Source: Eledone cirrhosa | Lineage: Eukaryota | Reading direction: 5' to 3' | DNA length: 64,000 bases | NCBI GenBank assembly: GCA_964016885.1 | Contig: OZ024741.1 | Span: 54,126,001-54,190,000, forward strand | Shown: piece after piece, positions 1 to 64,000 of the stretch | Numbering within the stretch: the stretch's first letter is position 1 | How the letters are laid out: every line of letters starts with the position of its first letter | Made by a program: the position numbers and the translations under genes | Notes under the pieces: model-generated | What the model was told of the DNA's origin: nothing | The model's input: only the letters and a program-made list of their open reading frames with translations | Database searches by the model: none

Positions 1-3000
1 TTGTTACTGTTGTTGTTGATGTTGTTACTGTTGTTGTTACTGTTGTTGTTACAGTTGTTGTTACTGTTGTTGTTACTGTTGTTGTTGCTGTTGTTGTTAC
101 TGTTGTTGTTACTGTTGTTGTTGTTACTGTTGTTGTTACTGTTGTTACTGTTGTTGTTACTGTTGTTGTTACAGTTGTTGTTACTGTTGTTGTTACTGTT
201 GTTGTTACTGTTGTTGTTACTGTTGTTGTTACTGTTGTTGTTGTTATTGTTGTTGTTACTGTTGTTACTGTTGTTGTTACTGTTGTTGTTACAGTTGTTG
301 TTACTGTTGTTGTTACTGTTGTTGTTACTGTTGTTGTTGTTATTGTTTTTGTTACTGTTTTTGTTACTGTTGTTGTTAATGTTGTTGTTACTGTTGTTGT
401 TACTGTTGTTGTTACTGTTGTTGTTACTGTTGTTGTTGTTATTGTTGTTGTTACTGTTTTTGTTACTGTTGTTGTTACTGTTGTTGTTACTGTTGTTGTT
501 ACTGTTGTTGTTACTGTTGTTGTTGTTATTGTTGTTGTTACTGTTGTTACTGTTGTTGTTACTGTTGTTGTTACAGTTGTTGTTACTGTTGTTGTTACTG
601 TTGTTGTTACTGTTGTTGTTACTGTTGTTGTTACTGTTGTTACTGTTGTTGTTACTGTTGTTACTGTTGTTGTTACTGTTGTTGTTAATGTTGTTGTTAC
701 TGTTGTTGTTACTGTTGTTGTTACTGTTGTTGTTACTGTTGTTGATTTTATTGTTGTTGTTAATGTTTTTGTTACTGTTGTTGTTAATGTTGTTGTTACT
801 GTTGTTGTTACTGTTGTTGTTACTGTTGTTGTTACTGTTGTTGTTGTTATTGTTGTTGTTACTGTTGTTGTTACTGTTGTTGTTACTGTTGTTGTTGTTA
901 TTGTTGTTGTTACTGTTTTTGTTACTGATGTTGTTACTGTTGTTGTTACTGTTGTTGTTACTGTTGTTGTTACTGTTGTTGTTACTGTTGTTACTGTTGT
1001 TATTACTGTTGTTGTTACTGTTGTTGCTACTGTTGTTGTTACTGTTGTTGTTACTGTTGTTGTTACTGTTGTTGTTGTTATTGTTGTTGTTACTGTTTTT
1101 GTTAATGTTGTTGTTAATGTTGTTGTTACTGTTGTTGTTACTGTTGTTGTTACTGTTGTTGTCGTTATTGTTGTTGTTACTGTTGTTGTTACTGTTGTTG
1201 TTACTGTTGTTGTTGTTATTGTTGTTGTTACTGTTTTTGTTACTGTTGTTGTTACTGTTGTTGTTACTGTTGTTGTTACTGTTGTTGTTACTGTTGTTAC
1301 TGTTGTTGTTACTGTTGTTGTTACTGTTGTTGTTACAGTTGTTGTCACTGTTGTTGTTACTGTTGTTGTTACTGTTGTTACTGTTGTTGTTACTGTTGTT
1401 GTTACTGTTGTTGTTACTGTTGTTGTTGTTATTGTTGTTGTTACTGTTTTTGTTACTGTTGTTGTTACTGTTGTTGTTACTGTTGTTGTTACTGTTGTTG
1501 TTACTGTTGTTGTTGTTATTGTTGTTGTTACTGTTGTTACTGTTGTTGTTACTGTTGTTGTTACAGTTGTTGTTACTGTTGTTGTTACTGTTGTTGTTAC
1601 TGTTGTTGTTACTGTTGTTGTTACTGTTGTTACTGTTGTTGTTACTGTTGTTACTGTTGTTGTTACTGTTGTTGTTAATGTTGTTGTTACTGTTGTTGTT
1701 ACTGTTGTTGTTACTGTTGTTGTTACTGTTGTTGATTTTATTGTTGTTGTTAATGTTTTTGTTACTGTTGTTGTTAATGTTGTTGTTACTGTTGTTGTTA
1801 CTGTTGTTGTTACTGTTGTTGTTACTGTTGTTGTTGTTATTGTTGTTGTTACTGTTGTTGTTACTGTTGTTGTTACTGTTGTTGTTACAGTTGTTGTTAC
1901 TGTTGTTGTTACTGTTGTTGTTACTGTTGTTGTTGTTATTGTTGTTGTTACTGTTTTTGTTACTGATGTTGTTACTGTTGTTGTTACTGTTGTTGTTACT
2001 GTTGTTGTTACTGTTGTTGTTACTGTTGTTACTGTTGTTATTACTGTTGTTGTTACTGTTGTTGCTACTGTTGTTGTTACTGTTGTTGTTACTGTTGTTG
2101 TTACTGTTGTTGTTGTTATTGTTGTTGTTACTGTTTTTGTTAATGTTGTTGTTAATGTTGTTGTTACTGTTGTTGTTACTGTTGTTGTTACTGTTGTTGT
2201 CGTTATTGTTGTTGTTACTGTTGTTGTTACTGTTGTTGTTACTGTTGTTGTTGTTATTGTTGTTGTTACTGTTTTTGTTACTGTTGTTGTTACTGTTGTT
2301 GTTACTGTTGTTGTTACTGTTGTTGTTACTGTTGTTACTGTTGTTGTTACTGTTGTTGTTACTGTTGTTGTTACTGTTGTTACTGTTGTTCTTACTGTTG
2401 CTGTTACTGTTGTTGTTACTGTTGTTGTTATTGTTTGGTGTTACGGTTGTTACTGTTGTTGTTGCTGTTGTTGTTACTGTTGTTGTTGTTATTGTTGTTG
2501 TTACTGTTGTTGTTACTGTTATTGTTGTTATTGTTGTTGTTACTGTTGTTGTTACTGTTGTTGTTACTGTTGTTGTTACTGTTGTTGTTACTGTTGTTGT
2601 TACTGTTGTTGTTACTGTTGATGTTACTGTTGTTACTGTTGTTGTTACTGTTGTTGTTACTGTTGTTGTTACTGTTGTTGTTACTGTTGTTGTTGTTACT
2701 GTAGGTGTTATTGTTGTTGTTACTGTTATTGTTATTGTTGGTGTTACTGTTGTTGTTACTGTTGGTGTTACTGTGTTGTTATTGTTGTCGTTACTGTTAT
2801 TGTTATTGTTGTTGTTACTGTTCTTATTACTGTTGTTGCTACTGTTTTTGTTGTTATTGTTGTTGTTACCTTTGTTGTTGTTGCTCTTGTTGTTATTGTT
2901 GTTGTTACTGTTGTTGTTATTGTTGTTGTTACTGTTGTTGTTATTGTTCGTGTTACTGTTGTTGTTACTGTTGTTGTTATTGTTGTTGTTACTGTTGTTG

Positions 3001-4300
3001 TTATTGTTGTTGTTACTGTTGTTGGTATTGTTGTTGTTACTGTTGTTGTTGCTGTTGTTGTTACTGTTGTTGTTACTGTTGTTGCTATTGTTGTTGTTAC
3101 TGTTGTTGTTGTTGTTGTTATTGTTGTTGTTACTGTTGTTGTTGCTGTTGTTGTTACTGTTGTTATTACTGTTGTTGTTATTGTTGTTGTTACTGTTGTT
3201 GTTACTGTTGTTACTGTTGTTGTTACTGTGTTGTTATTGTTGTTGTTTCTGTTGTTCTTACTGTTGTTACTGTTGTTATTGTTGTTGTTACTGTTGTTGT
3301 TATTGTTTTTGTTACTGATGTTGTTGATGTTGTTGTTACTGTTGTTGTTACTGTTGATGTTATTGTTGTTGTTACTGTTGTTGTTATTGTTGATGTTACT
3401 GTTGTTGTTACTGTTGTTGTTACTGTTGTTGTTACTGTTGTTGTTACTGTTGTTGTTACTGTTGTTACTGTTGTTGTTACTGTTGTTGTTACTGTTGTTG
3501 TTACTGTTGTTGTTACTGTTGTTGTTACTGTTGTTGTTACTGTTGTTGTTACTGTTGTTACTGTTGTTGTTACTGTTGTTGTTTATGTTGTTGTTACTGT
3601 TGTTGTTGTTATTGTTGTTGCTACTGTTGTTGTTACTGTTGTTGTTACTGTTGTTGTTACTGTTGTTGTTACTGTTGTGGTTACTGTTGTGGTTACTGTT
3701 GTTACTTTTGTTGTAACTGTGTTGTTATTGTTGTTGTTACTGTTGTTGTTACTGTTGTTCTTACTGTTGTTGTTGCTGTTGTTGTTACTGTTGTTATTAC
3801 TGTTGTTGTTATTGTTGTTGTTACTGTTGTTGTTACTGTTGTTCTTACTGTTGTTGTTACTGTTGTTGTTACTGTTGTTATTACTGTTGTTGTTATTGTT
3901 GTTGTTACTGTTGTTGTTGCTGTTGTTGTTACAGTTGTTGTTATTGTTGTTGTTACTGTTGTTGTTATTGTTGTTGTTACTGTTGTTGTTGCTGTTGTTG
4001 TTACTCTTGTTGTTATTGTTGTTGTTACTGTTGTTGTTATTGTTGTTGTTACTCTTGTTGTTGCTGTTGTTGTTATTGTTGTTGTTACTGTTGTTGTTGC
4101 TGTTGTTGTTACTGTTGTCACTGTTGTTCTTACTGTTTTTGTTACTGTTGTTGTTGTTGTTGTTGTTGTTGTTACTGTTGTTGTTGTTGTTGTTGTTACT
4201 GTTGTTGTTACTGTTGTTGTTGCTGTTGTTGTTACTCTTGTTGTTACTGTTGTTGTTACTGTTGTTGTTACTGTTGTTGTTACTGTTGTTGTTGTTGTTT
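1..4300. repeat. Degenerate (GTT)n / 12-bp ACTGTTGTTGTT satellite with ~1-kb higher-order duplication
   Basis: Visible directly; the rare variant gttgattttattg occurs at ~741 and ~1731. Confidence 0.95.
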
Positions 4301-4783
4301 CAGTTTTTGTTATCTTTTTGTTGACGTTCTCGTCGTTGTTGTTGCTGTTGTTCTTATTATTTGCGTTGTTACTGTTGTTGTTCCTGTTATTGTTATTATT
4401 GTTGTTTTTATTATTGTTGTTGCTATTGTTGTTGTTATTATTGTCGTTGTTCCTGTCAGCGTTGTCGTTGTTATTCCTGTCGTTACTGTTTTTGTTATTG
4501 TTGTTGTTATTATTATTGTCTTTGTTGCTGTCGATGATTGCGGTGATGATGGTGATGATAGTGATGATGGTGATGATGGTAATGATGGTGGTGATGATGG
4601 TGATGATGGTGATGATAGTGATGATGATAGTGATGATGGTGATGATGGTGATGATGGTGATGATGATGGTGATGATGGTGATGATGGTGATGATGGTGAT
4701 GATATTGATGATGGTGATGATGGTGATGATGGTGATGATGGTGATGATGATGGTGATGGTGATGATGGTGATGATAATGATCG

Positions 4784-4835
<52 letters not shown>

Positions 4836-5055
4836 AGTGATGATGCTGATGATGATAATGATAATGATGGTGATGATGATGTAGATAATGATGCTGATGA
4901 TGGTGGTGATGATGATGATGGTGATGATGATGAGGATGATGATGATGATGCTGAAAACTGTGATGATAATGACAATGATGATGATCATGATGATGATGAT
5001 AATGATGGTGGTGGTGGGTGCATTGGTGATGATGGTGACGATGATGTTGATGATG
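4300..5055. repeat. Trinucleotide microsatellite, (GTT/ATT)n grading into (GAT/GGT)n
   Basis: Visible directly. Confidence 0.95.
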
Positions 5056-5068
5056 AGAAGAATAAGGA

Positions 5069-5430
5069 GGAGAGAGAAGTGCTGCTCCCCAGTACATTTT
5101 TTGAAAGGTGGGTGAATGTGGCGAGAATGGCCCGTGTGAGTGGGCCTACTCTGGTCATGTGGCTGTAGGTAAGTAAATTTGAGGAGGAGAGGGGTGCCCT
5201 TCCAGGGTGCTCTTGAAGCGTCGGGTCGTTCAGGATTGGTGGGGTACCTCAGCGAACCCTGGGTGGTCATCCCCACTATTGGGGAATTTTTCTTGTATTT
5301 TTCTTGTAACTTTATTATTGTTATTCATATTGTTTACTCGATTTTTCTGTAAAACCCCACTGTCCCAGTCCTTTGTATTGTTCCCTATATGTCAGCCCTG
5401 GTGGCCAATAAAAGAAATCATTATTATTAT
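5069..5430 (+). mobile_element. 5'-truncated 3' end of a Tx1-like LINE (family of copy B)
   Basis: Aligns by eye to ~16997-17360 (ORF2 end, 3'UTR, AATAAA, ATT tail). Confidence 0.93.
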
Positions 5431-5431
5431 C

Positions 5432-5525
5432 AGGTTAACTTTGCCTTTCATCCTTACGGGGTCGATAAAATAAAGTACCAGTAATGTACTGGATAATTGC
5501 TGGCCTTGTGCCAAAAGTAGAAACA

Positions 5526-5526
<1 letters not shown>
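5432..5526 (+). mobile_element. 3' half of tRNA-derived SINE family 1
   Basis: ggttaactttgcctttcatcc...gtgccaaaagtagaaacaatt matches full copies at 24463, 37477 and 44128. Confidence 0.9.

Positions 5527-5573
<47 letters not shown>
5526..5573. repeat. (ATT)n tract directly upstream of LINE copy A
   Basis: Visible directly. Confidence 0.98.
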
Positions 5574-5781
5574 GGCGACCTACGTAGTAAATCGTATCAT
5601 CGTGAGCTCCGCAAAGGTTTGTTATTTTCGTTTGTTAAAAATTGCCATTTATGGAAAATTTTATTGTTAACTGTTTATAAGCACACATACATTGTTTTCC
5701 GAAAAGGACACCCAAAAAGATTGGGGCCTTGTGCCCAAAATTTTAACTTTTATTATTATCCAAAAATTTCTTTAAAAAAAA

Positions 5782-7759
5782 ATGGCTAATTCCCCTCTGC
5801 ACGAAGCAGCTGAAAGCCTTCCTCCAAAAATAACACCTCACACCGACACCACCATTGTAAATGTTACTACGTTTGCCAACACAAAAAAAAATATAAGCAG
5901 TAGCAATATTTTAAATTTGTCTCAGGCAGACATTCATTTCCCGCCATTACCAATGACTGCAGGTGTTAAAGCCTCCACCACCACCACCACCGCGACAACC
6001 ACCACCCCCACCACCACCGCGACAACAGAAACAAAAGAAGAAAAAAATAAATTAACTCGTGATGTCGAAATGAAATCAAGCAAAATGGACTCTTCCGCAC
6101 CAAAGACGACTGACATCACCACCACCACAACTGAAACTAAAATTAAGATTAACACAAATAACGATAGCAACAACAACAACAATGACATTATAAAACCGAC
6201 CCTCAGTTTCGCCATCGTAGCAAAACAATTCGAAGCGTTCACGGTAACTCAAGAGGATTTAGAAAATGCCAAACTAATGGTAAAGAAACATGGGTACAGG
6301 GTTAGCCTCAACCCCCCACCTAATAAAATGGAGCATCGGCGCCTATGCACCGTGTCGTATAGAACAATAAATGTAAAATCGCGCCGAGTGGAACGGGCAT
6401 CCGAGTCCCAAATCCAAAAAGCTTTGGGACATGTGTGGGCAAGAAAAACCCACATCAGACGTGGGCAAAAGTATGGAACCGTGGATGTGTTCTTTGAAAC
6501 ACCAGAGGAGGCTAGAGAACACTCCATGGCCCCATTAAAAAGTGACAAGCTATTGTGGCCAGAGACTCGTAAAGATCAGGGTGACCCACGTTCCACCGGC
6601 CATCGAAATTCCCTGGCTAATAGCGGCTGTCCTCGCCGGCATCGAAGCCAACACGAAAATAATAGCAATAGCAAAAGAAAAGCAGGAAAACTGGTCCGGA
6701 TCTGGGATGGAGCACCTAATCCAAGCGGACCAAAAAAGCATTGAGGAGATCCCAGAGGTAATAGACCTCACTGACGGCAGCCACCTCACCGTAATTGTCG
6801 AGGGCAGAAGACCTAGGTGTGTCGTTTGTGGTGAAGGAACCCACCTAAGGGCTTTCTGCCCTCAGGCTAAAAGGTTGAGGCCACCTCTCCTACCCACCCC
6901 AGTGACACAACCATCAACACCACCAGTAGCAGAGATAGCAGCAACAACTGTAGCAGCAACAACAGAAGCAACTATAACAGCAACAACCCCAGCAACAGTA
7001 GCAAAACCAACACCACCACCACCACCAGCAAAACCAACACCGCCACCACCCAACGCTTCAGAACTAGCACCAGCGCCTACATCATCCACCACGCCACAAC
7101 CAAAACTAACGGCTGTGGAGTATTTTCCACTCCCCGGCCTATCACAACTGGAAACAGATTGTGACGACGAGGAGTGGGAAACGATATCCGGAAAAAAAAA
7201 AAGAAACCAAAAAAGAAAAAATTCTCTTCCTTCCCCCTCCAAAAACAAAATACAGAGGGAAACAAATAAATTAAGAAACAAAAAAGTTAGGACAGATATG
7301 CCACCATCCACACCAGCATCACCAACCCCATCAACCCAAACACCAACACCATCACCATCATTAACCCCAACACCACCATCACCTACACCACAAAAGTCAC
7401 CAAAATGCGAAACAGAAACAAACCCACAACAAACGCAAACAAAACAAAACAACCAAAACGATACACACTACACAGCATTAAATTTGAACAACAAGCAATT
7501 ATTACACTACATCCAACACAACACCAGCATCACAGAAAAAGATTACACAACAACCCCAAAATTCACACCACCTCCACACATACAAATCACTCGCATCTCA
7601 CAGAAAACGTACATAACACTAAAACAAAAATTCCCCAAAGACATCGGAGACTTCCGACAAGCACTCTCCAGGAGGATTTATAAGGACATCCTTCCTGAGG
7701 AGGCCACAAGCAGTGAAAAGGATGGAAAAACCGTCCTTCCCCTACAAGAAGTAAGGTAA
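5782..7759 (+). pseudogene. LINE ORF1 (RRM-like region, CX2CX4HX4C knuckle, Pro/Thr-rich tail), frameshift near 6550
   Basis: ORFs 5782..6744 and 6542..7759; CVVCGEGTHLRAFC; similar to ORF1 of copy B. Confidence 0.88.
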
Positions 7760-7793
7760 GTGGTCTTTCCCATCTTTTCCACTCCTTTTCAAC

Positions 7794-10700
7794 ATGACCT
7801 CACTCAGAATAGGCAGCATAAATGCGCGTGGCTTGGGGTCGTCATGGAAGCAGGGCCACCTGCTCAACGACCTCAGGTCACTAAACATAGATGTAGTGGC
7901 CATCAGCGAGACCAGAATCTCCGAAGCACAGGCTTTCGCACCGATCTTCGGCGGCTACGATGTGTACGCATCTCCCAGCCGTCAGGGATCGGGGGAGGAG
8001 TTGCTGTGCTTTTTCGGAGAGGTTTGGATCTTGCCATACGGGCCATCTTCCTGGACCCAGAAGGTAAGTTGGTGGTGCTGGACGTGTCCAGCGGAGACGG
8101 GCAAGCTTTCAGGTTAGTGGCCGTCTATGCCCCGACAGGAGCAGGGCGGCCTGATTTCTTCCGGCGTCTGGAGACTTTTCTTGGAACGTCCCGCTCTTTA
8201 GTGTTAGTGGGCGACTGGAACGGGATCTTAGATGCACGCTGGGATTGTGTGGGATTAGTGGATAGGGAAGGAGGGTGCAAGAGTCTCACCAACCTGCTCA
8301 GACGTTTTGAACTGTCTGACAGGTACCGAATGGATTTCCCGAATGTACCAATGTGGACTTGGACAAATCGCATAGGGTCATCCAGATCATATCTAGATAG
8401 AGTATTTTGTAGGGAAATAGATAGGTCTAGCATAGGCTGTCCACAATTCAAGATAGTCAGCTACGCGGACCACAAATTCGTGATCTGTGTGCTTGACTTA
8501 GATAGGCTTCATAGACAAGGACCCGGCTACTGGAAGCTAAACGCGTCCTTACCAGCGCGCAAGGCCTACAGAGACCGGATTAGCGAACTAGTTAAGCGGG
8601 CGTTGACGGGGGCCATCGTCAACAACAAGTGGTGGTTTGTTCTGAAATGAGCAATTAGAATAGAGTCCATTAGGTTTAGTAAGACTTTAGCAATAGAGAA
8701 AAATAGAGCAGAGGGAGAATTAGTTAGAAAATTAGATGAGGCGCTTAGCAAAGGCATCGCGACCGACGTACTTGCGGCGAAATTGGCCCTTGACCAATTC
8801 TTCAATGCAAAGCACGAAGGCTGCGTTGTGAGAGCTAGGGTGCGTGCTCTCAGACACGAGGGGACGAAAGCCGTTCAATGGGCCCGAGTGGCGGAGGCGC
8901 GTCGTGGCAACAAAGCCACGATCCGGTCTTTGGTGGACCACGACGGGCGCATGCTACTCGATCCCGGGCAAATGTGTGAAGCTTTTCAGCGACACTTCGC
9001 TCAACTGTTCGGGGGCAGTGGCGGGCCGGATCGAGGGATGGACTTTAGTGTCTACCTCGACGGACTGCCGCGGCTTTCGGCCACTGAGGCGGAGTGTTGC
9101 GAAAAGCCGATAACAACCGCTGAAGTACGGGATGCAATGACTAGTTGCACAAGGGGTAAATCGCCTGGTTTGGATGGTCTGCCCTATGAACTTTACGTAC
9201 AAATGCCAAACTTGTTCGGAGGCCTCTTGGCGGACGTCTACTGCAACTGGCAACAGAACGGGAGAATTCCCAGCTCTGTGAGCCGAGGAGCGGTGGCGCT
9301 GCTGAGAAAGGATCCGAACAAGGGGGATAACATAGATAATTTTAGGCCCATAACTCTGCTAAACACAGAGTTCAAAATTTTGGCCAAGGTGCTAGCAAAG
9401 AGGTTGGCGCTTGTCGTTGGTGGTCTGGTGGGAGAGGCACAGACATGCGCCATTCCCGACAGATCCATCCACGACAACCTCCACCTCATGCGATACATCG
9501 TAGAGAGGGTAGCTAAGGAACCTGGCACGGGTGGGTCTTTGATCAATTTAGATCAGTCGAAAGCCTTCGATAGGGTCGACCATCGTTACCTAGCGGCAGT
9601 CCTGAGGGCGGCTGGCTTTGGGCCCGTCTTCAGAGGCTGGATCGCTGCCATGCACAGCGACATCTGCTCTGTAGTGAGAGTGAACGGTCACCTTTCGGAA
9701 CCGTTCAACATCATGCGCTCGGTCCGCCAAGGATGTCCCCTCTCGTCCCTATTGTACGTATTGACTCTCGAGCCATTACTGCACAAACTGGAGACGTTGA
9801 GGGGGGTCCCGCGCGAACTAGGATGCGGAAGATCCGTGTCAGCATATGCCGACGATGTCACCGTAGTGGTGTCGAACGCCAAACACATCGAGGCGATCGG
9901 CACTACACTAAGAGAATACGAAGCGGTGACAGGAGCAATGATCAACCAGAAAAAGTCAGTGGGCCTGCAGCTCGGCACCTGGAGAGGCAGGTCCATGCCG
10001 TCCAACAGCGTCGTCGGGCGCTGGACGGACGGACCGGTTAAATTGTTAGGGGTCTGGTTAGGTCCAGACCTCCAGACGGACAAAAACTGGGACGAGGTGA
10101 CGAGCAGGGTGGCTTCTCTCACCCAGAAATGGGCCGAGAGGAAGCTATCCCTGAAAGGTCGAGCGGAGGTGGCGAATGCGTACATCGCATCCGTCATCTA
10201 CTACCGCCTGACCGTCGTACCTTGTCCTAAGCCCCGCCTGACTGCGGTGGAGCGTTTGCTCTTTCGCTTCTTGTGGAAGGGACGCGCTCCGATGGTCAGG
10301 CGGTCCATCTGCTGTCAACACCCGCTACGTGGAGGGCTGGGCATGCCGTGGCTGATGATGTTCAGACACGCGCTCAGGCTACGACATCTCCACCTCTTCC
10401 TCGACGGTGATCAGGTGTGGTCGCCGTTTGCAAGACACGTTTTTCCCCAGCTCGTCTCCTTGACGGAGCTGCAGTCCTGGGTCAAGCGAAGACCGAGAGG
10501 GAGCGCTTGGAGACTGGAATGTCTTCAGGCGCTCACAGCCCTCGACCAATCGGGCAATGTGATCGGTGGAAACTCCACCTTGGCGTTCTATAGGGGATTA
10601 GTGGAGGGGAAGAGCGACGACGTACTTGGAGAAACTCTAGGCGTCGACGAAAATCAACTAGCCAATCTCTTCGGAAGGACTTTCGGGCCGGGGCCTATGG

Positions 10701-11212
10701 ACAACTTCCAGAAATCCCTGGCCTGGCAGTGATACCGAGGAGCTTTGCCAGTTCGGGATAAACTCTACAGGCATGGAGGTGCCGTCAGCCGGGCATGTCC
10801 GAGATGCGCGCAGGGCGACGAAACCGTCCTGCACGCACTCGTCCAGTGTCCGAGCATTGCTGACTTGTGGGTTTATGTCGAACACCTGCTGTCACGTGTA
10901 GGACGGATCCAGCTATCAGCTGAGTCCATCGTGAGGATTGCCCCGCCCCCTTCCTTTAGCCTGGAAGGGCAGGCAGTTTTTATCTGTCTGGTGGCCATGG
11001 CGAAAGAGATAGTATGGTGGACACGTTTGAAAGGGCTGAAGACGAGCACTTACCTCTTCGGTGATGCCCTGATTAACTTTTTCAAATTTCATTTGAAAAG
11101 GAAAATCAGGGTAGAGAGGGAAGTGCTCTCTTCCCAGCATTTTGTTGAAAGATGGGTGAGAGAAGCAAGTATGGCCCGAATGAATGGGCCTTCTCTGAGT
11201 ATGTGTCTGTAA
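7794..11212 (+). pseudogene. LINE ORF2 (APE endonuclease, RT, C-terminal Zn finger); frameshift near 7990, stops at 8648 and 10730
   Basis: SINARGL, VYAP, GDWN, ADHK, KAFDRV, QGCPLS, YADD, CPRC...H...C. Confidence 0.93.
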
Positions 11213-11461
11213 ATTAAAGGTGGAAAACTGGGAGAGGGCACTTGCCCTGGTGGTCAGGGCCACTGTGGTCTTTTAATGGGCTTTCTCCACAAATGTCCCT
11301 TGGAAGTCCCCTCCCTATTGGGGAATTTTTCTTTGTTATTTTATTTCAACCTCTGTTTTTTTACACGCAGAAATGCCCATTTGTACCGTCCTGTATTGTC
11401 CTGTACTGTCCTTAATGTCTACTTTATGTGAACCCTTGTGGTTAATAAAGAAAACAAAAAC

Positions 11462-11475
11462 ATTATTATTATTAC

Positions 11476-11521
<46 letters not shown>
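11462..11521. repeat. (ATT)n spacer between LINE copies A and B
   Basis: Visible directly. Confidence 0.98.
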
Positions 11522-11732
11522 GACGAAAGTGGATGTACGTTTTTTTGAAGCTCCGTGAGTAAGCAATTTTTTGAGGATTAATTGTGGAGAATTGTTTATT
11601 TTTTGTACCGCTGAAGCATTATAAGACATTCATTTGTATCCTGTGAAGGAATAACTCATAATATTTGGGCCTTTTGGCCCAAATATTTGAACTTTATTTT
11701 GGAAAAATAATAATTTTTTTTCTCAAAAAAAC

Positions 11733-13646
11733 ATGGCGGAGCCACGCCCCCTAGAGGCGGGTTTGCTGTCGTGCAACGGCGACTTGAGCGTTGAGAGGAG
11801 AGGTGGGGCGAGGAGCGCCACCAGCACGAGTGTGAGCAGCGACAGTGCCAGCACCAACGGGCCGAGCGGCGCGGAAGGTGGTAACAGCGACAACACCAAC
11901 ACCAACAAGCCGAACAGCGCAGAAGGTGGTAATAGCGAGAGCACCAACAAAACGAACAGCACAGAGAGTAATATTAGCGACAGCAGCAGCACCAACAAGG
12001 CCAACAGCACAGTGGGTAACCGCGACACAGGGGAGAACAACAACAGCAATAGCAGCAGCAACACCAACAAGAACAACAACAGTGACAACACCAACAAGAA
12101 CACCTTCGCTGCTGTGGCAGCGGCTAAAAGGAGACCATGCTACAGCATCGACTTAACCAACAGAGAGGAAAAGTTGGCCCAGGCCTGGAAAATCATAAAT
12201 CAAGAGCAGACCTGGGCAAACTTAACTGTCCCGGCAGAAGCCATTGAGGCAGTGGAAAAAAGAACGGTGCATTTCAGATGCATCTCAGTAGAGACAAAGA
12301 GGGCAGCGATAATCGCCCAAGCTGATATAGAAGCCGCACTGAAATACATCAGAGAGGACACAGACTTCATAGAGAGGGGCAGGCAATACGGCACAGTTTC
12401 GGTGCTGTTCAAGTCTGAAGCCCTCGCTGTGAAGCATTCAATGACCCCTTTCAAAACCAGCAAGGTCATAATGTACCCCTCCCACATGGGAAAACGAATA
12501 GCACGTGTGCGCATTCCCAGGATTCCACCAGGACTTGATATGTGGTGGCTCCTGGGTTGCGTAATCGTGGAAGGAACGGATACAGTCCCGGTAGAGGCAA
12601 CGAGAACTGCCAGGGACGACTGGTCCGGGGTTGATCTGGAGATACTGCTCCAAATCAGACCCGAAAACGTAAAAGCAATCCCGGACCACATCCGCCTCCA
12701 AAACGGGAGGGTGTTGCATATAATGACTGAGGGCAAAAGGCCGCATTGTTTCCTTTGTGGGGAAACGACACACTTGCGAGCCTTCTGCCCTCAACTGCCG
12801 AAAAGCGCAAGGGGTCGAAAGATTCCACTGCTGGCGACGCCGGGACAAGGACCACCAGCAACACCGTCAACAATGGAACCACCAAAATTGCACACCCAGG
12901 GGGGAAACGAGGAAAGCTCTCCCATTCCCCCTCCCCCCCAAAATACACACACGAACAAGAACATAAACACTCACTCAGACACAAACACGCTCACAGCCAC
13001 AGACCCCTCATCCTCCAGCAGTGAAGATGAGGGAAAACCAAAGTCCCCCAAAATACAAAAAACAAAACACAAAAAAAAAAAAAGAAATCCACAAAGCACA
13101 AACACCCCCACAAAAAAAAATACACACACCACCCACACAAACATTTTCCCCACAGCATCACCAACACAACCACCAAAATCCCCCAAACGCAAACAAGCTA
13201 AACAGACACAAGAACAAATAGACACACAAACATCAGAAACTACAGACACCCCACCCACAACAAACGCAGACACAATAGAAACAACACTAACAAAGCTATC
13301 ACCACCACAATCACACGAACAAATAAAACCCGAGCAACAAAACATTAAAAACTTCGTGCTTGCCAGAAGGGCCAACAAGGAATTGATGGCCCATGTAGCA
13401 CGAAGCACAAACATCGAAAAAGACGGGGAAACATTTGAAGCGAGCACATTTCGCGTACCAGATAATTTGCTTCTGATGCGAATGTCGCTCGCTTCATACA
13501 AAGAAATTCGAAAGAGCTTTCCTCGGGATGTGGGAACCCCGAACGTAAAACCCACGTCAAGACTATTAAAGGGGTTCCCAAAAGAAACCCCACAAACCAT
13601 GGAGGTCGAACCACCCGACCTTCACAAGACCCCGGAAGGTAAGTAA
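11733..13646 (+). CDS. LINE ORF1p nucleic-acid-binding protein (CCHC zinc knuckle)
   Basis: Uninterrupted 637 aa; CFLCGETTHLRAFC; low-complexity N and C regions. Confidence 0.9.
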   Translation: MAEPRPLEAGLLSCNGDLSVERRGGARSATSTSVSSDSASTNGPSGAEGGNSDNTNTNKPNSAEGGNSESTNKTNSTESNISDSSSTNKANSTVGNRDTGENNNSNSSSNTNKNNNSDNTNKNTFAAVAAAKRRPCYSIDLTNREEKLAQAWKIINQEQTWANLTVPAEAIEAVEKRTVHFRCISVETKRAAIIAQADIEAALKYIREDTDFIERGRQYGTVSVLFKSEALAVKHSMTPFKTSKVIMYPSHMGKRIARVRIPRIPPGLDMWWLLGCVIVEGTDTVPVEATRTARDDWSGVDLEILLQIRPENVKAIPDHIRLQNGRVLHIMTEGKRPHCFLCGETTHLRAFCPQLPKSARGRKIPLLATPGQGPPATPSTMEPPKLHTQGGNEESSPIPPPPQNTHTNKNINTHSDTNTLTATDPSSSSSEDEGKPKSPKIQKTKHKKKKRNPQSTNTPTKKNTHTTHTNIFPTASPTQPPKSPKRKQAKQTQEQIDTQTSETTDTPPTTNADTIETTLTKLSPPQSHEQIKPEQQNIKNFVLARRANKELMAHVARSTNIEKDGETFEASTFRVPDNLLLMRMSLASYKEIRKSFPRDVGTPNVKPTSRLLKGFPKETPQTMEVEPPDLHKTPEGK

Positions 13647-13675
13647 ACCTTTCCTCCACCATTCATCCTGCCAGC

Positions 13676-16600
13676 ATGGCCATAAGAGTAGGAAGTTTAA
13701 ATGTTCGTGGCCTGGGGTCGCCCTGGAAGCAAGGTCACTTGCTCAACGACCTCAGGTCACTAGGAATGGATGTAATTGCCATCAGCGAGACCAGAATTTC
13801 CGACACACGCGCACTGGCGCCGATTTTCGACGATTATCAGATCTTTGCATCTGTTAGTCGGCCGGGAATGGGAGGTGGAGTGGCTGTGCTGTTTAGGAAA
13901 TGTCTGGATCTCGAGGTAAGGTCAATCTTCCGGGATCCTGACGGAAAGTTGGTGGTCCTGGACGTGAGCAATAGCGAAGGTGGTGCCTTTAGACTGGTGG
14001 CCGTCTACGCCCCTACTGGGGCCGGTCGGCCGGACTTCTTTAGGCGCCTGGAAAACTTTCTGCTTACGTCTCGCCCTTTACTGTTAATAGGGGATTGGAA
14101 TGGCATCTTAGAAGCACGCTGGGATTGTGTGGGAGTATCTGATAGGAGCGGGGGGTGCAAAAGCCTCAAGTACCTGATCAGCCAGTTTCAACTGTCTGAC
14201 AGGTACCGACTAGATTTCCCTAATGCGCCAGTATGGACCTGGACCAATCGCATAGGGTCATCTAGATCGTACATAGATAGGATTTTCATTAGGAAAAGAG
14301 ATAGAAATAGTGTAGGATGTCCACATTTTAAAACGGTTGCCTATTCAGATCACAAGCTTGTGATCTGTATGGTCGACCTAGATAAGACACGTAGGTTAGG
14401 ACCCAGCTACTGGAAGCTAAACATGTCGTTTCCGGCACGTAAAGCTTACAGGGACCGGGTCAACAACTTAGTTAAGCAAAAGTTGACAGGGGGGGTTGTC
14501 AACAACAGGTGGTGGGGGGCACTCAAAAGAGAGATTAGAGCAACCTCGATAGGATTTAGCAAAGAAGTAGCAATAGAGAAAAATAGAAAGGAGGAGGGGC
14601 TGATAGCTAAGTTAGACGAGGCTATTTGTAGTGGCATTGCAACAGACGTGCTAGCGGCGAGAATGGCACTAGACCATTTCTTCAATGCGAAACACGAAGG
14701 TTGCATTGTCAGAGCTAAGGCGCGTGCTCTGAGGAACGAGGGAACCAAAGCTGCCCGATGGGCTCGCTTTGCAGAGACGCAGCGTGGAAATAAAACCACA
14801 ATTCGGTCTTTGACGGATCGAGATGGACACGAACTGAGCGATTCCAAGCAGATGTGTGAGGCCTTTCGCCAGCACTTTGCTCGATTGTTCGGGAGGATGG
14901 GTGAGTCGGAGACGGCGGCGGACTTCAGTCCCTACCTCGACGGCTTGCCACGCCTCTCGACGGCCGACGCTGAGCGCTGCGAAGAGCCGATAACATCAGC
15001 CGAAATTCAGGACGCCCTTGTCGGCTGCTCGAGTCGCAAGTCACCCGGTTTGGATGGTCTGCCCTACGAGCTTTACGTAAATATGCCAGACTTGTTCTCC
15101 GATCTCCTCGAAGCGCTCTACTGCAACTGGCAGCAGAACGGGAGCATTCCCAGTTCTGTGAGCCGTGGCGTAGTGACGCTGATAAGGAAAGACGAGAACA
15201 AGAGGGACACACTAGATAATTTCAGGCCCATAACCCTGCTCAACACAGAGTTTAAGATTTTGGCCAAGGTGTTAGCGAAAAGGTTGGCGCTTGTCGTCAA
15301 AGATTTGGTTGGGGAGGCGCAAACTTGCGCAATCCCGACCAGGTCCATACACGACAACCTCCACCTCATGCGATACATCATAGAGAGGGTTGGGTGCAAA
15401 CCTGGCTTCGGTGGGGCTCTGATCAATTTAGATCAATCGAAAGCATTCGATAGGGTCGACCATCGGTACTTGGAGGCTGTCCTCGAGGCGGCTGGCTTCG
15501 GCCCCGTCTTCAGAAGCTGGATCGCTGCAATGTACAGCGGCATCCGCTCGGTGGTCAAAGTTAATGGCCACCTCTCGGAACCGTTTCAGATCTCTCGATC
15601 GGTCCGTCAAGGGTGCCCTCTCTCCTCACTTCTGTACGTATTGACTCTTGAGCCTCTACTGCGGAAGCTGGAGTTGTTGCAGGGCATCCCGCTCGAACCG
15701 GGACGTAGAAAGGCTGCGTCCGCTTATGCGGACGACATCACCGTGATGGTGTCGGACACCTCGGAAATCGAGGTGATCCGCACCCATTTGGAGGAATATG
15801 AAAGGTTGACGGGAGCAAAACTTAACCCGGAAAAGTCGGTGGGCTTGCAGCTCGGCACCTGGAGAGGCAAGTCCATGCCGTCCAACAGCGTCGTTGGGCG
15901 CTGGACAGACGGACCGGTAAAGTTGCTCGGGGTTTGGTTCGGACCAGACCTCCAGGTGGATAAGAATTGGGACGAGGTGACGAGCAGGATAGCCAACCTC
16001 ACCCAGAAATGGGCTGAGAGAAAGCTATCACTGAAAGGGCGGGCGGAGGTGGCGAACGCGTACATCGCGTCCGTCATCTACTACCGCCTGACCGTCGTGC
16101 CTTGCCCCCGTCCACGCCTCGCCAATTTGGAACGGCTCCTTTTCAAATTTTTGTGGAGGGGACGGGTCCCGTTGGTGAGGCGGTCCATCTGCTGCCAGCA
16201 CCCTCTTCGTGGAGGGCTGGGCATGCCGTGGCTAATGATGCGCAGACATGCGCTGAGGCTGCGACATCTCCAGATATTTTGCCTAAACGGTGAACAGGTG
16301 TGGTCGCCGTTTGTTAGACGGGCCTTTCCGCAGCTCATCTCTTTGACTGAGCTGCAGTCCTGGGTCAAGAAGAGACCGAGACTGGGCGACTGGCATCTGG
16401 AATGTTGCCAGGCGCTCACTGCACTCTGCAAGGTGGGCAATGCGGTCAGTGGAACTTCCACTCAAGATTTCTATAGAGGATTAGTGGAGGGCAAGTGCGA
16501 TGACGTACTAGGAGAGGCTCTGGGCGTCAACGAAGTAGAACTGACCAGTATGTTCCGGAGGACTTTCGAGCCGGGGACGATGGATAACTTCCAGAAATCC

Positions 16601-17095
16601 CTCGCTTGGCAGTGCTACCGGGGGGCGCTGCCGGTTCGGGATAAACTCTACAGGCACGGAAGTGCTGTCAGACGAACCTGCCCGAGATGCGCGCAGAGCG
16701 ACGAAACCGTTCTGCACGCACTCGTCCAGTGTCCGTGCATTGCTGACTTGTGGGGTTATGTCGAACAGCTATTGTCGCGTGTAGAACGGATCCGGCTATC
16801 GTCCGAGTCCATAGTGAAGATTGACCCGCCGCCTTCTTTTGGTCAGGAAGGGCAGGCAATTTTCCTCTGCCTGGTGGCAGTAGCGAAAGAGGTTGCATGG
16901 TGGACCAGGTTGAAAGGACTGAAGACAGACACTTTTCTCTTCGGCCAATCCCTCATCAACTTCTTCAAGTTTCACTTGGAAAGGAAGGTGAGGGTGGAGA
17001 GAGAAGTGCTGCCCCCCAGTACATTTACTGAAAGGTGGGTGAATGTGGCGAGAATGGCCCGCGTGAGTGGGCCTACTCTGATCATGCGCCTGTAG
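13676..17095 (+). CDS. LINE ORF2p: APE endonuclease, reverse transcriptase and Zn finger (Tx1-like)
   Basis: Uninterrupted 1139 aa; SLNVRGL, GDWN, SDHK, YWKLN, SPGLDGLPYE, QGCPLS, YADD, CPRC..ETVLHALVQC. Confidence 0.96.
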   Translation: MAIRVGSLNVRGLGSPWKQGHLLNDLRSLGMDVIAISETRISDTRALAPIFDDYQIFASVSRPGMGGGVAVLFRKCLDLEVRSIFRDPDGKLVVLDVSNSEGGAFRLVAVYAPTGAGRPDFFRRLENFLLTSRPLLLIGDWNGILEARWDCVGVSDRSGGCKSLKYLISQFQLSDRYRLDFPNAPVWTWTNRIGSSRSYIDRIFIRKRDRNSVGCPHFKTVAYSDHKLVICMVDLDKTRRLGPSYWKLNMSFPARKAYRDRVNNLVKQKLTGGVVNNRWWGALKREIRATSIGFSKEVAIEKNRKEEGLIAKLDEAICSGIATDVLAARMALDHFFNAKHEGCIVRAKARALRNEGTKAARWARFAETQRGNKTTIRSLTDRDGHELSDSKQMCEAFRQHFARLFGRMGESETAADFSPYLDGLPRLSTADAERCEEPITSAEIQDALVGCSSRKSPGLDGLPYELYVNMPDLFSDLLEALYCNWQQNGSIPSSVSRGVVTLIRKDENKRDTLDNFRPITLLNTEFKILAKVLAKRLALVVKDLVGEAQTCAIPTRSIHDNLHLMRYIIERVGCKPGFGGALINLDQSKAFDRVDHRYLEAVLEAAGFGPVFRSWIAAMYSGIRSVVKVNGHLSEPFQISRSVRQGCPLSSLLYVLTLEPLLRKLELLQGIPLEPGRRKAASAYADDITVMVSDTSEIEVIRTHLEEYERLTGAKLNPEKSVGLQLGTWRGKSMPSNSVVGRWTDGPVKLLGVWFGPDLQVDKNWDEVTSRIANLTQKWAERKLSLKGRAEVANAYIASVIYYRLTVVPCPRPRLANLERLLFKFLWRGRVPLVRRSICCQHPLRGGLGMPWLMMRRHALRLRHLQIFCLNGEQVWSPFVRRAFPQLISLTELQSWVKKRPRLGDWHLECCQALTALCKVGNAVSGTSTQDFYRGLVEGKCDDVLGEALGVNEVELTSMFRRTFEPGTMDNFQKSLAWQCYRGALPVRDKLYRHGSAVRRTCPRCAQSDETVLHALVQCPCIADLWGYVEQLLSRVERIRLSSESIVKIDPPPSFGQEGQAIFLCLVAVAKEVAWWTRLKGLKTDTFLFGQSLINFFKFHLERKVRVEREVLPPSTFTERWVNVARMARVSGPTLIMRL

Positions 17096-17348
17096 GCTGG
17101 TGAATTCGAGAAGGAGAGGGGTGCCCTTCCCGGGTGCCCTAGGAGCGTCGGGTAGCTCAGGACTGGTGGGGTGCTTGAGTCAACCCTGGGTGGTGATCCC
17201 TCTTATTGGGGAACTTTCATTGTTGTATTTTTATTGTTATTTTGTTTTTTTGTTATTTATACTTACTCGATCTCTATGTAAACCCCCACTGTCCCTGTCT
17301 ATTGTGTTGTCCCCTATATGTCGGCCCTTGTGGCCAATAAATGAAATC

Positions 17349-17395
17349 ATTATTATTATTATTAGTAGTAGTAGTAGTAGTAGTAGTAGTAGCAA

Positions 17396-17460
<65 letters not shown>

Positions 17461-17570
17461 ATAGCAGCAGCAGCAGCAGCAGCAGTAGCAACAGCAATAG
17501 TAGTAGTAGTAGTAGTAATACGGACAACAGAGTTAGTTTCAGTGGTAGTGGTAGTGGTGGTAGCAGTGAC
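17349..17570. repeat. (ATT)n followed by (AGT)n/(AGC)n microsatellite
   Basis: Visible directly. Confidence 0.95.
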
Positions 17571-17641
17571 ATCAAGTGAACGAACGGTGTCATCAACGTC
17601 ACAACCTGATATTGTTGCTACGTGGTATTGATGACACAATT

Positions 17642-18105
17642 ACATGCATTGAAACGAAGTGTCGTTCCAACTGCTAGAAACAGCAGTCAAATCACTGTTT
17701 TACTACATGTATATATTGTAATGAAGTGTCCTATGTGTAGTCGTTCCAACTGCTAGAAACAACAGTCAAATCAGTTTTACTACATGTATGTATTGAAACG
17801 AAGTGTCCTATTTGTAGTCGTTCCAACTGCTAGAAACAACAGTCAAATTACTGTTTTACTACATGTATATATTGAAACGAAGTGTCCTATGTGTAGTCGT
17901 TCCAACTGCTAGAAACAGCAGTCAAAATCACCGTTTTACTATATGTATGTATTGAAACGAAGTGTCCTATTTGTAGCCGTTCCAACTGCTAGAAACAACA
18001 GTCGAATCACTGTTTTACAACATGTATATATTGAAATGAAGTGTCCTATGTGTAGTCGTTGCAACTGCTAGAAACAGCAATCAAAATCTTCGTTTTACTA
18101 CATGT
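17642..18105. repeat. ~79-bp tandem minisatellite, about 6 units
   Basis: caactgctagaaac recurs about every 78-80 bp. Confidence 0.92.
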
Positions 18106-18457
18106 ATGTATGTATGTATGTATGTATGTATGTGTGTATGGATGGATGGATAGATGGTTTGAGACGCAACACCTGATGGAGTTGCAGGGTTGCCATATAG
18201 ATGTACGACCAGTCTTATGCATTTTAAAACTGGTAGAACCCATCTACATTTGATGTTTGAACACAGCCACACAGCCAATTTATTCCAGTGATAGAGTGCA
18301 ATAGAACGGAAATGAGGAAGATATAGAGCGGAAGAATCGACACAAGTACAGTTGTTTTTATCGACCTTGCAACGATTAGGGGCAACTTATATTACATAAC
18401 AATGTCTAAAAATCAAAGGAAAAGACAAGGGCAGATTCTTTAGATAATATGATCCTT

Positions 18458-20381
<1,924 letters not shown>

Positions 20382-20385
<4 letters not shown>

Positions 20386-20451
20386 CTCTGTCGTGTGGCA
20401 GTAGCGAAAGAGGTTGTATGGTAGACGAGGTTGAAAGGACTGAAGACAGAC
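20382..20451 (+). mobile_element. ~70-bp internal fragment of Tx1 copy-B-type ORF2
   Basis: Matches ~16860-16931. Confidence 0.85.
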
Positions 20452-20499
<48 letters not shown>

Positions 20500-20505
20500 G
20501 TATGT

Positions 20506-20622
<117 letters not shown>

Positions 20623-21420
20623 TATGGATGTGCACGTATGTGGCTGAGGCGGGGGAGAAATATATAAATATTTGCTATATATTTACATACAATTAACATA
20701 TAGCTAACCCCGCTATCAAAGGAAAATATGTCTTCGTAACGAAAATATTTTTTTTTTTTCTATTTTCCTCTGAAAATATTACAGAGCTGCCGGGAGGTTT
20801 GAGTATGTCAGCTAGTGCTGTTTCAAAATGTGTTAATTGTGAAAACCGTGGATTAATATAGTTTCTATTTGCCTCTCTGAATATATCACAGATTTACCAG
20901 TGCTCACTATAGAGAACTAATTTGAATAATTGTCTTTCTGGTTGTCTGGTCAGAACTAATAGAATCTCATCTTATATATATATATATATATATATATATT
21001 ATGAAGAGAGAAGAAACATTTAGATATAATTAGTAATAAGATGTATCATACCTAAACTGCTTCTAGATTCCTCGACTACGTAGTTTCGTGGCATAAACAA
21101 AAACAATACATCATAGAGATATAGAGCCTTTGCGAGGTCTGCCGACTTATCAAGAGGATACCTCGTTTTACTAGCCTCAAGAACACGTCTATATGATGTG
21201 AGAAAGAATCCCAAAAGGCGGAGGGGGAGACAGTCACGTGATACAACGGTCAAGAAACAGAGCTAAGCCCCTTATAACCCCGAAAAAAATACCACGGAGG
21301 CGGAGGGGGAATTTATATCGAAGCCGTAGAAGAGGTGGTTAAGGCGGCGAGAAGTATGAGTAATGGCAGCTTTCCAGCAGTCACTACACTTCAAAGATTA
21401 CTCGACCAGAGGGAGTTATG

Positions 21421-21583
21421 AACAATATATTGAGAAACACACAGATACATGCGGACACACACATATACATGAATATATCCACATCCATCCTTGAGTTAAT
21501 GGTGCCATTAACTCAAGGATGGATGTGGATATATTCATGTATATGTGTGTGTCCGCATGTATCTGTGTGTTTCTCAATATATT

Positions 21584-21585
<2 letters not shown>
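21421..21585. repeat. Near-perfect palindrome, ~82-bp arms, next to (AT)n
   Basis: aacaatatattgag...ttaatgg tg ccattaa...ctcaatatattgtt. Confidence 0.93.
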
Positions 21586-21648
<63 letters not shown>

Positions 21649-21800
21649 ATTGTATTAGCTATGGCATTGCTACGGCATTGTGATAACGCGTAGATATCTC
21701 AGTTGTTAATGTTTAACTGTGTTGACTGTCACAGTCACTCTCATAGCCGACGCGGACTGGAATCAAATTCTGTCGATTGATTGGTTATTGATTAGGCGAA

Positions 21801-21919
21801 ACCCGCTGATGAAGCTACATGCGCCCATTTGGCACTGTTCATAATAAATGCAGATATTAGATTCTGTGCACTCTATTGCTGCATTCAGTGTGGCTGAAAC
21901 CCGAGTACGGGTATAGGGT
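21801..21919 (+). ncRNA. Type I hammerhead ribozyme motif with long stem II insert
   Basis: acccg CTGATGA agctacat...gtgtggct GAAA cccg agta cgg GTA tagggt. Confidence 0.7.
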
Positions 21920-22032
21920 CAAGGTACCCATTTACGTGTGTTGCATTGAAGCCAATAACTATGTGTCTACGTATTGAGTAGGCGGAGATGCAACTGGTAC
22001 TAACAGTGAAATCCATGCTAATCCCGTGAACT

Positions 22033-22124
<92 letters not shown>

Positions 22125-22477
22125 TCAAACAACTTCGATGGGAAGATTTTAAAAGATTTCTCCAGGAAAGTTAACGAGGAATCCTCCCACAGATGTTAAC
22201 AAGAAACTTACTAGATCTACCAAGTCATAATATTGTAAAATTAAATCAAATTGTTTAGAACTACAAGTGAGATCGTTCTTTATCTTTTTTAAAATATACC
22301 TAACTGTACCAAGGATTTCACATATTTTCCAATATATATATATGTATATAGTTGTAGGATGCAACACTGATTCATCGTTCTTTATAATATATATATAAGA
22401 TGAGATATTTTTACTCATGACCAGACGACCAGAAAGACCATTATTCAAATCGGTTCTCTCTCTCTCGCTCTTTCAAC

Positions 22478-22596
<119 letters not shown>

Positions 22597-23198
22597 AACC
22601 TAATAAACTATCATTTGTACTGTCTCTCTGTATTTTTATCCTGTCTAATATTTAACTATATATATAACGGGAACGTACAATCAAACATTTACAAATACCT
22701 GTCTCTCTAAAGAGTTACCTCCCTCACACCCTACCTAATCCTTTTTCTTAAATAAATTAAATATCATCCACCATGAATTACCTCCCCCTGCTTATTAACT
22801 CTCTAAAAATGGAAATCATATCAAACCCCAGTCCACCATTTGCCTCCATCATGGATCCACTAAGCACTCTTGCTATATTAACACATTTTGATCTGCTTAT
22901 CTTCAAGAACTATGCCTGTAAATAACATTTTTCTGCACCATGTCTTTAACATGTCCAACACCACCATTCTACACCAATACATATTATTATCATTTGATAA
23001 TGCATAAAAATGCTGAAACCGATAATAAACAATTATTTGCCATTGTTAATTAATAAATAAATCAACTAATACCTTAACACTTCACACAAAGTAAAATATT
23101 TCGTTTTAATCATTTTCTAACCCAGAAAAAAGGGAGAAATAAATAAAAAGGGAAAAAAAAATGTTTTTCTTCCTAATAATCGTCTTTTTTCTCCCTGT

Positions 23199-23279
<81 letters not shown>

Positions 23280-23764
23280 GGGGGATTGAACTATCTTCCG
23301 CTAATAAGACACATACTTTCTCCACGGCGGGGAACATCATAATTAGTCTAGTTTTACCATCAAAATTGTTGAAATTGTGTTCATATATCTATAAAACATA
23401 TAAAGCTTCGCAATTAACTGAGTTGGCGAGATATGTGCCTTCTGGTACACCTGAGACGCGATATAAGTAAATATACGATAGCTTAGTATTTAGCGTGCCA
23501 TTCGCTACAGAGCTATCTGTTTTGAGTACTACAAATCTCATCAGGCGGTGTGAAATGACTGAATCCACATGTAGCTCATAGTTACAAGGGTTGATCAAAC
23601 CGGCTTAAGAGGAAAATTATCTAAGTGTAACTGTTCATATTGGAATTGACCGCTTATGAACATACATTCTCAATAATATAACACGAAAATACTCCACAGG
23701 GTACGCTATAATTAGTCTTAGAAACCTATACATACATGCATACAGGCATACATACATACATACT

Positions 23765-23805
<41 letters not shown>

Positions 23806-24188
23806 ATGTATGTATCTATATATTGGTAGCTTCACTTTCCTTCGGATTACTAGCGGTTTCAAGAGAAAAACACATCTAAATCATCATTTATTGTATAATT
23901 TATGTATACACATTTGAATATATGTTTATCACTCTTCTCCTTTGATATACACATGCACACACTGATACACACAGTCACACATTCTTACGCACACACATGC
24001 ATAAACACATGCACATCTACTCATTAATAACCATATTTATTTATGTATGGTCCGGTAACTCCTAATAGAGTCGTAGGGGCATTTTAAGCCTGGCGGAGCT
24101 CATCCCTCTCCAGAGCTGAGTACAGCTTCCAGAGAAAGATAGAAAATGAGAGAGAGGAAATGAGAAAGAGATATAGAGGAAGAATCGC

Positions 24189-24338
24189 CCCCTGTACTAA
24201 ACTGGTATTTTTTTTATTGACCTCGAAAGGAAGAAAGGCAAAGTTGACCACGAGATTTGAACTCAGAGAGCAGAGGGCCGGAGCAAATACTATAAAGCAT
24301 TCCATCCGACGTTCTAACGACTCTGCCAATTGCCCGCC
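24189..24338 (-). mobile_element. tRNA-derived SINE (family 1-related)
   Basis: Reverse complement has A box, ctgagttcaaat B box and ctttgcctt body. Confidence 0.8.
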
Positions 24339-24462
24339 ATATCCATATAAACTCACTCAAACACACACACACACACCCAACCCGCCTGCACATACAATAA
24401 CACTCTTAGTAAGATACACACATCCACCCCATCTATTCAGCCACCACACCTCTTTCTGCAAT

Positions 24463-24654
24463 GCGGTGGATTGACAGAATCGGTAGAGCATCGGACAACA
24501 TGCTTAGCGGCATAGGGTTACGGTCCTTTACATTCTGAGTTCAAATCTCGCCGAGGTTAACTTTGCCTTTCATGCTTACGAGGTCGATAAAATAAAAAAA
24601 CCAGTAATGCACTGGGATAATTGTTGCCCTTGTGCCAAAAGTAGAAACAATTAT
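24463..24654 (+). mobile_element. tRNA-derived SINE family 1, full length
   Basis: Pol III A/B boxes (gagttcaaatc), conserved body, tail gtgccaaaagtagaaacaatt. Confidence 0.9.
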
Positions 24655-25568
24655 CACTTCATCTCATCCAAAACTTTGATCACAAGCTCTGGATATGTAT
24701 TTGTCTACTCATTTGACACACACACACACACACATACACACACGCACGCACGCACACGCACACACTCATGCATAAAGGCACTCACATAAACACTAATAAT
24801 TGCATGAACTCACTCAAACACACTCACACACTAATAACATCCATACCATCAGCCTCCAACACACACGCACACAGAGAGAGACATAAACATAGGCAAATAC
24901 ATATACATACATATGCACACAACTGTGCATATACATACACCAAAATCACAAACACTCATGTATATACACACATATATACGCACACACAAACTTCCATCAG
25001 TGATACACAGAACACGCTCTCACACACAAAGGAGAAATAAATTCACCGACATACACAGATGAAACGCACTCTAATCTGCACCCCGAACTACTTGCTTGCC
25101 ATCCTCATCCATCCTAAAACCTCCAGTAATTTTCTCAAAATAGATTTTCTTTTCTTGATATAGGGGCTCGAAGAACCAACATCACGCGTTCGGCCAGTTC
25201 CCCTGTATCAAGAAAAGTATATATTTTTCGAGAAAATTACTGAATGTTTTTCAAATTCCAAGATTTTTTTAGGAACATTCAATGTTTTCAAGTTTTTACT
25301 GGTTTTGCCGTTTGAAGAGCTCAGGCTATCATAACTGATAGTCCTCAATGAAATATATAAAATGGAGTTTTAAATAAACCTGAATCAACTGATTATGGCC
25401 TCCGATCTTTTAATATATAATGCTCCGGCTTCCAACATTTATACAAGTCGTTGAGCGCTTCTTTTTATCTGCTTCACATCCGTCAGATCATAATGTTGTC
25501 CTCACAACCCTGTTTGGTTAACCCATATAATCTAACTATCTATCTATCTATCTCACTCCCTCTTTCTC

Positions 25569-25671
<103 letters not shown>

Positions 25672-25964
25672 GCAAGTTTGAAGAATTATTAGATAAAATA
25701 TACACAGTTTTTATTCTCCCTAGCCGTAGAAATCAACCGGGTAAATAATCATTTGAACGAGGCTATAAGTTTAAAGTGTAACTATGAAGAAATAATAGAC
25801 GAATGATACAAACTATTTTCCGCGAGGAATAGTCAGATAAAATGTATCTAGTCATTTCTTTTAGCCCGTAGAAATTAAATAGACAAATAATGAATTAAAC
25901 GGAGCTAGGTCTAAAATATAAGTTAGAAGAAAAAATGCATATAAACTTTACCAAAATTCCTCTA

Positions 25965-26051
25965 GTCCTGACTGTCGACAGTTTCGCTCGCACTTTGTGA
26001 ATATATCCGATCCTGGTATTATCCATGAGGCTTCGAGCTTATCAAGAGACC
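25965..26051 (-). ncRNA. Hammerhead motif with U3-A8 core variant
   Basis: Minus strand: TTGATAA gctcg...cgagc GAAA ctgtcgaca GTC aggac; stem I imperfect. Confidence 0.6.
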
Positions 26052-26436
26052 CGCCAAATTTGGACTAAAATTTCTACAGTGATCAGCGCCAGAGATGAAT
26101 TCAAAAATGGCTAAGAATCATCGCCTGGCTAGTGGTCATATTAGACGGTTGTGAATGGTGGCTAGGTGGCAAGTAGGCTGGCTGCTAGAAAGCGCAGCCA
26201 GATACTGCCTAAAGTTTTACTCTACCGTACGGGAGCATATATTAAATTAGAACTGTTTCATTTGGGAGATATCATCAGGGATTCCTGATGATTATATATA
26301 TATATGGCAACATTGAGGACCGATTAAGTTAGATCGCAGATATAAAAGACAGCGAGAAGCGAAAACCAACCAAACAGTGAGTGTGTTCTGTTATTAATTC
26401 TGGTAATATTACACAAATATGACCCTCCCCAAGTAT

Positions 26437-26496
<60 letters not shown>

Positions 26497-26499
<3 letters not shown>

Positions 26500-26685
26500 A
26501 ACAAGTAAGACCCCGACGGCTGAGCTCAAGCCGTTTCGACGGCTAATTGTGTACAGAATTAGCCGTCGAAACGGCTTGAGCTCAGCCGTCGGGGTCTTAC
26601 TTGTTCCTATTACCCACTCTACTACCCTAAGTATTGAGTACTTTGGTGCGTTATGGTCCACCTGGTTCCTTACCACATTTCCTTC

Positions 26686-26688
<3 letters not shown>
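26497..26688 (+). mobile_element. Fold-back (AT)n-embedded element, family P copy 1
   Basis: ~55-bp-arm palindrome plus ~80-bp tail; GAAACGGC..GCCGTC hammerhead-like 3' half. Confidence 0.85.
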
Positions 26689-26728
<40 letters not shown>

Positions 26729-26811
26729 AAAAATTGAACAGGGACAGAACAGAGAGGCAGTACAATAAATGTTTATTAAATTCACGCTCAGGAGAGTGGG
26801 GTTAGGTGGGG

Positions 26812-26845
26812 GACGACGTTTCGGGCATAAGCCCTTCTTCAGGTG
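26812..26845 (-). ncRNA. Minimal hammerhead motif
   Basis: Minus strand: ac CTGAAGA a gggc ttat gccc GAAAC GTC gt. Confidence 0.72.
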
Positions 26846-27680
26846 AGAAGTGTGTGGGAACAGAGTTCAAAAGGTGTGTAGGGGAGTGGTGGAGAGACAT
26901 ATAGCGAAAGGAAACGGTGCGAATGAAAAATTAACAAATAAAGACAAAAAATATAATAAATAAAAATAAAGCATGATCAAAATACAAGGAATGAGAAAAT
27001 TTAAAAATAAAGGCATGATCAAAATAAACTGAAATTAAAAGGGGGGTAAACAGGTGGTGGAAGGGTGTGGGGTAGGTAGGGGTGGTGGCGGGTGGAGTGG
27101 GGAGAGGGAGACGGGGTGTCCGAGCGGGGAGGGCTGAAGGTGGTGTGTGTGGTTAGGTGTGCGTATGTGTGTGTGTGTGTGTATGTGAAAGTGAGGGTTG
27201 GGGGAAGAACGGGGTTGCATGTTCAGGAAGGTGTGTGTGGGGGTGTTTTTGTGGGTCGGAGTTTCTGTGCGTGTGTGGATAGGGGGTGGGGGGAGAGGAA
27301 TCAGGAGGCTGAGGGTGTAAATATGTGGTGGGAAGCACGTGTGTGTGGTTTAAGCGTTTTGTGGGTGGCGTGTGGATAAAAAAAAATGTTGGGGGGTGTG
27401 TGTGTGGGTGAGTTATATAGGTGATGGTGTAAGAGGATGGTTGAAAAGTTGTTAAGTTCCACGGATGTTAGGAGATTTGGTTAGAAGTCAATTTCGCGTG
27501 TGGGTAATCCAAGAAGCGGTGGTCGGAAGAGGAGAGATGTGGGGTGCGCGCGCAACAGGAAGTGGTCAGCAGTGGGAGTGCTGTGGTCAGTTGGTGCTGA
27601 GAGGTGGTCGGAAGAGCATAGCAGCAGTCGGCGGAATGGTAGGGAGGCGAGGATGGGTAGGTGTGAGAGTTGGAGTGAGG

Positions 27681-27711
<31 letters not shown>

Positions 27712-28192
27712 ATTAGTAGGGGTGTTAGTGGGATGAGTGAGTGTGGAGCGGGGAGAGAAGGGTGTGTGTGGTTCTATGGAGGGAGTGTGGTGTACTGGTG
27801 TGTGTGTAGTTTGGTGAAGAGGTGTTAGCGGGTGTTAGTATACGGGAGGTGGGGAGGGGTGGAATGCAGGTGTGAGTGGGGTTAGTGGTGGTAGGGTGTG
27901 TAGAGTTGGTGGTGTACGAGGGTGTGTGGGTACGTGTGCGTGGGGTTGGGGGGTGTTAGTGATGTTAGTTGCGTGTGGGGTGGGTGGTGTAAGTGGGTGC
28001 GTGTGTGCGTGTGATAAGGAGGGGGAGGAGGAGAAGAGGGGAGGGGAGGGAAAGGATGTTAGTATGTTAGTTGGGGAGGGTGGTCAGATGAGGGGTGGAG
28101 TGGAGGTGTTAGTATTGTTAGTGTGGGGTGGGCGGTGAAAAGGAGGGGTGTGTTAGTGGGGGATAAGTGTGGGGGGAGGGGGCGGTCGAACG

Positions 28193-28535
28193 CTAAAGGA
28201 ATAAAGGTGGGGAGTTCAGGCCGGGGGGAGTGTGGGTCTGTAAGATGAAGATAGTGCGTTGTTCGACCGTAAGGCGATGGGCGGGTGTTCCGTGGCACTG
28301 GAGTAGGCCACAGACTGTGAGATGGCGTGCGGAGTGTCCAGGGCCACCAAAGTGGCGGGCGATGGGGGAACTGCCCCCGAGACGAATATCCCGGAGGTGC
28401 TCCGTGACTCGGCCCGCCAGGCGACGTCCCGTCTGTCCGACATAAGTCGCGCTGCACTCCGTGCAACGAAGTCCGTAGACTAGGTTGGAGGAGGTGCAGC
28501 GGAAGGCATGCCGGACCGAGAGAGAATATGTCCCA
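28193..28535 (-). pseudogene. GIY-YIG endonuclease domain of a Penelope-like element (frame absent from the ORF track)
   Basis: Manual translation FRCTSSNLVYGLRCTECSATYVGQTGRRLAGRVTEH...ARHF...HS...EQRTIFILQTHTPPGLN. Confidence 0.9.
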
Positions 28536-28593
28536 AGGCTCTGAAACCATCAACACCAAAAACACAGAGCTGGCATATCTAAGAACTGACTAC

Positions 28594-28647
28594 CTGCCTG
28601 ATGGGGTCATAGCCATACAATGGCTATCATCGAAACATATATAGCAG
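28594..28647 (+). ncRNA. Degenerate hammerhead-like motif
   Basis: ctgc CTGATGG ..atagccat aca atggctat.. GAAAC atatata gcag. Confidence 0.5.
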
Positions 28648-28689
28648 TAAATAAATGATTATGAGTTCATGTAATTGACTTATGTTTCG

Positions 28690-28839
<150 letters not shown>

Positions 28840-28858
28840 GAGAGAGAGAGAGATGTAT

Positions 28859-29050
28859 ATAACGAAGGAAGTGTGGTAAGGAACCAGGTAGACCATAGCG
28901 CACCAGAGTACTCACTACTTAGGGTAGTAGAGTGGGTAATAGGAAAATGTTTAACCACGACGGCAGAGCTCGAGCCGTTTCGACGGCTATTTCTGGGTCC
29001 AGAAATAGCCGTCGAAACGGCTCGAGCTCTGCCGTCGGGGTCTTGAACAT

Positions 29051-29054
<4 letters not shown>
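28859..29054 (-). mobile_element. Family P fold-back element copy 2
   Basis: Homologous to 26497-26688. Confidence 0.85.
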
Positions 29055-29087
<33 letters not shown>

Positions 29088-30391
29088 TAGGATGAGCCAC
29101 ATCTCATGTGGTCCATTGCTCAAACATATTGCCCATGCCCATTATAAATTTTGGATGAACTTGTAGCTATTGACCACGCAGCTTTTTTTCTATTATATAA
29201 CGTAAGAACTAGTAAATTGCCTATAAGCCAGTATATTACGTTGTTACCATTTGTTCAAGCTCCAGATGTATTATATATTGAGGTGGTATTTGTTGATTTG
29301 TGGCCGCTTTGAAAGAAATCGATATATATTTACGTATCGTTATTTTGATTTAGGCCGTTATAATTGTACTTGATACCACTTTTGGTTTATCTTTTGACAC
29401 AAATTCCTCGCTTCTGAGGCAGGCACACCCATTGAATGGATATGGCATTGAATATGGTGAAATTCCATTCCAAATGGATATGGTGAAATTCCATTCTCGT
29501 GTCAGTCTTTAATTATTTCAAGTGTACAGTTATCGCTATGTGTTGTATTCCATAACAAATTTAGAGAACATTTACAACGGTGTTATTTTAAATTCAACAA
29601 AAATTGAGGTAGCAGAGAGAAACTATCTTTTCTTCTCAGTATTTATGTCTATTTCTTCTATATTTATATCTATGATGACCAATAAATTGATGGTAAAGGT
29701 CGGTTTCCACAAGATCGCGTTTGCTTTTTTTATTGTGTTTCTTTTGTATTTTCGCTATTTGTTTTATTTTGTTCTTTCTGTGAATTTATTCCAATTTCTC
29801 TTTATTTGAGCTTCTTTCTAAATTTGGTTTTACTGGGAGCATCGTTATAACAAAGTCGAGAAATATTAGGTATTGTGTGATAAAAGACATAACATATTTT
29901 ATACGATTGTAGGTGAATGGCTAGAATTTCAGTTATATGACAGAGTTTTATTTAAGCATAGTCTAATAAAATATCTAAAATGTGGTGCTTAAATTAGTCA
30001 GAACTTTAAGTGAAACTCAGAAATATGTCTAAATCGGTATTAAGGACTGAAACACCTCAAAATTATTTCAACGCTTGATAATATACAGCATCACACTCAA
30101 CACATAGCTGTGTTTAACAAGTAGTATGTACAAACCAGACTAGAATACACAAATCACTTTACTCGCTCACTTCGGCCACTTCATAGATACCCATGCTAAG
30201 ATCGAAAAGCCCGTCGGCATATTTCATTACATAAAAAAAATTTAGGCAACAAAGTGTTCTCTGCATAGTCGCCTGTATGGCTATTTATAGCAGGCAGATC
30301 CTCTCCACACTGCTGTCTTAAAACAGGATCATATCGAATAACTTGTCCATATATATGTGTATATATATACACACACACACGCACGCACGCA

Positions 30392-30532
<141 letters not shown>

Positions 30533-30822
30533 GAGAAAATGAGTGAAAAAAAACGAGATGTCCTACACGAATGAAAGTGAAATATAAGGAAAAGAATTCG
30601 AGAATGCAACTGGAGTCTTTTAAAGAATATTTATTTGTTTCACAGTTCTTATGTTTTTTTCAAAAGTAGAATTGAGATGGAGGGTTTGTGTCTTGTAACA
30701 TATGATGGAGTTGTAAGCGCACGATAATGAGAAGCTGCTTTTCTTGGACATTTTTATAAAATCTGGTGGAGCCCATCTCCTGTCCAGCCCTGCACACAGC
30801 CAATTTCATCTAGAGAAAGTGA

Positions 30823-30898
<76 letters not shown>

Positions 30899-30904
30899 AT
30901 GTTA

Positions 30905-31050
30905 GTACAGGACTGGTACTCTATCATTGACCTCGAAATGATAAAAGGCAAATTTAATCTCGGAGGAATTTGAACGCAATGGGCTCCGAACCAGAACTAA
31001 TATCTACAGAGTATTCAATATGGATTTCTAATGGGTTTTCTAATTCGCTG
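30905..31050 (-). mobile_element. Diverged family 1-related SINE
   Basis: ctggtact..ttgacctcgaaatgataaaaggcaaa..atttgaac. Confidence 0.65.
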
Positions 31051-31152
31051 CCATACATATATGGCCGACTGAATACGCACGTGTATGTATTTTTCTCCCC
31101 AATTTTGTTTCTCATTTTTCCCGTTCCTTTGTCTAATAACTATTTCTTACTA

Positions 31153-31188
31153 TCTTCTGATGAAGGACTAGTGTCCGAAACGTTAAGA
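31153..31188 (+). ncRNA. Minimal hammerhead motif
   Basis: tctt CTGATGA a ggac tagt gtcc GAAAC GTT aaga. Confidence 0.75.
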
Positions 31189-31283
31189 CTCTTTTCCTGC
31201 TATTTCAAGCGTTAAGCTAATATATTTCTTCCTTGTTCCGAGCCGATTTTTTGTTGTTGTTTTGTGTTATTTTTGTTATTAAG

Positions 31284-31394
<111 letters not shown>

Positions 31395-31444
31395 AGTGAA
31401 ATTTAAGTGAGTTAATTACTATAATTTTCTTATTGTACGTCTTT

Positions 31445-31480
<36 letters not shown>

Positions 31481-31545
31481 AGAGAGTAGAGTATTGAAGT
31501 TTGCTTAAAGCATTGTTGAATAATAAAAACAATTTTTTTGTCATT

Positions 31546-32002
31546 TTTGGAGGCCTCAACAATGCAGTAGGGTAAATCTCCGGGTAACAGAATCCAGTGG
31601 TGAAGAGAGAGATGTAAGGGAATGTAGAACGAGATGTAAAGTGTGTAGAGGAACGTAGGAAAGAGCGTAAAAAATAAAAATAATAACACGAGATAGAGTT
31701 ACCTTGGGAGAGATTTAATTGTCTCTATATTTCGGATTCGCATCCATCAACTGGGGGATTTTCCGGGGGGGGGGGGGATCTGTCGGAAAACCCCCCATTT
31801 GATGGATGCGAATCCGAAATATAGGGACAACTAAATCTCGCCCAAGGTAACTCAATCGCGTGTTATCATTTTTATTGTTTACGCTCTTTCCTACGTTCCT
31901 CTACACACTTTAATCTCATTCTACATTCCCTGACATCTCTCTCTTCACCACCGGATTCTGTTACCCGGAGATTTACCCATCTGCATTGTTGAGGCTTCCA
32001 AA
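31546..32002. repeat. Long imperfect palindrome (~220-bp arms) between (AT)n tracts
   Basis: Arms are reverse complementary around a G-run at ~31765-31783. Confidence 0.9.
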
Positions 32003-33444
32003 ACGATATATATATGTATGTAAATTTTGAGTATATGTTGATATATGTATATATGTATATATAGAGAGAGAGATAAATATACACGGGTGTATATGAGTGT
32101 GTATAGAAGATTATATTAATAAAAGTAATTCCAACTTTGTCTGATTTACTCGTTTTATTTACAATCCTTTAAAATTTATAATGGTATTAGAATGAAATAG
32201 TATGGTAGAATATTAAATGTTAAGTGTTAATTGAACAAGTACTGTCATGCTTTCGCAATCTTCAGGTTCATATTGTGTGGTGACAGTCAAGTTTGAAATT
32301 TTCAACTGTCATATATACATATATACCATAAAGGACTCATGGGATCGTCAGGTATGATATGTCTTTAATAGTTAGGTACAATCAGGTCTCATGCAATGAC
32401 AGTAACTCATTAGATGGAGAATTGGTTGATATGTGAGAGTCGTCGCAGCTCCTGATTAAGTTGCATAGTTATTCTGACTTTTTGTACATGAATTCCACCG
32501 ACGTCGACGTTAAGACTGCCTTTCAGCCTTTCGTGCTGAAGAAATTAAATACCAGTACAGGGCGTCGAACTGGTAAGTTTATTAATATTTGCGTTATTTG
32601 TTCTGAATTTGTTCTGAATTCTGAGTTCAATATACGGCTTCTACTATTGAATAAAATGGTAAAACGATATAACTGGGTGTGTGTGTCTATTACTACTACC
32701 TTGCACCCAATGGTTTGCAATATTTGATCCGGATCTGCATTCTGAGTTCAAATCTCGATTACTGCTAAAGAATAAAATAACAAAATGATAGAACAGTGCG
32801 TGTGTTTGTGTGTGTATATTTGTGTGTATGCATATCACTAAAACAGGCCCCTATGTGTTGTAACATCTGAGGCAAAATAAACCTATAAAATTGTGAACCG
32901 TAACAACAAGAATTTATGGAGAAAAAAAAAAGAAAAAACCTGGGGACCCTTCCTAACATTCGTTGTTATAGTGACACCGATGTCATTACTTCTAATGAAA
33001 TTCTTACCAAATACTTAAAGTTTCTGGAGGAGGGATTTAGTAATCAACGCAAAACATTCTACATTATCGTAATGGAGAAAAAAAATGATGGCTTTATATT
33101 TTAATGTTGCTAAACCACTTGATTACGGCTGTTGTCATGTGATGGCTTTATGGCTTGAATCATTAGTAACTTGCTGCGATTCAGTCTATATTTGCTCTCT
33201 ACACTCAGACAACATTTTTTTTCTGCTTATGCCAGGTTTCTCAACCTACATTTATGGTCTGCTAGCAAGTTTTATTTGTAGTTATTCAAGGATATTATTA
33301 TACAAGTCTTCAGCTTCTTTGATAAGCATTCAATTCTGACGTCAATATTTAACTAAGTTATCAGAATTTGCGTTTTCTTGATAATAATATAACAGGGCTA
33401 TACATACATACATACATACATACATACATACATACATACATACA

Positions 33445-33478
<34 letters not shown>

Positions 33479-33505
33479 AATTCAGACATACACACACAAA
33501 TAAAT

Positions 33506-33548
<43 letters not shown>

Positions 33549-33566
33549 CATGTGTATATATATATG

Positions 33567-33688
<122 letters not shown>

Positions 33689-33696
33689 TGTGTGTT

Positions 33697-33763
<67 letters not shown>

Positions 33764-33981
33764 ATATATAGACAGAGGAGGGAGAGAATAGACAGATAGA
33801 AAGAGATTAATAGAGGGCAATAGACAGGCAGGTTAACAGACCACTAAAGAGATATAATAATTTTTATTTTAGTATATTTGAGTCATGTTATTTTAAAAGG
33901 AAATTAATGTAAGTACATACATTTTATTTTGGTGGGGGTGCGGGTGCCATTTCACATATCTTTTTAATTTTACCTTATTTG

Positions 33982-34030
<49 letters not shown>

Positions 34031-34033
34031 CAG

Positions 34034-34083
<50 letters not shown>

Positions 34084-34258
34084 ATAGATATATATAGAAA
34101 GCAACTTGACTAAGTCGTGTAGATTTATTTAAAGGTTTACTTTAAGAAAATGCATTCATCTGAATACGGATACTCGTCGATTGCCAAGAAATGGTAAACA
34201 CCAAACGTTGGTATTTTACTGTATATATATATATAAATATAAATTAGAATCAACTAAA

Positions 34259-35345
34259 TAGAATCAACTAAAAAAAATCAAGAAAATTAACTGGTCAATA
34301 GCTAGACTCTGGAGATTAATACAAATATAAATTAGCGAGAATCATATTTCGGCTATTGGAAATTAGCGAAAAACAACTTCCGAGATGTGTGGCAAGCGCT
34401 CAATAAATTCTAATGAACCAGAGCTACAACATACGTTAAAAGGCCAAACCCTCTGAGACGATGGTTAAACCATTATCCGCACAGCCATAGAAACGACCAA
34501 GTAATTCGGGTCAAACAAATTAAAAAAATGTAATTGAAAAGTTTACCCGGACCTCTGGATGGTTGGTAAAAATCCAGCATTTGGGTTTCTGCGACTCCTA
34601 AATCAAGTACTGTCCGCTTAGACAAATAATGTTAGGCTTCTGGTAATATTATTGAACAAGGATGTCACTTTCTCAACAGGCTTTTAGTTCAAGTGCCAGG
34701 CCAAGGATTGACCGTTACCAATACCCACGTGGGGCTCGACAAGGGAGGCAACCCTTATTTTTGGCGGATGAATTCAGTATGTGTATATTATTGCAAAATT
34801 GCAAAATATCACAAAACGAATTAAGTTCTCAACAGAATGGTTTTAAAGTTAACAAAAGCTATTCATCAGTCAATAGAATCAACTAAAAAATCAAGAAAAT
34901 TAACTGGTCAATAGCTAGACTCTGGAGATTAATACAAATATAAATTAGCGAGAATCGTATTTCGGCTTTGGAAATTAGCGAAAAGCAACTTCCGAGATGT
35001 GTGGCAAGCGCTCAATAATTCTAACTAACCAGAGCTACAACATACCTTAAAAGGCCAAACACACTGAGACGATGGTTAAACCATTATCCGCAAAGCCATA
35101 GAAACGACCAAGTAATTCGGGTCAAACAAATAATAAAATGTGATTGAAAAATTTACCCGGACCCCTGGATGGTTGGTAAAAATCCAGCAGTTGGGTTTCT
35201 GCGACTCCTAAATCAAGTACTGTCCGCTTAGACAAATAATGTTAGGCTTCTGGTAAGATGATTGAACAAGGAAGTCACTTTCTCAACAGGCTTTTAGTTC
35301 AAGTGCCAGGCCAAGGATTGGCCGTTACCAATACCCACGTGGGGC
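34259..35345. repeat. Partial tandem duplication, period ~614 bp
   Basis: tagaatcaactaaaaaa...cccacgtggggc occurs twice. Confidence 0.9.
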
Positions 35346-38211
35346 AGAGCACGTATTTTCGTTTCCCAGAGCACGTATTTTGCTTCTGACAACGCAGCCT
35401 TCATTCTTTGCGTCGAACAACTGGTCCAAGGCCGTTCTCGTCGCTAGCAGGCTGGCTACGTTGCCACTCCTAAGTGCCTTTTCTACTTTATCTACCAGTT
35501 CCTTTTCGGTTTTAGTTCTATCTAACACTAATTCTTTACTAAAAGCTATCGAGTCTAATCTAACTGCCCTCTTGAGAGAGTACCACCATCTGTTGTTGAC
35601 AATGGCCCCCGTCAAGTGCTGCTTAACTAAAGTGCTAATATGTCTATTGTAGGCTTTGCATGTCGGTAACGACAAGTTCAGCTTCCATTAGCCGGGTCCC
35701 AGTCTATGGGTTTTATCAAGGTTGACTACGCAGGTCACTAATTTGTGATCTGAATAGGCAACCATGAACATTTGTGAACAGCTTAACATGTTCCTATCCT
35801 TCTTTCTAACTAGAACCCTATCTAGGTACGATCTAGATGTTCTCCTACGATTAGTCCACGTCCACAGTGGCACAGTCGGAAAATATAGTCGATATCTATC
35901 GGCCAGGTCAAATCGGCCGATTAACTGTTTGAGGTTGTTACACCCCTCTCTATCGGGACATGCTCCCACATAGTCCCAACGTGCATCTAGGATTCCATTC
36001 CAGTCCCCCACTAACAGCAGGGAGCGGGACGTTCCCAGAAAAGTCTCTAGACGTTTGAAGAAGTCTGGCCGCGGTGTCCCGGATGGGGCATATGCGGCCA
36101 CCAGCCTGAAGGCTCCACCTTCACTACCGTCAACGTCTAGGACCACCAGTCGACCCTCCGAGTCCAGATGTACGAGGTCCAGGTGTTTCCGCAGCAAAAC
36201 GGCAACCCCACCCTCACCTCCCGGCTGACAGAGAGATCTGCGTAGATCTCAAAGTCGTCGAAGATGGGGGCCAGTTGTCGCTCACTGTGGATCCTGGACT
36301 CGCAAATGGCTACTACATCCATACTGTGCGACCTGAGGTCGTTTAAGAGTTTGTCCTATTTACAGGGCATCCCCAGGCCGCGTACATTCACACATCCAAC
36401 TCTTACATTGGCCATGTTGGTGCTGAAAAGTTAAAAAAAGAGGAAAAGAAATCACTCACCTCTTCGTCTCCTGGGGACCAGGCTGCATAATTTCCATGGA
36501 GGTGTTGGAGGGGTTGTTTGGTGTGGTGGTGGTCTCTGGAGGGGTGGGGACAGAGATGTTTTATGGGGAGGGGGTGTCTGATGGGATGGGGGTGGGTGTG
36601 GGGAAACATTTTAACAGGACTCGATTGTAGGGTTTGACGCAGGGGTTACCTACGTCGTTAGGAAATTTTTCTTTTAACTCTTTATGTGTGTCCATGGAGG
36701 TCCTAATCATTTTAAGATTAGGATTCTCCGAAGAGTGTGTAAAAGTTTTCCCTTCGGACTCCACCGAAGGGTTTTTATATATGGTGTCTGTTAAAGTTTT
36801 ATTGTTAGTATTTATGTAGGTGTAACTTTTTTGTTGTGTTGGGTTGCTTTTTGTCTGTGGTTCTTGTGTGTGTTTACGTTTTGTAGTAAGTGTTTTGTTT
36901 TCAGTAGGGGGTGTTTTTGTTTTTGTTTTGCTGTTTGCGTCGCTTGTGTTGGTGTTTGTGTGTTTGTTGCATTTTTGTTTGTGTTATGTCTTTTCTTTTT
37001 CTTTTTACTGGTCGGAAAGGCTCTCCCTCATTGTCACTAGGTGACGATGATGAGGTCTCATCCGTGTTGTTGGGGAGGGGTACATTTTGGGGAGTTGTTA
37101 TGTGTGTGGGTGTTTCTGGAGTTGTTTTAGGTGGAAAGGGGTTGGGTGGGACTGTGTTTGTCGTTTGTTTTGTTGTCACTATTTTTTTATGTTGTTGTTG
37201 TTGTTGTGGTGGTGGTGGTGGTGATTGTTGTGTTGGTGTTGCAGGTGTTGGCAGTAGTGCCTTTTTTAGGCTAGCAAGCTCTCAGGTGAACCCTGTTTAA
37301 GCAGTGGTAACATGAGGGCCGCCTACCATCGATCGAAATGTTTATGTATATAAGCCCATCCAGCAACACACGTTCCGGGATCCTAGCTATTCGTTCTGGT
37401 GTCATTTGGACCAGAACTTCCAGGCTAGTTCCGCTGAACAGGTCGCCGGAGGACTTACCTACCGATATTATATAGTGGCAGTATCGGTAGAGAGTTGGAC
37501 ACCATGCTTTGAAGCATAGAGTTACGTCCCTTTATGATCTGAGTTCAAATCCCGCCGAGGTTAACTTTACCTTTCATCCTTACGGGGTCGATAAAATAAA
37601 GTACCAGTAATGTACTGGTTGATTGCTGGCCTTGTGCCTAAAATAGAAACAATTATATAGTCTGTTTCGAGGTTTAAAAATCCACATAGTACCCACCAAA
37701 TATCAATATTTGGTGTGATACTTTGGATTTTTATTTTCTGTGTTCTTTTCCCCATGTATGTGGGGAAAAAGGCGAACAGCGGTGACACAATTGGCGACAC
37801 AGAATATTTCTGTTCCCTCAATTGGTCTTTCATTAGAATGGATAAACTCCCGTAGAGTCTACCCTTCTGAATAAAAGCAATGTCTTTTAAGGCATTTTTT
37901 AAAGCCAACTCAATTTCACCTTGTGAAAGTTGAGTCGGTTTTCGTGTTTTGTTTGAGATTGTCCTGAAAATCAAAGTTTTCAAGGCAGCTTCTCTTCGCA
38001 AATCTGGGGGAGAGTTTATGGAGAATAATCCGTTCACCCCAAAAGTTACATATTGTCTGGCGTTATTCATAAGCTTATTTGCATTTGAAATATCTACCGG
38101 TGTGTAGCTTACCGTTTTCTTTACGGTTTGCGCAAATGATATTTTGTCGTTTACTTCCTTGTTGCAGTTATTGGTCTTGTTGTTGTTATTATTGTTCTTG
38201 TTTATTATTAT
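35346..38211 (-). mobile_element. Decayed Tx1-like LINE copy C (ORF1 remnants and APE part of ORF2, ATG at 36415)
   Basis: MANVRVGCVNVRGLG, FRLVAAYAP, GDWNGILDARWD, SDHKLV; ORF1 KEKFPNDVGNP. Confidence 0.9.
37477..37651 (+). mobile_element. SINE family 1 inserted in ORF1 of copy C, 10-bp TSD attatatagt
   Basis: TSD at 37467-37476 and 37652-37661. Confidence 0.92.
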
Positions 38212-40537
38212 GGTCGCACATGTGAGAAGACAGTACAAATCTGCGGTGGAAAAGATTCGTAACTTTAAGCTGTTTTAAAGTGTAATTTTTTGTATTTTCT
38301 TGTCGTTAACGAAACGTAAGGTACACATCTTGATTTAAAGAGAGGGATACCTCTCAATATTCGGGCTATAAGCCCGAATATTCAGATTTATTTTTAAAGA
38401 CTTCGAAAAAAATCGCTTTCCCACCAAAAAAGATTATGGAAATGTTCGACCTTGAAACGGTAAACAACGTTCAGGTCAAAAGTTTAAAGGCAGCCACTGT
38501 AGATTTCACCACGCTACGACGGCTACAGTCATGCCTGTCATCCACTCTACTGAATGTGAAGGCAAAACTCAACCTCCTGTGATAGCAGCAGTATCATCTG
38601 AAAACGACATCACCACCACCGCCACCACCACCACAACAACAGCAACTCAGAGCAATAACGACAATAATACCGACAGCAAGAATGACAACACCAACAATAA
38701 GAGCATCAGAAGCACCACATTTGCTGCAGCAGCAGCAAAAACAAAGCGCTTATTGAATATTGATATTGATATTAGCGATAAAGACGAACAGTTGGCCAAA
38801 GCGTGGAGGCTAATTAAACGGGAGAAGTCCTGGGCAAACCTGACCATCCCGGACGAGGCAATAGCGGCCATGCAGAGGAGGACGGTGTTCTTTCGATGCA
38901 TTTCGGTGCAGACACGAAAAGTGGAACTTGCCAGCCAAGCAGAGGACGAGGCTGCTTTGGAGTACATCGGAAGTAACATAGAGTACAAAGCAAGAGGCAA
39001 ACAGTTCGGTACCATCTCGGTACTGGTCAAAACCGAGGCCCTCGCTATTAAGCACTCGGTGACCCCCTGAAGAACGGAACGCATTATCATGCATCCGTCC
39101 TACATGGGTAAAAGGACAGTAAAGGTACGCATTCCCAGCATCCCACCAGGAATGAACATATGGTGGCTGCTGGGATGCGTAATCGAGGAGGGGACAGACA
39201 CTATCCTCCTGGATATCAAAAGGACAGAGAGAGAGGACTGGTCCGGAATGGATTTGGAGATTATTCTCCAAATGAAACCGGAGGACATGAACAACATCCC
39301 GGATTTTTCTCGCCTGCAGGACGGGACAACAATCCAACTAATCATTGACGGAAGAAGGCCACGCTGCTTCGTCTGCGGGGAAGCAACGCATCTGCAAGCC
39401 TTCTGCCCTCAGCGCAAAAATGCAGGGGGTCGCAAACCTCCTTTGTTGCCAACGCCAGTGTCAGCACGGAGAGCTCCACCACCACCACCAACAAAATCAC
39501 GGACACCGACATAAAAAAACAGCCGGATCACCACCAACACCAAAACCAATCCAAGGGGAAAACGAGGAAAGCTCTCCCACTCCCCTACCCCCCAATTATA
39601 CACATAGATAAAACAATAAACGCACACACAGACACAGAGACACTCACAGCCACAGACCCTTTGTCTTCCAGCAGCGAAGATGAAGGAAAACCCAAAAGTG
39701 TAAAAAAACAGATAAAACTCACAATAAAAAGCCCCAACAAAACACAAAAACATACACAACAAAAAATACAGACACCACTAACGCAAACACTTCCCCAATA
39801 ACATCATCACCAACAGCAACATCGACACCACCTTCACCATCCCCGAAAGGCAAACAACCTAAACAAACACAAGTACAAATAAACACACAAATACCTGAAA
39901 TTGCAGACGCCACACCTACAACAAACACAGACATACCCGAAACAACACCACCAAAACCATCACCACCACAGTCACCAAAACGAAAACAAATAAAACCACA
40001 CCAACAAAATGTTAAAAACTTCGTGCTTGTCAGAAGGGCCAACGATAAACTGATGGCCCTCTTAGCACGAAGCGAGGACATTCAAACAGAGGGGGAGATT
40101 TTTGAAATGAGCATATTTTGCGTGCCAGAAGATTTGCTTCTGGTCCTAATGTCACTCAATTCCTTCAAAGAAATTCGAGAGAGCTTTCCTCAAGTCGTGG
40201 GAACCCCGAATATGAAACCCACATCAAGACTTTTAAAGGGGTTCCCAAAAGAAACCCCACCAACCATGGAGGTCGAACCACCCGACCTTCACAAGACCCG
40301 GGAGGTAAGTAAACCTTCCCTCTCTCTCTAAGCTTACCAATATGGCCATATTAAGAGTAGGAAGTTTAAATGTTCGCGGCCTGGGGTCACCCTAGAAGCA
40401 GGGTCGCCTGCTCAACGTCCTGAGGTCGAATTTCCGACACGCGCGCACTAGCCCCCAATTTCAACGACTATCAGATCTTCGTATCTGTTAGCAGGCCGGG
40501 AATGGGGGGTGGGGTGGCAGTGCTGTTTAGGATCTGG
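38212..40537 (+). mobile_element. Decayed Tx1-like LINE copy D (5'UTR, ORF1, start of ORF2), 3'-truncated
   Basis: ORF pieces 38531..39070, 39089..39514 and 40023..40331 resemble copy B ORF1; CFVCGEATHLQAFC. Confidence 0.9.
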
Positions 40538-40564
40538 ATCACACACACAGACAGACACACACAC

Positions 40565-40607
<43 letters not shown>

Positions 40608-40614
40608 GGAAGAC

Positions 40615-40829
40615 GATCGACTTTTCGTCAAATCGGACCGAGGGAACAATGTTTCCGTTGGTCTTTCCAATTGCTAATACTATCTATCGGTCGCAACTCC
40701 AGGTAGAAGGAGCAACGTGAAATAAAGTGTCTTGCCCAAGGACATAACGCATCGCCTGGTTCAGGAATCGAACTCACAACCTTACGATTGCGAATCCAAT
40801 TCTCTAACCACTCAGCCACACGCCTTCAC
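40615..40829 (-). mobile_element. tRNA-derived SINE family 2
   Basis: Head tggctgagtggttag..gagttcgattcc followed by ccttgggcaagacactt; three copies in window. Confidence 0.88.
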
Positions 40830-40840
40830 CGTATATATAT

Positions 40841-41050
40841 AACGAAGAAAATGTGGTAAGGAACCAGATGGACCATAACGCAACAAAGTACTCAATACTT
40901 AGGGTAGTAGAGTGGGTGATAGGAACGAGTAGGACCCCGACGGCTGAGCTGAAGCCGTTTCGACGGCTAATTCTGGACTAAATAAATTTTTAGTCCAGAA
41001 TTAGCCGTCGAAACGGCTTCAGCTCAGCCGTCGGGGTCCCACTCGTTCCT
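40841..41050 (-). mobile_element. Family P fold-back element copy 3
   Basis: Homologous to copy 1, longer centre. Confidence 0.85.
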
Positions 41051-41067
41051 ATATATATATACATATA

Positions 41068-41140
<73 letters not shown>

Positions 41141-41145
41141 GTATA

Positions 41146-41238
<93 letters not shown>

Positions 41239-41239
41239 G

Positions 41240-41434
<195 letters not shown>

Positions 41435-41445
41435 ATATATGTATA

Positions 41446-41612
41446 TTTAAGTTCAAGAAGTCTTTGGATAAATTCCTTCAAGAAATCCCGGATAAGCCTC
41501 CTACACCCGGATATGCCTCCGTAAACAATAACTCTCTGCTCGAGTGGGCCATGGTGCCCAAACACAGATTTGTAAGACTTCGCCAGGTGGTGCTATTAAG
41601 TTAGACATGGCC
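41446..41612 (+). mobile_element. 3' end of a CR1-like LINE
   Basis: [21 protein letters not shown]...NNSL resembles CR1 ORF2 C-termini. Confidence 0.6.
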
Positions 41613-41817
41613 TGTGATGTTTGCTCTAATCGGAGTAGAGCAAACATCACGGGTGCTCTATCTCAAAATTATTTTTGAAAAGCATTAGAAATGCGCAACC
41701 GGTAAAAACTTAAAACTAAAACTGAATACTAACCAATACTTATTACTAATTTTTACTTATTCCCAATTAAACTATTTTTCACTGGGAACAATTTGTCGGC
41801 ATTTTCTTTTCCTTTTA

Positions 41818-41864
<47 letters not shown>

Positions 41865-41896
41865 ATAAACGTGCTGTGTGGTTGCTAATGGGGTAC

Positions 41897-41964
41897 ATAT
41901 GAATAAAGTTAGTCCTTCATCAGTGATTCGAAGATCACTGATGAAGGACTAACTTTATTCATAT
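41897..41964. repeat. Palindrome containing CTGATGAAGGAC (hammerhead 5' half)
   Basis: atatgaataaagttagtccttcatcagtgat..atcactgatgaaggactaactttattcatat. Confidence 0.85.
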
Positions 41965-42263
41965 ATATATATATGTATATATATGCTAACAAGAATCGAC
42001 CTCAATACCTCTTTGAAAACTAGTCCTGTAGAAGCTCCTTCTATAAAATAAAAAAATTTTACTCTGCCTTGTATTGAGTACCTTACTTACTGTGGTTATC
42101 CCCGACTCAACCCGGGACCTACGTATCCAAGCACACCCTAGTGCCCTTATAACCATCCTCAAGAAAATATGCTAACAAGAATCGACCTCAATACCTCCTT
42201 GACTAGTCCTGTAGAAGCTCCTTCTATAAAATAAAATAAAAATATATATATATATATATATAT

Positions 42264-42303
<40 letters not shown>

Positions 42304-42466
42304 TAGAATTGGAGCTCTGAAATAGCAATATATATATGGATGTATATATAATGTATTTTGCAATACACTTTATGCTTAATTAAAAGCATTTTGAAGACCG
42401 TAAGCTATTGTTTTTTTAGAGTATTGACAAATTCACTTACTTTGATCTCAGCAAACAGGGGAGATA

Positions 42467-42511
42467 AGCCGACAAGGCCTTGTTTCGCTTTTGTTGAAGC
42501 TTATCAAGGCT
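42467..42511 (-). ncRNA. Hammerhead ribozyme, U3-A8 variant (second copy 42788-42832)
   Basis: agcc TTGATAA gctt caacaa aagc GAAA caaggcctt GTC ggct. Confidence 0.78.
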
Positions 42512-43046
42512 AACTACTCCCACCTGTCTACCGAGATCACTGATGTTATATTCTTATAGAATTCTAGTAAATAATCAGGAGCTGATTATGCAGAGCGGTT
42601 GATGGTCAGGCAGAAATTAAAATTTAGAATTGGAGCTCTGAAATAGCAATATATATATGGATGTATATATAATGTATTTTGCAATACACTTTATGCTTAA
42701 TTAAAAGCATTTTGAAGACCGTAAGCTATTGTTTTTTTAGAGTAGTGACAAATTCACTTACTTTGATCTCAGCAAACAGGGGAGATAAGCCGACAAGGCC
42801 TTGTTTCGCTTTTGTTGAAGCTTATCAAAGCTAACTACTCCCACCTGTCTACCGAGATCACTGATGTTATATTCTTATAGAATTCTAGTAAATAATCAGG
42901 AGCTGATTATGCAGAGCGGTTGTTGGTGAGGCAGAAATTAAAAATTAGAATTGGAGCTCTGAAATAGCATAATCAGCTCCTGATTATTTACTAGAATTCT
43001 ATAAGAATATAACATCAGTGATCTCGGTAGACAGGTGGGAGTAGTT

Positions 43047-43091
43047 AGCCTTGATAAGCTTCAACAAAAGCGAAACAAGGCCTTGTCGGCT
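43047..43091 (+). ncRNA. Hammerhead ribozyme, U3-A8 variant (inverted copy)
   Basis: Same motif on plus strand; stem I extendable by gggag/ctccc. Confidence 0.78.
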
Positions 43092-43206
43092 TATCTCCCC
43101 TGTTTGCTGAGATCAAAGTAAGTGAATTTGTCACTACTCTAAAAAACAATAGCTTACGGTCTTCAAAATGGTTTTAATTAAGCATAAAGTGTATTGCAAA
43201 ATACAT

Positions 43207-43360
<154 letters not shown>

Positions 43361-43418
43361 CATATATATACATATATATATATATATATACATATATACA
43401 CATATATATATACACACA

Positions 43419-43500
<82 letters not shown>

Positions 43501-44127
43501 GGCGCATGGCTTAGTGGTTAGAGCATTGGGCTCATTATAAAATAATAATTATTATTTCATTATTTATTATGAAGTCGAAGCAATAACGATATCAGATACA
43601 ATGAAAATACGTATAGCAACTTTTACATAATAAATAGAACTTACTGAAGTATAATCTTATTGCTTTCTACTTCATTATATTTTTATATATTGTTTTTTTT
43701 TAATGTTTGCATATTTATTTAGACTCTCCACTCCCATAACTTTATTTCCAAAAGATTATTAAATCTGAGAAAAAAAGACAAAAGCACAAAATCAAGCAAT
43801 GAGAAAATAGGATAGGTGTAAGGAAGGGCTGATCTGACTGTATGGGAAAGTAAAGGAAAGTATTATGAAAGCCATAAATGAGAGGAAAACGATGGGAAAT
43901 TCAAGGACTCTGAGGCCACAGAAGACAGGGAGACGAAGGTGATGGGCTCGGGGCATACGAGCTGGTGGTGTTGGGGCTGCAACCCGCAGACAGAACTTCA
44001 AAATTATTTCCGCGGTCAATGGCCAGCGACACCCGCTGCAGCACCAACCCCACCTCGCGTGGCTCCTTCCTCAGGCAAGCTTCATTATCATACCAATACT
44101 CAAAACAGAAATCATTATTGCACCAAA

Positions 44128-44720
44128 GGGCGGTGGATTGGCAGTATTGGTAGAGGGTCGGACGCCATGCTTTGACGCATAGAGTTACAGCCCTTGCCAT
44201 TCTGAGTTCAAATCCCGCCGAGGTTAACTTTGCCTTTCATCCTTACGGGGTCGATAAAATAAAGTACCAGTAATACGCTAGGTAATTGCTGGCCTTGTGC
44301 CAAAAGTAGAAACAATTATTACACCAATGTGGTGAATTGGTAGTATCGGTAAAGGGTTGGACGCCATGCTTTGTAGCATAGTTACGTCCCTTTACGATCT
44401 GAGTTCAAATCCCGTCGCGGTTAACTTTGCCTTTCATCCTTACTGAGTCGATAAAATAAAGTACCAGTAATGCACTGGATAATTGCTGACCTTGTGCCAA
44501 AAGCAGAAACAATTATTACAGCAATACAGGCAGTGATTGGCAGCATCGGTGGAGTGTCAGGTACCATGCTTTGCAGCATAGTGTTCCGGGCCTTTACGTT
44601 GAGTTCACATCCCGCTGAAATCAACTTTGCCTTTCATCCTTACAGTGTCGATAAAATAAAACACCAGTAATGCGTTAGGGTATTTGCTGGCCTGGTGCCA
44701 ATAGTAGAAACAATTATTAT
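44128..44720 (+). mobile_element. Three head-to-tail SINE family 1 copies
   Basis: Units at ~44128, ~44328 and ~44528, each ending agaaacaattatt. Confidence 0.92.
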
Positions 44721-44898
44721 GCCAATATCCAAATATACACAGACCTACCCGATGCTATATGATAGGAAGAAGGATATATCGACGATTAATCCTTAATCCT
44801 GGTTACACCAGTGAATATTGATCAATGTTGGCGACTGAAAATCTAATCACTGGCTGATTAACACGACATAATCACAATATATATATATATATATATAT

Positions 44899-45098
44899 AA
44901 CGAAAGAGATGTGGTAAGGAACCAGGTGGACCATAACGCACCAAAGTACTCAATACTTAGGGTAGTATAGTGGGTAATAGGAACGAGTAGGACCCCGACG
45001 GCTGAGCTCAAGCCGTTTCGACGGCTAATTCTGGATTTAGTCCAGAATTAGCCCTCGAAACGGCTTGAGCTCAGCCGTCGGTGTCCTACTCGTTCCTA
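44899..45098 (-). mobile_element. Family P fold-back element copy 4
   Basis: Homologous to copy 1. Confidence 0.85.
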
Positions 45099-45109
45099 TA
45101 TATATATAT

Positions 45110-45182
<73 letters not shown>

Positions 45183-45187
<5 letters not shown>

Positions 45188-45305
45188 GTTTCTATTATTG
45201 GCACAAGGCCAGCAATGATCCAGTGTATTACTGGTACTTTATTTTATCGATCCCGTAAGGATGAAAGGCTAAGTTAACCTCGGTGGGATTTGAACTCAGA
45301 ATGGC
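45183..45305 (-). mobile_element. SINE family 1, 5'-truncated
   Basis: Reverse complement of body and tail. Confidence 0.85.
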
Positions 45306-45392
45306 AAGAATGAAATCTACATGGCTAAATTTGGTTATTCTCACTCAACTTATGTATTGAATACTTTATTTATTGTGGTTACCCCGATGTCA

Positions 45393-45440
<48 letters not shown>

Positions 45441-45544
45441 GACCAAAAGTTAAACAAGGTTCATTGATTAATCAATGAATATAGTTTTACGATAGATTAG
45501 AAGCACTCAACGAAAATGTTTTCTGGAGTTATTAATATTAATTC

Positions 45545-45850
45545 AAAATTTTAATAAATATAGACATTCATGTGATCAAATATATTTTGTTATATATATT
45601 TCAGAGGTACTGTGCTGTTCCCTCAGTACGTCCTCATCAGATGAAATAAAATTGATATCTGACATACCTCAACCGTGCTGATGGTTAAATTCTGCCAAGA
45701 CTGGAATTTAACCATCAGCACAGTTGAGGTATGTCAGACATCAATTTTATTTTATCTGATGAGGACGTACTGAGGGAACAGCACAGTACCTCTGAAATAT
45801 ATATAACAAAATATATTTGATCACATGAATGTCTATATTTATTAATATTC
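45545..45850. repeat. Long palindrome (~145-bp arms); each arm has a hammerhead-like CTGATGA-stem-GAAA
   Basis: CTGATGA ggacgtactg..cagtacctct GAAA tatata at ~45756-45803 and its mirror. Confidence 0.88.
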
Positions 45851-46057
45851 TGAATTAATATATGGGATTGAGAGAGAGCCAGCAGGCGCGTATACGATGT
45901 ATGGGGGGGGGGGGAGAATAGTAGGAAGCAGGAAAGTTATTTTATAAAATCCTAGAATTTCGACTATAATTAAACGAGCGAGGAGGTTATTTTATAAAAA
46001 TAAAAATAGAATAAAATAGAATAAAAATCGAGAGAAGGTTATAAAATAAAATCCACC

Positions 46058-47975
46058 CGGATAGTAAACCAAGTGATACAGAATGGGGTCGTACCAAAGG
46101 ACTGGCGTAGCAGCATCATCATTAACTGCTACAAGGGGAAAGGAGATGCCCTAGATAGGAGAAACTATAGAGGCATTAAATTAATTGACCAGGTCATGAA
46201 GGTCACAGAAAAAATAATAGCGCAACTAATCAGAGAGCGAATTGATCTAGATGAAATACAGTTCGGGTTTGTGTCAGGTAAAAGTACCACAGACGCTCTT
46301 TTCATTGTACGACAACTACAGGAGAAGTACCTAGCTAAATGTAAACCCCTATACCTAGCTTTCGTTGACTTGGAGAAAGCCTTTGACAGAGTCCCACGCC
46401 CCATTATCTGGTGGGCTCTCAGAAAACTAGGTGTTGATGAATGGCTTGTGAGAGCTATACAAGCCATGTATAAAGAAACAGTCAGCAAGATTAGAGTTAA
46501 GAACGAATATAGTGAAGAGTTTAGCGTAAAAGTTGGTGTTCATCAGGGCTCCGTCCTTAGCCCCCTCCTATTTATTATCGCCCTCCAAGCTATAACGGAG
46601 GAGTTCAAGACCGGCTGACTTCTATACGCAAATGATCTAACGCTCATAGCCGAATCAATGGCTGAACTAGAGAAGAAATTCCAAACATGGAAGCATGGCC
46701 TAGAATCAAAAGGCCTTAAAATTAACTTGTCTAAGACTAAAGTTCTAATATGTAGGAAGGAGAATAGGGCACTGGTCCCATCTGGGAAATGGCCATGCTC
46801 AGTGTGTAGGAAAGGAGTAGGCAGAAACTCCATTTTATGTCCCAAATGCAAAGTATGGATGCATAAAAGATGTAGTGGGATCACAGGTAAGCTAACTAAG
46901 AATATAGATTTTATATGTGGCCGGTGCTCTGGTGCAATAAGTAGCAGCAAATGCCCACAGAATACTAGCTCATTCCATTGCCCAGATGGTTCTATAGAAA
47001 TAGTGGACACCTTCCGTTACCTGGGTGACAAAATATGCAGTGGTGGAGGGTGCTCCTAAAGTACTGTAGCTAGAGTCACAACGGGATGGATAAAGTTCAG
47101 AGAGCTTATACCACTATTGGCCGCTAAGAGTTTCTCTCTAAAAATGAAGGGCAGGCTGTATGATGCCTGCATACGAACAGCGATGTTACATGGAAGTGAG
47201 ACCTGGGCCTTGTGTGCAGAGAATCTACGCAGACTGGAGAGGAACGAAGCTTGCATGCTCCGTTGGATGTTTAATAGTAATATACGCGAACGGCAAAGCA
47301 TAAGTGAACTAAGTGAGAAATTAGGAATAAGAGGGATCAGATGCTGTTTACTCGAGAGAAGACTACGTTGGTATGGTCACGTGATGCTCATGAAAGACGA
47401 CAGCTCTGTAAAAAAAAGTGCAGGGCGATCAAAATAGACGGTAGCTACGCAGTAGGCAGACCCAGAAAAACCTGGGACGACTTGATAAATTCCGACCTCA
47501 CACAATTACACCTCTCCAAGACAATGTCACTGGACGGAGATCTTTGGCACTACGCATTAATACAGAAGACCCGCCTTGCCTAAGTACAAAGCGAAACCTA
47601 CAATCAGAAGGTACCTCTTAACCAAAATACACTCCCGTCCCACTACCCCTACCCCACCGCCATCTACACGACCCTTTTCGATGTAAAGCTATGTTGGTAC
47701 CACAACATCCAGTCCTAAATAAATGAGGTCGTCTAGGTGTCACGCAAAAAAACACACAGTCCACGCTGTAATGTCGCCGTGTAGGTAACACGGTAAAAAC
47801 CTCCCAGTCCACACTGCAAACGTGGTTGGTGTTAGGAAGGGCATCCAGCCGTAGAAAACCCGCCAGACAGTCCCGAGCAAGACAACCAATCTTGCCTCAA
47901 GTGGGACAATTCCCGTCCAGACCCATGCTAGCGTGGAAGATGGACGTTAAACGATGATGATGATGATGATGATGA
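46058..47975 (+). mobile_element. 5'-truncated RTE-type LINE: RT with embedded PHD-like finger, stops/frameshift, (GAT)n tail
   Basis: KGKGDA..NYRGI, QFGF, FVDLEKAFDRV, GVHQGSVLSP; CSVC..CPKC..H..C..CGRC; RLRWYGHV; GRPRKTW. Confidence 0.9.
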
Positions 47976-48126
47976 TATATATATATATATATATACAGAG
48001 ATATCCACGGTAAGTTGTGGGGTCTAGTCTGCATGAAGAACTCAATGTAATCCATATGTTGAAAATGTTGTAGGTTAAAGTAAATCCCGGAAAACAATAA
48101 AACATTAAAAGGAAAACAGAGTCATG

Positions 48127-48222
48127 ATATAAGTTAAAACAATGAAATAAAAAATCAAGTCATTAGAAAGTGAAGTATATTTCTAATGACTTGATTTTTT
48201 ATTTCATTGTTTTAACTTATAT
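48127..48222. repeat. Palindrome, ~43-bp arms
   Basis: atataagttaaaac...tagaaa / tttcta...gttttaacttatat. Confidence 0.88.
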
Positions 48223-48298
48223 ATATATAGAAGTAGTTCCACAACAGTTAGTTCACCATACCGAAAACAAATGTTTCACCTTATGCATATATATATAC

Positions 48299-48355
<57 letters not shown>

Positions 48356-48522
48356 CTTGTGTGTGTGCGCGCGTGTGTGTGTGTGCGTGTGTGCGCGCGT
48401 GTGCGTGTGTGCGTGTGTGCATGTGTGTGTGTGTGTGTGTGCGCGCGCTTGTGTGTGTGTGCGCGCGTGTGTGTGTGTGCGTGTGTGCATGTGTGTGTGT
48501 GTGTGTGTATGTGTACATATAA

Positions 48523-48910
48523 TCAGAGGCTGAGGTCACAAGAGCAGTTAAAGAGCTCAAATGTGGCAAGGCCACAGGGGAAGATGAAATCCGCCCCGTG
48601 ATTTCAGAAGCTTTAAATAGAGAAGGTATTCTCTAGTTGACTCATGTGTGGCGGGTTGACTGGATCTCTGGAAACACCTAAGTAATGCCAATCAATAGTA
48701 ATAATCCCAAACTTCAGAAAGGGAGACAAGAGAGATTGTTCCAATTACAGAGATATCTCCTTTTTAAGCCTCCCCTATAAAAACTATGCTAAGTGTCTGG
48801 CAAAGAGATGCAGGGAGATTGTAGCATCCATACTAGCTGATGAACAGTTTGGTTTTCGCCCCATCCGCAGCACAGCCAACCAATTATTCACACGGCTGCA
48901 GGTCTTCGAG
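48523..48910 (+). mobile_element. Decayed RT fragment of a second RTE-type LINE
   Basis: Manual translation [20 protein letters not shown]...KGDKRDCSNYRDISLLS...EQFGFRP. Confidence 0.8.
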
Positions 48911-49349
48911 TGGCATCACACTGCAGATTGAGCTAACCTCACTCATTGAATGGTAGATGAAAATGATATGAAATTCAATCCATCATGATTTAAGGTTCTT
49001 CATTACACAAGCGATATACGCAATCCACATTATTTGATCATTTATTATTTGATATATTATTTGAGATACGCAATCCACATTATAAGATACATTTTCAGTA
49101 AGATATCTCCTAACTGACCTCTAAATGCAGAAACCTCATACGATGGAAACTACGATGTTTGTTAACAAGAGAACCAGTAATTATACAGATTCTATGGAAA
49201 ACTTTAAGGATAAGGATAAAGATTCCATAACTCCTTGTGGAGTCGTAGAGACACCGTAATACGGCGTGTCTAGGGCATATTTAAACCTAGCGGAGTCCAA
49301 CCCCCTCCAGGTCTGAACACATCCGATTTTATTTATAGATGAAGAATCG

Positions 49350-49510
49350 ACCCCCAGTACTGGACTTGTACTTTTTTTTATTGACCTCGAAATGATGAAA
49401 GGCAAAGTTGACCATGGCGTGATTTGAACTCAGAGCTTGCAATGAAATGGGACGAACAGCGTTATGTATTCTATCCGACGTCTTAACGAGTCTCCCAATT
49501 CGTCACCTTT
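49350..49510 (-). mobile_element. Family 1-related SINE
   Basis: Similar to 24189-24338. Confidence 0.75.
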
Positions 49511-49524
49511 AGTGCTGCATAAAT

Positions 49525-49720
49525 AAGAATACTGTGCACAGCTTTGGTCTACAAATACACTCGCACTCATAGATGAAATTGGAGTGGTACAGAGAACGTT
49601 TGTTCATAAAGTATCTCCGTTCGACTTTCATAATTACAAGGAACATCTGAATGCTCCGCCTCTCTACTATCTTCAACTGCTATATATATGTATCGAAGAT
49701 CCTAGAGGTTCATATTTGAA
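49525..49720 (+). mobile_element. Very decayed CR1-like RT C-terminal remnant
   Basis: EYCAQLWS...EIGVVQRTF pattern. Confidence 0.45.
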
Positions 49721-50164
49721 ACATCGCCAACAAGGGAAGTTTTAATGCACGAACTGATAGTTACTACTAGCTTCCAAATATGCCATCTTCGAGATCGCGA
49801 GCAATACCAGTCCGATAATTTGTGCTACTGACGACAGTATATATTTCGTTTGGGGTAGTGTTTCTCAACTAGTTTAAAAATGATCTAGCTATTGGGGTTA
49901 AAATGAGGGTTGCACCAGTATATGTGACTTCATCCGTTTTGGTTTAGGTTCGCGATGGGTTGTTGATGTAAGTAATTTTTTCTTTAAAACCTCTTCGTTG
50001 CAGTAGTGAGCCTAAACATGTTCTCGTTGGACGAGTGATCATTAGAGAGATATTTTGGGCTAAGATTTTTTTATGCTACTAAGTTGGTTGCAGTTGATGC
50101 TAATATATTTTAGGGGCACGTTTGGTTTGTGGAAGGGATAGTAGAGAAAGCTAGATAAGTTCAA

Positions 50165-50338
50165 AATAATTGTTTCTTCTTTTGCACAAGGCCAGCTATT
50201 ACCCCAGTGTATTATTGGTACTTTATTTTATCGACCCCGTAAGGATGAAAGGCAAAGTTAACCTCGGCGGGATTTGAACTCAGACTGGCAAGGGCCGTAA
50301 CTCAATGCGTCAAAGCATGGCGTCCGACCCTCTACCGA
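50165..50338 (-). mobile_element. SINE family 1
   Basis: Reverse complement of the 44128-type copy. Confidence 0.88.
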
Positions 50339-51057
50339 GAAAGTATACTCACGTGAGATGATAGGAATGATTTTTTGAGGTCTTTGGTTATAAAAATATG
50401 AGTGGAAAGGGCTGTGAGAATATACAATCATCGTGATAAACGTCAGCACCCATTTCTGTAAACAGTGTTTTTAATTCGTTCCGTATATAGGGATGGGCTA
50501 GATCTCTGATCTCCGGCTTGTCACTCGCACCTGTATATATATATGTATGCATATATATATATATGTGTATATATATATATATATATGTGCGAGTGTGTGT
50601 GTGTGTAGCTGCATGTGTATCTATGCATGCATGAATATATTTATGTTTAAATACAGTAGATAGCGTAGGGTTGATTTAGTGCGAAAGTATATGAGAACGA
50701 TTAAAAGGGAGAAACAGACAGTAATAAAAGCCATAAGAATTAAATACTAATTTGAACAAGCAGGTTTCAATGTAAGTTTCCCATGAATGCAGACAGAATG
50801 TCAGCAATAGAAAATGGGAAAGTGTTCTATCTATTGTTGTTCGATAAATTTACCAACTTGAAGAATCAGAAGTGTTCGACATTATATTTATGCTGGCGGA
50901 AGTGCTGTATGTGTCTCAGAACATTGAAAATATAATTTGGTGAGAGAAATCTGAAAGAACTTTTCAATATCATAGAAACTGTATATACAGCAAATTAATA
51001 ATATATATACACAGACACACACACGCACACACAAATTACACAAATATATATGTGTAC

Positions 51058-51127
<70 letters not shown>

Positions 51128-52008
51128 ACGTGTGTATATATATATATATATATATATATTCATGCATTTTATAGATATTGTGTGAACAATATATGAATGA
51201 ATACCTAAAAAAAAAACGTTATTACTCGAAACACTATATTCGCCTTCGATAACTACCCTAAATATACATACACGTACACTACAGATATATACACGACATA
51301 CATATATAAAACAAACGTAAGCATTCATCGAATGACTTATGTGTAAACAACGCAATCGCAAAACAAAGCTAATAATAAACAAACCAAGACCTTGGATTCC
51401 AAACACATAATAATTACATTCGTAAAAATCGAATCAATCATGAAATAAATGTTAATATTAAGGCTAAGACACCCGCCAAAATTCCATACCTCAGACATCA
51501 TCCATATATCCTAACCCTAACCCGCTCTAAATATGAGTACGAGGGAGATGAACTTTTTCAAGCCGTAATTGTCAGATTACGCAGTTTCTTATAAGAATAG
51601 ATATTAAATATCCATTATTACCTGCAGCAACTACAACCCCATTATGTAATAGGCCGAGCTCCACCCTCTCCCATATGTCCATGACATTAAACCCTTAAGC
51701 AATGATGCTGTGATGGGGAGGCCCAGGTTTTAAATATATATATTATACATACTCGAATGAAAAACATAATTAAAATTAAATAAAATACTCAGCTATTAAA
51801 GACAAAAGGAGCGAAACGACCAAAGACGAAGAGTACAAGAAGTCTAGTTCCTATCCATATACTATAAACCACAATAAGAATAAGGAAAATGTAATAACCC
51901 CACGATGGAATAGCGTCTTGTCCAGGAGGAATCATGTACCCTCAGGCACTTCACGCCACAGAAACTGTGATAAGCACCTGCCTGATGAGCCTCCGGGCTT
52001 GAGACAGA

Positions 52009-52047
<39 letters not shown>

Positions 52048-52051
52048 GATG

Positions 52052-52102
52052 AGATTCTACAGGACTAGAACTGTTTCATTCTTTAGAAATCATCAGGAAT
52101 CT
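52052..52102 (-). ncRNA. Type I hammerhead motif (3' half repeated on + at 53281-53312)
   Basis: agattc CTGATGA tttctaaagaat GAAA cag ttctagtc ct GTA gaatct. Confidence 0.75.
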
Positions 52103-52214
52103 GGGTATCAAAGAATAAGTATGGTATTTATATATATATATATATATATACATATATACATATACATACACACACATACATACACACATATATATGTATA
52201 TATATATCTCTTTT

Positions 52215-52428
52215 CGATCGACTTTCGTCAAATCGGACCGAGGGTACAATGTTTCCGTTGGTCTTTCCAATTGCTAATACTATCTATCGGTCGCAACTCC
52301 AGGTAGAAGGAGCAACGTGAAATAAAGTGTCTTGCTCAAGGACATAACGCATCGCCTGGTCCAGGAATCGAACTCACAACCCTACGATTGCGAATCCAAT
52401 ACCCTAACCACTCCGCCACACGCCTTCA
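52215..52428 (-). mobile_element. SINE family 2
   Basis: Near-identical to 40615-40829. Confidence 0.88.
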
Positions 52429-52489
52429 CATGTATATATATATATATATATATATAAATATATATATATACATACATATACATACACAC

Positions 52490-52522
<33 letters not shown>

Positions 52523-52653
52523 TATACACATCTATAACGAAAAATTGAACGGGAACAAAACAGAGGGGCAGAACAAACAAATGTTTATTAATTTCACGCT
52601 CTTGAGAGTGGGGTCACACATACACACACATATATATATACACACACATACAC

Positions 52654-52717
<64 letters not shown>

Positions 52718-52872
52718 TATATATACATATATACATATATATATACATATATACATACATACACATACATATACACACATATACATATATATATATATAT
52801 ACACACATACACACACTCACACACACATACATATATAAATACATACATACACATACATATACACATATACAC

Positions 52873-52922
<50 letters not shown>

Positions 52923-53000
52923 ACATATACGCACAGACATCCATATATATATATATATATATATACATACACACACATATATATACATACACATACACAC

Positions 53001-53057
<57 letters not shown>

Positions 53058-53080
53058 CACACATATACACATACATACAC

Positions 53081-53111
<31 letters not shown>

Positions 53112-53140
53112 TATACATACACACATACACATATACATAT

Positions 53141-53193
<53 letters not shown>

Positions 53194-53427
53194 CACATAT
53201 ATACACATATATACATATACACACATATATACATGTATATATATATATATATATATACATATATATACACACACACATACAAGAATGAAACAGTTCTAGT
53301 CCTGTAGAATCTCATCTATATTAAAACTTTTATACTCTGCAATGTATTGAGTACCTTACTTACTGTGGTTACCTCCGATTCAACCCGGAATAACGTATAT
53401 ATATATATATGAATTTTTATTTTATTC

Positions 53428-53640
53428 GATCGACTTTCGTCAAATCGGACCGAGGAAACAATGTTTCCATCGGTCTTTCCAGTTGCTAATACTATCTATC
53501 GGTCGCAACTCCAGGTAGAAGGAGCAACGTGAAATAAAATGTCTTGCTCAAGGACATAACGCATCGACTGGTCCAGGGCTTGAACTCACAACCTCAAGAT
53601 TGTGAATCCAATTCTCTAACCACTCAGCCACACGCCTTCA
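53428..53640 (-). mobile_element. SINE family 2
   Basis: Near-identical to 40615-40829. Confidence 0.88.
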
Positions 53641-53642
53641 TT

Positions 53643-53924
<282 letters not shown>

Positions 53925-54000
53925 AATATAACCTAATGTTTGTTGAGTGAGACGGTTACCAGTCAGAGTTTAGCTTTAAACTATCTCTGTTATTGTATTA

Positions 54001-54040
<40 letters not shown>

Positions 54041-54104
54041 GTGAGGTTTTTTTTACAAAATGAAAAATAACCGAAGTGTCCTACACGAGTGAAAGTATAA
54101 AGAA

Positions 54105-54309
<205 letters not shown>

Positions 54310-54389
54310 TATTTACGTATCTAGAGAGAGAAAAAAAGGGGAGGATAGGTGATACATATAGTTATTTGCCAAGTAGCGTATGCCAAAGG

Positions 54390-56020
54390 TGCTCGATACT
54401 AGTGCCGGCAGTATTAAATATTCGAAGGTTCTTCAAGTCATACGGCCTATCCGTAACTATGGACCTCAACCACAAGGTTGTCAACTTCCTGTACGTGACC
54501 CTGGAGTTGAGTACGGGCTTATACAAGCCATACTATAAGCCTGGAAAGTGCCTCTCTTATATTAATGTCTCCAACCACCCTAAGCAGACTCTCAACTCCA
54601 TAGTCTCACATAGAATCTCGAGGCTATCTGCTAATGAGGATATCTTCAACCAAGCGGCAGATTACTACAATAAGGCCTTGATAAGCGCCGGCTTTAACCA
54701 AGGAATTTCCTACATCCCTAACGCTAGCTCTAGAAACTACTCGTCTCATAAAACGAACGTTATAGTAAGCCATACCTATAACCGATCACGCGGCGACCTC
54801 GTTGAAGTCGGATATGATAGAATAGATAATCGCACTAAAGATGACGACCCCGGCGACGGTGACCACCGTAGATTACTCGAACTATTCCCCTATTACAAAA
54901 CCAACAAAGGCGACGGCCTACTACCAACGCCTTCCAACCAACATCTTCCTGTACATAAACATGGAAGAGGGAAGAATAGTGCACCCGAGCATAAAGTGAA
55001 AGGGGCACCTAACGGGCTACAGCGCATTAACATACATAAGAACGGTCACCTAGATGGAACCACCCGTAGCAAACGTACAAGGACACGTAATCGCCACCGC
55101 AACGTCCTATGGTTCCACCCCCCTACTCTCGGAGTGTGACCTACAACATACCCCGGATATTCTTCGGAGCCTTAGAGAAGAACTTTCCGCCTAACCATAG
55201 GTATAGAAAAATTCTTAATAGGAACAATATAAAAATATCCATCTCTACTACTCCTAACCTAGCAGACATCATAGGAACAACGAACCACAGTAAGATCACC
55301 AAGACACAGCACCTCGACACAGACGCACCTACACCTGACAATGACTATATCGGCCTTAACAACACCCTAGCAGCATCCAATACTGCTGGCAACGGCCTCC
55401 GCAGACGCAACCATCATAACCGCGAAATGACTGGGGAACATGCAGGACATGACGTTCGGAATAACAATCGTACCACCCCGCGTGCTATGGGTTGTAATGG
55501 TGCTAACGAAAGCTGCGGGAGCGTAGGTAACAACGTAGGCAGCAACAATGATAGCCTTACCGTGGGAAATAGACGGAACCGCGAGAGAAATTGCAACTGC
55601 CGCGACAGAGGACGCTGCCCCATTAGAGGATACTGCTTGACTGATAGGGTTATATATAGATGCACTGTAACTAGCCACAATAGCGTTAAACATTATATAG
55701 GTGATACCTCCGGCACGTTCAAAATTAGGTTTCGAACACATCTCCACTCTTTCACAAATAAAAAACTAAGACACTCCACTTCGCTCGCGGACTACATCAC
55801 ATCATTAAAGGACTCAAACATCAGATTCTCCACGCACTGGGATATTGTCAGCAGCGCTCCACCGTACAACTTCAAGAGGAAGTGCGATCTTTGCTTCATG
55901 GAGCTCTACCACATCATAACTGCACCCCACGACCTCATCAACAGCAGAGCTGAAACAGCGATATCTTGTACACATCGCTTAAAAATATCCTTCTTCAGAT
56001 GGGTTAAGGATGAGGAGTGA
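54390..56020 (+). pseudogene. PLE RT C-terminus plus GIY-YIG endonuclease, frameshift near 55120
   Basis: VNFLYVTL, YINVSNHP, RNVLWFHPP/YS, CNCR..CP..GYC..VIY..YIG..FKIR..H, CDLC. Confidence 0.88.
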
Positions 56021-56479
56021 AACCGTGCACCTGATCTCCCTGCAACGAGTATTAACACCCCGGCGGGCAGGCGCTGCAAAATAACACCCAGGAAACATAC
56101 CATGCATACCAGACCCAGCCTCAAACGACCCAGACAAACAGATGCGGATAACAAACTTCTCGAAATAAGCGTTGGATACATGACCCTGTGCGTATCGACA
56201 ATGGTAAGGTTGTAACGGATAAAAATGTGTCCGGGAAAGACTGCCCTAACACCGGCCAGAGTTACATCCCTTGACCTGCTGCAAAATCAAAACAAGGTAT
56301 TTTTGCGAGCAATGAACCATGACGTGAATTTAATCCCAAAACTCTTTCCGAGCAATGTAAGGAACACTTTTGGTTATTTATGCCCTTGAGAAGCCCAACT
56401 GGCGAAACGTACGTAGGTGGTGTTTTAAATAAACATGTTTTAACGGTCTATTCTCCGCTCTCTTACTTTTCCACGTATA

Positions 56480-56480
<1 letters not shown>
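54390..56480 (+). mobile_element. 5'-truncated Penelope-like element (tentatively Naiad-like)
   Basis: RT C-terminus, linker, GIY-YIG and a degenerate hammerhead at ~56381-56418; (AT)n flanks. Confidence 0.88.
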
Positions 56481-56534
<54 letters not shown>

Positions 56535-56623
56535 ATATATATTGACCGCTCTACTGCTCCAAGTATTGAGTACACTGGTGAGTAATGGTCTACTGGTTTT
56601 TACCGCTTCCATTCTGATATACC

Positions 56624-56684
<61 letters not shown>

Positions 56685-56688
56685 ATAT

Positions 56689-56882
56689 AGGAAAATCTAT
56701 GACCCCGACGGCAGAGCTCAAGCAGTTTTGACGGCTATTTCTGGACTGAGATAGCCGTCGAAACGGCTTGAGCTCTGCCGTCGGGGTCATACATTTTCCT
56801 ATTACCCACTCTACTACCCTAATTATTGGGTACGCTGGTGCGTTATGGTCCATCTGGTTCCTTACCACAACTCATTCGTTAT
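56689..56882 (+). mobile_element. Family P fold-back element copy 5
   Basis: Homologous to copy 1. Confidence 0.83.
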
Positions 56883-56884
56883 TT

Positions 56885-58285
56885 CTCTATATATAAAACG
56901 GAAGATGTCTGTCTGTGTGTGTGTATGATTTTTATGCGTTTCCACATTTCTCTACCGATTTTGATGATATTTCTCCCAGTGTGCTCCAAATTTAACAACG
57001 ATGGTCAACGAGTAATAAACTTTGCCAAAAATCGATAAAACTAAATGCATGATGTAAACCTCTCTCTTACACGCTTATTCACTCTCTCTATTACCTAACA
57101 GCGACAAAACTTCGTTCAGGAACGCGACATAAACTTTAAAAACTAAGCAACACATCATTTTATACAACAAACAAAATAATAATGCTCTCTCCGTAGCTCT
57201 TCCCTCTCTCTATAATAGATCATTCCCCCTCTCTATAATTTAACTGCTTTACTCTCTTCATGCTTTGAGGTTTAACTCACCTCCCTATAGTTTCTTAGCT
57301 TTATTCTCTCTGTCGCTCTTCCCTCTCTCTATAATAGATTGTTCCCCCTCACTATAATTTAACTGCTTTACTCTCTCTGTCGCTCTTCTCTCTCTATATG
57401 AAAACACTGTTTACACACCTCCCTATAGTTTCTTAGCTTTACTCTCTCCATCACTCTTCCCTCTCTCTATAATAGATTATTCCCGCTCTCTATAATTTAA
57501 CTGATGGGGGAGTCATTGGAGTTCCGTATTGACATACGGCTTTTCTGGGGTATTTTAAATCGGCTTATTGCAAATATCAACCCGCAAAATAACACTTCAT
57601 ATAACAGATTAATGCTATAGACATATGAATCGGAATGTTTAAATTATTTATTTTTTACGACTTTCATTGGTTAAATATTAATATGACAACACCCATAGTG
57701 TTGTACTTCTGGCAATTCTGCCGAATACACTGCCAAGGATGAACCTTTTCCCCTCGGCGTCAGATATCCCGTTAGATTTCCGGCGATCCCAATTCCCGGT
57801 GAGACCATGTTTTGCCATGTCCATTAACAAATCACAAGGGCAAACATTGTCGGTGGCGGGCATCCATTTGGGGGAGCCATGCTTCTCCCATGGCCAACTT
57901 TATGTTGCCTGTTCCTGCGTAGGGAGCAGGAATGGACTTTTTGCTTACACTCCTCAAAGGATGACACGCAATATCGTCTACAAAGAGGTGCTACAGATGT
58001 TGGTGCAGGTGTTGGAGGTGTTGGAGGTAGGATCACCCATGGCGGATAGATCTGATACCCAGCGGCATCAGGGCCACCATCTTGCAACTTTGGTCTGCTA
58101 AATTCGCTATTGGAAGATTATTAACCCATCATTGATTTTCCAAAATGCTAATTGGTTCGTAACTTTTAATAACCGGTTCAACTGCTTTATGCACTTAATT
58201 GATAAGCTTATTCGCTTTCAAGCCACGTTCACCTGTATGTAACTTTTCATAGCAAATGAACAAACCCGAGCAACGCCAGGCTAAA
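56885..58285 (+). mobile_element. Non-autonomous Helitron derivative with internal tandem repeats (~57180-57500)
   Basis: 5' TC-TATATATAAAA start, helicase fragment, 3' cccgagcaacgccagg hairpin; terminal CTAG not evident. Confidence 0.65.
57745..57996 (+). pseudogene. PIF1-like helicase C-terminal fragment (Helitron RepHel)
   Basis: FRRSQFPVRPCFAMSINKSQGQTL...FSHGQLYVACS..TRNIVYKEVL. Confidence 0.92.
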
Positions 58286-58455
58286 GTGAATAAGCACTAT
58301 AAATTTCGCGCCAATTCGTGTTGCAAAAATTCTTGTAGTCAAAACAATTTTGATTGGTCGGTAGAAGTCACGTGAATGTTTAAATTGATTTTAGCGCGAA
58401 CTGGTTTCGCGCCAAATGTAGGTTTGTCGAAGAGTGTCCCTTTCATTCGAGTATG

Positions 58456-58486
<31 letters not shown>

Positions 58487-60629
58487 CGTATGCAGATATT
58501 TACCGCTGTGTGTCTATGTGTATATTTGTGTGAATGTTTTGATATACAGATATTATTCATACATTATATGACCCCGTTTGATTTTTTTTCATGCATAATG
58601 TATTTGATACTACTAGCAACGATGAAGTTGTTTGAAATATGCCATAGTATCTACCAATATATATTCCGAAATGCAATTAATGGAAGAGTTTCTGCAAATT
58701 TTTATCTAACTTACTAATAAGAATTAATATATGCATCTATACTTCTTACGAACATAGCACCAGGGCCTAAACTATCCATGCATTCTATGGCAGGATAATA
58801 TTTTATTGAACCAACATATCATATTTATTTGTGTAAATTATTAGAAACAGGAACAGAGAGAAATTACTAAACATGGTGCGCTAGAGAAGAAAAAGAAGAT
58901 AAATAATAAAGAAAAAGAAATGATCGAAAAAATACGATCACGAATACAAACGGCCGAAATAGATTTCCGCCAAATCGTCTTTAGAGTAACGTTACTCGAT
59001 AGATTGCGTAGCTAGAGACTAGGGATTCTCTCCAGGTAGAACCACTAACTCTCCGAATCGGGAAATCACAGCTCCGATGCTACGAAGATGTGTATAGAAT
59101 GTCCAAGGAAAGAATGGCTAGATAGATTTTACCATCTGGTTATAGATTCAAAGGTAGATCAAGAGCAAAACGGTTGGATAATGTCCTTGAGCTCGGTATC
59201 GCTTGGGTATCGATCCTGTTCATTTGGAAGCAATTGCTTCTAACTGGGGGGGGGGGAGATGAATTTGAGGACTCTGCCCTCAGGACACTACCAAGAAGAA
59301 GAAGAAGAAGAAGAAGAAGAAGAAGAAGAAGAAGAAGAACAACAACAACAACAACAACAAAAACAACAACATCAACAACAACAATAACAAAGAGGAATGT
59401 ACAAGGCTAAAATAAGTATCCTTGATTGTATGGTATATCTCAGCGGCGTCCTGCGGACCAGATCACGATAGCATTGCGGTGAAAACACCCAGTGATACAC
59501 ATTGCATCAATTATTCCACGTAGATGTGTTCCTTCCTCAAAGCAGATGCTCTCACTCAGACCTTGCGGAGGAAAACGTCAGTTCCCGCACCAAGGACTCG
59601 ATTTCGATGGCTACCGGCATTACAAGTAAACGATCAGTTAAACCCGGTCTTCCGCTCTTCTGTGTCACACGTGGCGGTGCCCGGTAATATTGGCAGAAGC
59701 AACGAGATTGGCATCGAAGAACGTGTCTCAAGATATGGCATCCCAGAGTAGTGAATAACCTTTATATTCGGGAAAACAGTATTTTACACTACAATTGTGT
59801 CGAGAAAACAACCGGTGTCTAGTGACCTTCTAATGCTGTCACTCAAATCATGTACTGTAGCAACAAGAGAGTGGGTGTTGTACAAACTCGTTACAGTGAG
59901 TCCCACAGCAACATTTATGTGGATCACACAGGCTGATGTCAGTGTGCTGCGCTACTTGCTTACAAATGTACTACTTATCGAGGCGTGTAGCGGTTGATGA
60001 AGACCAATTGAGATACCGGAGGTAGGATGGTCTTTGTCGATCTAGGGATAACTCAATCACCGTGCAGGTTAAACTATATATTATGTTGTACCATTTACAA
60101 TAGTAACCTACATACTGGGAAACTTTGAAACCAGTGTTCACCCAGAAGACAAGAACTGACTCAAGTTCTGGGTTCAAATTAGGTTTCGAAGTTTCGTGTA
60201 GAACCATGGATACGCGATGGGGGATGGTAGATAAAAGTTAGACTAATAGTGCAAGGTCGGGTATTGGTCGGCCCCTAAGGCCAGCGAACATGACGGTTAG
60301 TTCCACTTGTTTCCAGCCTGTGTCCTCAAAACTAACATTGCAGGTGAATTCGACGAATAGTGACGCCAAGTGCCCTAATTTGTCTTCCATGGGGTCGACA
60401 ACGCTCAGTGCGCAGCGAACAGTATCATTGAAATATTTTAACAAAAAAATCAATTAATGGCGTGTGTTTAAAATAAGACTTCAACATAACAATAGAGTCA
60501 ACTTTTCAGAAATACAACAAAGAATACATCCATTATTACCCTGAGTATCATGCACGGCATGTTCTACTATCTTCCAAATGAATTTAACTTCGATATTGAA
60601 ATGACATTCTTGTTATTACACGCATGACT

Positions 60630-60840
60630 AAGGGCGGTGAATTGGCGGAATCGTTAGATGTGAAACAAAATTCTATATAACATTTATTTACGGCTTTTTA
60701 CGTTCTGATTCAAATCCCGTCGAGGTTAGCTTTGTCTTTCATCTATCCTGGTCGATGAAGTAGTCAAGTACTAGGGTCGATGTAATCGATTTTTCACGCT
60801 TCTAAAATTGCTGGATCTGTTGCCTAAATTAGAAACAATC
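60630..60840 (+). mobile_element. Diverged SINE family 1-related copy with 15-bp TSD attacacgYatgact
   Basis: TSD at 60615-60629 and 60841-60855. Confidence 0.82.
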
Positions 60841-61249
60841 ATTACACGTATGACTTCCGAACACTAAGATGGCTTCAGAAAAAAAAATCAGGTTGGCTTA
60901 ATTAAAGACTAATCACCAAATATTGAAGATGCTACAAACCTCCACACTGTTAACTAGACTTTAACATGCTTAAAATTTAGAAACAATATATATTTGTAAT
61001 TGAGGAAGCAAAATAAACGTTTCAATATCTATATATTTCTTTTCGCGATCCACCTGATAATATAATTAAATTTAATATAACAAATACCAGTATAGGAATA
61101 TCTAGTATTATTTTAATTCGTCTATTATCTACTGCATACTTTCATATGGCGTCCTCATAGGTTGTTCACCACAGAAGTACAACTCATTTCCCCGCAAGTA
61201 TTCGTCTTATATTAAATGAAACTGTCAGAATAAAACTTCTTATAGCGAC

Positions 61250-62008
61250 GTGTTTGAAGCTTTTCTGTACAGAGGACAACGCCGCGAGTCTGGTTTTGAG
61301 AATAGACCTAGGAAAAATAGATCCCGACGCATTATATGGTATAACCCACCATATAATATTGAGGTGGCCACACCATTAGCTAAGAACTTTCTCTCCCTTA
61401 TTATGAAGCATTTCCCTCCATCACATACATATATTAAAATTTTTAATAGAAATATCATTAACATTTCTTACGTTACGTCTCCTAACCTTGCACATAACAT
61501 CACAGCTTCAAATTTAGCTAAACTACCTAGCCGTAGGAACATGTGCAACCCTGTAGCTAGTACAAACTGTAATTGTAGGAATCGGGTTGATTGCCACCTA
61601 TCCGGGAAATGCCTCTCTAGTAACATTGTCTACAAATGTAAGGTTGAAACACCCAAGTCCCGTAGGGCCTACATAGGGTTAACCGCCAATATATTCAAGC
61701 AGCGTCTTTACATGCATACTCATTCTTTTCTTAACACTTTAAGAAGGAATATGACGTCACTTTCAGCTTATATCTGGAGTCTAAAAGACAACTACACCCA
61801 ATATAAGTTACACTGGGCGATCCTAGCTAAGGCTCGATCGTATAACGGAAATAAAAGACCATGTGACCTCTGCGCCGCTGAGGCCCTGGAAATATTCTAC
61901 GCCAAAGACCACATCTTAAACAAAAAATCTGAGGCAATTTCGGCTTGTAAACATAAATTTCACAAAACTTTCCTGTATTACAGCCCCACATTATACCCTA
62001 ACGGATAG
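61250..62008 (+). pseudogene. PLE linker plus GIY-YIG endonuclease (second Naiad-like family; decayed RT upstream from ~60880)
   Basis: RRIIWYNPPY, KHFP, IFNRN, CNCRNRVDCHLSGKC..IVY..YIG, CDLC, CKH. Confidence 0.9.
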
Positions 62009-62721
62009 TACGAACTATACGCGGATATTTTACGTCTTGATGTGGTAGCTAAGTATATGTTATGTTAATACCATTACTTATTCGTATAGGTAAGTATATA
62101 TTACCTCTATGCTTTATGAAGGTACGTATACTTTCTCGTACGTATAATTTCTTGTATATGTTATAGGCGTATATATTATATTATATATACTCGTACATGT
62201 GCATTTGGTTATGTGTATACGTGAGTTTTGCGCTTGTGTGAGTATGCGGGTTCGTACGTATGTAGGGTGTGTATATATGTGAAATTTGTGTTTTCGTTGA
62301 CGTAGGTCCGCGAAGATATGTGTATTTACATGTAGGTATGTGTGTGCACACGTTATATACGTATTTATGTGTGTATATTTATATACGTTTATTTAATTAT
62401 GTATACACGCACACACACACACACACATGTATATGTATATATGTTTTTAAATATATTTTATGTGTATTTGGTGTATACGTTCGTATGTGTGCGGGTAAAG
62501 GCGTTGCGTGAGTTCTGTATGTGCGTGCGTGTTTTTTTTTCTTTTTGTTTTTTTTTGTTTTTGTGTACGTGCTTGTATTTGCATACCCATGGCGAGTGTT
62601 TTCGCGTATACCTGTGTATGTACGTATTTGGATGCGTGTATGTATATATTTAATTTCAATTACCTCTGTATTTTATTTAATTTATTCTTAACTCTGAAGC
62701 CGAGAATCATTCGGTTTCCTA

Positions 62722-63001
62722 AATAGAATTTTAGTTTACGACTTCAGTTATACCATTTACGTGGTTTTGTCATTGCGTGTAATTTTTCTCATTACTCCAC
62801 GTAATGACGTATTATCTTCGTTTTTTCCGTTCATTGCCAGAGAACGTCTCCGTGAACCACCTAATAGAATATTAGTCTACGACTTTATTTATACCATAAA
62901 CGTAGTTTTGTCTTTGCGTGTAATTGTTCTCACCGCACCAAATAATGACGTATTATATTCGTTTTTTCCCGTTCTTTGCCAGGGAACGTTTCCACGAACC
63001 A
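62722..63001. repeat. Diverged ~141-bp tandem duplication
   Basis: tagaat..acgactt..ttgcgtgtaatt..aatgacgtattat..gaacca occurs twice. Confidence 0.8.
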
Positions 63002-63147
63002 AAGTATCGTCTTCCTGTCTTCCTCCGGTAGCAACGTTTTTTGAAATATTTACTTCTGGGTTCACAGGTTGACTTTGTTAGTTTCAGAAGATCCCGTTAA
63101 GGGTGATAGCAGCGATTCTTTGCTTAAACTTTAATCTGTTATTTTAA

Positions 63148-63218
<71 letters not shown>

Positions 63219-63406
63219 GTCTATTATCTCTCTATCTCTCTATCCATCTATCTTGACATATAATTAAGCATGCCTTCACTCAATGAAAGAACATCTACAA
63301 TAATAAACAGGAAGTAATTTCCACATTATCACCGGGTAACTTTATACCAATATCTTGTGCATATATGTACATGCTTATATATATATACACATATATATAT
63401 ATATAT

Positions 63407-63500
63407 AGGAACATTTTTTCCTATGACCCACTCTATTATCCTAAGTACTGAGTACTTTGGTGCGTTATGTTCCATCTGGTACCTTACCACACTTCCTTCG

Positions 63501-63502
<2 letters not shown>
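63407..63502 (+). mobile_element. Family P element with collapsed palindrome
   Basis: ataggaa..ttcctat followed by the same tail. Confidence 0.8.
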
Positions 63503-63553
<51 letters not shown>

Positions 63554-63558
63554 CATAC

Positions 63559-63783
<225 letters not shown>

Positions 63784-63786
63784 AAC

Positions 63787-64000
63787 ATTAGGATTGGTGC
63801 TCTGAAATAGCGATGTATACATGAATGTATGTATAGTATATTTGGCAATATACCTTATGTTTAATTAAAATCATTTTGCAGACCTTGCGCTATTATCTTA
63901 AAGTAGTGACTATGTCACTTACTTCTTTTTTCGACAAAGGAAGGGAGAGAAGCTGACAGATTCTGTTCCACACTGTTGGTGTTTATAGAAGCTGGATTCT
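63787..64000 (-). mobile_element. Diverged relative of the 321-bp hammerhead unit
   Basis: ttaggattggtgctctgaaatagc..ttaattaaaatcattttg..cacttactt aligns to 42303 onward. Confidence 0.75.

Follow-up and report, generated by a model that had tools for sequence, protein, structure and literature searches.

Head-to-tail retroposons joined by ATT runs in Eledone cirrhosa point to a Tx1-type LINE lineage with a probable preference for ATT sites

Background

How do distinct retroposons come to lie head to tail, in one orientation, with little between them other than runs of ATT? The question is raised by positions 5066-17363 of a 64,000-nucleotide stretch of the Eledone cirrhosa genome (the window). 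Insertion into microsatellites has been described for the APE-type LINEs Kibi, Koshi and the crocodilian (TTCC)n/(TTTC)n Tx1 elements (PMC4494074, PMC3812793), and the reported Tx1 targets include TC, TTC, TTCC and TTTC repeats (PMC4494074). The present elements would resemble these in target habit; they differ in the ATT unit and in having cephalopods as their named relatives, whereas the known targets are pyrimidine-rich and the hosts vertebrates. The mechanism of microsatellite targeting is called not well understood in PMC3812793. Our reading, to which we assign a probability of roughly 0.7, is that a cephalopod lineage of Tx1-type LINEs prefers sites in ATT phase and leaves an ATT run with each copy for reuse. 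The choice between target and element-encoded tail, as posed by an initial annotation, is too sharp, the repeat probably being both.

Results

Four distinct retroposon pieces make up the stack, with ATT runs as the joints.

5066..5419, + strand: F, the 3' end of a B-family LINE truncated at 5' (last part of ORF2 plus 3' UTR), 84% match to 16993-17359; tblastn match to B residues 1104-1139
5420..5430, + strand: (ATT)3AT, at once the F tail and the DNA 5' of the half SINE (junction sequence)
5433..5525, + strand: 3' half of a dispersed SINE, 95% match to the full copy at 44221-44321 and to other copies; predicted CUUGU stem-loop at its end (fold)
5526..5573, + strand: (ATT)16, tail of the SINE and 5' flank of A (junction sequence)
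5574..11461, + strand: copy A, full-length at 5,888 bases but with broken ORFs (ORF and alignment analysis)
11462..11521, + strand: ATT tract of 20 units, one of them ACT, ending A and flanking B on its 5' side (junction sequence)
11522..17348, + strand: copy B, whole, open in both ORFs
11522..11732, + strand: 5' UTR of B, with a palindromic hairpin predicted at about 11660-11687 (alignment, folds)
11733..13646, + strand: ORF1 of B, 637 aa, open; low-complexity arms on either side of two RRM-like domains and a single C-X2-C-X4-H-X4-C knuckle
13676..17095, + strand: ORF2 of B, 1,139 aa, open; APE endonuclease, RT (YADD) and zf-RVT, catalytic motifs present
17096..17348, + strand: 3' UTR of B, with a predicted stem-loop GGCC-CTTGT-GGCC at 17323-17335, then AATAAA
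17349..17363, + strand: (ATT)5, tail of B, followed by (AGT/AGC)n (junction sequence)

Order, orientation and junctions agree with the earlier description of pieces in one orientation joined by (ATT)n. The linkers comprise 3-20 units, and their depiction as the only separators holds in the main, the exceptions being one additional C between the F tail and the half SINE and the ACT unit between A and B. Both full copies start right after ATT (att|ggcgac in A, att|gacgaa in B) and end in ATT, with tails from 11462 and 17349, as had been claimed; the 5' junction of F is without ATT. Every internal junction is a repeat of 11-60 bases, and the one between A and B is read from the assembly sequence. 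Decay changes along the stack, from the F fragment and the SINE through broken A to open B, an order that fits insertion into successive tails. Very large trinucleotide tracts flank the stack on either side.

Copies A and B represent divergent families, as the annotation had it. Their ORF2 sequences are 77% identical in DNA and 74.7% in protein, and two alignable pieces of ORF1 protein show 28-36% identity, a divergence that rules out tandem duplication. In A, ORF1 (5782-7759) has lost its frame near 6550, and ORF2 (7794-11212) is frameshifted near 7970-7994 and interrupted by stop codons at 8648 and 10730. A palindromic 5' UTR hairpin of different sequence is predicted by folding in A and in a third copy, C. 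A kinship between the A hairpin loop and the SINE tail was considered and taken as chance, the loops of B and C being different.

The domain build fits the designation of these elements as Tx1-like. With two ORFs, an N-terminal APE domain and an RT nearest to L1, B can be placed by sequence in the L1 group of non-LTR retrotransposons. Pfam recognises Exo_endo_phos, RVT_1 and zf-RVT in its ORF2, and the best match among solved structures is human L1 ORF2p (E 2.8e-57), with R2 at E 2.9e-22. A model of ORF1 built from 144 sequences reaches pLDDT 91, against an unusable 35 for the single-sequence fold, and its best Foldseek match is the tandem RRM of IMP3 (E 6.8e-06). The first modelled domain matches the La RRM with Z 9.0 and rmsd 2.5 over 81 residues; the second matches RRM and ACT-like folds about equally. 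A CCHC knuckle is present in A, B and C. Among the 144 ORF1 family members zf-CCHC was found in 19 and Transposase_22 in none, and a Type I ORF1 (RRM and CCHC) rather than Transposase_22 is consistent with Tx1 elements of non-mammalian animals as described in PMC5203782. Predicted domains and modelled folds thus support assignment to a Tx1-type lineage.

In a tree of 121 RT sequences (125 candidates, 5 dropped for low RT coverage, B added) that holds no named Tx1 elements, A and B group with a cuttlefish protein at a support of 0.993. The named relatives are from cephalopods, Argonauta hians (59%) and Acanthosepion pharaonis (49%). A metagenome search yielded three distant short contigs of 25-30% identity, viral and prokaryote collections held no related loci, and a word search with ORF1 returned no match. 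At 5.8-5.9 kb, A and B come near the L1-Tx1 elements of Octopus vulgaris, a comparison of length only; 13 recently active families with 421 insertions, 2.29 Mb in total and about 5.4 kb each, are reported there (PMC13282606).

Two further LINE copies meet outside the stack.

38212..40540, + strand: copy C, a third family (5' UTR, ORF1 and start of ORF2; 3' part lost), 71% to B in DNA and 54% in ORF1 protein
35343..38211, - strand: copy D, a fourth family, cut in an Asn-rich ORF1 stretch at the start of C; a SINE lies inside it at 37476-37651

The head of C directly follows ATTATTAT (38204-38211), eight bases of ATT phase, at a boundary that rests on weak alignment of the UTR and lies one base off the phase seen in A and B. 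This flank is no LINE tail; it is the site where the Asn-rich stretch of D is cut. An origin of C and D by twin-priming inversion is ruled out, as they are different families with overlapping ORF1 regions. The endonuclease hairpin loop of D is unlike that of A and B, a point against the favoured reading.

ATT-phase DNA precedes all three family heads (A, B and C). The window has six LINE 5' junctions in all; the other three belong to the truncated pieces F, D and E, which have no 5' ATT in their own polarity. Positions following (ATT)3 number 38 of 127,982 on both strands of the window and 3 of 93,200 outside the stack, where eight upstream bases of ATT phase occur at 30 of the 93,200. The window holds 144 perfect di- or trinucleotide runs of at least 14-15 bases. 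Three of these are ATT/AAT, all of them tails within the stack, and none of the three heads follows any of the 141 others. The proposed specificity for (ATT)n was overstated, given the mere eight bases before C, SINE insertions at ATTA in non-microsatellite sites and the junctions of F, D and E. For comparison, PMC4494074 treats a family as microsatellite-specific when the target repeat flanks more than 20% of its copies in the genome. The broader proposal of an ATT-directed, array-building lineage of L1/Tx1 type gains from copy C, from a tail-to-head joint in raw reads and from SINE target duplications.

The whole SINE measures about 190 bases and is dispersed. Outside the stack, four of the eight copies tested, at three loci, abut target duplications of 9-15 bases, all starting with ATTA at non-microsatellite sites; the remaining four showed no duplication. 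One locus holds an array.

44113..44727, + strand: three stacked SINE copies, with spacers that start with ATTATT and resemble repeated target duplications

Neighbours in this trimer are 79-86% alike, against 91-95% between copy S1 and three dispersed copies, which disfavours a recent tandem duplication; an older one may have formed the trimer. ARAGORN found no tRNA and Rfam gave no match at 44090-44760. Such absence is usual for a diverged SINE head; the CORE-SINEs of octopus, OR1 and OR2, combine a tRNA-derived head with a CORE domain.

The SINE is likely a partner of the LINE lineage, because their 3' ends share a predicted CUUGU stem-loop. Its tail aligns in register with that of B at the extreme end over a shared stretch of about 30 bases, with a score matched by 11 of 17,388 background windows and 2 of 5,000 shuffles. 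The match is clear to B and F and weak to A (341 of 17,388 background windows as high). Between A and B the predicted stem is retained through two changed pairs. A LINE-like loop is predicted in five of nine SINE folds, one of them with an altered loop base. Stringent L1-clade LINE/SINE pairs of maize, sorghum and Chlamydomonas are described with a common 3' end and a stem-loop kept by compensatory changes (PMC3747384); those have a different loop, and the algal pair ends in poly(A), whereas the candidate pair described here comes from an animal and ends in (ATT)n.

Raw reads contain a comparable junction. In a run from another sample or study, 248 reads with 28 start places join 17360 to 11501, the shorter side reaching up to 68 letters. 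At least one of these reads consists of a B-family tail, 33 bases of ATT as (ATT)11 and 47 bases of a B head. Since the A tail is only about 56% like that of B (49 of 87 columns), this joint is not the window's own A-B junction. Its origin may be a single locus, a chimera formed during PCR, or an exchange in which the ATT tracts at either end of one copy recombined. ATT runs beyond the reference tail in a further 1,842 reads with 93 starts. None of the 24 loose read ends listed, with 10,319 more in the table, lies at the B head. No RNA run was among those listed as containing the sequence, which says nothing about expression. A contig from a different run spans 11501-12476, 5' ATT included, with a depth of 6 and an identity of about 99%; it was left out as independent support because it is possibly the same insertion.

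Discussion

Insertion could proceed by an ATT variant of the L1 poly(A)/T-tract route. The transcript would end in the CUUGU stem-loop and (AUU)n, the latter encoded by the element or read through from the flank. The APE domain would nick the AAT/TAA strand, and the freed 3' end would pair with the (AUU)n tail and prime reverse transcription. Target duplication together with the tail would place ATT on both sides, slippage might lengthen it, and later copies and the partner SINE could reuse the run, always in the same orientation. Overlap of tail and target is known in L1, CR1, L2 and RTE (PMC6007223). Within the reading of an ATT preference, we lean slightly away from strict recognition of microsatellites and towards a short ATTA(TT) preference combined with pairing of the tail and primer, in which long tracts would act as hot spots.

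If ATT were an element-encoded tail with little insertion preference, the stack would be a chance pile-up in a gene-free, microsatellite-rich region. All three long ATT runs in the window are indeed element tails, so the elements clearly produce the repeat; the stack lies between the large trinucleotide tracts, and F, D and E are without 5' ATT. This explanation is nevertheless improbable, as it must accommodate three insertions exactly into tails of 11-60 bases, in one orientation and with the bodies uncut, as well as the flank of C, the four ATTA-starting SINE duplications and the independent tail-to-head joint. Slightly less probable still is that the array arose only once the copies were in place, through recombination or deletion involving the ATT tails of separate copies, or that an assembler joined contigs through ATT repeats. 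Each internal junction is pure repeat of 11-60 bases, that between A and B comes from the assembly, and unequal crossing-over can produce a joint between two B copies. An ATT-mediated fusion of tail and head, however, presupposes that the head already had ATT in front of it, and that is just what targeting proposes; C and the SINE duplications are left unexplained, and head-to-tail joints are present in raw reads.

An alternative for the SINE only, and one that can hold alongside an ATT preference of the LINE, is mobilisation by another LINE such as Dong-R4, which would make the SINE evidence and the common tail coincidental. Insertion of Dong into TAA repeats is reported, a snail being among the hosts (PMC3812793); TAA is ATT on the opposite strand. 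Dong is also present and recently active in Octopus vulgaris, with 1,129 recent Dong-R4 insertions (PMC13282606). The stretch shared by LINE and SINE is only about 30 bases, in a comparison with the tails of A, B and F. The in-register alignment at the extreme end, rarely equalled by background windows or shuffles, the same CUUGU loop and the stem kept between A and B through changed pairs speak against coincidence, and we consider this alternative rather unlikely, though less so than the preceding two. Copy B itself is no member of Dong/R4: R4 elements are described with a restriction-like endonuclease (PMC4640811), whereas in B an APE domain stands at the N terminus of ORF2 and ORF1 is a separate frame. 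The common target of Dong and the B lineage would be a convergence.

A preference for ATT sites introduces no new principle: microsatellite-targeting Tx1 elements, TAA targeting by Dong and stacking at a regenerated target are already published. The last is described for SINEU-3 and Tx1-Mar of crocodilians, which share a target preference and form tandem copies around a target duplication by sequential insertion (PMC4494074). The present array would likewise grow at a target restored by each insertion. SINEU combines an snRNA head with terminal poly(A) and inserts into a Mariner element, whereas the SINE here ends in (ATT)n and has an apparent 3' stem-loop in common with the LINE. The literature searched held no ATT- or TAA-targeting Tx1 element; Repbase, Repbase Reports and Kojima and Fujiwara 2004 lay outside that search and may already list one. 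If the preference is real, ATT would be an added target for APE-type sequence-specific retrotransposons, and microsatellite targeting by Tx1 would reach cephalopods, converging with Dong on one repeat. It would also supply a partner LINE for a common SINE and a source for one class of ATT microsatellites, with a bearing on marker design and assembly.

A more tentative combination, which we hold somewhat below even odds, is that a cephalopod Tx1 lineage has exchanged the poly(A)/T-tract logic of L1 for (AUU)n/(AAT)n and a stringent CUUGU stem-loop. Such a lineage would be chiefly responsible for the long ATT microsatellites of these genomes, make its own target, build arrays of mixed families and be the partner of an abundant tRNA-type SINE, giving an animal Tx1-SINE pair with a common tail. 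Copy B, open in both ORFs, offers a direct test case for the shares of the endonuclease and of tail-primer pairing in targeting. One read contig from a separate run reaches a depth of 1,760 over the 5' end, whereas the eight pieces listed from that run lie at 3-11, a contrast that hints at many young copies, depths not being copy numbers.

Structure of the stack

The initial annotation had described a LINE fragment, half a SINE and two LINE copies, A and B, stacked and joined by ATT, and the junction coordinates in the window confirm this arrangement.

LINE and SINE components of the stack (5066-17363, forward strand) and two LINE copies outside it
5066-5419, +: F, 5'-truncated 3' fragment of a B-family LINE, followed by (ATT)3AT
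5433-5525, +: 3' half of a dispersed SINE, followed by (ATT)16
5574-11461, +: LINE copy A, followed by a 20-unit ATT tract with one unit ACT
11522-17348, +: LINE copy B, followed by (ATT)5, then (AGT/AGC)n
35343-38211, -: D, fourth-family LINE copy, 3' part missing
38212-40540, +: C, third-family LINE copy, 3' part missing

The 3' end of B is 84% identical to F. ORF2 of A and B share 77% DNA and 74.7% protein identity, and their ORF1 proteins 28-36%. Among 144 perfect runs in the window that reach at least 14-15 bases, ATT runs are rare: there are three, each a tail within the stack. Directly upstream, positions 1-5056 hold ~4.5 kb of GTT/ACT/ATT triplet repeat and then 0.5 kb of GAT/GGT repeat; this tract is free of LINE insertions and has (ATT)3 just once.

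Identity of the LINE families

Both ORFs are open in B. Its ORF2 (1,139 aa) carries APE, RT and zf-RVT domains with catalytic motifs intact in sequence, and its best solved relative is human L1 ORF2p. B ORF1 has no Pfam match; 252 relatives were found, and a model predicted from 144 aligned sequences (pLDDT 91) matches tandem RRMs, followed by a CCHC knuckle that is kept in A, B and C. An RRM/CCHC ORF1 in non-mammalian animals is consistent with Tx1 (PMC5203782). Copy A is broken: both ORFs are frameshifted, and ORF2 also has two stops. Among the close relatives, those that carry a name come only from Argonauta hians (59%) and Acanthosepion pharaonis (49%), which makes an octopod host likely. 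In an RT tree of 121 sequences, no named Tx1 element among them, A and B group with a cuttlefish protein (support 0.993). The assignment to the Tx1 clade rests on architecture, and we refer to A and B as Tx1-type. In L1, target choice is shaped by the endonuclease hairpin loop (PMC1950540). A and B have the same loop and D a different one; by itself, the loop predicts nothing about the target.

C and D, lying head-to-head, represent two further families of the A/B lineage, and a 479-base direct repeat of 95% identity (34257-35345) adjoins the broken 3' side of D. The 5' UTRs of A, B and C each contain a palindromic hairpin (~5718-5746, 11660-11687 and 38356-38382) ~40-50 bases before ORF1, with the structure kept and the sequence different, a possible promoter or RNA signal. 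A 73-base internal ORF2 fragment (20380-20452), 92% like B, ends at an (AT)n run and adjoins a short inverted duplication (18459-18625 / 20217-20383).

ATT as target or as tail

We favour, at a probability of about 70%, target-primed reverse transcription at ATT-phase sites as the process that built the stack. A nick on the AAT strand would allow the primer to pair with the (AUU)n end of the RNA, the insertion would be left with ATT on either side, and later copies would reuse this ATT in unchanged orientation. Tail-target overlaps are described for L1, CR1, L2 and RTE (PMC6007223).

That ATT is only a tail and the stacking fortuitous appears unlikely. Against a target role, no ATT is found at the 5' junction of F, nor 5' of D and E, a further LINE piece, all three truncated and degraded, and solitary non-ATT heads could be common among the loose ends beyond the read matches listed. 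The head of C at 38212, placed by 5' UTR alignment with the shared hairpin, is preceded by ATTATTAT, with no LINE tail before it, and starts where D is cut within an Asn-rich ORF1 stretch. Outside the stack, 30 of 93,200 positions have eight such ATT-phase bases upstream. The C boundary could shift by a few bases and the surrounding DNA is TTG/TTA-rich, so this flank is suggestive of ATT targeting. Formation of the stack by recombination or misassembly through ATT also seems unlikely. In raw reads of run X24, 17360 is joined to 11501 by 248 reads from 28 starts (shorter side up to 68 letters), and at least one read comprises a B-family tail, (ATT)11 and a B head. The tail of A is too unlike that of B (49 of 87 columns alike) for such reads to have aligned to it, and the joint is therefore an arrangement different from that of the window. 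The joint may come from a single locus, be a chimera or have arisen by recombination; even if it recombined, the B head is still preceded by ATT.

Over the B 5' end, read depth spans orders of magnitude between three organism labels: ~6 in run X6, thousands in X1 and much more in X5. This hints at bursts confined to certain lineages, although depth is not copy number.

The SINE and its 3' stem-loop

The SINE copies also bear on ATT as target or tail. Abutting duplications of 9-15 bases flank four of eight SINE copies compared outside the stack, at three loci, and all four begin with ATTA; none was found at the other four copies. At 44113-44727, three SINEs are stacked with repeated spacers starting ATTATT. 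They resemble one another less (79-86%) than the first resembles three dispersed copies (91-95%), and divergence increases from first to third. The SINE sites and C point to a short ATTA preference aided by tail pairing more than to strict microsatellite recognition; these data do not separate the two.

A stem-loop is predicted just before the tail in B (GGCC-CTTGT-GGCC), in A (AACC-CTTGT-GGTT, with both partners of two pairs changed), in F (a 3-pair version) and in the half SINE (TGGC-CTTGT-GCCA). When the last 30 SINE bases are aligned to the B tail, 11 of 17,388 background windows and 2 of 5,000 shuffles score as high; the corresponding counts are 14 and 9 for the F tail and 341 and 142 for the A tail. 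The shared stem-loop was spotted post hoc among few sequences, and these predicted folds suggest stringent 3' recognition with the SINE as partner, as in some plant and algal L1-clade pairs (PMC3747384). In A, B and F, AATAAA comes after the stem, and the transcript may therefore carry poly(A) instead. Mobilization of the SINE by another LINE such as Dong, which targets TAA (PMC3812793), is less likely than not and would be compatible with target priming at ATT; the SINE is the probable partner of the A/B-type lineage.

Relation to known elements

Tx1 families target (TC)n, (TTC)n, (TTCC)n and (TTTC)n, and SINEU-3 shows sequential insertions around a target duplication (PMC4494074); PMC10088271 cites a Tx1 specific for telomeres. 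In Octopus vulgaris, 13 L1-Tx1 families have been active recently, and the text and supplement searched do not mention their targets (PMC13282606). The portions consulted of PMC9115989, PMC4758252, PMC4824008, PMC5753468, PMC4640811 and PMC11481361 name no ATT-targeting Tx1 family or SINE partner. Our literature search, whose reach excluded Repbase and Kojima and Fujiwara 2004, found no ATT-targeting Tx1. The novelty likely lies in the ATT preference of a Tx1-type lineage, as Tx1 microsatellite targeting, TAA targeting and sequential stacking are already known. The lineage had initially been proposed to be an ATT-specific, array-building Tx1; ATT preference and stacking are partly supported by C, the X24 joint and the SINE duplications, and strict (ATT)n recognition is slightly less favoured than a short ATTA preference. 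The lineage is likely ATT-preferring, array-building and Tx1-type.

Other repeats and reading frames

Further features of the window
17661-18111: 79-base tandem repeat, 5.7 copies
42236-43471 and ~45590-45850: long direct-plus-inverted (fold-back) repeats with (AT)n flanks, related to 63553-63958
46025-47980: 3' part of a different LINE, presumably RTE-like, with an RT match, then a PHD-finger match, and a (GAT)n tail
54156-56020 and 61220-62008, +: stop-free frames of 327, 309 and 262 codons, no Pfam match
26441-26710, 28853-29089, 40832-41148, 44877-45195 and 56617-56895: dispersed ~250-300-base repeat with an internal palindrome

Each copy of the palindromic repeat sits inside (AT)n, and it may be an AT-targeting element.

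Follow-up and report, generated by a model that had tools for sequence, protein, structure and literature searches.

The window analyzed here, a stretch of 64,000 nt, contains the LINE copies A, B, C, and D and a fragment of a fifth element, and the features on which the present analysis draws are as follows.

5058..5430, plus strand: family L, 3' fragment of the fifth element
5574..11475, plus strand: element A (family A1), a Tx1/L1-type LINE between (ATT)n runs, both ORFs frameshifted
7756..7761, plus strand: phase 2 junction donor of A (GTAAGT), which shares bases with the ORF1 stop TAA 7757-7759
7762..7793, plus strand: pyrimidine-rich spacer of A, with CAAC at its end before the ORF2 ATG (7794) and no AG inside
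7794..11212, plus strand: ORF2 of A, ending in TAA and thus with a stop that holds no acceptor
11355..11370, plus strand: candidate replacement acceptor in the 3'UTR of A, a T-run followed by a CAG ending at 11370, of putative use
11521..17348, plus strand: element B, an intact young LINE, with 327 copies having its junction
11555..11560, plus strand: putative 5'UTR donor-like GTGAGT of B
11733..13646, plus strand: ORF1 of B, 637 aa, with one CCHC knuckle
13639..13644, plus strand: phase 1 junction donor of B (GTAAGT), from which a 3,457-nt intron is predicted to start
13676..17095, plus strand: ORF2 of B, 1139 aa (APE endonuclease, RT, zf-RVT), predicted to be wholly intronic
17073..17095, plus strand: predicted acceptor of B, a pyrimidine-leaning run and a TAG doubling as the ORF2 stop
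17096..17341, plus strand: 3'UTR of B, the predicted last exon, with AATAAA at 17336
36454..36459, minus strand: junction donor of C (GTGAGT), phase 2, with the ORF2 ATG at 36415
40305..40310, plus strand: junction donor of D (GTAAGT), with the ORF2 ATG at 40342

The copy of C in the window, on the minus strand, is missing its 3' part, and that of D, on the plus strand, is broken and 3'-truncated. Regarding their class, ORF2 has the domain order of an L1/Tx1-type protein, with Pfam matches to Exo_endo_phos, RVT_1, and zf-RVT (an N-terminal APE endonuclease, RT, and a C-terminal zinc motif), and its best solved relative is human L1 ORF2p (E 3e-57). A separate ORF1 carries CX2CX4HX4C in its translation; it gave zero matches to Pfam, and its neighbours in the Atlas included ones with zf-CCHC at 0.89-0.92, which may serve as a lead. 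Relatives of ORF1 were found by name in Octopus vulgaris, O. sinensis, and Argonauta hians, and the search of viral contigs returned no matches. The elements have (ATT)n or (ATCT)n at both their 5' and 3' ends, as in Tx1-like insertion into microsatellites, and form tandem arrays with a spacing of approximately 5.84 kb; from this anatomy and general knowledge of the group, we take them to belong to the Tx1 clade. The ORF2 start motif occurs in at least 10,807 copies in the genome.

The first-pass annotation had drawn attention to a splice donor at the ORF1/ORF2 junction of the four LINEs, and its description of this donor was borne out: AG/GTAAGT is present at 7756 in A, 13639 in B, and 40305 in D, and AG/GTGAGT at 36459 on the minus strand in C, with a pyrimidine run 3' of the donor in all four; in A, B, and C, the donor also overlaps the stop of ORF1. 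The conservation that it had proposed to check extends well beyond the window, the site scoring 7.5-8.5 of 9 against the U1 consensus, and thus qualifying as a 5' splice site, in 12 of the 12 related LINE families scored. It was also found in 71 of 74 sampled junctions, in 29 of the 30 copies of L, which is a 13th family, and in all 20 junction variants of a distant lineage that is 41% identical in ORF2. Since donor-grade sites elsewhere number 10 in 55,861 other element positions, or approximately 0.011 per 60-nt window, a donor in every family, despite only 0.46-0.59 identity at four-fold sites between the main clades compared, is not due to chance, and these sequence comparisons point to conservation under selection. 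A donor at every stop codon is not a general feature of this genome. Among wider L1/Tx1 relatives, represented by 23 metagenome loci chosen from 70 and 22-48% identical to the query in the best segment, none had a donor scoring at least 7.5 within 130 nt of ORF2, and the same applied to L283 and L286; the junction donor therefore appears to be limited to a clade.

The donor sequence stays constant while its ORF1 phase shifts among families, and its variants (GTAAGT, GTGAGT, GTAGGT, and GTAATT) track the U1 consensus whatever the frame of the stop. This behaviour is difficult to reconcile with a translation signal that merely resembles a donor, either for termination-reinitiation or as a pyrimidine-tract-binding site shielding an RNA with a long 3'UTR from NMD, a reading which we regard as very improbable. 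In all lineages, the motif is adjacent to the ORF1 stop or overlaps it, as such a signal should, and CU-rich tracts right behind the stop are described as protecting retroviral RNA from NMD (PMC4764554); however, the distant lineage keeps the donor without any tract, and this reading fits the tract, not the donor.

The first-pass annotation had further suggested that a mini-intron, which would need to be 37-66 nt in length (39 in E and 42 in F), fuses ORF1 to ORF2, or that 5'UTR donors are spliced to an acceptor at the ORF2 start. Its frame analysis by hand was reproduced, in that the removal of 7756-7807 from A gives an in-frame fusion and the donor at 13639 in B joined to the CAG at 13674 is out of frame; the other donor proposed for B, at 13643, is indeed in frame, but is weak and leaves an intron of merely 32 nt. 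An in-frame AG lies within 37-66 nt in all 11 families of known phase, AGA encodes the Arg close to the ORF2 start in every family listed, whereas none of eight other invariant Arg columns keeps one codon, and the spacers of C and J, with TTTTCAG or CCTAG, are intron-like. However, the ORF2 start supplies AGs in phases 1 and 2 anyway, and the supposed conserved acceptor before the ORF2 ATG dissolved on comparison: an AG lies between the donor and the ATG in only 4 of the 11 families possessing this ATG and is missing in the other 7, and that of A sits inside ORF2, in Arg codon 5. The pyrimidine run is anchored to the donor, starting at approximately +7 to +10, and not to any AG. ORF2 has its own ATG, in a CAAC-like context, in 11 of 12 families, and a mini-intron is impossible in the distant lineage, where the stop of ORF1 precedes the donor by 1 nt and is separated from the ORF2 ATG by 13 nt.

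Genomic copies lacking the spacer, another check proposed in advance, amounted to zero, while intact junctions numbered 327 in B, 308 in E, 1,482 in F, and 2,406 in A1 (4,523 in total); by contrast, approximately 2% of human L1 copies are spliced (131/6,609; PMC5860796). The absence of spacer-less copies counts against a fusion because ORF2p would be encoded by the fusion RNA itself, which would then be copied in cis. The GTGAG motifs noted in the 5'UTRs at 5602, 11555, and 38222 are present, and donor-like motifs occur near the 5' end of most families; copies of B spliced from a 5'UTR donor to ORF2 numbered zero, as did copies spliced from the 5'UTR to 12465. A search for copies spliced from the 5'UTR donors of F and A1 also found none, the leftovers being one point mutant in F and 18 mutants plus one unrelated place in A1. 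Considering these results, we give hardly any credence to a mini-intron or to 5'UTR splicing into ORF2. Two other mechanisms were rejected at the same place, namely, stop read-through or frameshifting, since the spacer frame differs among families, and the creation of an acceptor by A-to-I editing of CAAC, for which introns would be 24-46 nt and the AA is absent in family H.

A more probable partner for the donor, not noticed in the first-pass annotation, lies 3.46 kb downstream, where the end of ORF2 resembles an acceptor, with a pyrimidine-rich run leading to CTG TAG/G. ORF2 ends in CT(G/A) TAG in ten families (B, C, D, E, F, G, H, I, L, and J), the pyrimidine share before this TAG being 0.60-0.75. 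When the donor was joined in silico to the AG of this stop within the same element, ORF1 ended within three codons, a sensible product, in 8 of the 10 families, F doing so in just 3 of 7 copies. Among phase 1 families, this was found in B (1/1), D (3/3), I (3/3), and L (10/10 TAG copies), and among phase 2 families, in E (6/6), G (2/2), H (5/5), and F (3/7); the joined ORF1 protein is identical to the unspliced one in E, G, H, and the three F copies. In B, TGA 17101-17103 would end the spliced ORF1 at an unchanged 637 aa, with W as the last residue in place of K, and in family L, the ORF2 stop TAG 5166-5168 is followed by GT AAG TAA, with which the ORF1 end G-K-stop would be restored. The frame of the stop behind the TAG follows the donor phase, and the other phase lacks one in B, D, I, E, G, H, and F; family L has stops in both phases. 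The rule is broken by C (0/3), J (one deleted copy), and four of the seven F copies; in C and J the stop is in the wrong phase, and a second AG is needed, 7 nt before the stop (C and F) or 8 nt after it (J).

The background rate of a prompt stop after any YAG is 160/1,241 (0.13), and among the 80 YAG columns that at least six families share, that of the ORF2 stop takes first place for own-phase stops (8/9, in both phase groups) and second place for pyrimidines. Within single families, its pyrimidine rank is 1-2 of approximately 100-120 YAGs in C, E, F, G, and H and only 6th-16th in B, D, I, and L. Branch point candidates seen by eye are CTGAC/CTGAT in D and B, with nothing clear in E, G, and H and none common to all. 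The match between phase and frame has a naive p of 6e-4 with J left out of the count; because the families share descent, with approximately three independent lineages, this becomes roughly 0.002-0.04 by our own arithmetic.

In families A1 and A2, ORF2 ends in TAA, and a CAG behind a T-run lies 159-179 nt into the 3'UTR. A phase 2 join to this CAG in A would extend ORF1 by 19 residues, and in 34 of 38 cases the ORF1 stop comes after 19 codons, before AATAAA, phase 1 reading being free of stops in 30 of 35. Family A has lost the AG of the ORF2 stop but has a strong candidate acceptor in its 3'UTR. In the distant lineage, all 13 readable variants have a pyrimidine-rich TAG in the 3'UTR, 237-278 nt from its start; this lineage and family L also carry donor-like motifs at the start of the 3'UTR, which a one-intron model leaves unexplained.

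These acceptor-side features bear on the main rival, in which the site binds U1 snRNP without being spliced, as the first-pass annotation had also considered. The bound U1 would then either silence cryptic poly(A) signals in the A-rich tail of ORF1 or assist the transcription of an intronless 5.8-kb RNA. We consider this unlikely as the sole explanation. The last 500 nt of ORF1 contain 19 poly(A) hexamers, with 13.7 expected from synonymous shuffles (P 0.04), but the first 1 kb of ORF2 contains 2, with 5.6 expected (P 0.07), the families not being independent in either comparison; the lack of spliced copies in F and A1 despite 5'-end donor-like motifs in most families, and in everything tested, is in line with this reading, as is the same U1 role in the copia element EVD (PMC5580714). 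However, the U1-only reading explains neither the donor-phase stop behind the ORF2 TAG nor the 3'UTR acceptor of the TAA-ending A families. A U1 role of this kind can coexist with an ORF2 intron. We also regard as improbable an EVD-like arrangement in which the donor is joined to a nearer acceptor inside ORF2, e.g., a pyrimidine-rich TAG approximately 450 nt downstream, with early polyadenylation giving a short ORF1 mRNA without the 3'UTR. Of 11 families, 10 have a YAG at this site, its pyrimidine content (0.70) exceeds that of every other shared column, and its RNA, lacking the 3'UTR, would leave no genomic copies; however, it gives a prompt ORF1 stop in 0 of 10 families, its pyrimidines follow from hydrophobic codons, and early ORF2 is poor in poly(A) hexamers. 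Evasion of HUSH was set aside since splice sites alone are reported to give no protection (PMC8770142).

The donor, the acceptor-like ORF2 end, the in-frame stop behind it, ORF2's own ATG, and the lack of spliced genomic copies are direct readings of the DNA. On this basis, the donor likely pairs with the acceptor at the ORF2 stop, making ORF2 an optional 3.46-kb intron, the splicing of which would yield a short ORF1-only mRNA. The predicted RNA of approximately 2.4 kb (5'UTR, ORF1, and 3'UTR) would supply most of the ORF1 protein, and would escape decay because its stop would lie at the last junction, ahead of a short 3'UTR. In the unspliced 5.8-kb RNA, translation of ORF2 would begin at its own ATG, probably through reinitiation, and this RNA may alone be copied back into DNA because no ORF2p would be made in cis by the spliced form. 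As for the pyrimidine run that follows the donor, its role is probably to adjust how often the donor is used or to protect the unspliced RNA against decay. With somewhat less assurance, we lean towards a wider view, in which a cephalopod-wide LINE clade treats its whole ORF2 as an alternatively spliced intron, with splice sites in both stop codons kept in frame, so that splicing sets the ORF1p:ORF2p ratio in convergence with the copia/retroviral strategy, the ORF1-only RNA perhaps being the dominant transcript of more than 10,000 copies.

ORF2-less genomic copies were absent in B, E, F, A1, A2, and L (the A1 and A2 patterns covered second exons with starts other than GT, and that for L covered one start); this is expected under cis-preference and is not support. 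The non-matching places (38 in A1, 8 plus 3 in F, and 13 in A2) were point changes or small indels, besides two deletions not ending at AG. In contigs of unrecorded kind from four runs compared with element B, none of the 15 joints listed, of 1,691, starts at the donor; X1, X5, and X6 contigs span the B junction unspliced, and X1 contigs break at 13624 and start at 17032, the predicted positions being 13639 and 17094; these contigs speak neither for the model nor against it. Searches of ORF1 proteins for spliced C-termini found nothing. ORF1 protein representatives end, e.g., in G-K or G-E, which is compatible with the donor and proves nothing. The model yields exact junctions that are testable at once in existing octopus RNA-seq. 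If it is true, splicing would leave no trace in genomic DNA, as the spliced form would not be copied back, and expression would have to be read differently, since reads from ORF1 and the 3'UTR would not imply a transposition-competent RNA.

Among known systems, HAL1 half-L1 elements are ORF1-only, L1-type, and genomic non-autonomous; the predicted RNA resembles them in its ORF1-only form, and differs in that no ORF1-only genomic copy was found here. The anatomy is that of L1-Tx1 clade LINEs of octopus (PMC13282606, Table 1), which have two ORFs, an APE-RT-zinc ORF2, a CCHC ORF1, microsatellite targets, and tandem arrays; neither "splice" nor "ORF2" occurs in the main text of that report. The excess of ORF1 over ORF2 protein in LINEs has been explained in few cases, termination-reinitiation being described for mammalian L1 and SART1 (PMC5972666), and a spliced ORF1-only mRNA, if true, would be a different answer. 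Human L1 also makes RNA with splice sites, which are functional there and predicted here, as reported for SpIREs and SpORF2 (PMC5860796, PMC2896524); its 5'UTR donors remove promoter or ORF1 sequence, giving ORF2-only RNA and dead-end copies (approximately 2% of full-length L1), whereas the product predicted here is ORF1-only, is frame-coordinated across families, and leaves no copies.

Parallels are also found in LTR elements. The shGAG RNA of the Arabidopsis Ty1/copia element EVD likewise depends on a conserved U1 site at the border of structural and enzyme regions, where U1 is described as serving both splicing and protection from premature termination (PMC5580714); EVD combines a short intron with premature polyadenylation, whereas the intron predicted here covers ORF2 in full and the RNA would retain its normal 3'UTR. 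The spliced gag RNA of Drosophila copia has an intron of approximately 3 kb and terminates in the 3' LTR (PMC5580714). As in copia, the enzyme region would be removed by the use of a donor closing the structural gene and an acceptor close to the 3' end of the element, and structural protein would be made in excess; unlike copia, an LTR element with one gag-pol frame, the present element is a non-LTR LINE with two ORFs in which both splice sites overlap stops and splicing is a prediction. The LINE is therefore predicted to work like copia without being a member of it, which, if true, represents a convergence of a LINE with LTR elements.

Elements A to D are LINEs with two ORFs. Their insertion sites are (ATT)n or (ATCT)n repeats and they occur in tandem arrays, and from this setting and these arrays we take them to be Tx1-like. 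Element B is intact; its ORF2 contains APE endonuclease, RT, and zf-RVT domains, and the closest relative of ORF2 among solved structures is human L1 ORF2p. At least 10 family B copies lie head-to-tail at a spacing of ~5.84 kb (genome G000, C1:423365317-423418069). The named sources of ORF1 relatives were Octopus vulgaris, O. sinensis, and Argonauta hians, which points to a probable octopod host; another relative of 603 aa (P0197, 33% identical) ends in G-K, and its contig measures 2,209 nt, as would be expected for an ORF1-only RNA. Elsewhere in the window, ORFs at 54459-56020 and 61403-62008 have, by eye, a Penelope-type look with a GIY-YIG-like end. A short repeated element, probably a SINE, occurs in many copies (5432-5530, 24459-24657, 37476-37656, 44130-44720, and 50166-50338), one of which interrupts ORF1 of element C.

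The first-pass annotation described a splice donor at the ORF1/ORF2 junction of each element; all four were found at the positions it gave, and its frame arithmetic held on recomputation:

7756, donor of element A
11733-13646, ORF1 of element B
13639, donor of element B
13676-17095, ORF2 of element B
36459, minus strand, donor of element C
40305, donor of element D

The 3.0-Gb genome contains 10,807 matches to a 17-nt motif at the ORF2 start, and the first 70 of these places, together with the four window elements, formed our sample of junctions (n=74). The donor was present in 71, the three exceptions being a point mutant, a copy with a deletion, and a truncated copy. The sample sorted into 12 families with four-fold sites 0.46-0.59 identical between the main clades; the U1 match was 7.5-8.5 of 9 in one representative of each, while donor-grade sites numbered 10 among 55,861 other positions. 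A 13th family, L, carries the donor in 29 of 30 copies. The donor lies in phase 2 of ORF1 in families A1 (that of element A), A2, C, E, F, G, H, and J and in phase 1 in B, D, I, and L, with an uncertain phase in K, for which there is one broken copy only. Since the phase differs among families, the donor does not arise merely as a consequence of the stop codon, and it is a real feature.

The donor also extends to a distant lineage (41% identical in ORF2) whose copies stand in tandem on animal-like contigs of a bacterial MAG. In that record (CAXXMW, L244-L289), many contigs consist of an intact two-ORF LINE repeated in tandem, which indicates that the bin holds animal-like host DNA. All 20 junction variants read TAA G/GTAAGT, 7 nt, ATG (slash, donor boundary). 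Because the ORF1 stop lies upstream of the donor and the pyrimidine tract is absent, an ORF1-ORF2 fusion is impossible there, although the donor is kept. The donor was absent from 23 of 23 more distant L1/Tx1 loci, chosen from 70, and from L283 and L286.

The annotation had proposed an AG near the ORF2 ATG as the acceptor, either for the junction donor, as a mini-intron fusing the ORFs, or for a splice from 5'UTR donors. The pyrimidine run holds a fixed position relative to the donor and not to any AG; the candidate mini-introns are 37-66 nt long. A pre-ATG AG occurs in only 4 of 11 families, the AG of element A is an Arg codon within ORF2, and the ORF2 ATG with its CAAC-like context is retained in 11 of 12 families. 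LINE RNA is preferentially copied in cis by its own product, and spliced copies made up 131 of 6,609 human L1 copies (PMC5860796); a fusion RNA would encode reverse transcriptase and would therefore be copied in cis. No genomic copy precisely lacking the spacer was found, against 327 intact junctions in B, 308 in E, 1,482 in F, and 2,406 in A1, and the places not matching an intact junction were mutations or deletions, none ending at an AG. Together with the incompatible distant lineage, these results strongly disfavor the fusion, and a mini-intron or a splice from the 5'UTR, an interpretation now replaced, is very improbable. A short intron plus early polyadenylation is scarcely more plausible, and a translation or decay signal at this conserved junction appears just as improbable as the mini-intron or 5'UTR splice.

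A different partner is suggested by the 3' end of ORF2, which shows a pyrimidine-leaning run, CT(G/A) TAG, and then a purine-rich stretch. Joining each copy's own donor to its own TAG placed an ORF1 stop within three codons in the phase-1 families B (1/1), D (3/3), I (3/3), and L (10/10 TAG copies) and in the phase-2 families E (6/6), G (2/2), and H (5/5), as well as in 3 of 7 copies of F. In phase-2 families, the joined exon begins G-TGA or G-TAA and the protein is identical; in phase-1 families, the stop comes one base later in frame, such that B would end E-G-W-stop instead of E-G-K-stop, both at 637 aa. In the window fragment of family L (5166-5176), the join would restore G-K-stop. These stops lie outside the ORF2 frame and are, thus, not back-up stops for ORF2. 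A prompt stop followed any YAG in 160 of 1,241 cases, and among 80 YAG columns common to at least six of 11 families, the ORF2 stop ranked first (8/9) and was the sole top column scoring in both phase groups. In A1 and A2, ORF2 ends in TAA, and a T-run CAG lies 159-179 nt into the 3'UTR; a join there adds 19 residues, and in 34 of 38 cases the stop precedes AATAAA. Frame imposes no constraint in the distant lineage, in which all 13 readable variants (14 in total, one cut off) have a pyrimidine-rich TAG at 237-278 nt of the 3'UTR. This lineage (L245-L278) also has a second donor ~20 nt past the ORF2 stop, and with AG sites at ~+50 and ~+260 a 3'UTR intron is possible.

Several observations weigh against this acceptor. 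The simple rule is broken in C (followed by 0 of 3), in J (one deleted copy), and in 4 of 7 copies of F; C and J have the stop in the other phase. Splicing would have to use an AG 7 nt upstream of the ORF2 stop in C and F (yielding S-L-stop) and one 8 nt downstream in J (nine extra residues). Family L has stops in both phases, and the predicted acceptor in B, D, I, and L ranks 6th-16th by pyrimidines. Since the tree of families, which excludes L, holds only about three independent lineages, the naive p of 6e-4 (J left out) becomes about 0.002-0.04 by our own arithmetic. ORF2-less copies were not found in genome searches of families B, E, F, A1, A2, and L, which is expected under splicing, yet is not support for it.

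U1 binding that protects the RNA without splicing is unlikely, but less so than the other alternatives; donor-like motifs in 5'UTRs and, for some elements, where the 3'UTR begins fit it, as do poly(A) hexamers that are slightly overrepresented immediately 5' of the donor (19 observed vs 13.7 in synonymous shuffles). The 5' motifs lie 30-90 nt from the end (window 5602, 11555, and 38222; L061-L120), are followed by U-rich sequence, and occur in most families, with none obvious in I; spliced genomic copies from them were not found for F and A1. In sequencing run X1 aligned to element B, one contig begins right after AG 12463-12464 (start 12465) and the following one terminates at 13624, each with ~nine times the depth of its neighbors, although contig depth cannot rank parts; no genomic deletion or spliced copy matching these bounds was found.

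Only 0-2 AG dinucleotides occur in the 150 nt preceding AATAAA (window 17185-17335 and the corresponding stretch elsewhere) in 11 of 11 elements checked, and 3' ends share a U-run with TAC(A/T)CG and a GTGG(C/T)-AATAAA-like end. Ends have also been exchanged between families (L366, L295, L298, and L299), as in one copy of family L whose end is of the A type, and family F has two end types, pointing to recombination or template switching.

Considering the sequence evidence, the best explanation is probably that one promoter gives two RNAs, with ORF2 spliced out as an intron; donors, acceptor-like sites, frames, and the absence of copies are observed, whereas we infer splicing, its yield, and its purpose. 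The unspliced 5.8-kb RNA would express ORF2 from its own ATG and serve as the retrotransposition template, while removal of 3.46 kb would leave an ORF1-only mRNA of ~2.4 kb with a short 3'UTR. In B, the first exon of this mRNA would measure 2,115 nt, and the remainder up to the poly(A) signal about 245 nt.

In published cases, L1 splicing takes out 5'UTR or ORF1 sequence (PMC5860796, PMC2896524), the introns of TART are antisense (PMC1636488), and ORF2 is expressed by termination-reinitiation (PMC5972666). Searches of the open-licence literature turned up no LINE described as having a conserved intron that spans ORF2, and the predicted splice is directly testable with existing RNA data. The predicted ORF1-only RNA may be likened to the gag RNA of Drosophila copia, and the junction donor may be compared with the double role of U1 in Arabidopsis EVD (PMC5580714); the element described here differs in being a LINE outside that group, with splicing that is only predicted.

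Follow-up and report, generated by a model that had tools for sequence, protein, structure and literature searches.

EN+ Penelope-like elements are described as carrying inverted pLTRs and one-sided tails of 30–40 bp and as favoring (TA)n targets, and the origin of their tandem and inverted structures and of their microsatellite bias has been stated as an open task (PMC8557442). Junction palindromes in Penelope have been read as RNA self-priming on an antisense template (PMC3846280). A Penelope protein studied in vitro, predicted to be a dimer, cut and extended both target strands, started reverse transcription at two sites bounding the tail, and used uncleaved RNA, while the steps after priming were left unvalidated (PMC11167929). 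Metazoan non-LTR retrozymes have been proposed to depend on Penelope (PMC7761336; 10.64898/2026.07.22.740005). Outside this group, L1 twin priming, in which both sides of a break prime cDNA on the RNA, yields inversions (PMC2246262, Ostertag and Kazazian model), and in R2 the 3' end of the cDNA primes synthesis on the cDNA itself, which leaves antisense sequence at the 5' junction (PMC11371274). In the passages covered, PMC13282606 mentions neither palindromes nor ribozymes. In the literature searched, which had subscription papers and Repbase/Dfam outside its scope, we found no account of the repeat described below, family P, or of twin priming by Penelope.

Family P resembles EN+ Penelope-like elements as described in PMC8557442 and PMC3846280 in its head-to-head inversion, junction palindrome, tail at one end, microsatellite targets, and hammerhead motif (here its 3' half) upstream of the tail. 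It differs from them in its length of about 190 nt, the lack of an ORF, the tail of 78–80 nt, the very high copy number, and a fold centre within stem II, so that the CTGANGA half is absent. With PAc (Poseidon, Anolis) it shares two fixed ends bounding the tail, an AT-rich target, and a template apparently uncleaved at the ribozyme site; the PAc ORF starts at stem II, and such a start was not evident in P (PMC11167929). The accessible text of PMC11167929 offers no explanation of inverted copies, the word "inverted" denoting there one blocking nucleotide. Like metazoan non-LTR retrozymes, P is non-coding and has a type I hammerhead layout with a stable stem III; unlike them, its window copies are not tandem and contain no complete ribozyme, tandem units being found here in another family (J). 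Overall, P behaves like a Penelope-type insertion, and its clade assignment, made from non-coding copies, is putative.

The window, i.e., the whole 64-kb stretch of DNA analysed, is microsatellite-rich, animal-type and possibly cephalopod-like DNA with a GC content of 39%. A BLAST search of positions 26497–26688 against it yielded five full fold-backs (copies A–E), one collapsed copy at 63407 (F), and a diverged tail-only copy at 56540 (G), the last scoring 72 against 30 for the best of 300 shuffles. Family P consists of lopsided palindromes of about 190 bases embedded in AT microsatellites, and each full copy runs from (AT)n through a short arm, a centre, a long arm, and a tail of 78–80 nt to AT again. 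A head-to-head inverted, 5'-truncated arm was thus present in five of the seven window copies. Coordinates are collected in the table.

Coordinates of family P copies and of other fold-backs and coding remnants in the 64-kb window
Feature	Coordinates	Strand	Basis
Copy A, complete fold-back with tail; 2-nt centre between the two arms at 26552-26553	26495..26690	+	sequence comparison
Copy A, short arm, end TTCCTAT adjoining (AT)n	26495..26551	-	
Copy A, hammerhead 3' half (GAAAC, 6-bp stem III, GTC site)	26568..26590	+	
Copy A, tail, on one side only, terminal TAT adjoining (AT)n	26611..26690	+	
(AT)n target, left of copy A	26441..26497	.	
Copy B, fold-back, ATTT/CTCTGCC subfamily, 2-nt loop	28857..29058	-	
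Copy C, fold-back, longest centre, switch at CTAAA/TTTAG stem	40839..41052	-	
Copy D, fold-back, 5-nt loop	44897..45099	-	
Copy E, fold-back, ATTT/CTCTGCC subfamily	56687..56882	+	
Copy F, tail plus outer stubs of both arms, palindrome absent	63405..63504	+	
Copy G, diverged, tail only, from short-arm end point to tail end, in (AT)n	56540..56622	+	
Family J fold-back within (AT)n, one inverted arm and a direct pair of 321-nt units	42297-43208		
Family K fold-back, CTGATGA...GAAA core complete in both arms, tail about 95 nt	45440-45862		
Family I fold-back, CTGATGA without GAAA half (reverse of family P)	41861-41965		
Family S fold-back	about 47996-48217		
Family O fold-back	about 31480-32003		
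Family R fold-back	54036-54186		
Family N, arm end by microsatellite, tail limit indistinct	21421-21586		
Presumed Penelope-type RT-EN remnant, two low-complexity in-frame inserts, ending in (AT)n	54309-56476	+	
Second presumed Penelope-type remnant, thumb plus endonuclease part	61151-62008	+	

The outer ends of the copies were constant and their interiors were not. In all five fold-backs the short arm ended in TTCCTAT (TTCATAT in the copy at 28859) beside (AT)n, and this end coincided with the first TAT after the GAAAC of each long arm (+41); the later TATs within the tail (+65 and +85) were not used as a short-arm end in any of the five. The tail itself ended in TAT, 80 nt beyond the short-arm end point, and was found on the long arm only, so that the two ends of a copy are not inverted copies of each other; beside the tail end of copy E there was only a short AT run. 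The centres, measured between the GACGGC/GCCGTC ends, were 30, 32, 48, 37, and 30 nt long in copies A to E, and all five differed, even between the near-identical copies C and D. What is left in copy F is TAGGAA, some 10 nt of arm, and the tail. Target-site duplications were unreadable within (AT)n. No tandem P copies and no ORF attached to a P copy were found in the window, and open frames running through arm and tail were dismissed as having no start. Pattern scans for family P in metagenome contigs, viral contigs, and genome contigs gave 0 matches.

An earlier sequence-only reading had counted six copies; its five fold-backs stand, its sixth (63407) has neither a palindrome nor a hammerhead half, and it missed the copy at 56540. 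It had also noticed that the centres differ and that the short arm stops at one point next to (AT)n, as the five copies bear out, and had warned that the footprint could be mistaken for a MITE. A MITE or another DNA transposon with inverted repeats would account for a short, non-coding, high-copy repeat with TA-rich targets and a long inverted repeat, yet we consider this origin highly improbable, because one end is an unpaired 80-nt tail. The lack of a uniform interior, with five different centres and many joints in reads, also speaks against it, as do the tail-only forms, the unfolded forms, and the hammerhead half.

To compare arms, differences were counted as events over 51–53 nt. The two arms of copies A to E differed by 0, 4, 1, 2, and 3 events, on average 2.0, whereas 40 pairs of arms taken from different copies averaged 6.1. 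Among the 120 possible ways of matching long arms to short ones, the true one gave the closest fit. For some arms the nearest arm was not their own partner, copies C and D being close to a single haplotype; the within-copy pairing spans four or five haplotypes. The tails differed between copies at 4–13 of 76 positions, and two subfamilies, A/C/D and B/E, could be distinguished. Since arms were closest within copies, diverse source sequences appear each to have been mirrored, with the arms then ageing apart; the pairing alone fits a folded source as well as an unfolded one. The arm variants quoted in the earlier reading were present and mirrored in both arms of the five copies, and its view of P as a Penelope-type retro-footprint whose two arms derive from one source sequence agrees with this pairing. 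Its statement that arms match within and differ between copies holds in the same sense, whereas "copy-specific" would be too strong a term for the variants: at 40932, plus-mate reads of one RAD run (X16, below) carried G>A in 2015/6828 and G>T in 1987/6828, matching copies A and E, and these variants are common genome-wide alleles. The variant of copy C was rare in reads, the alternative base being found in 6458/6674.

The long arm carries C-GAAAC, a stem III of 5–6 bp, and a GTC site. When tested on copy D, the combination of C-GAAAC, a stem of at least 5 bp, and GTC occurred in 3 of 5000 dinucleotide shuffles, so the hammerhead 3' half with its GUC site, as originally proposed, is beyond chance. 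Stem III of copy C was present in both the minimum-energy and the centroid fold, although long arm and tail as a whole folded no better than shuffles (z −0.08); the complete copy C had a folding energy of −140.8 kcal/mol (z −19.8), which none of 200 shuffles equalled. Of the parts of a type I hammerhead, P has GAAA, stem III, and an NUH site. The CTGANGA half, already described as missing, gave 0 matches upstream of the hammerhead half among the window copies. Rfam returned no hammerhead among the 150 of 175 matches listed for the window and none among 55 matches for the arms of copy C. The window copies of P contain the 3' half of a hammerhead, and self-cleavage in this family is putative. 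The arm hairpins of copy C also scored against Rfam miRNA models, all under the gathering scores, which is a warning for annotation.

To follow the family beyond the window, four of 18 listed runs, none of the 18 recorded as RNA, were aligned to copy C at 80% likeness: two sets of contigs (X1 and X4) and two sets of RAD reads (X16 and X17). X1, X16, and X17 carry the label of one organism (A) and X4 that of another (B); X1 need not represent the species of the window, because only 0.33 of the query words were found in it. Family P accounted for 16,994 contig pieces in X1 and 41 in X4, and for 24,646/12,467,656 and 25,208/12,785,554 of the reads in X16 and X17 (about 0.2%), and its copy number is very high. 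The junctions described here come from 15 of 98 joints, 40 of 244 variants, and 21 of 663 loose ends. Behind the short-arm end (41061), (TA)n loose ends were found in 4132 and 3823 reads.

Behind 40983, 34 X1 contigs (agreement 0.64) and one X4 contig (89 nt loose) continued in an unfolded form, the form that the earlier reading had sought. This continuation contains a loop, TTTTTAG, and later AAATAGCC; the last two are the complements of CTAAA and GGCTATTT in the arm and would flank an unpaired stretch. By eye, continuation and arm would form an imperfect stem II, judged over the 30 letters that were read, which end before the closing pairs of stem II and the expected CTGANGA core. The X4 continuation is not the mirror arm, because its 89 nt match nothing in the reference. 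Copy C has a run of five T and some loop letters in common with the unfolded form; its turn into the mirror sequence falls at the apical stem CTAAA/TTTAG, which is 5 bp long. A second continuation, behind 40969, was found in 946 and 968 reads (agreement 0.73 and 0.67); it could form a short hairpin with the arm, no clean core was found in it, and it is possibly another unfolded subfamily.

A loop-less palindrome centred on AATT, with 6 nt absent at 40983, was found in six X1 contigs (depth 5222 of 332,396), one X4 contig, and one X16 read. Molecules of the RAD libraries accumulate at AATT, so these libraries were probably made with an AATT-cutting enzyme; the peaks at 40972 and 40999 fall on this motif and were put down to restriction cuts rather than to biology. 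Molecules ended at 40983 in 463/669 and 516/720 cases and at 40989 in 246/586 and 316/650, the latter as expected if tail-less arms reach AATT, with the counts at AATT blurred by reads fitting either arm (2298 and 2236). Given such an enzyme, the two sets of ends indicate that arms of either kind frequently extend as far as this AATT. The minus-mate depth at 40985, the cut site of a centre of the copy C type, was 56 and 37, and such centres look rarer than those centred on AATT.

Among the 15 listed joints, several of which may be single or repeated loci, nine led from the tail side (40863–40925) to the inner end of the short arm (40992–41002), three of them converted from opposite-strand rows by mirror arithmetic; in these nine the long arm is mostly or wholly absent. 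Two further joints were of the collapsed type of copy F (40924>41041 and 40938>41041), and four were central and could not be oriented. The summed depth in X1 fell from 3.2–3.8 million over most of the tail to 2.0–2.5 million across the tail/arm boundary, with a similar drop in X4; as far as contig depth, a rough measure, allows, this is consistent with many tail-only copies like G.

We propose, at about even confidence, that family P represents the 3' ends of a hammerhead-bearing, Penelope-type RNA from which two cDNAs were joined head to head near stem II. What we infer in this model is which enzyme acts, how it primes, that an RNA is the intermediate, and in what order the steps follow; the anatomy, the arm pairing, the unfolded form with its stem-II partner, and the junction classes are what was observed. 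A Penelope RT-endonuclease would cut both strands of (AT)n, and the two target ends would prime at different places, one at the end of the tail and one at TTCCTAT, which lies 80 nt further in; both starts begin with ATA, in agreement with the target. By analogy with the in vitro system, the tail end would be the first RT start site and the short-arm end the second. Both cDNAs would pass the uncleaved GUC site, enter stem II, and stop there. Their 3' ends could then anneal at the self-complementary AATT or at the 5-bp apical stem, each cDNA templating the other, or could be joined end to end. Annealing at AATT would give the loop-less form and annealing at the apical stem copy C, an early stop of the tail-primed cDNA would give a tail with an inverted arm or a tail alone, and small deletions in the centre may come afterwards. 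In comparison with L1 twin priming (PMC2246262), the second site in P would be fixed and the two cDNAs would overlap, which produces a palindrome, whereas the two L1 cDNAs copy different regions.

This model is preferred because it covers all junction classes at once: the fixed short-arm end, the loop-less palindromes, the tail-to-short-arm joints, and the tail-only copy G. The one-sided tail and inversion typical of Penelope, the in vitro priming on both strands, the build shared with unrelated families, and the presumed Penelope-type remnants of the window also favor it. Against it, neither a parent ORF nor the CTGANGA half was found in what was read, P is not significantly similar to the window's Penelope remnant or to the other hammerhead families, Rfam gave no hammerhead for the arms of copy C, the tail of P is twice as long as the published 30–40 bp, and microhomology is lacking where the arms of copies B, D, and E meet. 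The short-centre and one-armed forms could also be later deletions from a perfect palindrome.

The mechanism first suggested for P was a snap-back, in which a single tail-primed cDNA crosses stem II, folds at the apical stem, copies itself, and joins (AT)n at the first TAT. Part of this proposal has held, in that the fold lies inside stem II and copy C, with its switch at the 5-bp CTAAA/TTTAG stem and its retained loop letters, is as expected; the position of the short-arm end, at the first TAT that follows GAAAC, and the 3-nt microhomology at the join of family J point the same way, and snap-back has been described among R2 insertions (PMC11371274). Twin priming accounts for copy C and family J equally well. 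Snap-back offers no direct route to loop-less palindromes without later deletion, to centres where the short arm extends deeper than the long one (B, D, and E), or to the joints of tail with short arm that make up nine of the 15 listed, and it leaves the fixed short-arm end unexplained, since the later TATs of the tail went unused in all five copies. The apparent rarity of copy-C-type centres (depth 56 and 37, against 246 and 316 ends at 40989) is also unfavorable. In engineered R2 insertions snap-back is a minor class, as described in PMC11371274, whereas the fold-back is the main form of P (5/7) and has fixed outer ends. We therefore regard snap-back as quite unlikely to be the main route. 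In our view it is probable that most insertions rebuild the palindrome from a single arm, whether by twin priming or by snap-back.

The uniform build at such a copy number suits a self-propagating master. One or more palindromic, non-autonomous masters may have been transcribed as whole fold-backs with (AT)n flanks and retroposed in trans by a Penelope enzyme, the fold-back having arisen a few times, the arms being re-matched by snap-back or conversion, and the centres eroding later. The centres of A, B, D, and E are derivable from the loop-less form by deletions of 5–12 nt, F-type copies resemble hairpin skips, and deletion could mimic both the loop-less and the tail-plus-short-arm classes. 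However, all five centres differ, even between the near-identical C and D; copy C would need loop letters of the unfolded form; and many subfamily alleles are mirrored in both arms. We consider such masters an unlikely, though by no means negligible, explanation. Twin priming, snap-back, and a palindromic master can coexist.

The window offers a further comparison, since self-BLAST of the masked sequence gave 19 rows of local inverted repeats. In families J, K, I, S, O, and R, one arm ends at or near a microsatellite and the other is prolonged by a tail to (AT)n. With at least six unrelated families sharing one build, the build appears to be general here and the centre family-specific; this repetition argues against a palindromic master and for a machinery that makes the build repeatedly. 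P showed no significant shared sequence with these other fold-back and hammerhead families in a shuffle test. Family J is joined through 3 nt of microhomology on a tandem, non-palindromic template, and Rfam gave an HH9-like match (22.2 bits, E 0.0022, below the gathering score of 52), i.e., a degenerate hammerhead. The hammerhead core of family K lies about 55 nt from its fold centre, and Rfam returned no hammerhead among 7 matches for this family. The tie between fold and stem II that had been suggested thus holds in P, but some other families of the window fold well upstream of their own hammerheads.

Several smaller observations concern these families. Family J is retrozyme-like, and another copy of it begins at 63783. 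An element beside copy A (26727–26860, minus strand) has a complete hammerhead core at 26842 with no clear helix I, and a tail-only copy of it lies at 52535–52614. A compact hammerhead core, CTGATGA-stem-GAAAC, occurs once in the window (31157–31185, plus strand), and further GAAAC-stem-GTH half motifs with a palindromic stem III were found at 25985 (−), 21087 (−), and 21896 (+). A tail motif common to P, family Q (26727), and a remnant at 54 kb was rejected, 283 and 251 of 300 shuffles being as good.

Returning to the model with two RT start sites, a broader proposal is that Penelope insertion is two-ended by design, both strands being primed and the cDNAs meeting in the ribozyme stem II. We put this forward tentatively, as something that may well not hold. 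If it does, the hammerhead would be a stop-and-anneal structure rather than a cleaver, and many AT-embedded palindromes here would form one class of retro-footprint, whose junctions show the mechanism directly. Inverted pLTRs, tails, and junction palindromes are already known features of Penelope, and the junction classes of P make the mechanism countable: with thousands of short, fully readable junctions, twin priming, snap-back, and master models are separable by counting. Family P therefore likely provides a large natural record of Penelope-type insertion. For repeat annotators, a palindrome that is embedded in AT and tailed on one side is likely a retro-product that could be filed as a MITE, and the unpaired 80-nt tail and variable centre of P are in line with the earlier view that its footprint is not that of a MITE.

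The window also contains coding remnants. ORF remnants at 54309–56005 and 61151–61960 matched proteins of 700 residues (E to 2.5e-49) that carry an RT motif (YRDD) and C-terminal CNC..CP..G.C and YIG motifs, and by these motifs we take the remnants and their homologs to be Penelope-type RT-EN. Pfam searches of the window ORFs and three homologs gave no RT or GIY-YIG match, and a PDB search gave 0 matches. Stretches of (AT)n lie between both remnants and the P copies, and in a shuffle test P showed no significant likeness to the 3' end of the Penelope remnant in the window. The in-frame inserts of the first remnant recall the N-rich inserts described in PMC3846280. A hammerhead-like motif lies near 56385–56417 in the same remnant.

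Other retroelements were present as well. By their motifs, 5776–17095 and 35266–40331 are presumably two tandem LINEs of an L1/Tx1-like kind, with ORF1 and an endonuclease-RT ORF2. We take 46025–47437 (+) to be a decayed RTE-like reverse transcriptase and 57682–58101 (+) a Helitron-helicase-like fragment. The LINE frame at 13643–17095 is open for 1150 aa and possibly intact, and decayed relatives lie on the minus strand.

Follow-up and report, generated by a model that had tools for sequence, protein, structure and literature searches.

A splice-donor-like signal at the ends of open reading frames in L1/Tx1-group LINEs of Eledone cirrhosa DNA and in related elements

Analysis of a 64-kb stretch of Eledone cirrhosa DNA (the window, by which we mean the whole of the stretch analyzed) indicates that a splice-donor-like signal at the end of ORF1 in its LINE copies is real and is conserved at the nucleotide level. 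The preliminary description had proposed that the spacer between ORF1 and ORF2 in one of these copies, copy C, is a 37-nt intron whose removal fuses the two ORFs, and had taken this as support for splicing at the junction. The conserved donor-like signal at the ORF1/ORF2 junction is upheld by our results, whereas a conserved intron that fuses the ORFs is not, and the fusion interpretation is weakly supported at best. We tentatively favor a reading in which the donor is joined to a distant acceptor near the 3' end of the element, which would give an ORF1-only RNA and not an ORF1-ORF2 fusion. The mechanisms considered below are not all mutually exclusive.

LINE copies of the window and the spacer of copy C

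The window contains four ORF1/ORF2 junctions (A at 7756, B at 13639, C at 36459 on the minus strand and D at 40305) and a 3' fragment at 5058-5430 (Table 1). Only copy B is intact. Its ORF2 of 1150 aa has human L1 ORF2p as the best solved match (E 1.8e-57), and the core of its ORF1 resembles CCHC and ZCCHC3-type proteins with look-alike scores of 0.90-0.93; a Pfam search of this ORF1 returned 0 families. Because copy B combines an ORF2 bearing AP-endonuclease, reverse transcriptase and zf-RVT domains with a separate upstream ORF1, the element is classed by its sequence as an L1/Tx1-group LINE. With other members of this group (human LINE-1; Kibi, Koshi) it shares the two ORFs, the three ORF2 domains and a short inter-ORF spacer with stops. 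The copies here are microsatellite-flanked, and Tx1 families are described as often preferring microsatellite targets (PMC4494074). For Octopus vulgaris, L1-Tx1 families have been listed among the recently active ones (PMC13282606).

Table 1. Positions of the features discussed, numbered from the first letter of the window
Feature	Position	Strand	Basis or remark
Donor AG/GTAAGT directly at the ORF2 stop of the 3' LINE fragment (5058-5430)	5166..5176	+	
Copy A junction, AG/GTAAGT holding the ORF1 stop, pyrimidine tract	7756..7807	+	
(ATT)n array between head-to-tail copies A and B	11462..11521	+	
Copy B ORF1, intact, 651 aa from stop to stop, with a CCHC knuckle and look-alikes of RNA-binding domains	11691..13646	+	
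Copy B junction, donor of phase 1 followed by a pyrimidine tract and, at 36 nt, a CAG, out of frame	13639..13674	+	
Copy B intact ORF2, AP-endonuclease, reverse transcriptase and zf-RVT	13643..17095	+	ATG 13676
Weaker donor-like CTG/GTGAAT just past the copy B ORF2 stop	17096..17105	+	
Copy C ORF2 remnant, endonuclease part	35343..36415	-	ATG 36415-36413
Copy C inter-ORF cassette GT...AG, 37 nt, proposed mini-intron	36423..36459	-	sequence reading
Copy C TTAAC, putative branch A at -9	36430..36434	-	
Copy C 5' splice-site-like motif AG/GTGAGT, ORF1 stop inside	36454..36462	-	
Copy C ORF1 remnant, 5' limit approximate	36456..38250	-	stops and frameshifts
SINE-like interspersed repeat within copy C ORF1	37476..37656	.	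self-BLAST
Copy D junction, B-related, AG/GTAAGT, pyrimidine tract, AAG at 28 nt	40305..40341	+	

ORF2 identity among the window copies is 59-75%, and copy D when aligned with B shows a 1-nt gap directly before the donor (one base fewer in D). The 3' fragment, A and B form one head-to-tail cluster with ATT runs between them (further runs at 5526-5573 and at the 3' end of copy B), which may be either tail or target. Copies C (minus) and D (plus) stand head to head at 38250-38450, which leaves little room for two 5' leaders. The surrounding host DNA is AT-rich and microsatellite-rich, and its repeats may be of an octopod type. It also carries ORF remnants that resemble Penelope-type reverse transcriptases and GIY-YIG endonucleases (54156-56020, 61220-62008), a reverse transcriptase fragment of another clade (46025-46672), and a short interspersed repeat in many copies (5432-5533, 24459-24657, 37476-37656, 44102-44727, 50165-50338) that is partly tandem; one of these copies interrupts the ATT run that separates A from the 3' fragment. 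Other features of the window are a tandem array of 79 bp and a number of long inverted repeats, mostly around AT runs (17661-18111, 21417-21590, 31545-32003, 42649-43229, 45535-45861).

Read on the minus strand, copy C has AG/GTGAGT at 36459, a pyrimidine tract and then a CAG ending at 36423, just as the 37-nt GT...AG spacer had been described. The ORF1 stop TGA (36458-36456) lies within the donor, a second TGA (36454-36452) is in the ORF2 frame, and 7 nt separate the CAG from the ORF2 ATG. Donor and acceptor are both of phase 2, so that excision would take out the TGA stop and join ORF1 to ORF2 in frame, again as claimed. The ORF1 of this copy is broken by stops, frameshifts and an inserted repeat, and we infer its frame at the junction because the last conserved ORF1 block (36842-36588) and the final peptide lie in one common frame with one stop between them. 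The ORF2 of copy C has also decayed: it is stopped at codon 20, shifts frame near 36230, contains another stop and breaks off near 35343. Copy C had been presented as an independent, divergent family; divergent it is, with 59-63% ORF2 identity to B, but it shares ancestry with the other copies and is not of independent origin.

The branch-like TTAAC of the earlier account is present, but its geometry is not that of a textbook intron, for the putative branch A is 28 nt away from the donor but at -9 relative to the acceptor, and the pyrimidines are mostly upstream of it. The TAA within the motif is a stop in the ORF2 frame. Branch points usually lie about -18 to -40 from the acceptor, upstream of the tract. 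Compared with U2-type introns, the 37-nt spacer has GT-AG ends, a strong donor and a pyrimidine tract, but the branch A of its TTAAC falls outside the interval of 18-40 nt before the acceptor. A general figure for intron length is 50-90 bp (PMC13644364).

Conservation of the donor at ORF ends

The motif AG/GTRAGT occurs at 10 sites in both strands of the window (128 kb in all), of which four are the four ORF1 ends (4/4) and one is an ORF2 stop. The donor is of phase 2 in copies A and C and of phase 1 in B, and in a set of relatives described below (G001) it stands behind the stop; copy A and the G001 locus L095 share an identical 14-base stretch in which their ORF1s use different stops and frames. 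From these differing phases, and from the identity of A and L095 across different frames, the constraint acts on nucleotides. The donors at ORF ends span families with 36-72% identity in the endonuclease region. The full cassette of donor, pyrimidine tract and YAG was found in the window only at the B and C junctions, against a mean of 0.063 in shuffled sequences, 2/300 of which reached two, with a cassette pattern that had been fixed after inspection of the data.

The relatives (loci L073-L117, without L113 and L114) come from a metagenome-assembled genome, G001, which turned up when prokaryote assemblies were scanned. Although this public genome is bacterial, many of its contigs consist of LINE tandem arrays from an animal, which makes them host contamination. 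The arrays consist of 6.4-6.9 kb units arranged head to tail, with about 41% ORF2 identity to the window element; one unit (L100, 1288-6596), with a gap of 5,320, falls short of the others by about 1.1 kb. AG/GTRAGT is present at 51/52 distinct ORF1 ends, 13 nt before the ORF2 ATG, and GTRAGT is found shortly past the stop at 49/49 distinct ORF2 ends (29 GTAAGT, 20 GTGAGT). Neither the 51 nor the 49 sites are independent events, for they belong to nearly identical tandem copies of a few subfamilies, all from a single assembly. In 51/51 the donor comes after the stop, and an AG between donor and ATG occurs in 2. These junctions have no pyrimidine tract, and their positions +7/+8 vary freely. 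One family, seen in 3 copies, is missing the ORF1 donor and has kept the ORF2 donor.

At the ORF2 end of the main G001 family the donor is followed by a pyrimidine tract and then by the first YAG at 34-40 nt (13/13 distinct sequences), and one subfamily again uses the TAA within the donor as its ORF2 stop. The B and C spacers are built in the same way, but at this place there is nothing to fuse. Since the same architecture recurs behind ORF2, where fusion has no target, the donor-pyrimidine-AG cassette is best described, at the level of sequence, as a recurring ORF-end signal.

Among distant L1/Tx1 loci (about 23-32% identity) the donor was found at 1/26 ORF1 ends, a set made up of 30 junctions minus L009, L015, L027, L045 and L046 (no clear ORF1 end) plus L113, and including the near duplicates L036 and L037. 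The strong donor at the ORF1 end and behind ORF2 sets the elements studied here apart from the L1/Tx1-group elements compared with them. At the distant locus L024 the ORF1 stop comes with a donor of phase 1 (1920-1940), as in copy B.

A reading that does without splicing was weighed against these data. The stop pair in two frames, a strong termination context, and the spacer and start context for reinitiation could by themselves account for the junction, given that the ORF1 frame and the ORF2 frame are each closed by stops in all window spacers and that human L1, with a 63-nt spacer and two stops, is proposed to use reinitiation (PMC5860796, PMC5972666). Such a role does not readily explain the AG/G kept before the stop and the GT kept after it in the four window copies and at 51 G001 junctions, where +7/+8 are free, or the conservation of the same motif behind the ORF2 stop; moreover, distant relatives have ordinary stops without the motif (25/26). 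We regard a purely translational function as improbable.

The reading frame of an ORF1-ORF2 join

If the 34-40-nt cassette were spliced as a mini-intron, an ORF1-ORF2 polyprotein would arise in family C and perhaps in A. The cassette is beyond chance in the window, and the distance from donor to YAG is alike in B (36), C (37) and the 3' cassette of G001 (34-40). The first AG past the donor lies at 52 nt in A, 36 nt in B, 37 nt in C and 28 nt in D, where it is a weak AAG; in copy A there is no AG ahead of the ORF2 ATG (7794), so that the first one falls inside ORF2, in frame. Removal up to the first AG is in frame in 3/4 window copies (A, C and D), for which the chance value is 0.11, and the positions differ. 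Against this, it is out of frame in B, the only intact copy, and a join in family B would meet a stop three codons on. In the G001 relatives fusion is impossible at 51/51 junctions because the stop is upstream of the donor and only 13 nt separate the GT from the ATG. A fusing intron as a general feature of these elements is not supported, as the first-AG positions vary and neither copy B nor G001 fits it. An in-frame rule that uses later AGs (at 53 nt in B) was rejected as post hoc, AGs being present in several phases in each copy; a later-AG join would also remove the first endonuclease residues.

A search for public runs gave five entries from two studies, with none listed as RNA, an outcome without bearing on expression. 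Contigs of four public runs, whose kind is unrecorded, were aligned to copy B (11522-17345), chosen because the runs contain it and joins to distant acceptors would be visible on it; the sample is thus one of family B. The junction of copy B is the dominant form of its family, with differences listed only at 13657 and 13658 (2109/2115 depth in X1 and 2260/2271 in X2), and two further contigs (X4 record 20 and X5 record 29) span it free of gaps; the pieces from X5, which hardly differ from B and have a depth of about 2, were not counted as a second species. None of the 12 gaps listed for these contigs, of 19, lies at the B junction, and none of the 15 joints listed, of about 2,100, starts at the B donor (13638). 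As far as these sequences go, family B is shown to lack an in-frame short intron, and in the G001 relatives none is possible.

No fused ORF1-ORF2 protein was found among 33 close ORF2 matches (longest 1158 aa) or among the cluster members listed (longest 1161 aa), no endonuclease or reverse transcriptase in the 10 longest ORF1 matches scanned of 150 listed, and, in a weak test, no longer fused ORF1 form among 1,166 candidates; these searches rest on unspliced gene calls, in which only intron-less DNA copies are detectable. ORF1 C-termini were compatible with an encoded donor in 1/5 usable cases among the 150 matches, a sample that is uninformative. Relatives among viral contigs were likewise sought, and none was found.

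There is a precedent outside the LINEs. The splicing of Ogre elements takes out stops and joins coding regions, with a much longer intron. Ogre, of the Ty3/gypsy type, resembles the proposal for copy C in being spliced between ORFs (PMC3735527), but it is an LTR element, and the join frame in the LINEs studied here is not conserved across families, as the B family and 51/51 G001 junctions show. Taken with the branch A at -9 in copy C, the frame of copy B and the failure to find a fused protein among the matches scanned, these results make the mini-intron improbable, and in-frame fusion is the version with the least support. A compromise, in which a movable 34-40-nt cassette serves as a splicing switch kept in the DNA, so that some families would produce an ORF1-only RNA and C, through the 37-nt intron, a Gag-Pol-like fusion, is to our mind distinctly unlikely.

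The depth of the public contigs varied along the element, in a measure that cannot rank its parts. In X4 it was 20-61 over 5' ORF1, 191-197 over 3' ORF1 (12465-13624), 21 across the junction and 348 over 17032-17336; it was thus about 9-17x higher over 3' ORF1 and the last 300 nt than at the junction, which fits an ORF1-only RNA insofar as contig depth can be read at all. In X1 and X2, unlike X4, it was about 2,100-2,300 on either side of the junction. The start of an X4 contig at 17032 was considered as a join to the AG at 17034 and rejected, for the acceptor is weak, 26 AGs had been examined and the left break at 13624 does not match; none of the 15 joints listed falls at AG 17034. A stretch of Arg-Trp-Val codons near the ORF2 end (17032-17042; also in L073, L074 and L106) has bases nearly unchanged in 6/6 copies viewed. 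It resembles a donor context and might be a weak acceptor or a deletion microhomology.

Possible functions of the donor

The closest parallel is found in Ty1/copia elements (Arabidopsis EVD shGAG, barley BARE1, Drosophila copia), in which a 5' splice site is conserved close to where the structural gene ends. This U1 site at the gag end is described as making a Gag-only RNA and blocking premature termination (PMC5580714, PMC3735527), and according to the same sources it stays in the DNA since the unspliced RNA is replicated, while splicing provides surplus structural protein. The LINEs of the window and of G001 likewise have a conserved donor where their structural ORF ends. The Ty1/copia elements differ in that they are one-ORF LTR elements in which splicing creates the stop, as shown by experiment; the window LINE has two ORFs and an ORF1 stop already in place, and the use of its donor is putative.

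By analogy, U1 would bind the donor at the ORF1 end, and part of the RNA would lose ORF2 by splicing to a distant 3' acceptor, giving surplus ORF1 protein. The unspliced RNA would be the template for ORF2 translation by termination-reinitiation, as proposed for L1, and would also serve retrotransposition. The donor signal would survive in DNA copies because it is the unspliced RNA that is retrotransposed. The position of the G001 donor behind a retained stop fits such an ORF1-only RNA, and the natural acceptor in that family would be the cassette behind ORF2. No strong conserved acceptor was seen in the 3' parts of the window copies, and the 3' UTR of copy B has none at 75% pyrimidine, its best-scoring acceptor being the junction AG itself. 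The ORF1-only reading also leaves the donor behind ORF2 unexplained. An ORF1-only RNA could leave a DNA product of the kind known as HAL1, an ORF1-only derivative of L1 (PMC5753468). No copy without ORF2 was found among the B contigs or in G001, where none appeared in 36 gaps of 5.3-6.9 kb, or about double, between loci that had been fetched by their ORF2 match.

U1 might instead act at the donor without productive splicing, controlling premature or terminal polyadenylation and, in tandem arrays, read-through. Donors stand behind both ORFs, the acceptor position is not conserved, the elements are arranged head to tail, and in EVD the donor-bound U1 is described as repressing premature termination (PMC5580714). 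What this reading does not predict is the conserved YAG of the G001 3' cassette; in addition, AATAAA/ATTAAA motifs near the junction are mostly upstream of the donor, with one in ORF2 of copy B (14789) and none before the ORF2 stop of A. We consider it rather unlikely.

The scoring of splice sites raises another alternative. In both C (0.90) and B (0.80) no acceptor scores higher than the junction AG, and the ATG is kept downstream of it. The pyrimidine tract and AG might accept a donor in the 5' leader, giving an ORF2-only mRNA in any frame; the overlapping donor and acceptor would then exclude each other. Donor-like motifs do occur upstream of ORF1, at 5602 and 11555 in the respective 5' leaders of A and B as well as in L074 (1829) and L095 (1777), and in copy C a GTGAT at +5 to +9 would, from our reading of the sequence, set the branch A at -30. 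However, A has no AG before its ATG and D just an AAG, the G001 junctions have no pyrimidine tract, and no leader joint is among the 15 joints listed. On balance an acceptor for ORF2-only mRNA seems unlikely.

A high output of ORF1 and a low output of ORF2 from one RNA is explained in L1 and SART1 by termination-reinitiation (PMC5972666), and splicing of human L1 has been described as damaging the full-length RNA (PMC5860796). In the literature searched, Repbase and subscription papers aside, neither a fusion intron in a LINE nor donors conserved where LINE ORFs end were found to have been reported. If the tentative ORF1-only reading is true, programmed splicing, so far shown for LTR elements, would extend to the biology of LINEs, and conserved donors at ORF ends could explain the origin of ORF1-only derivatives.
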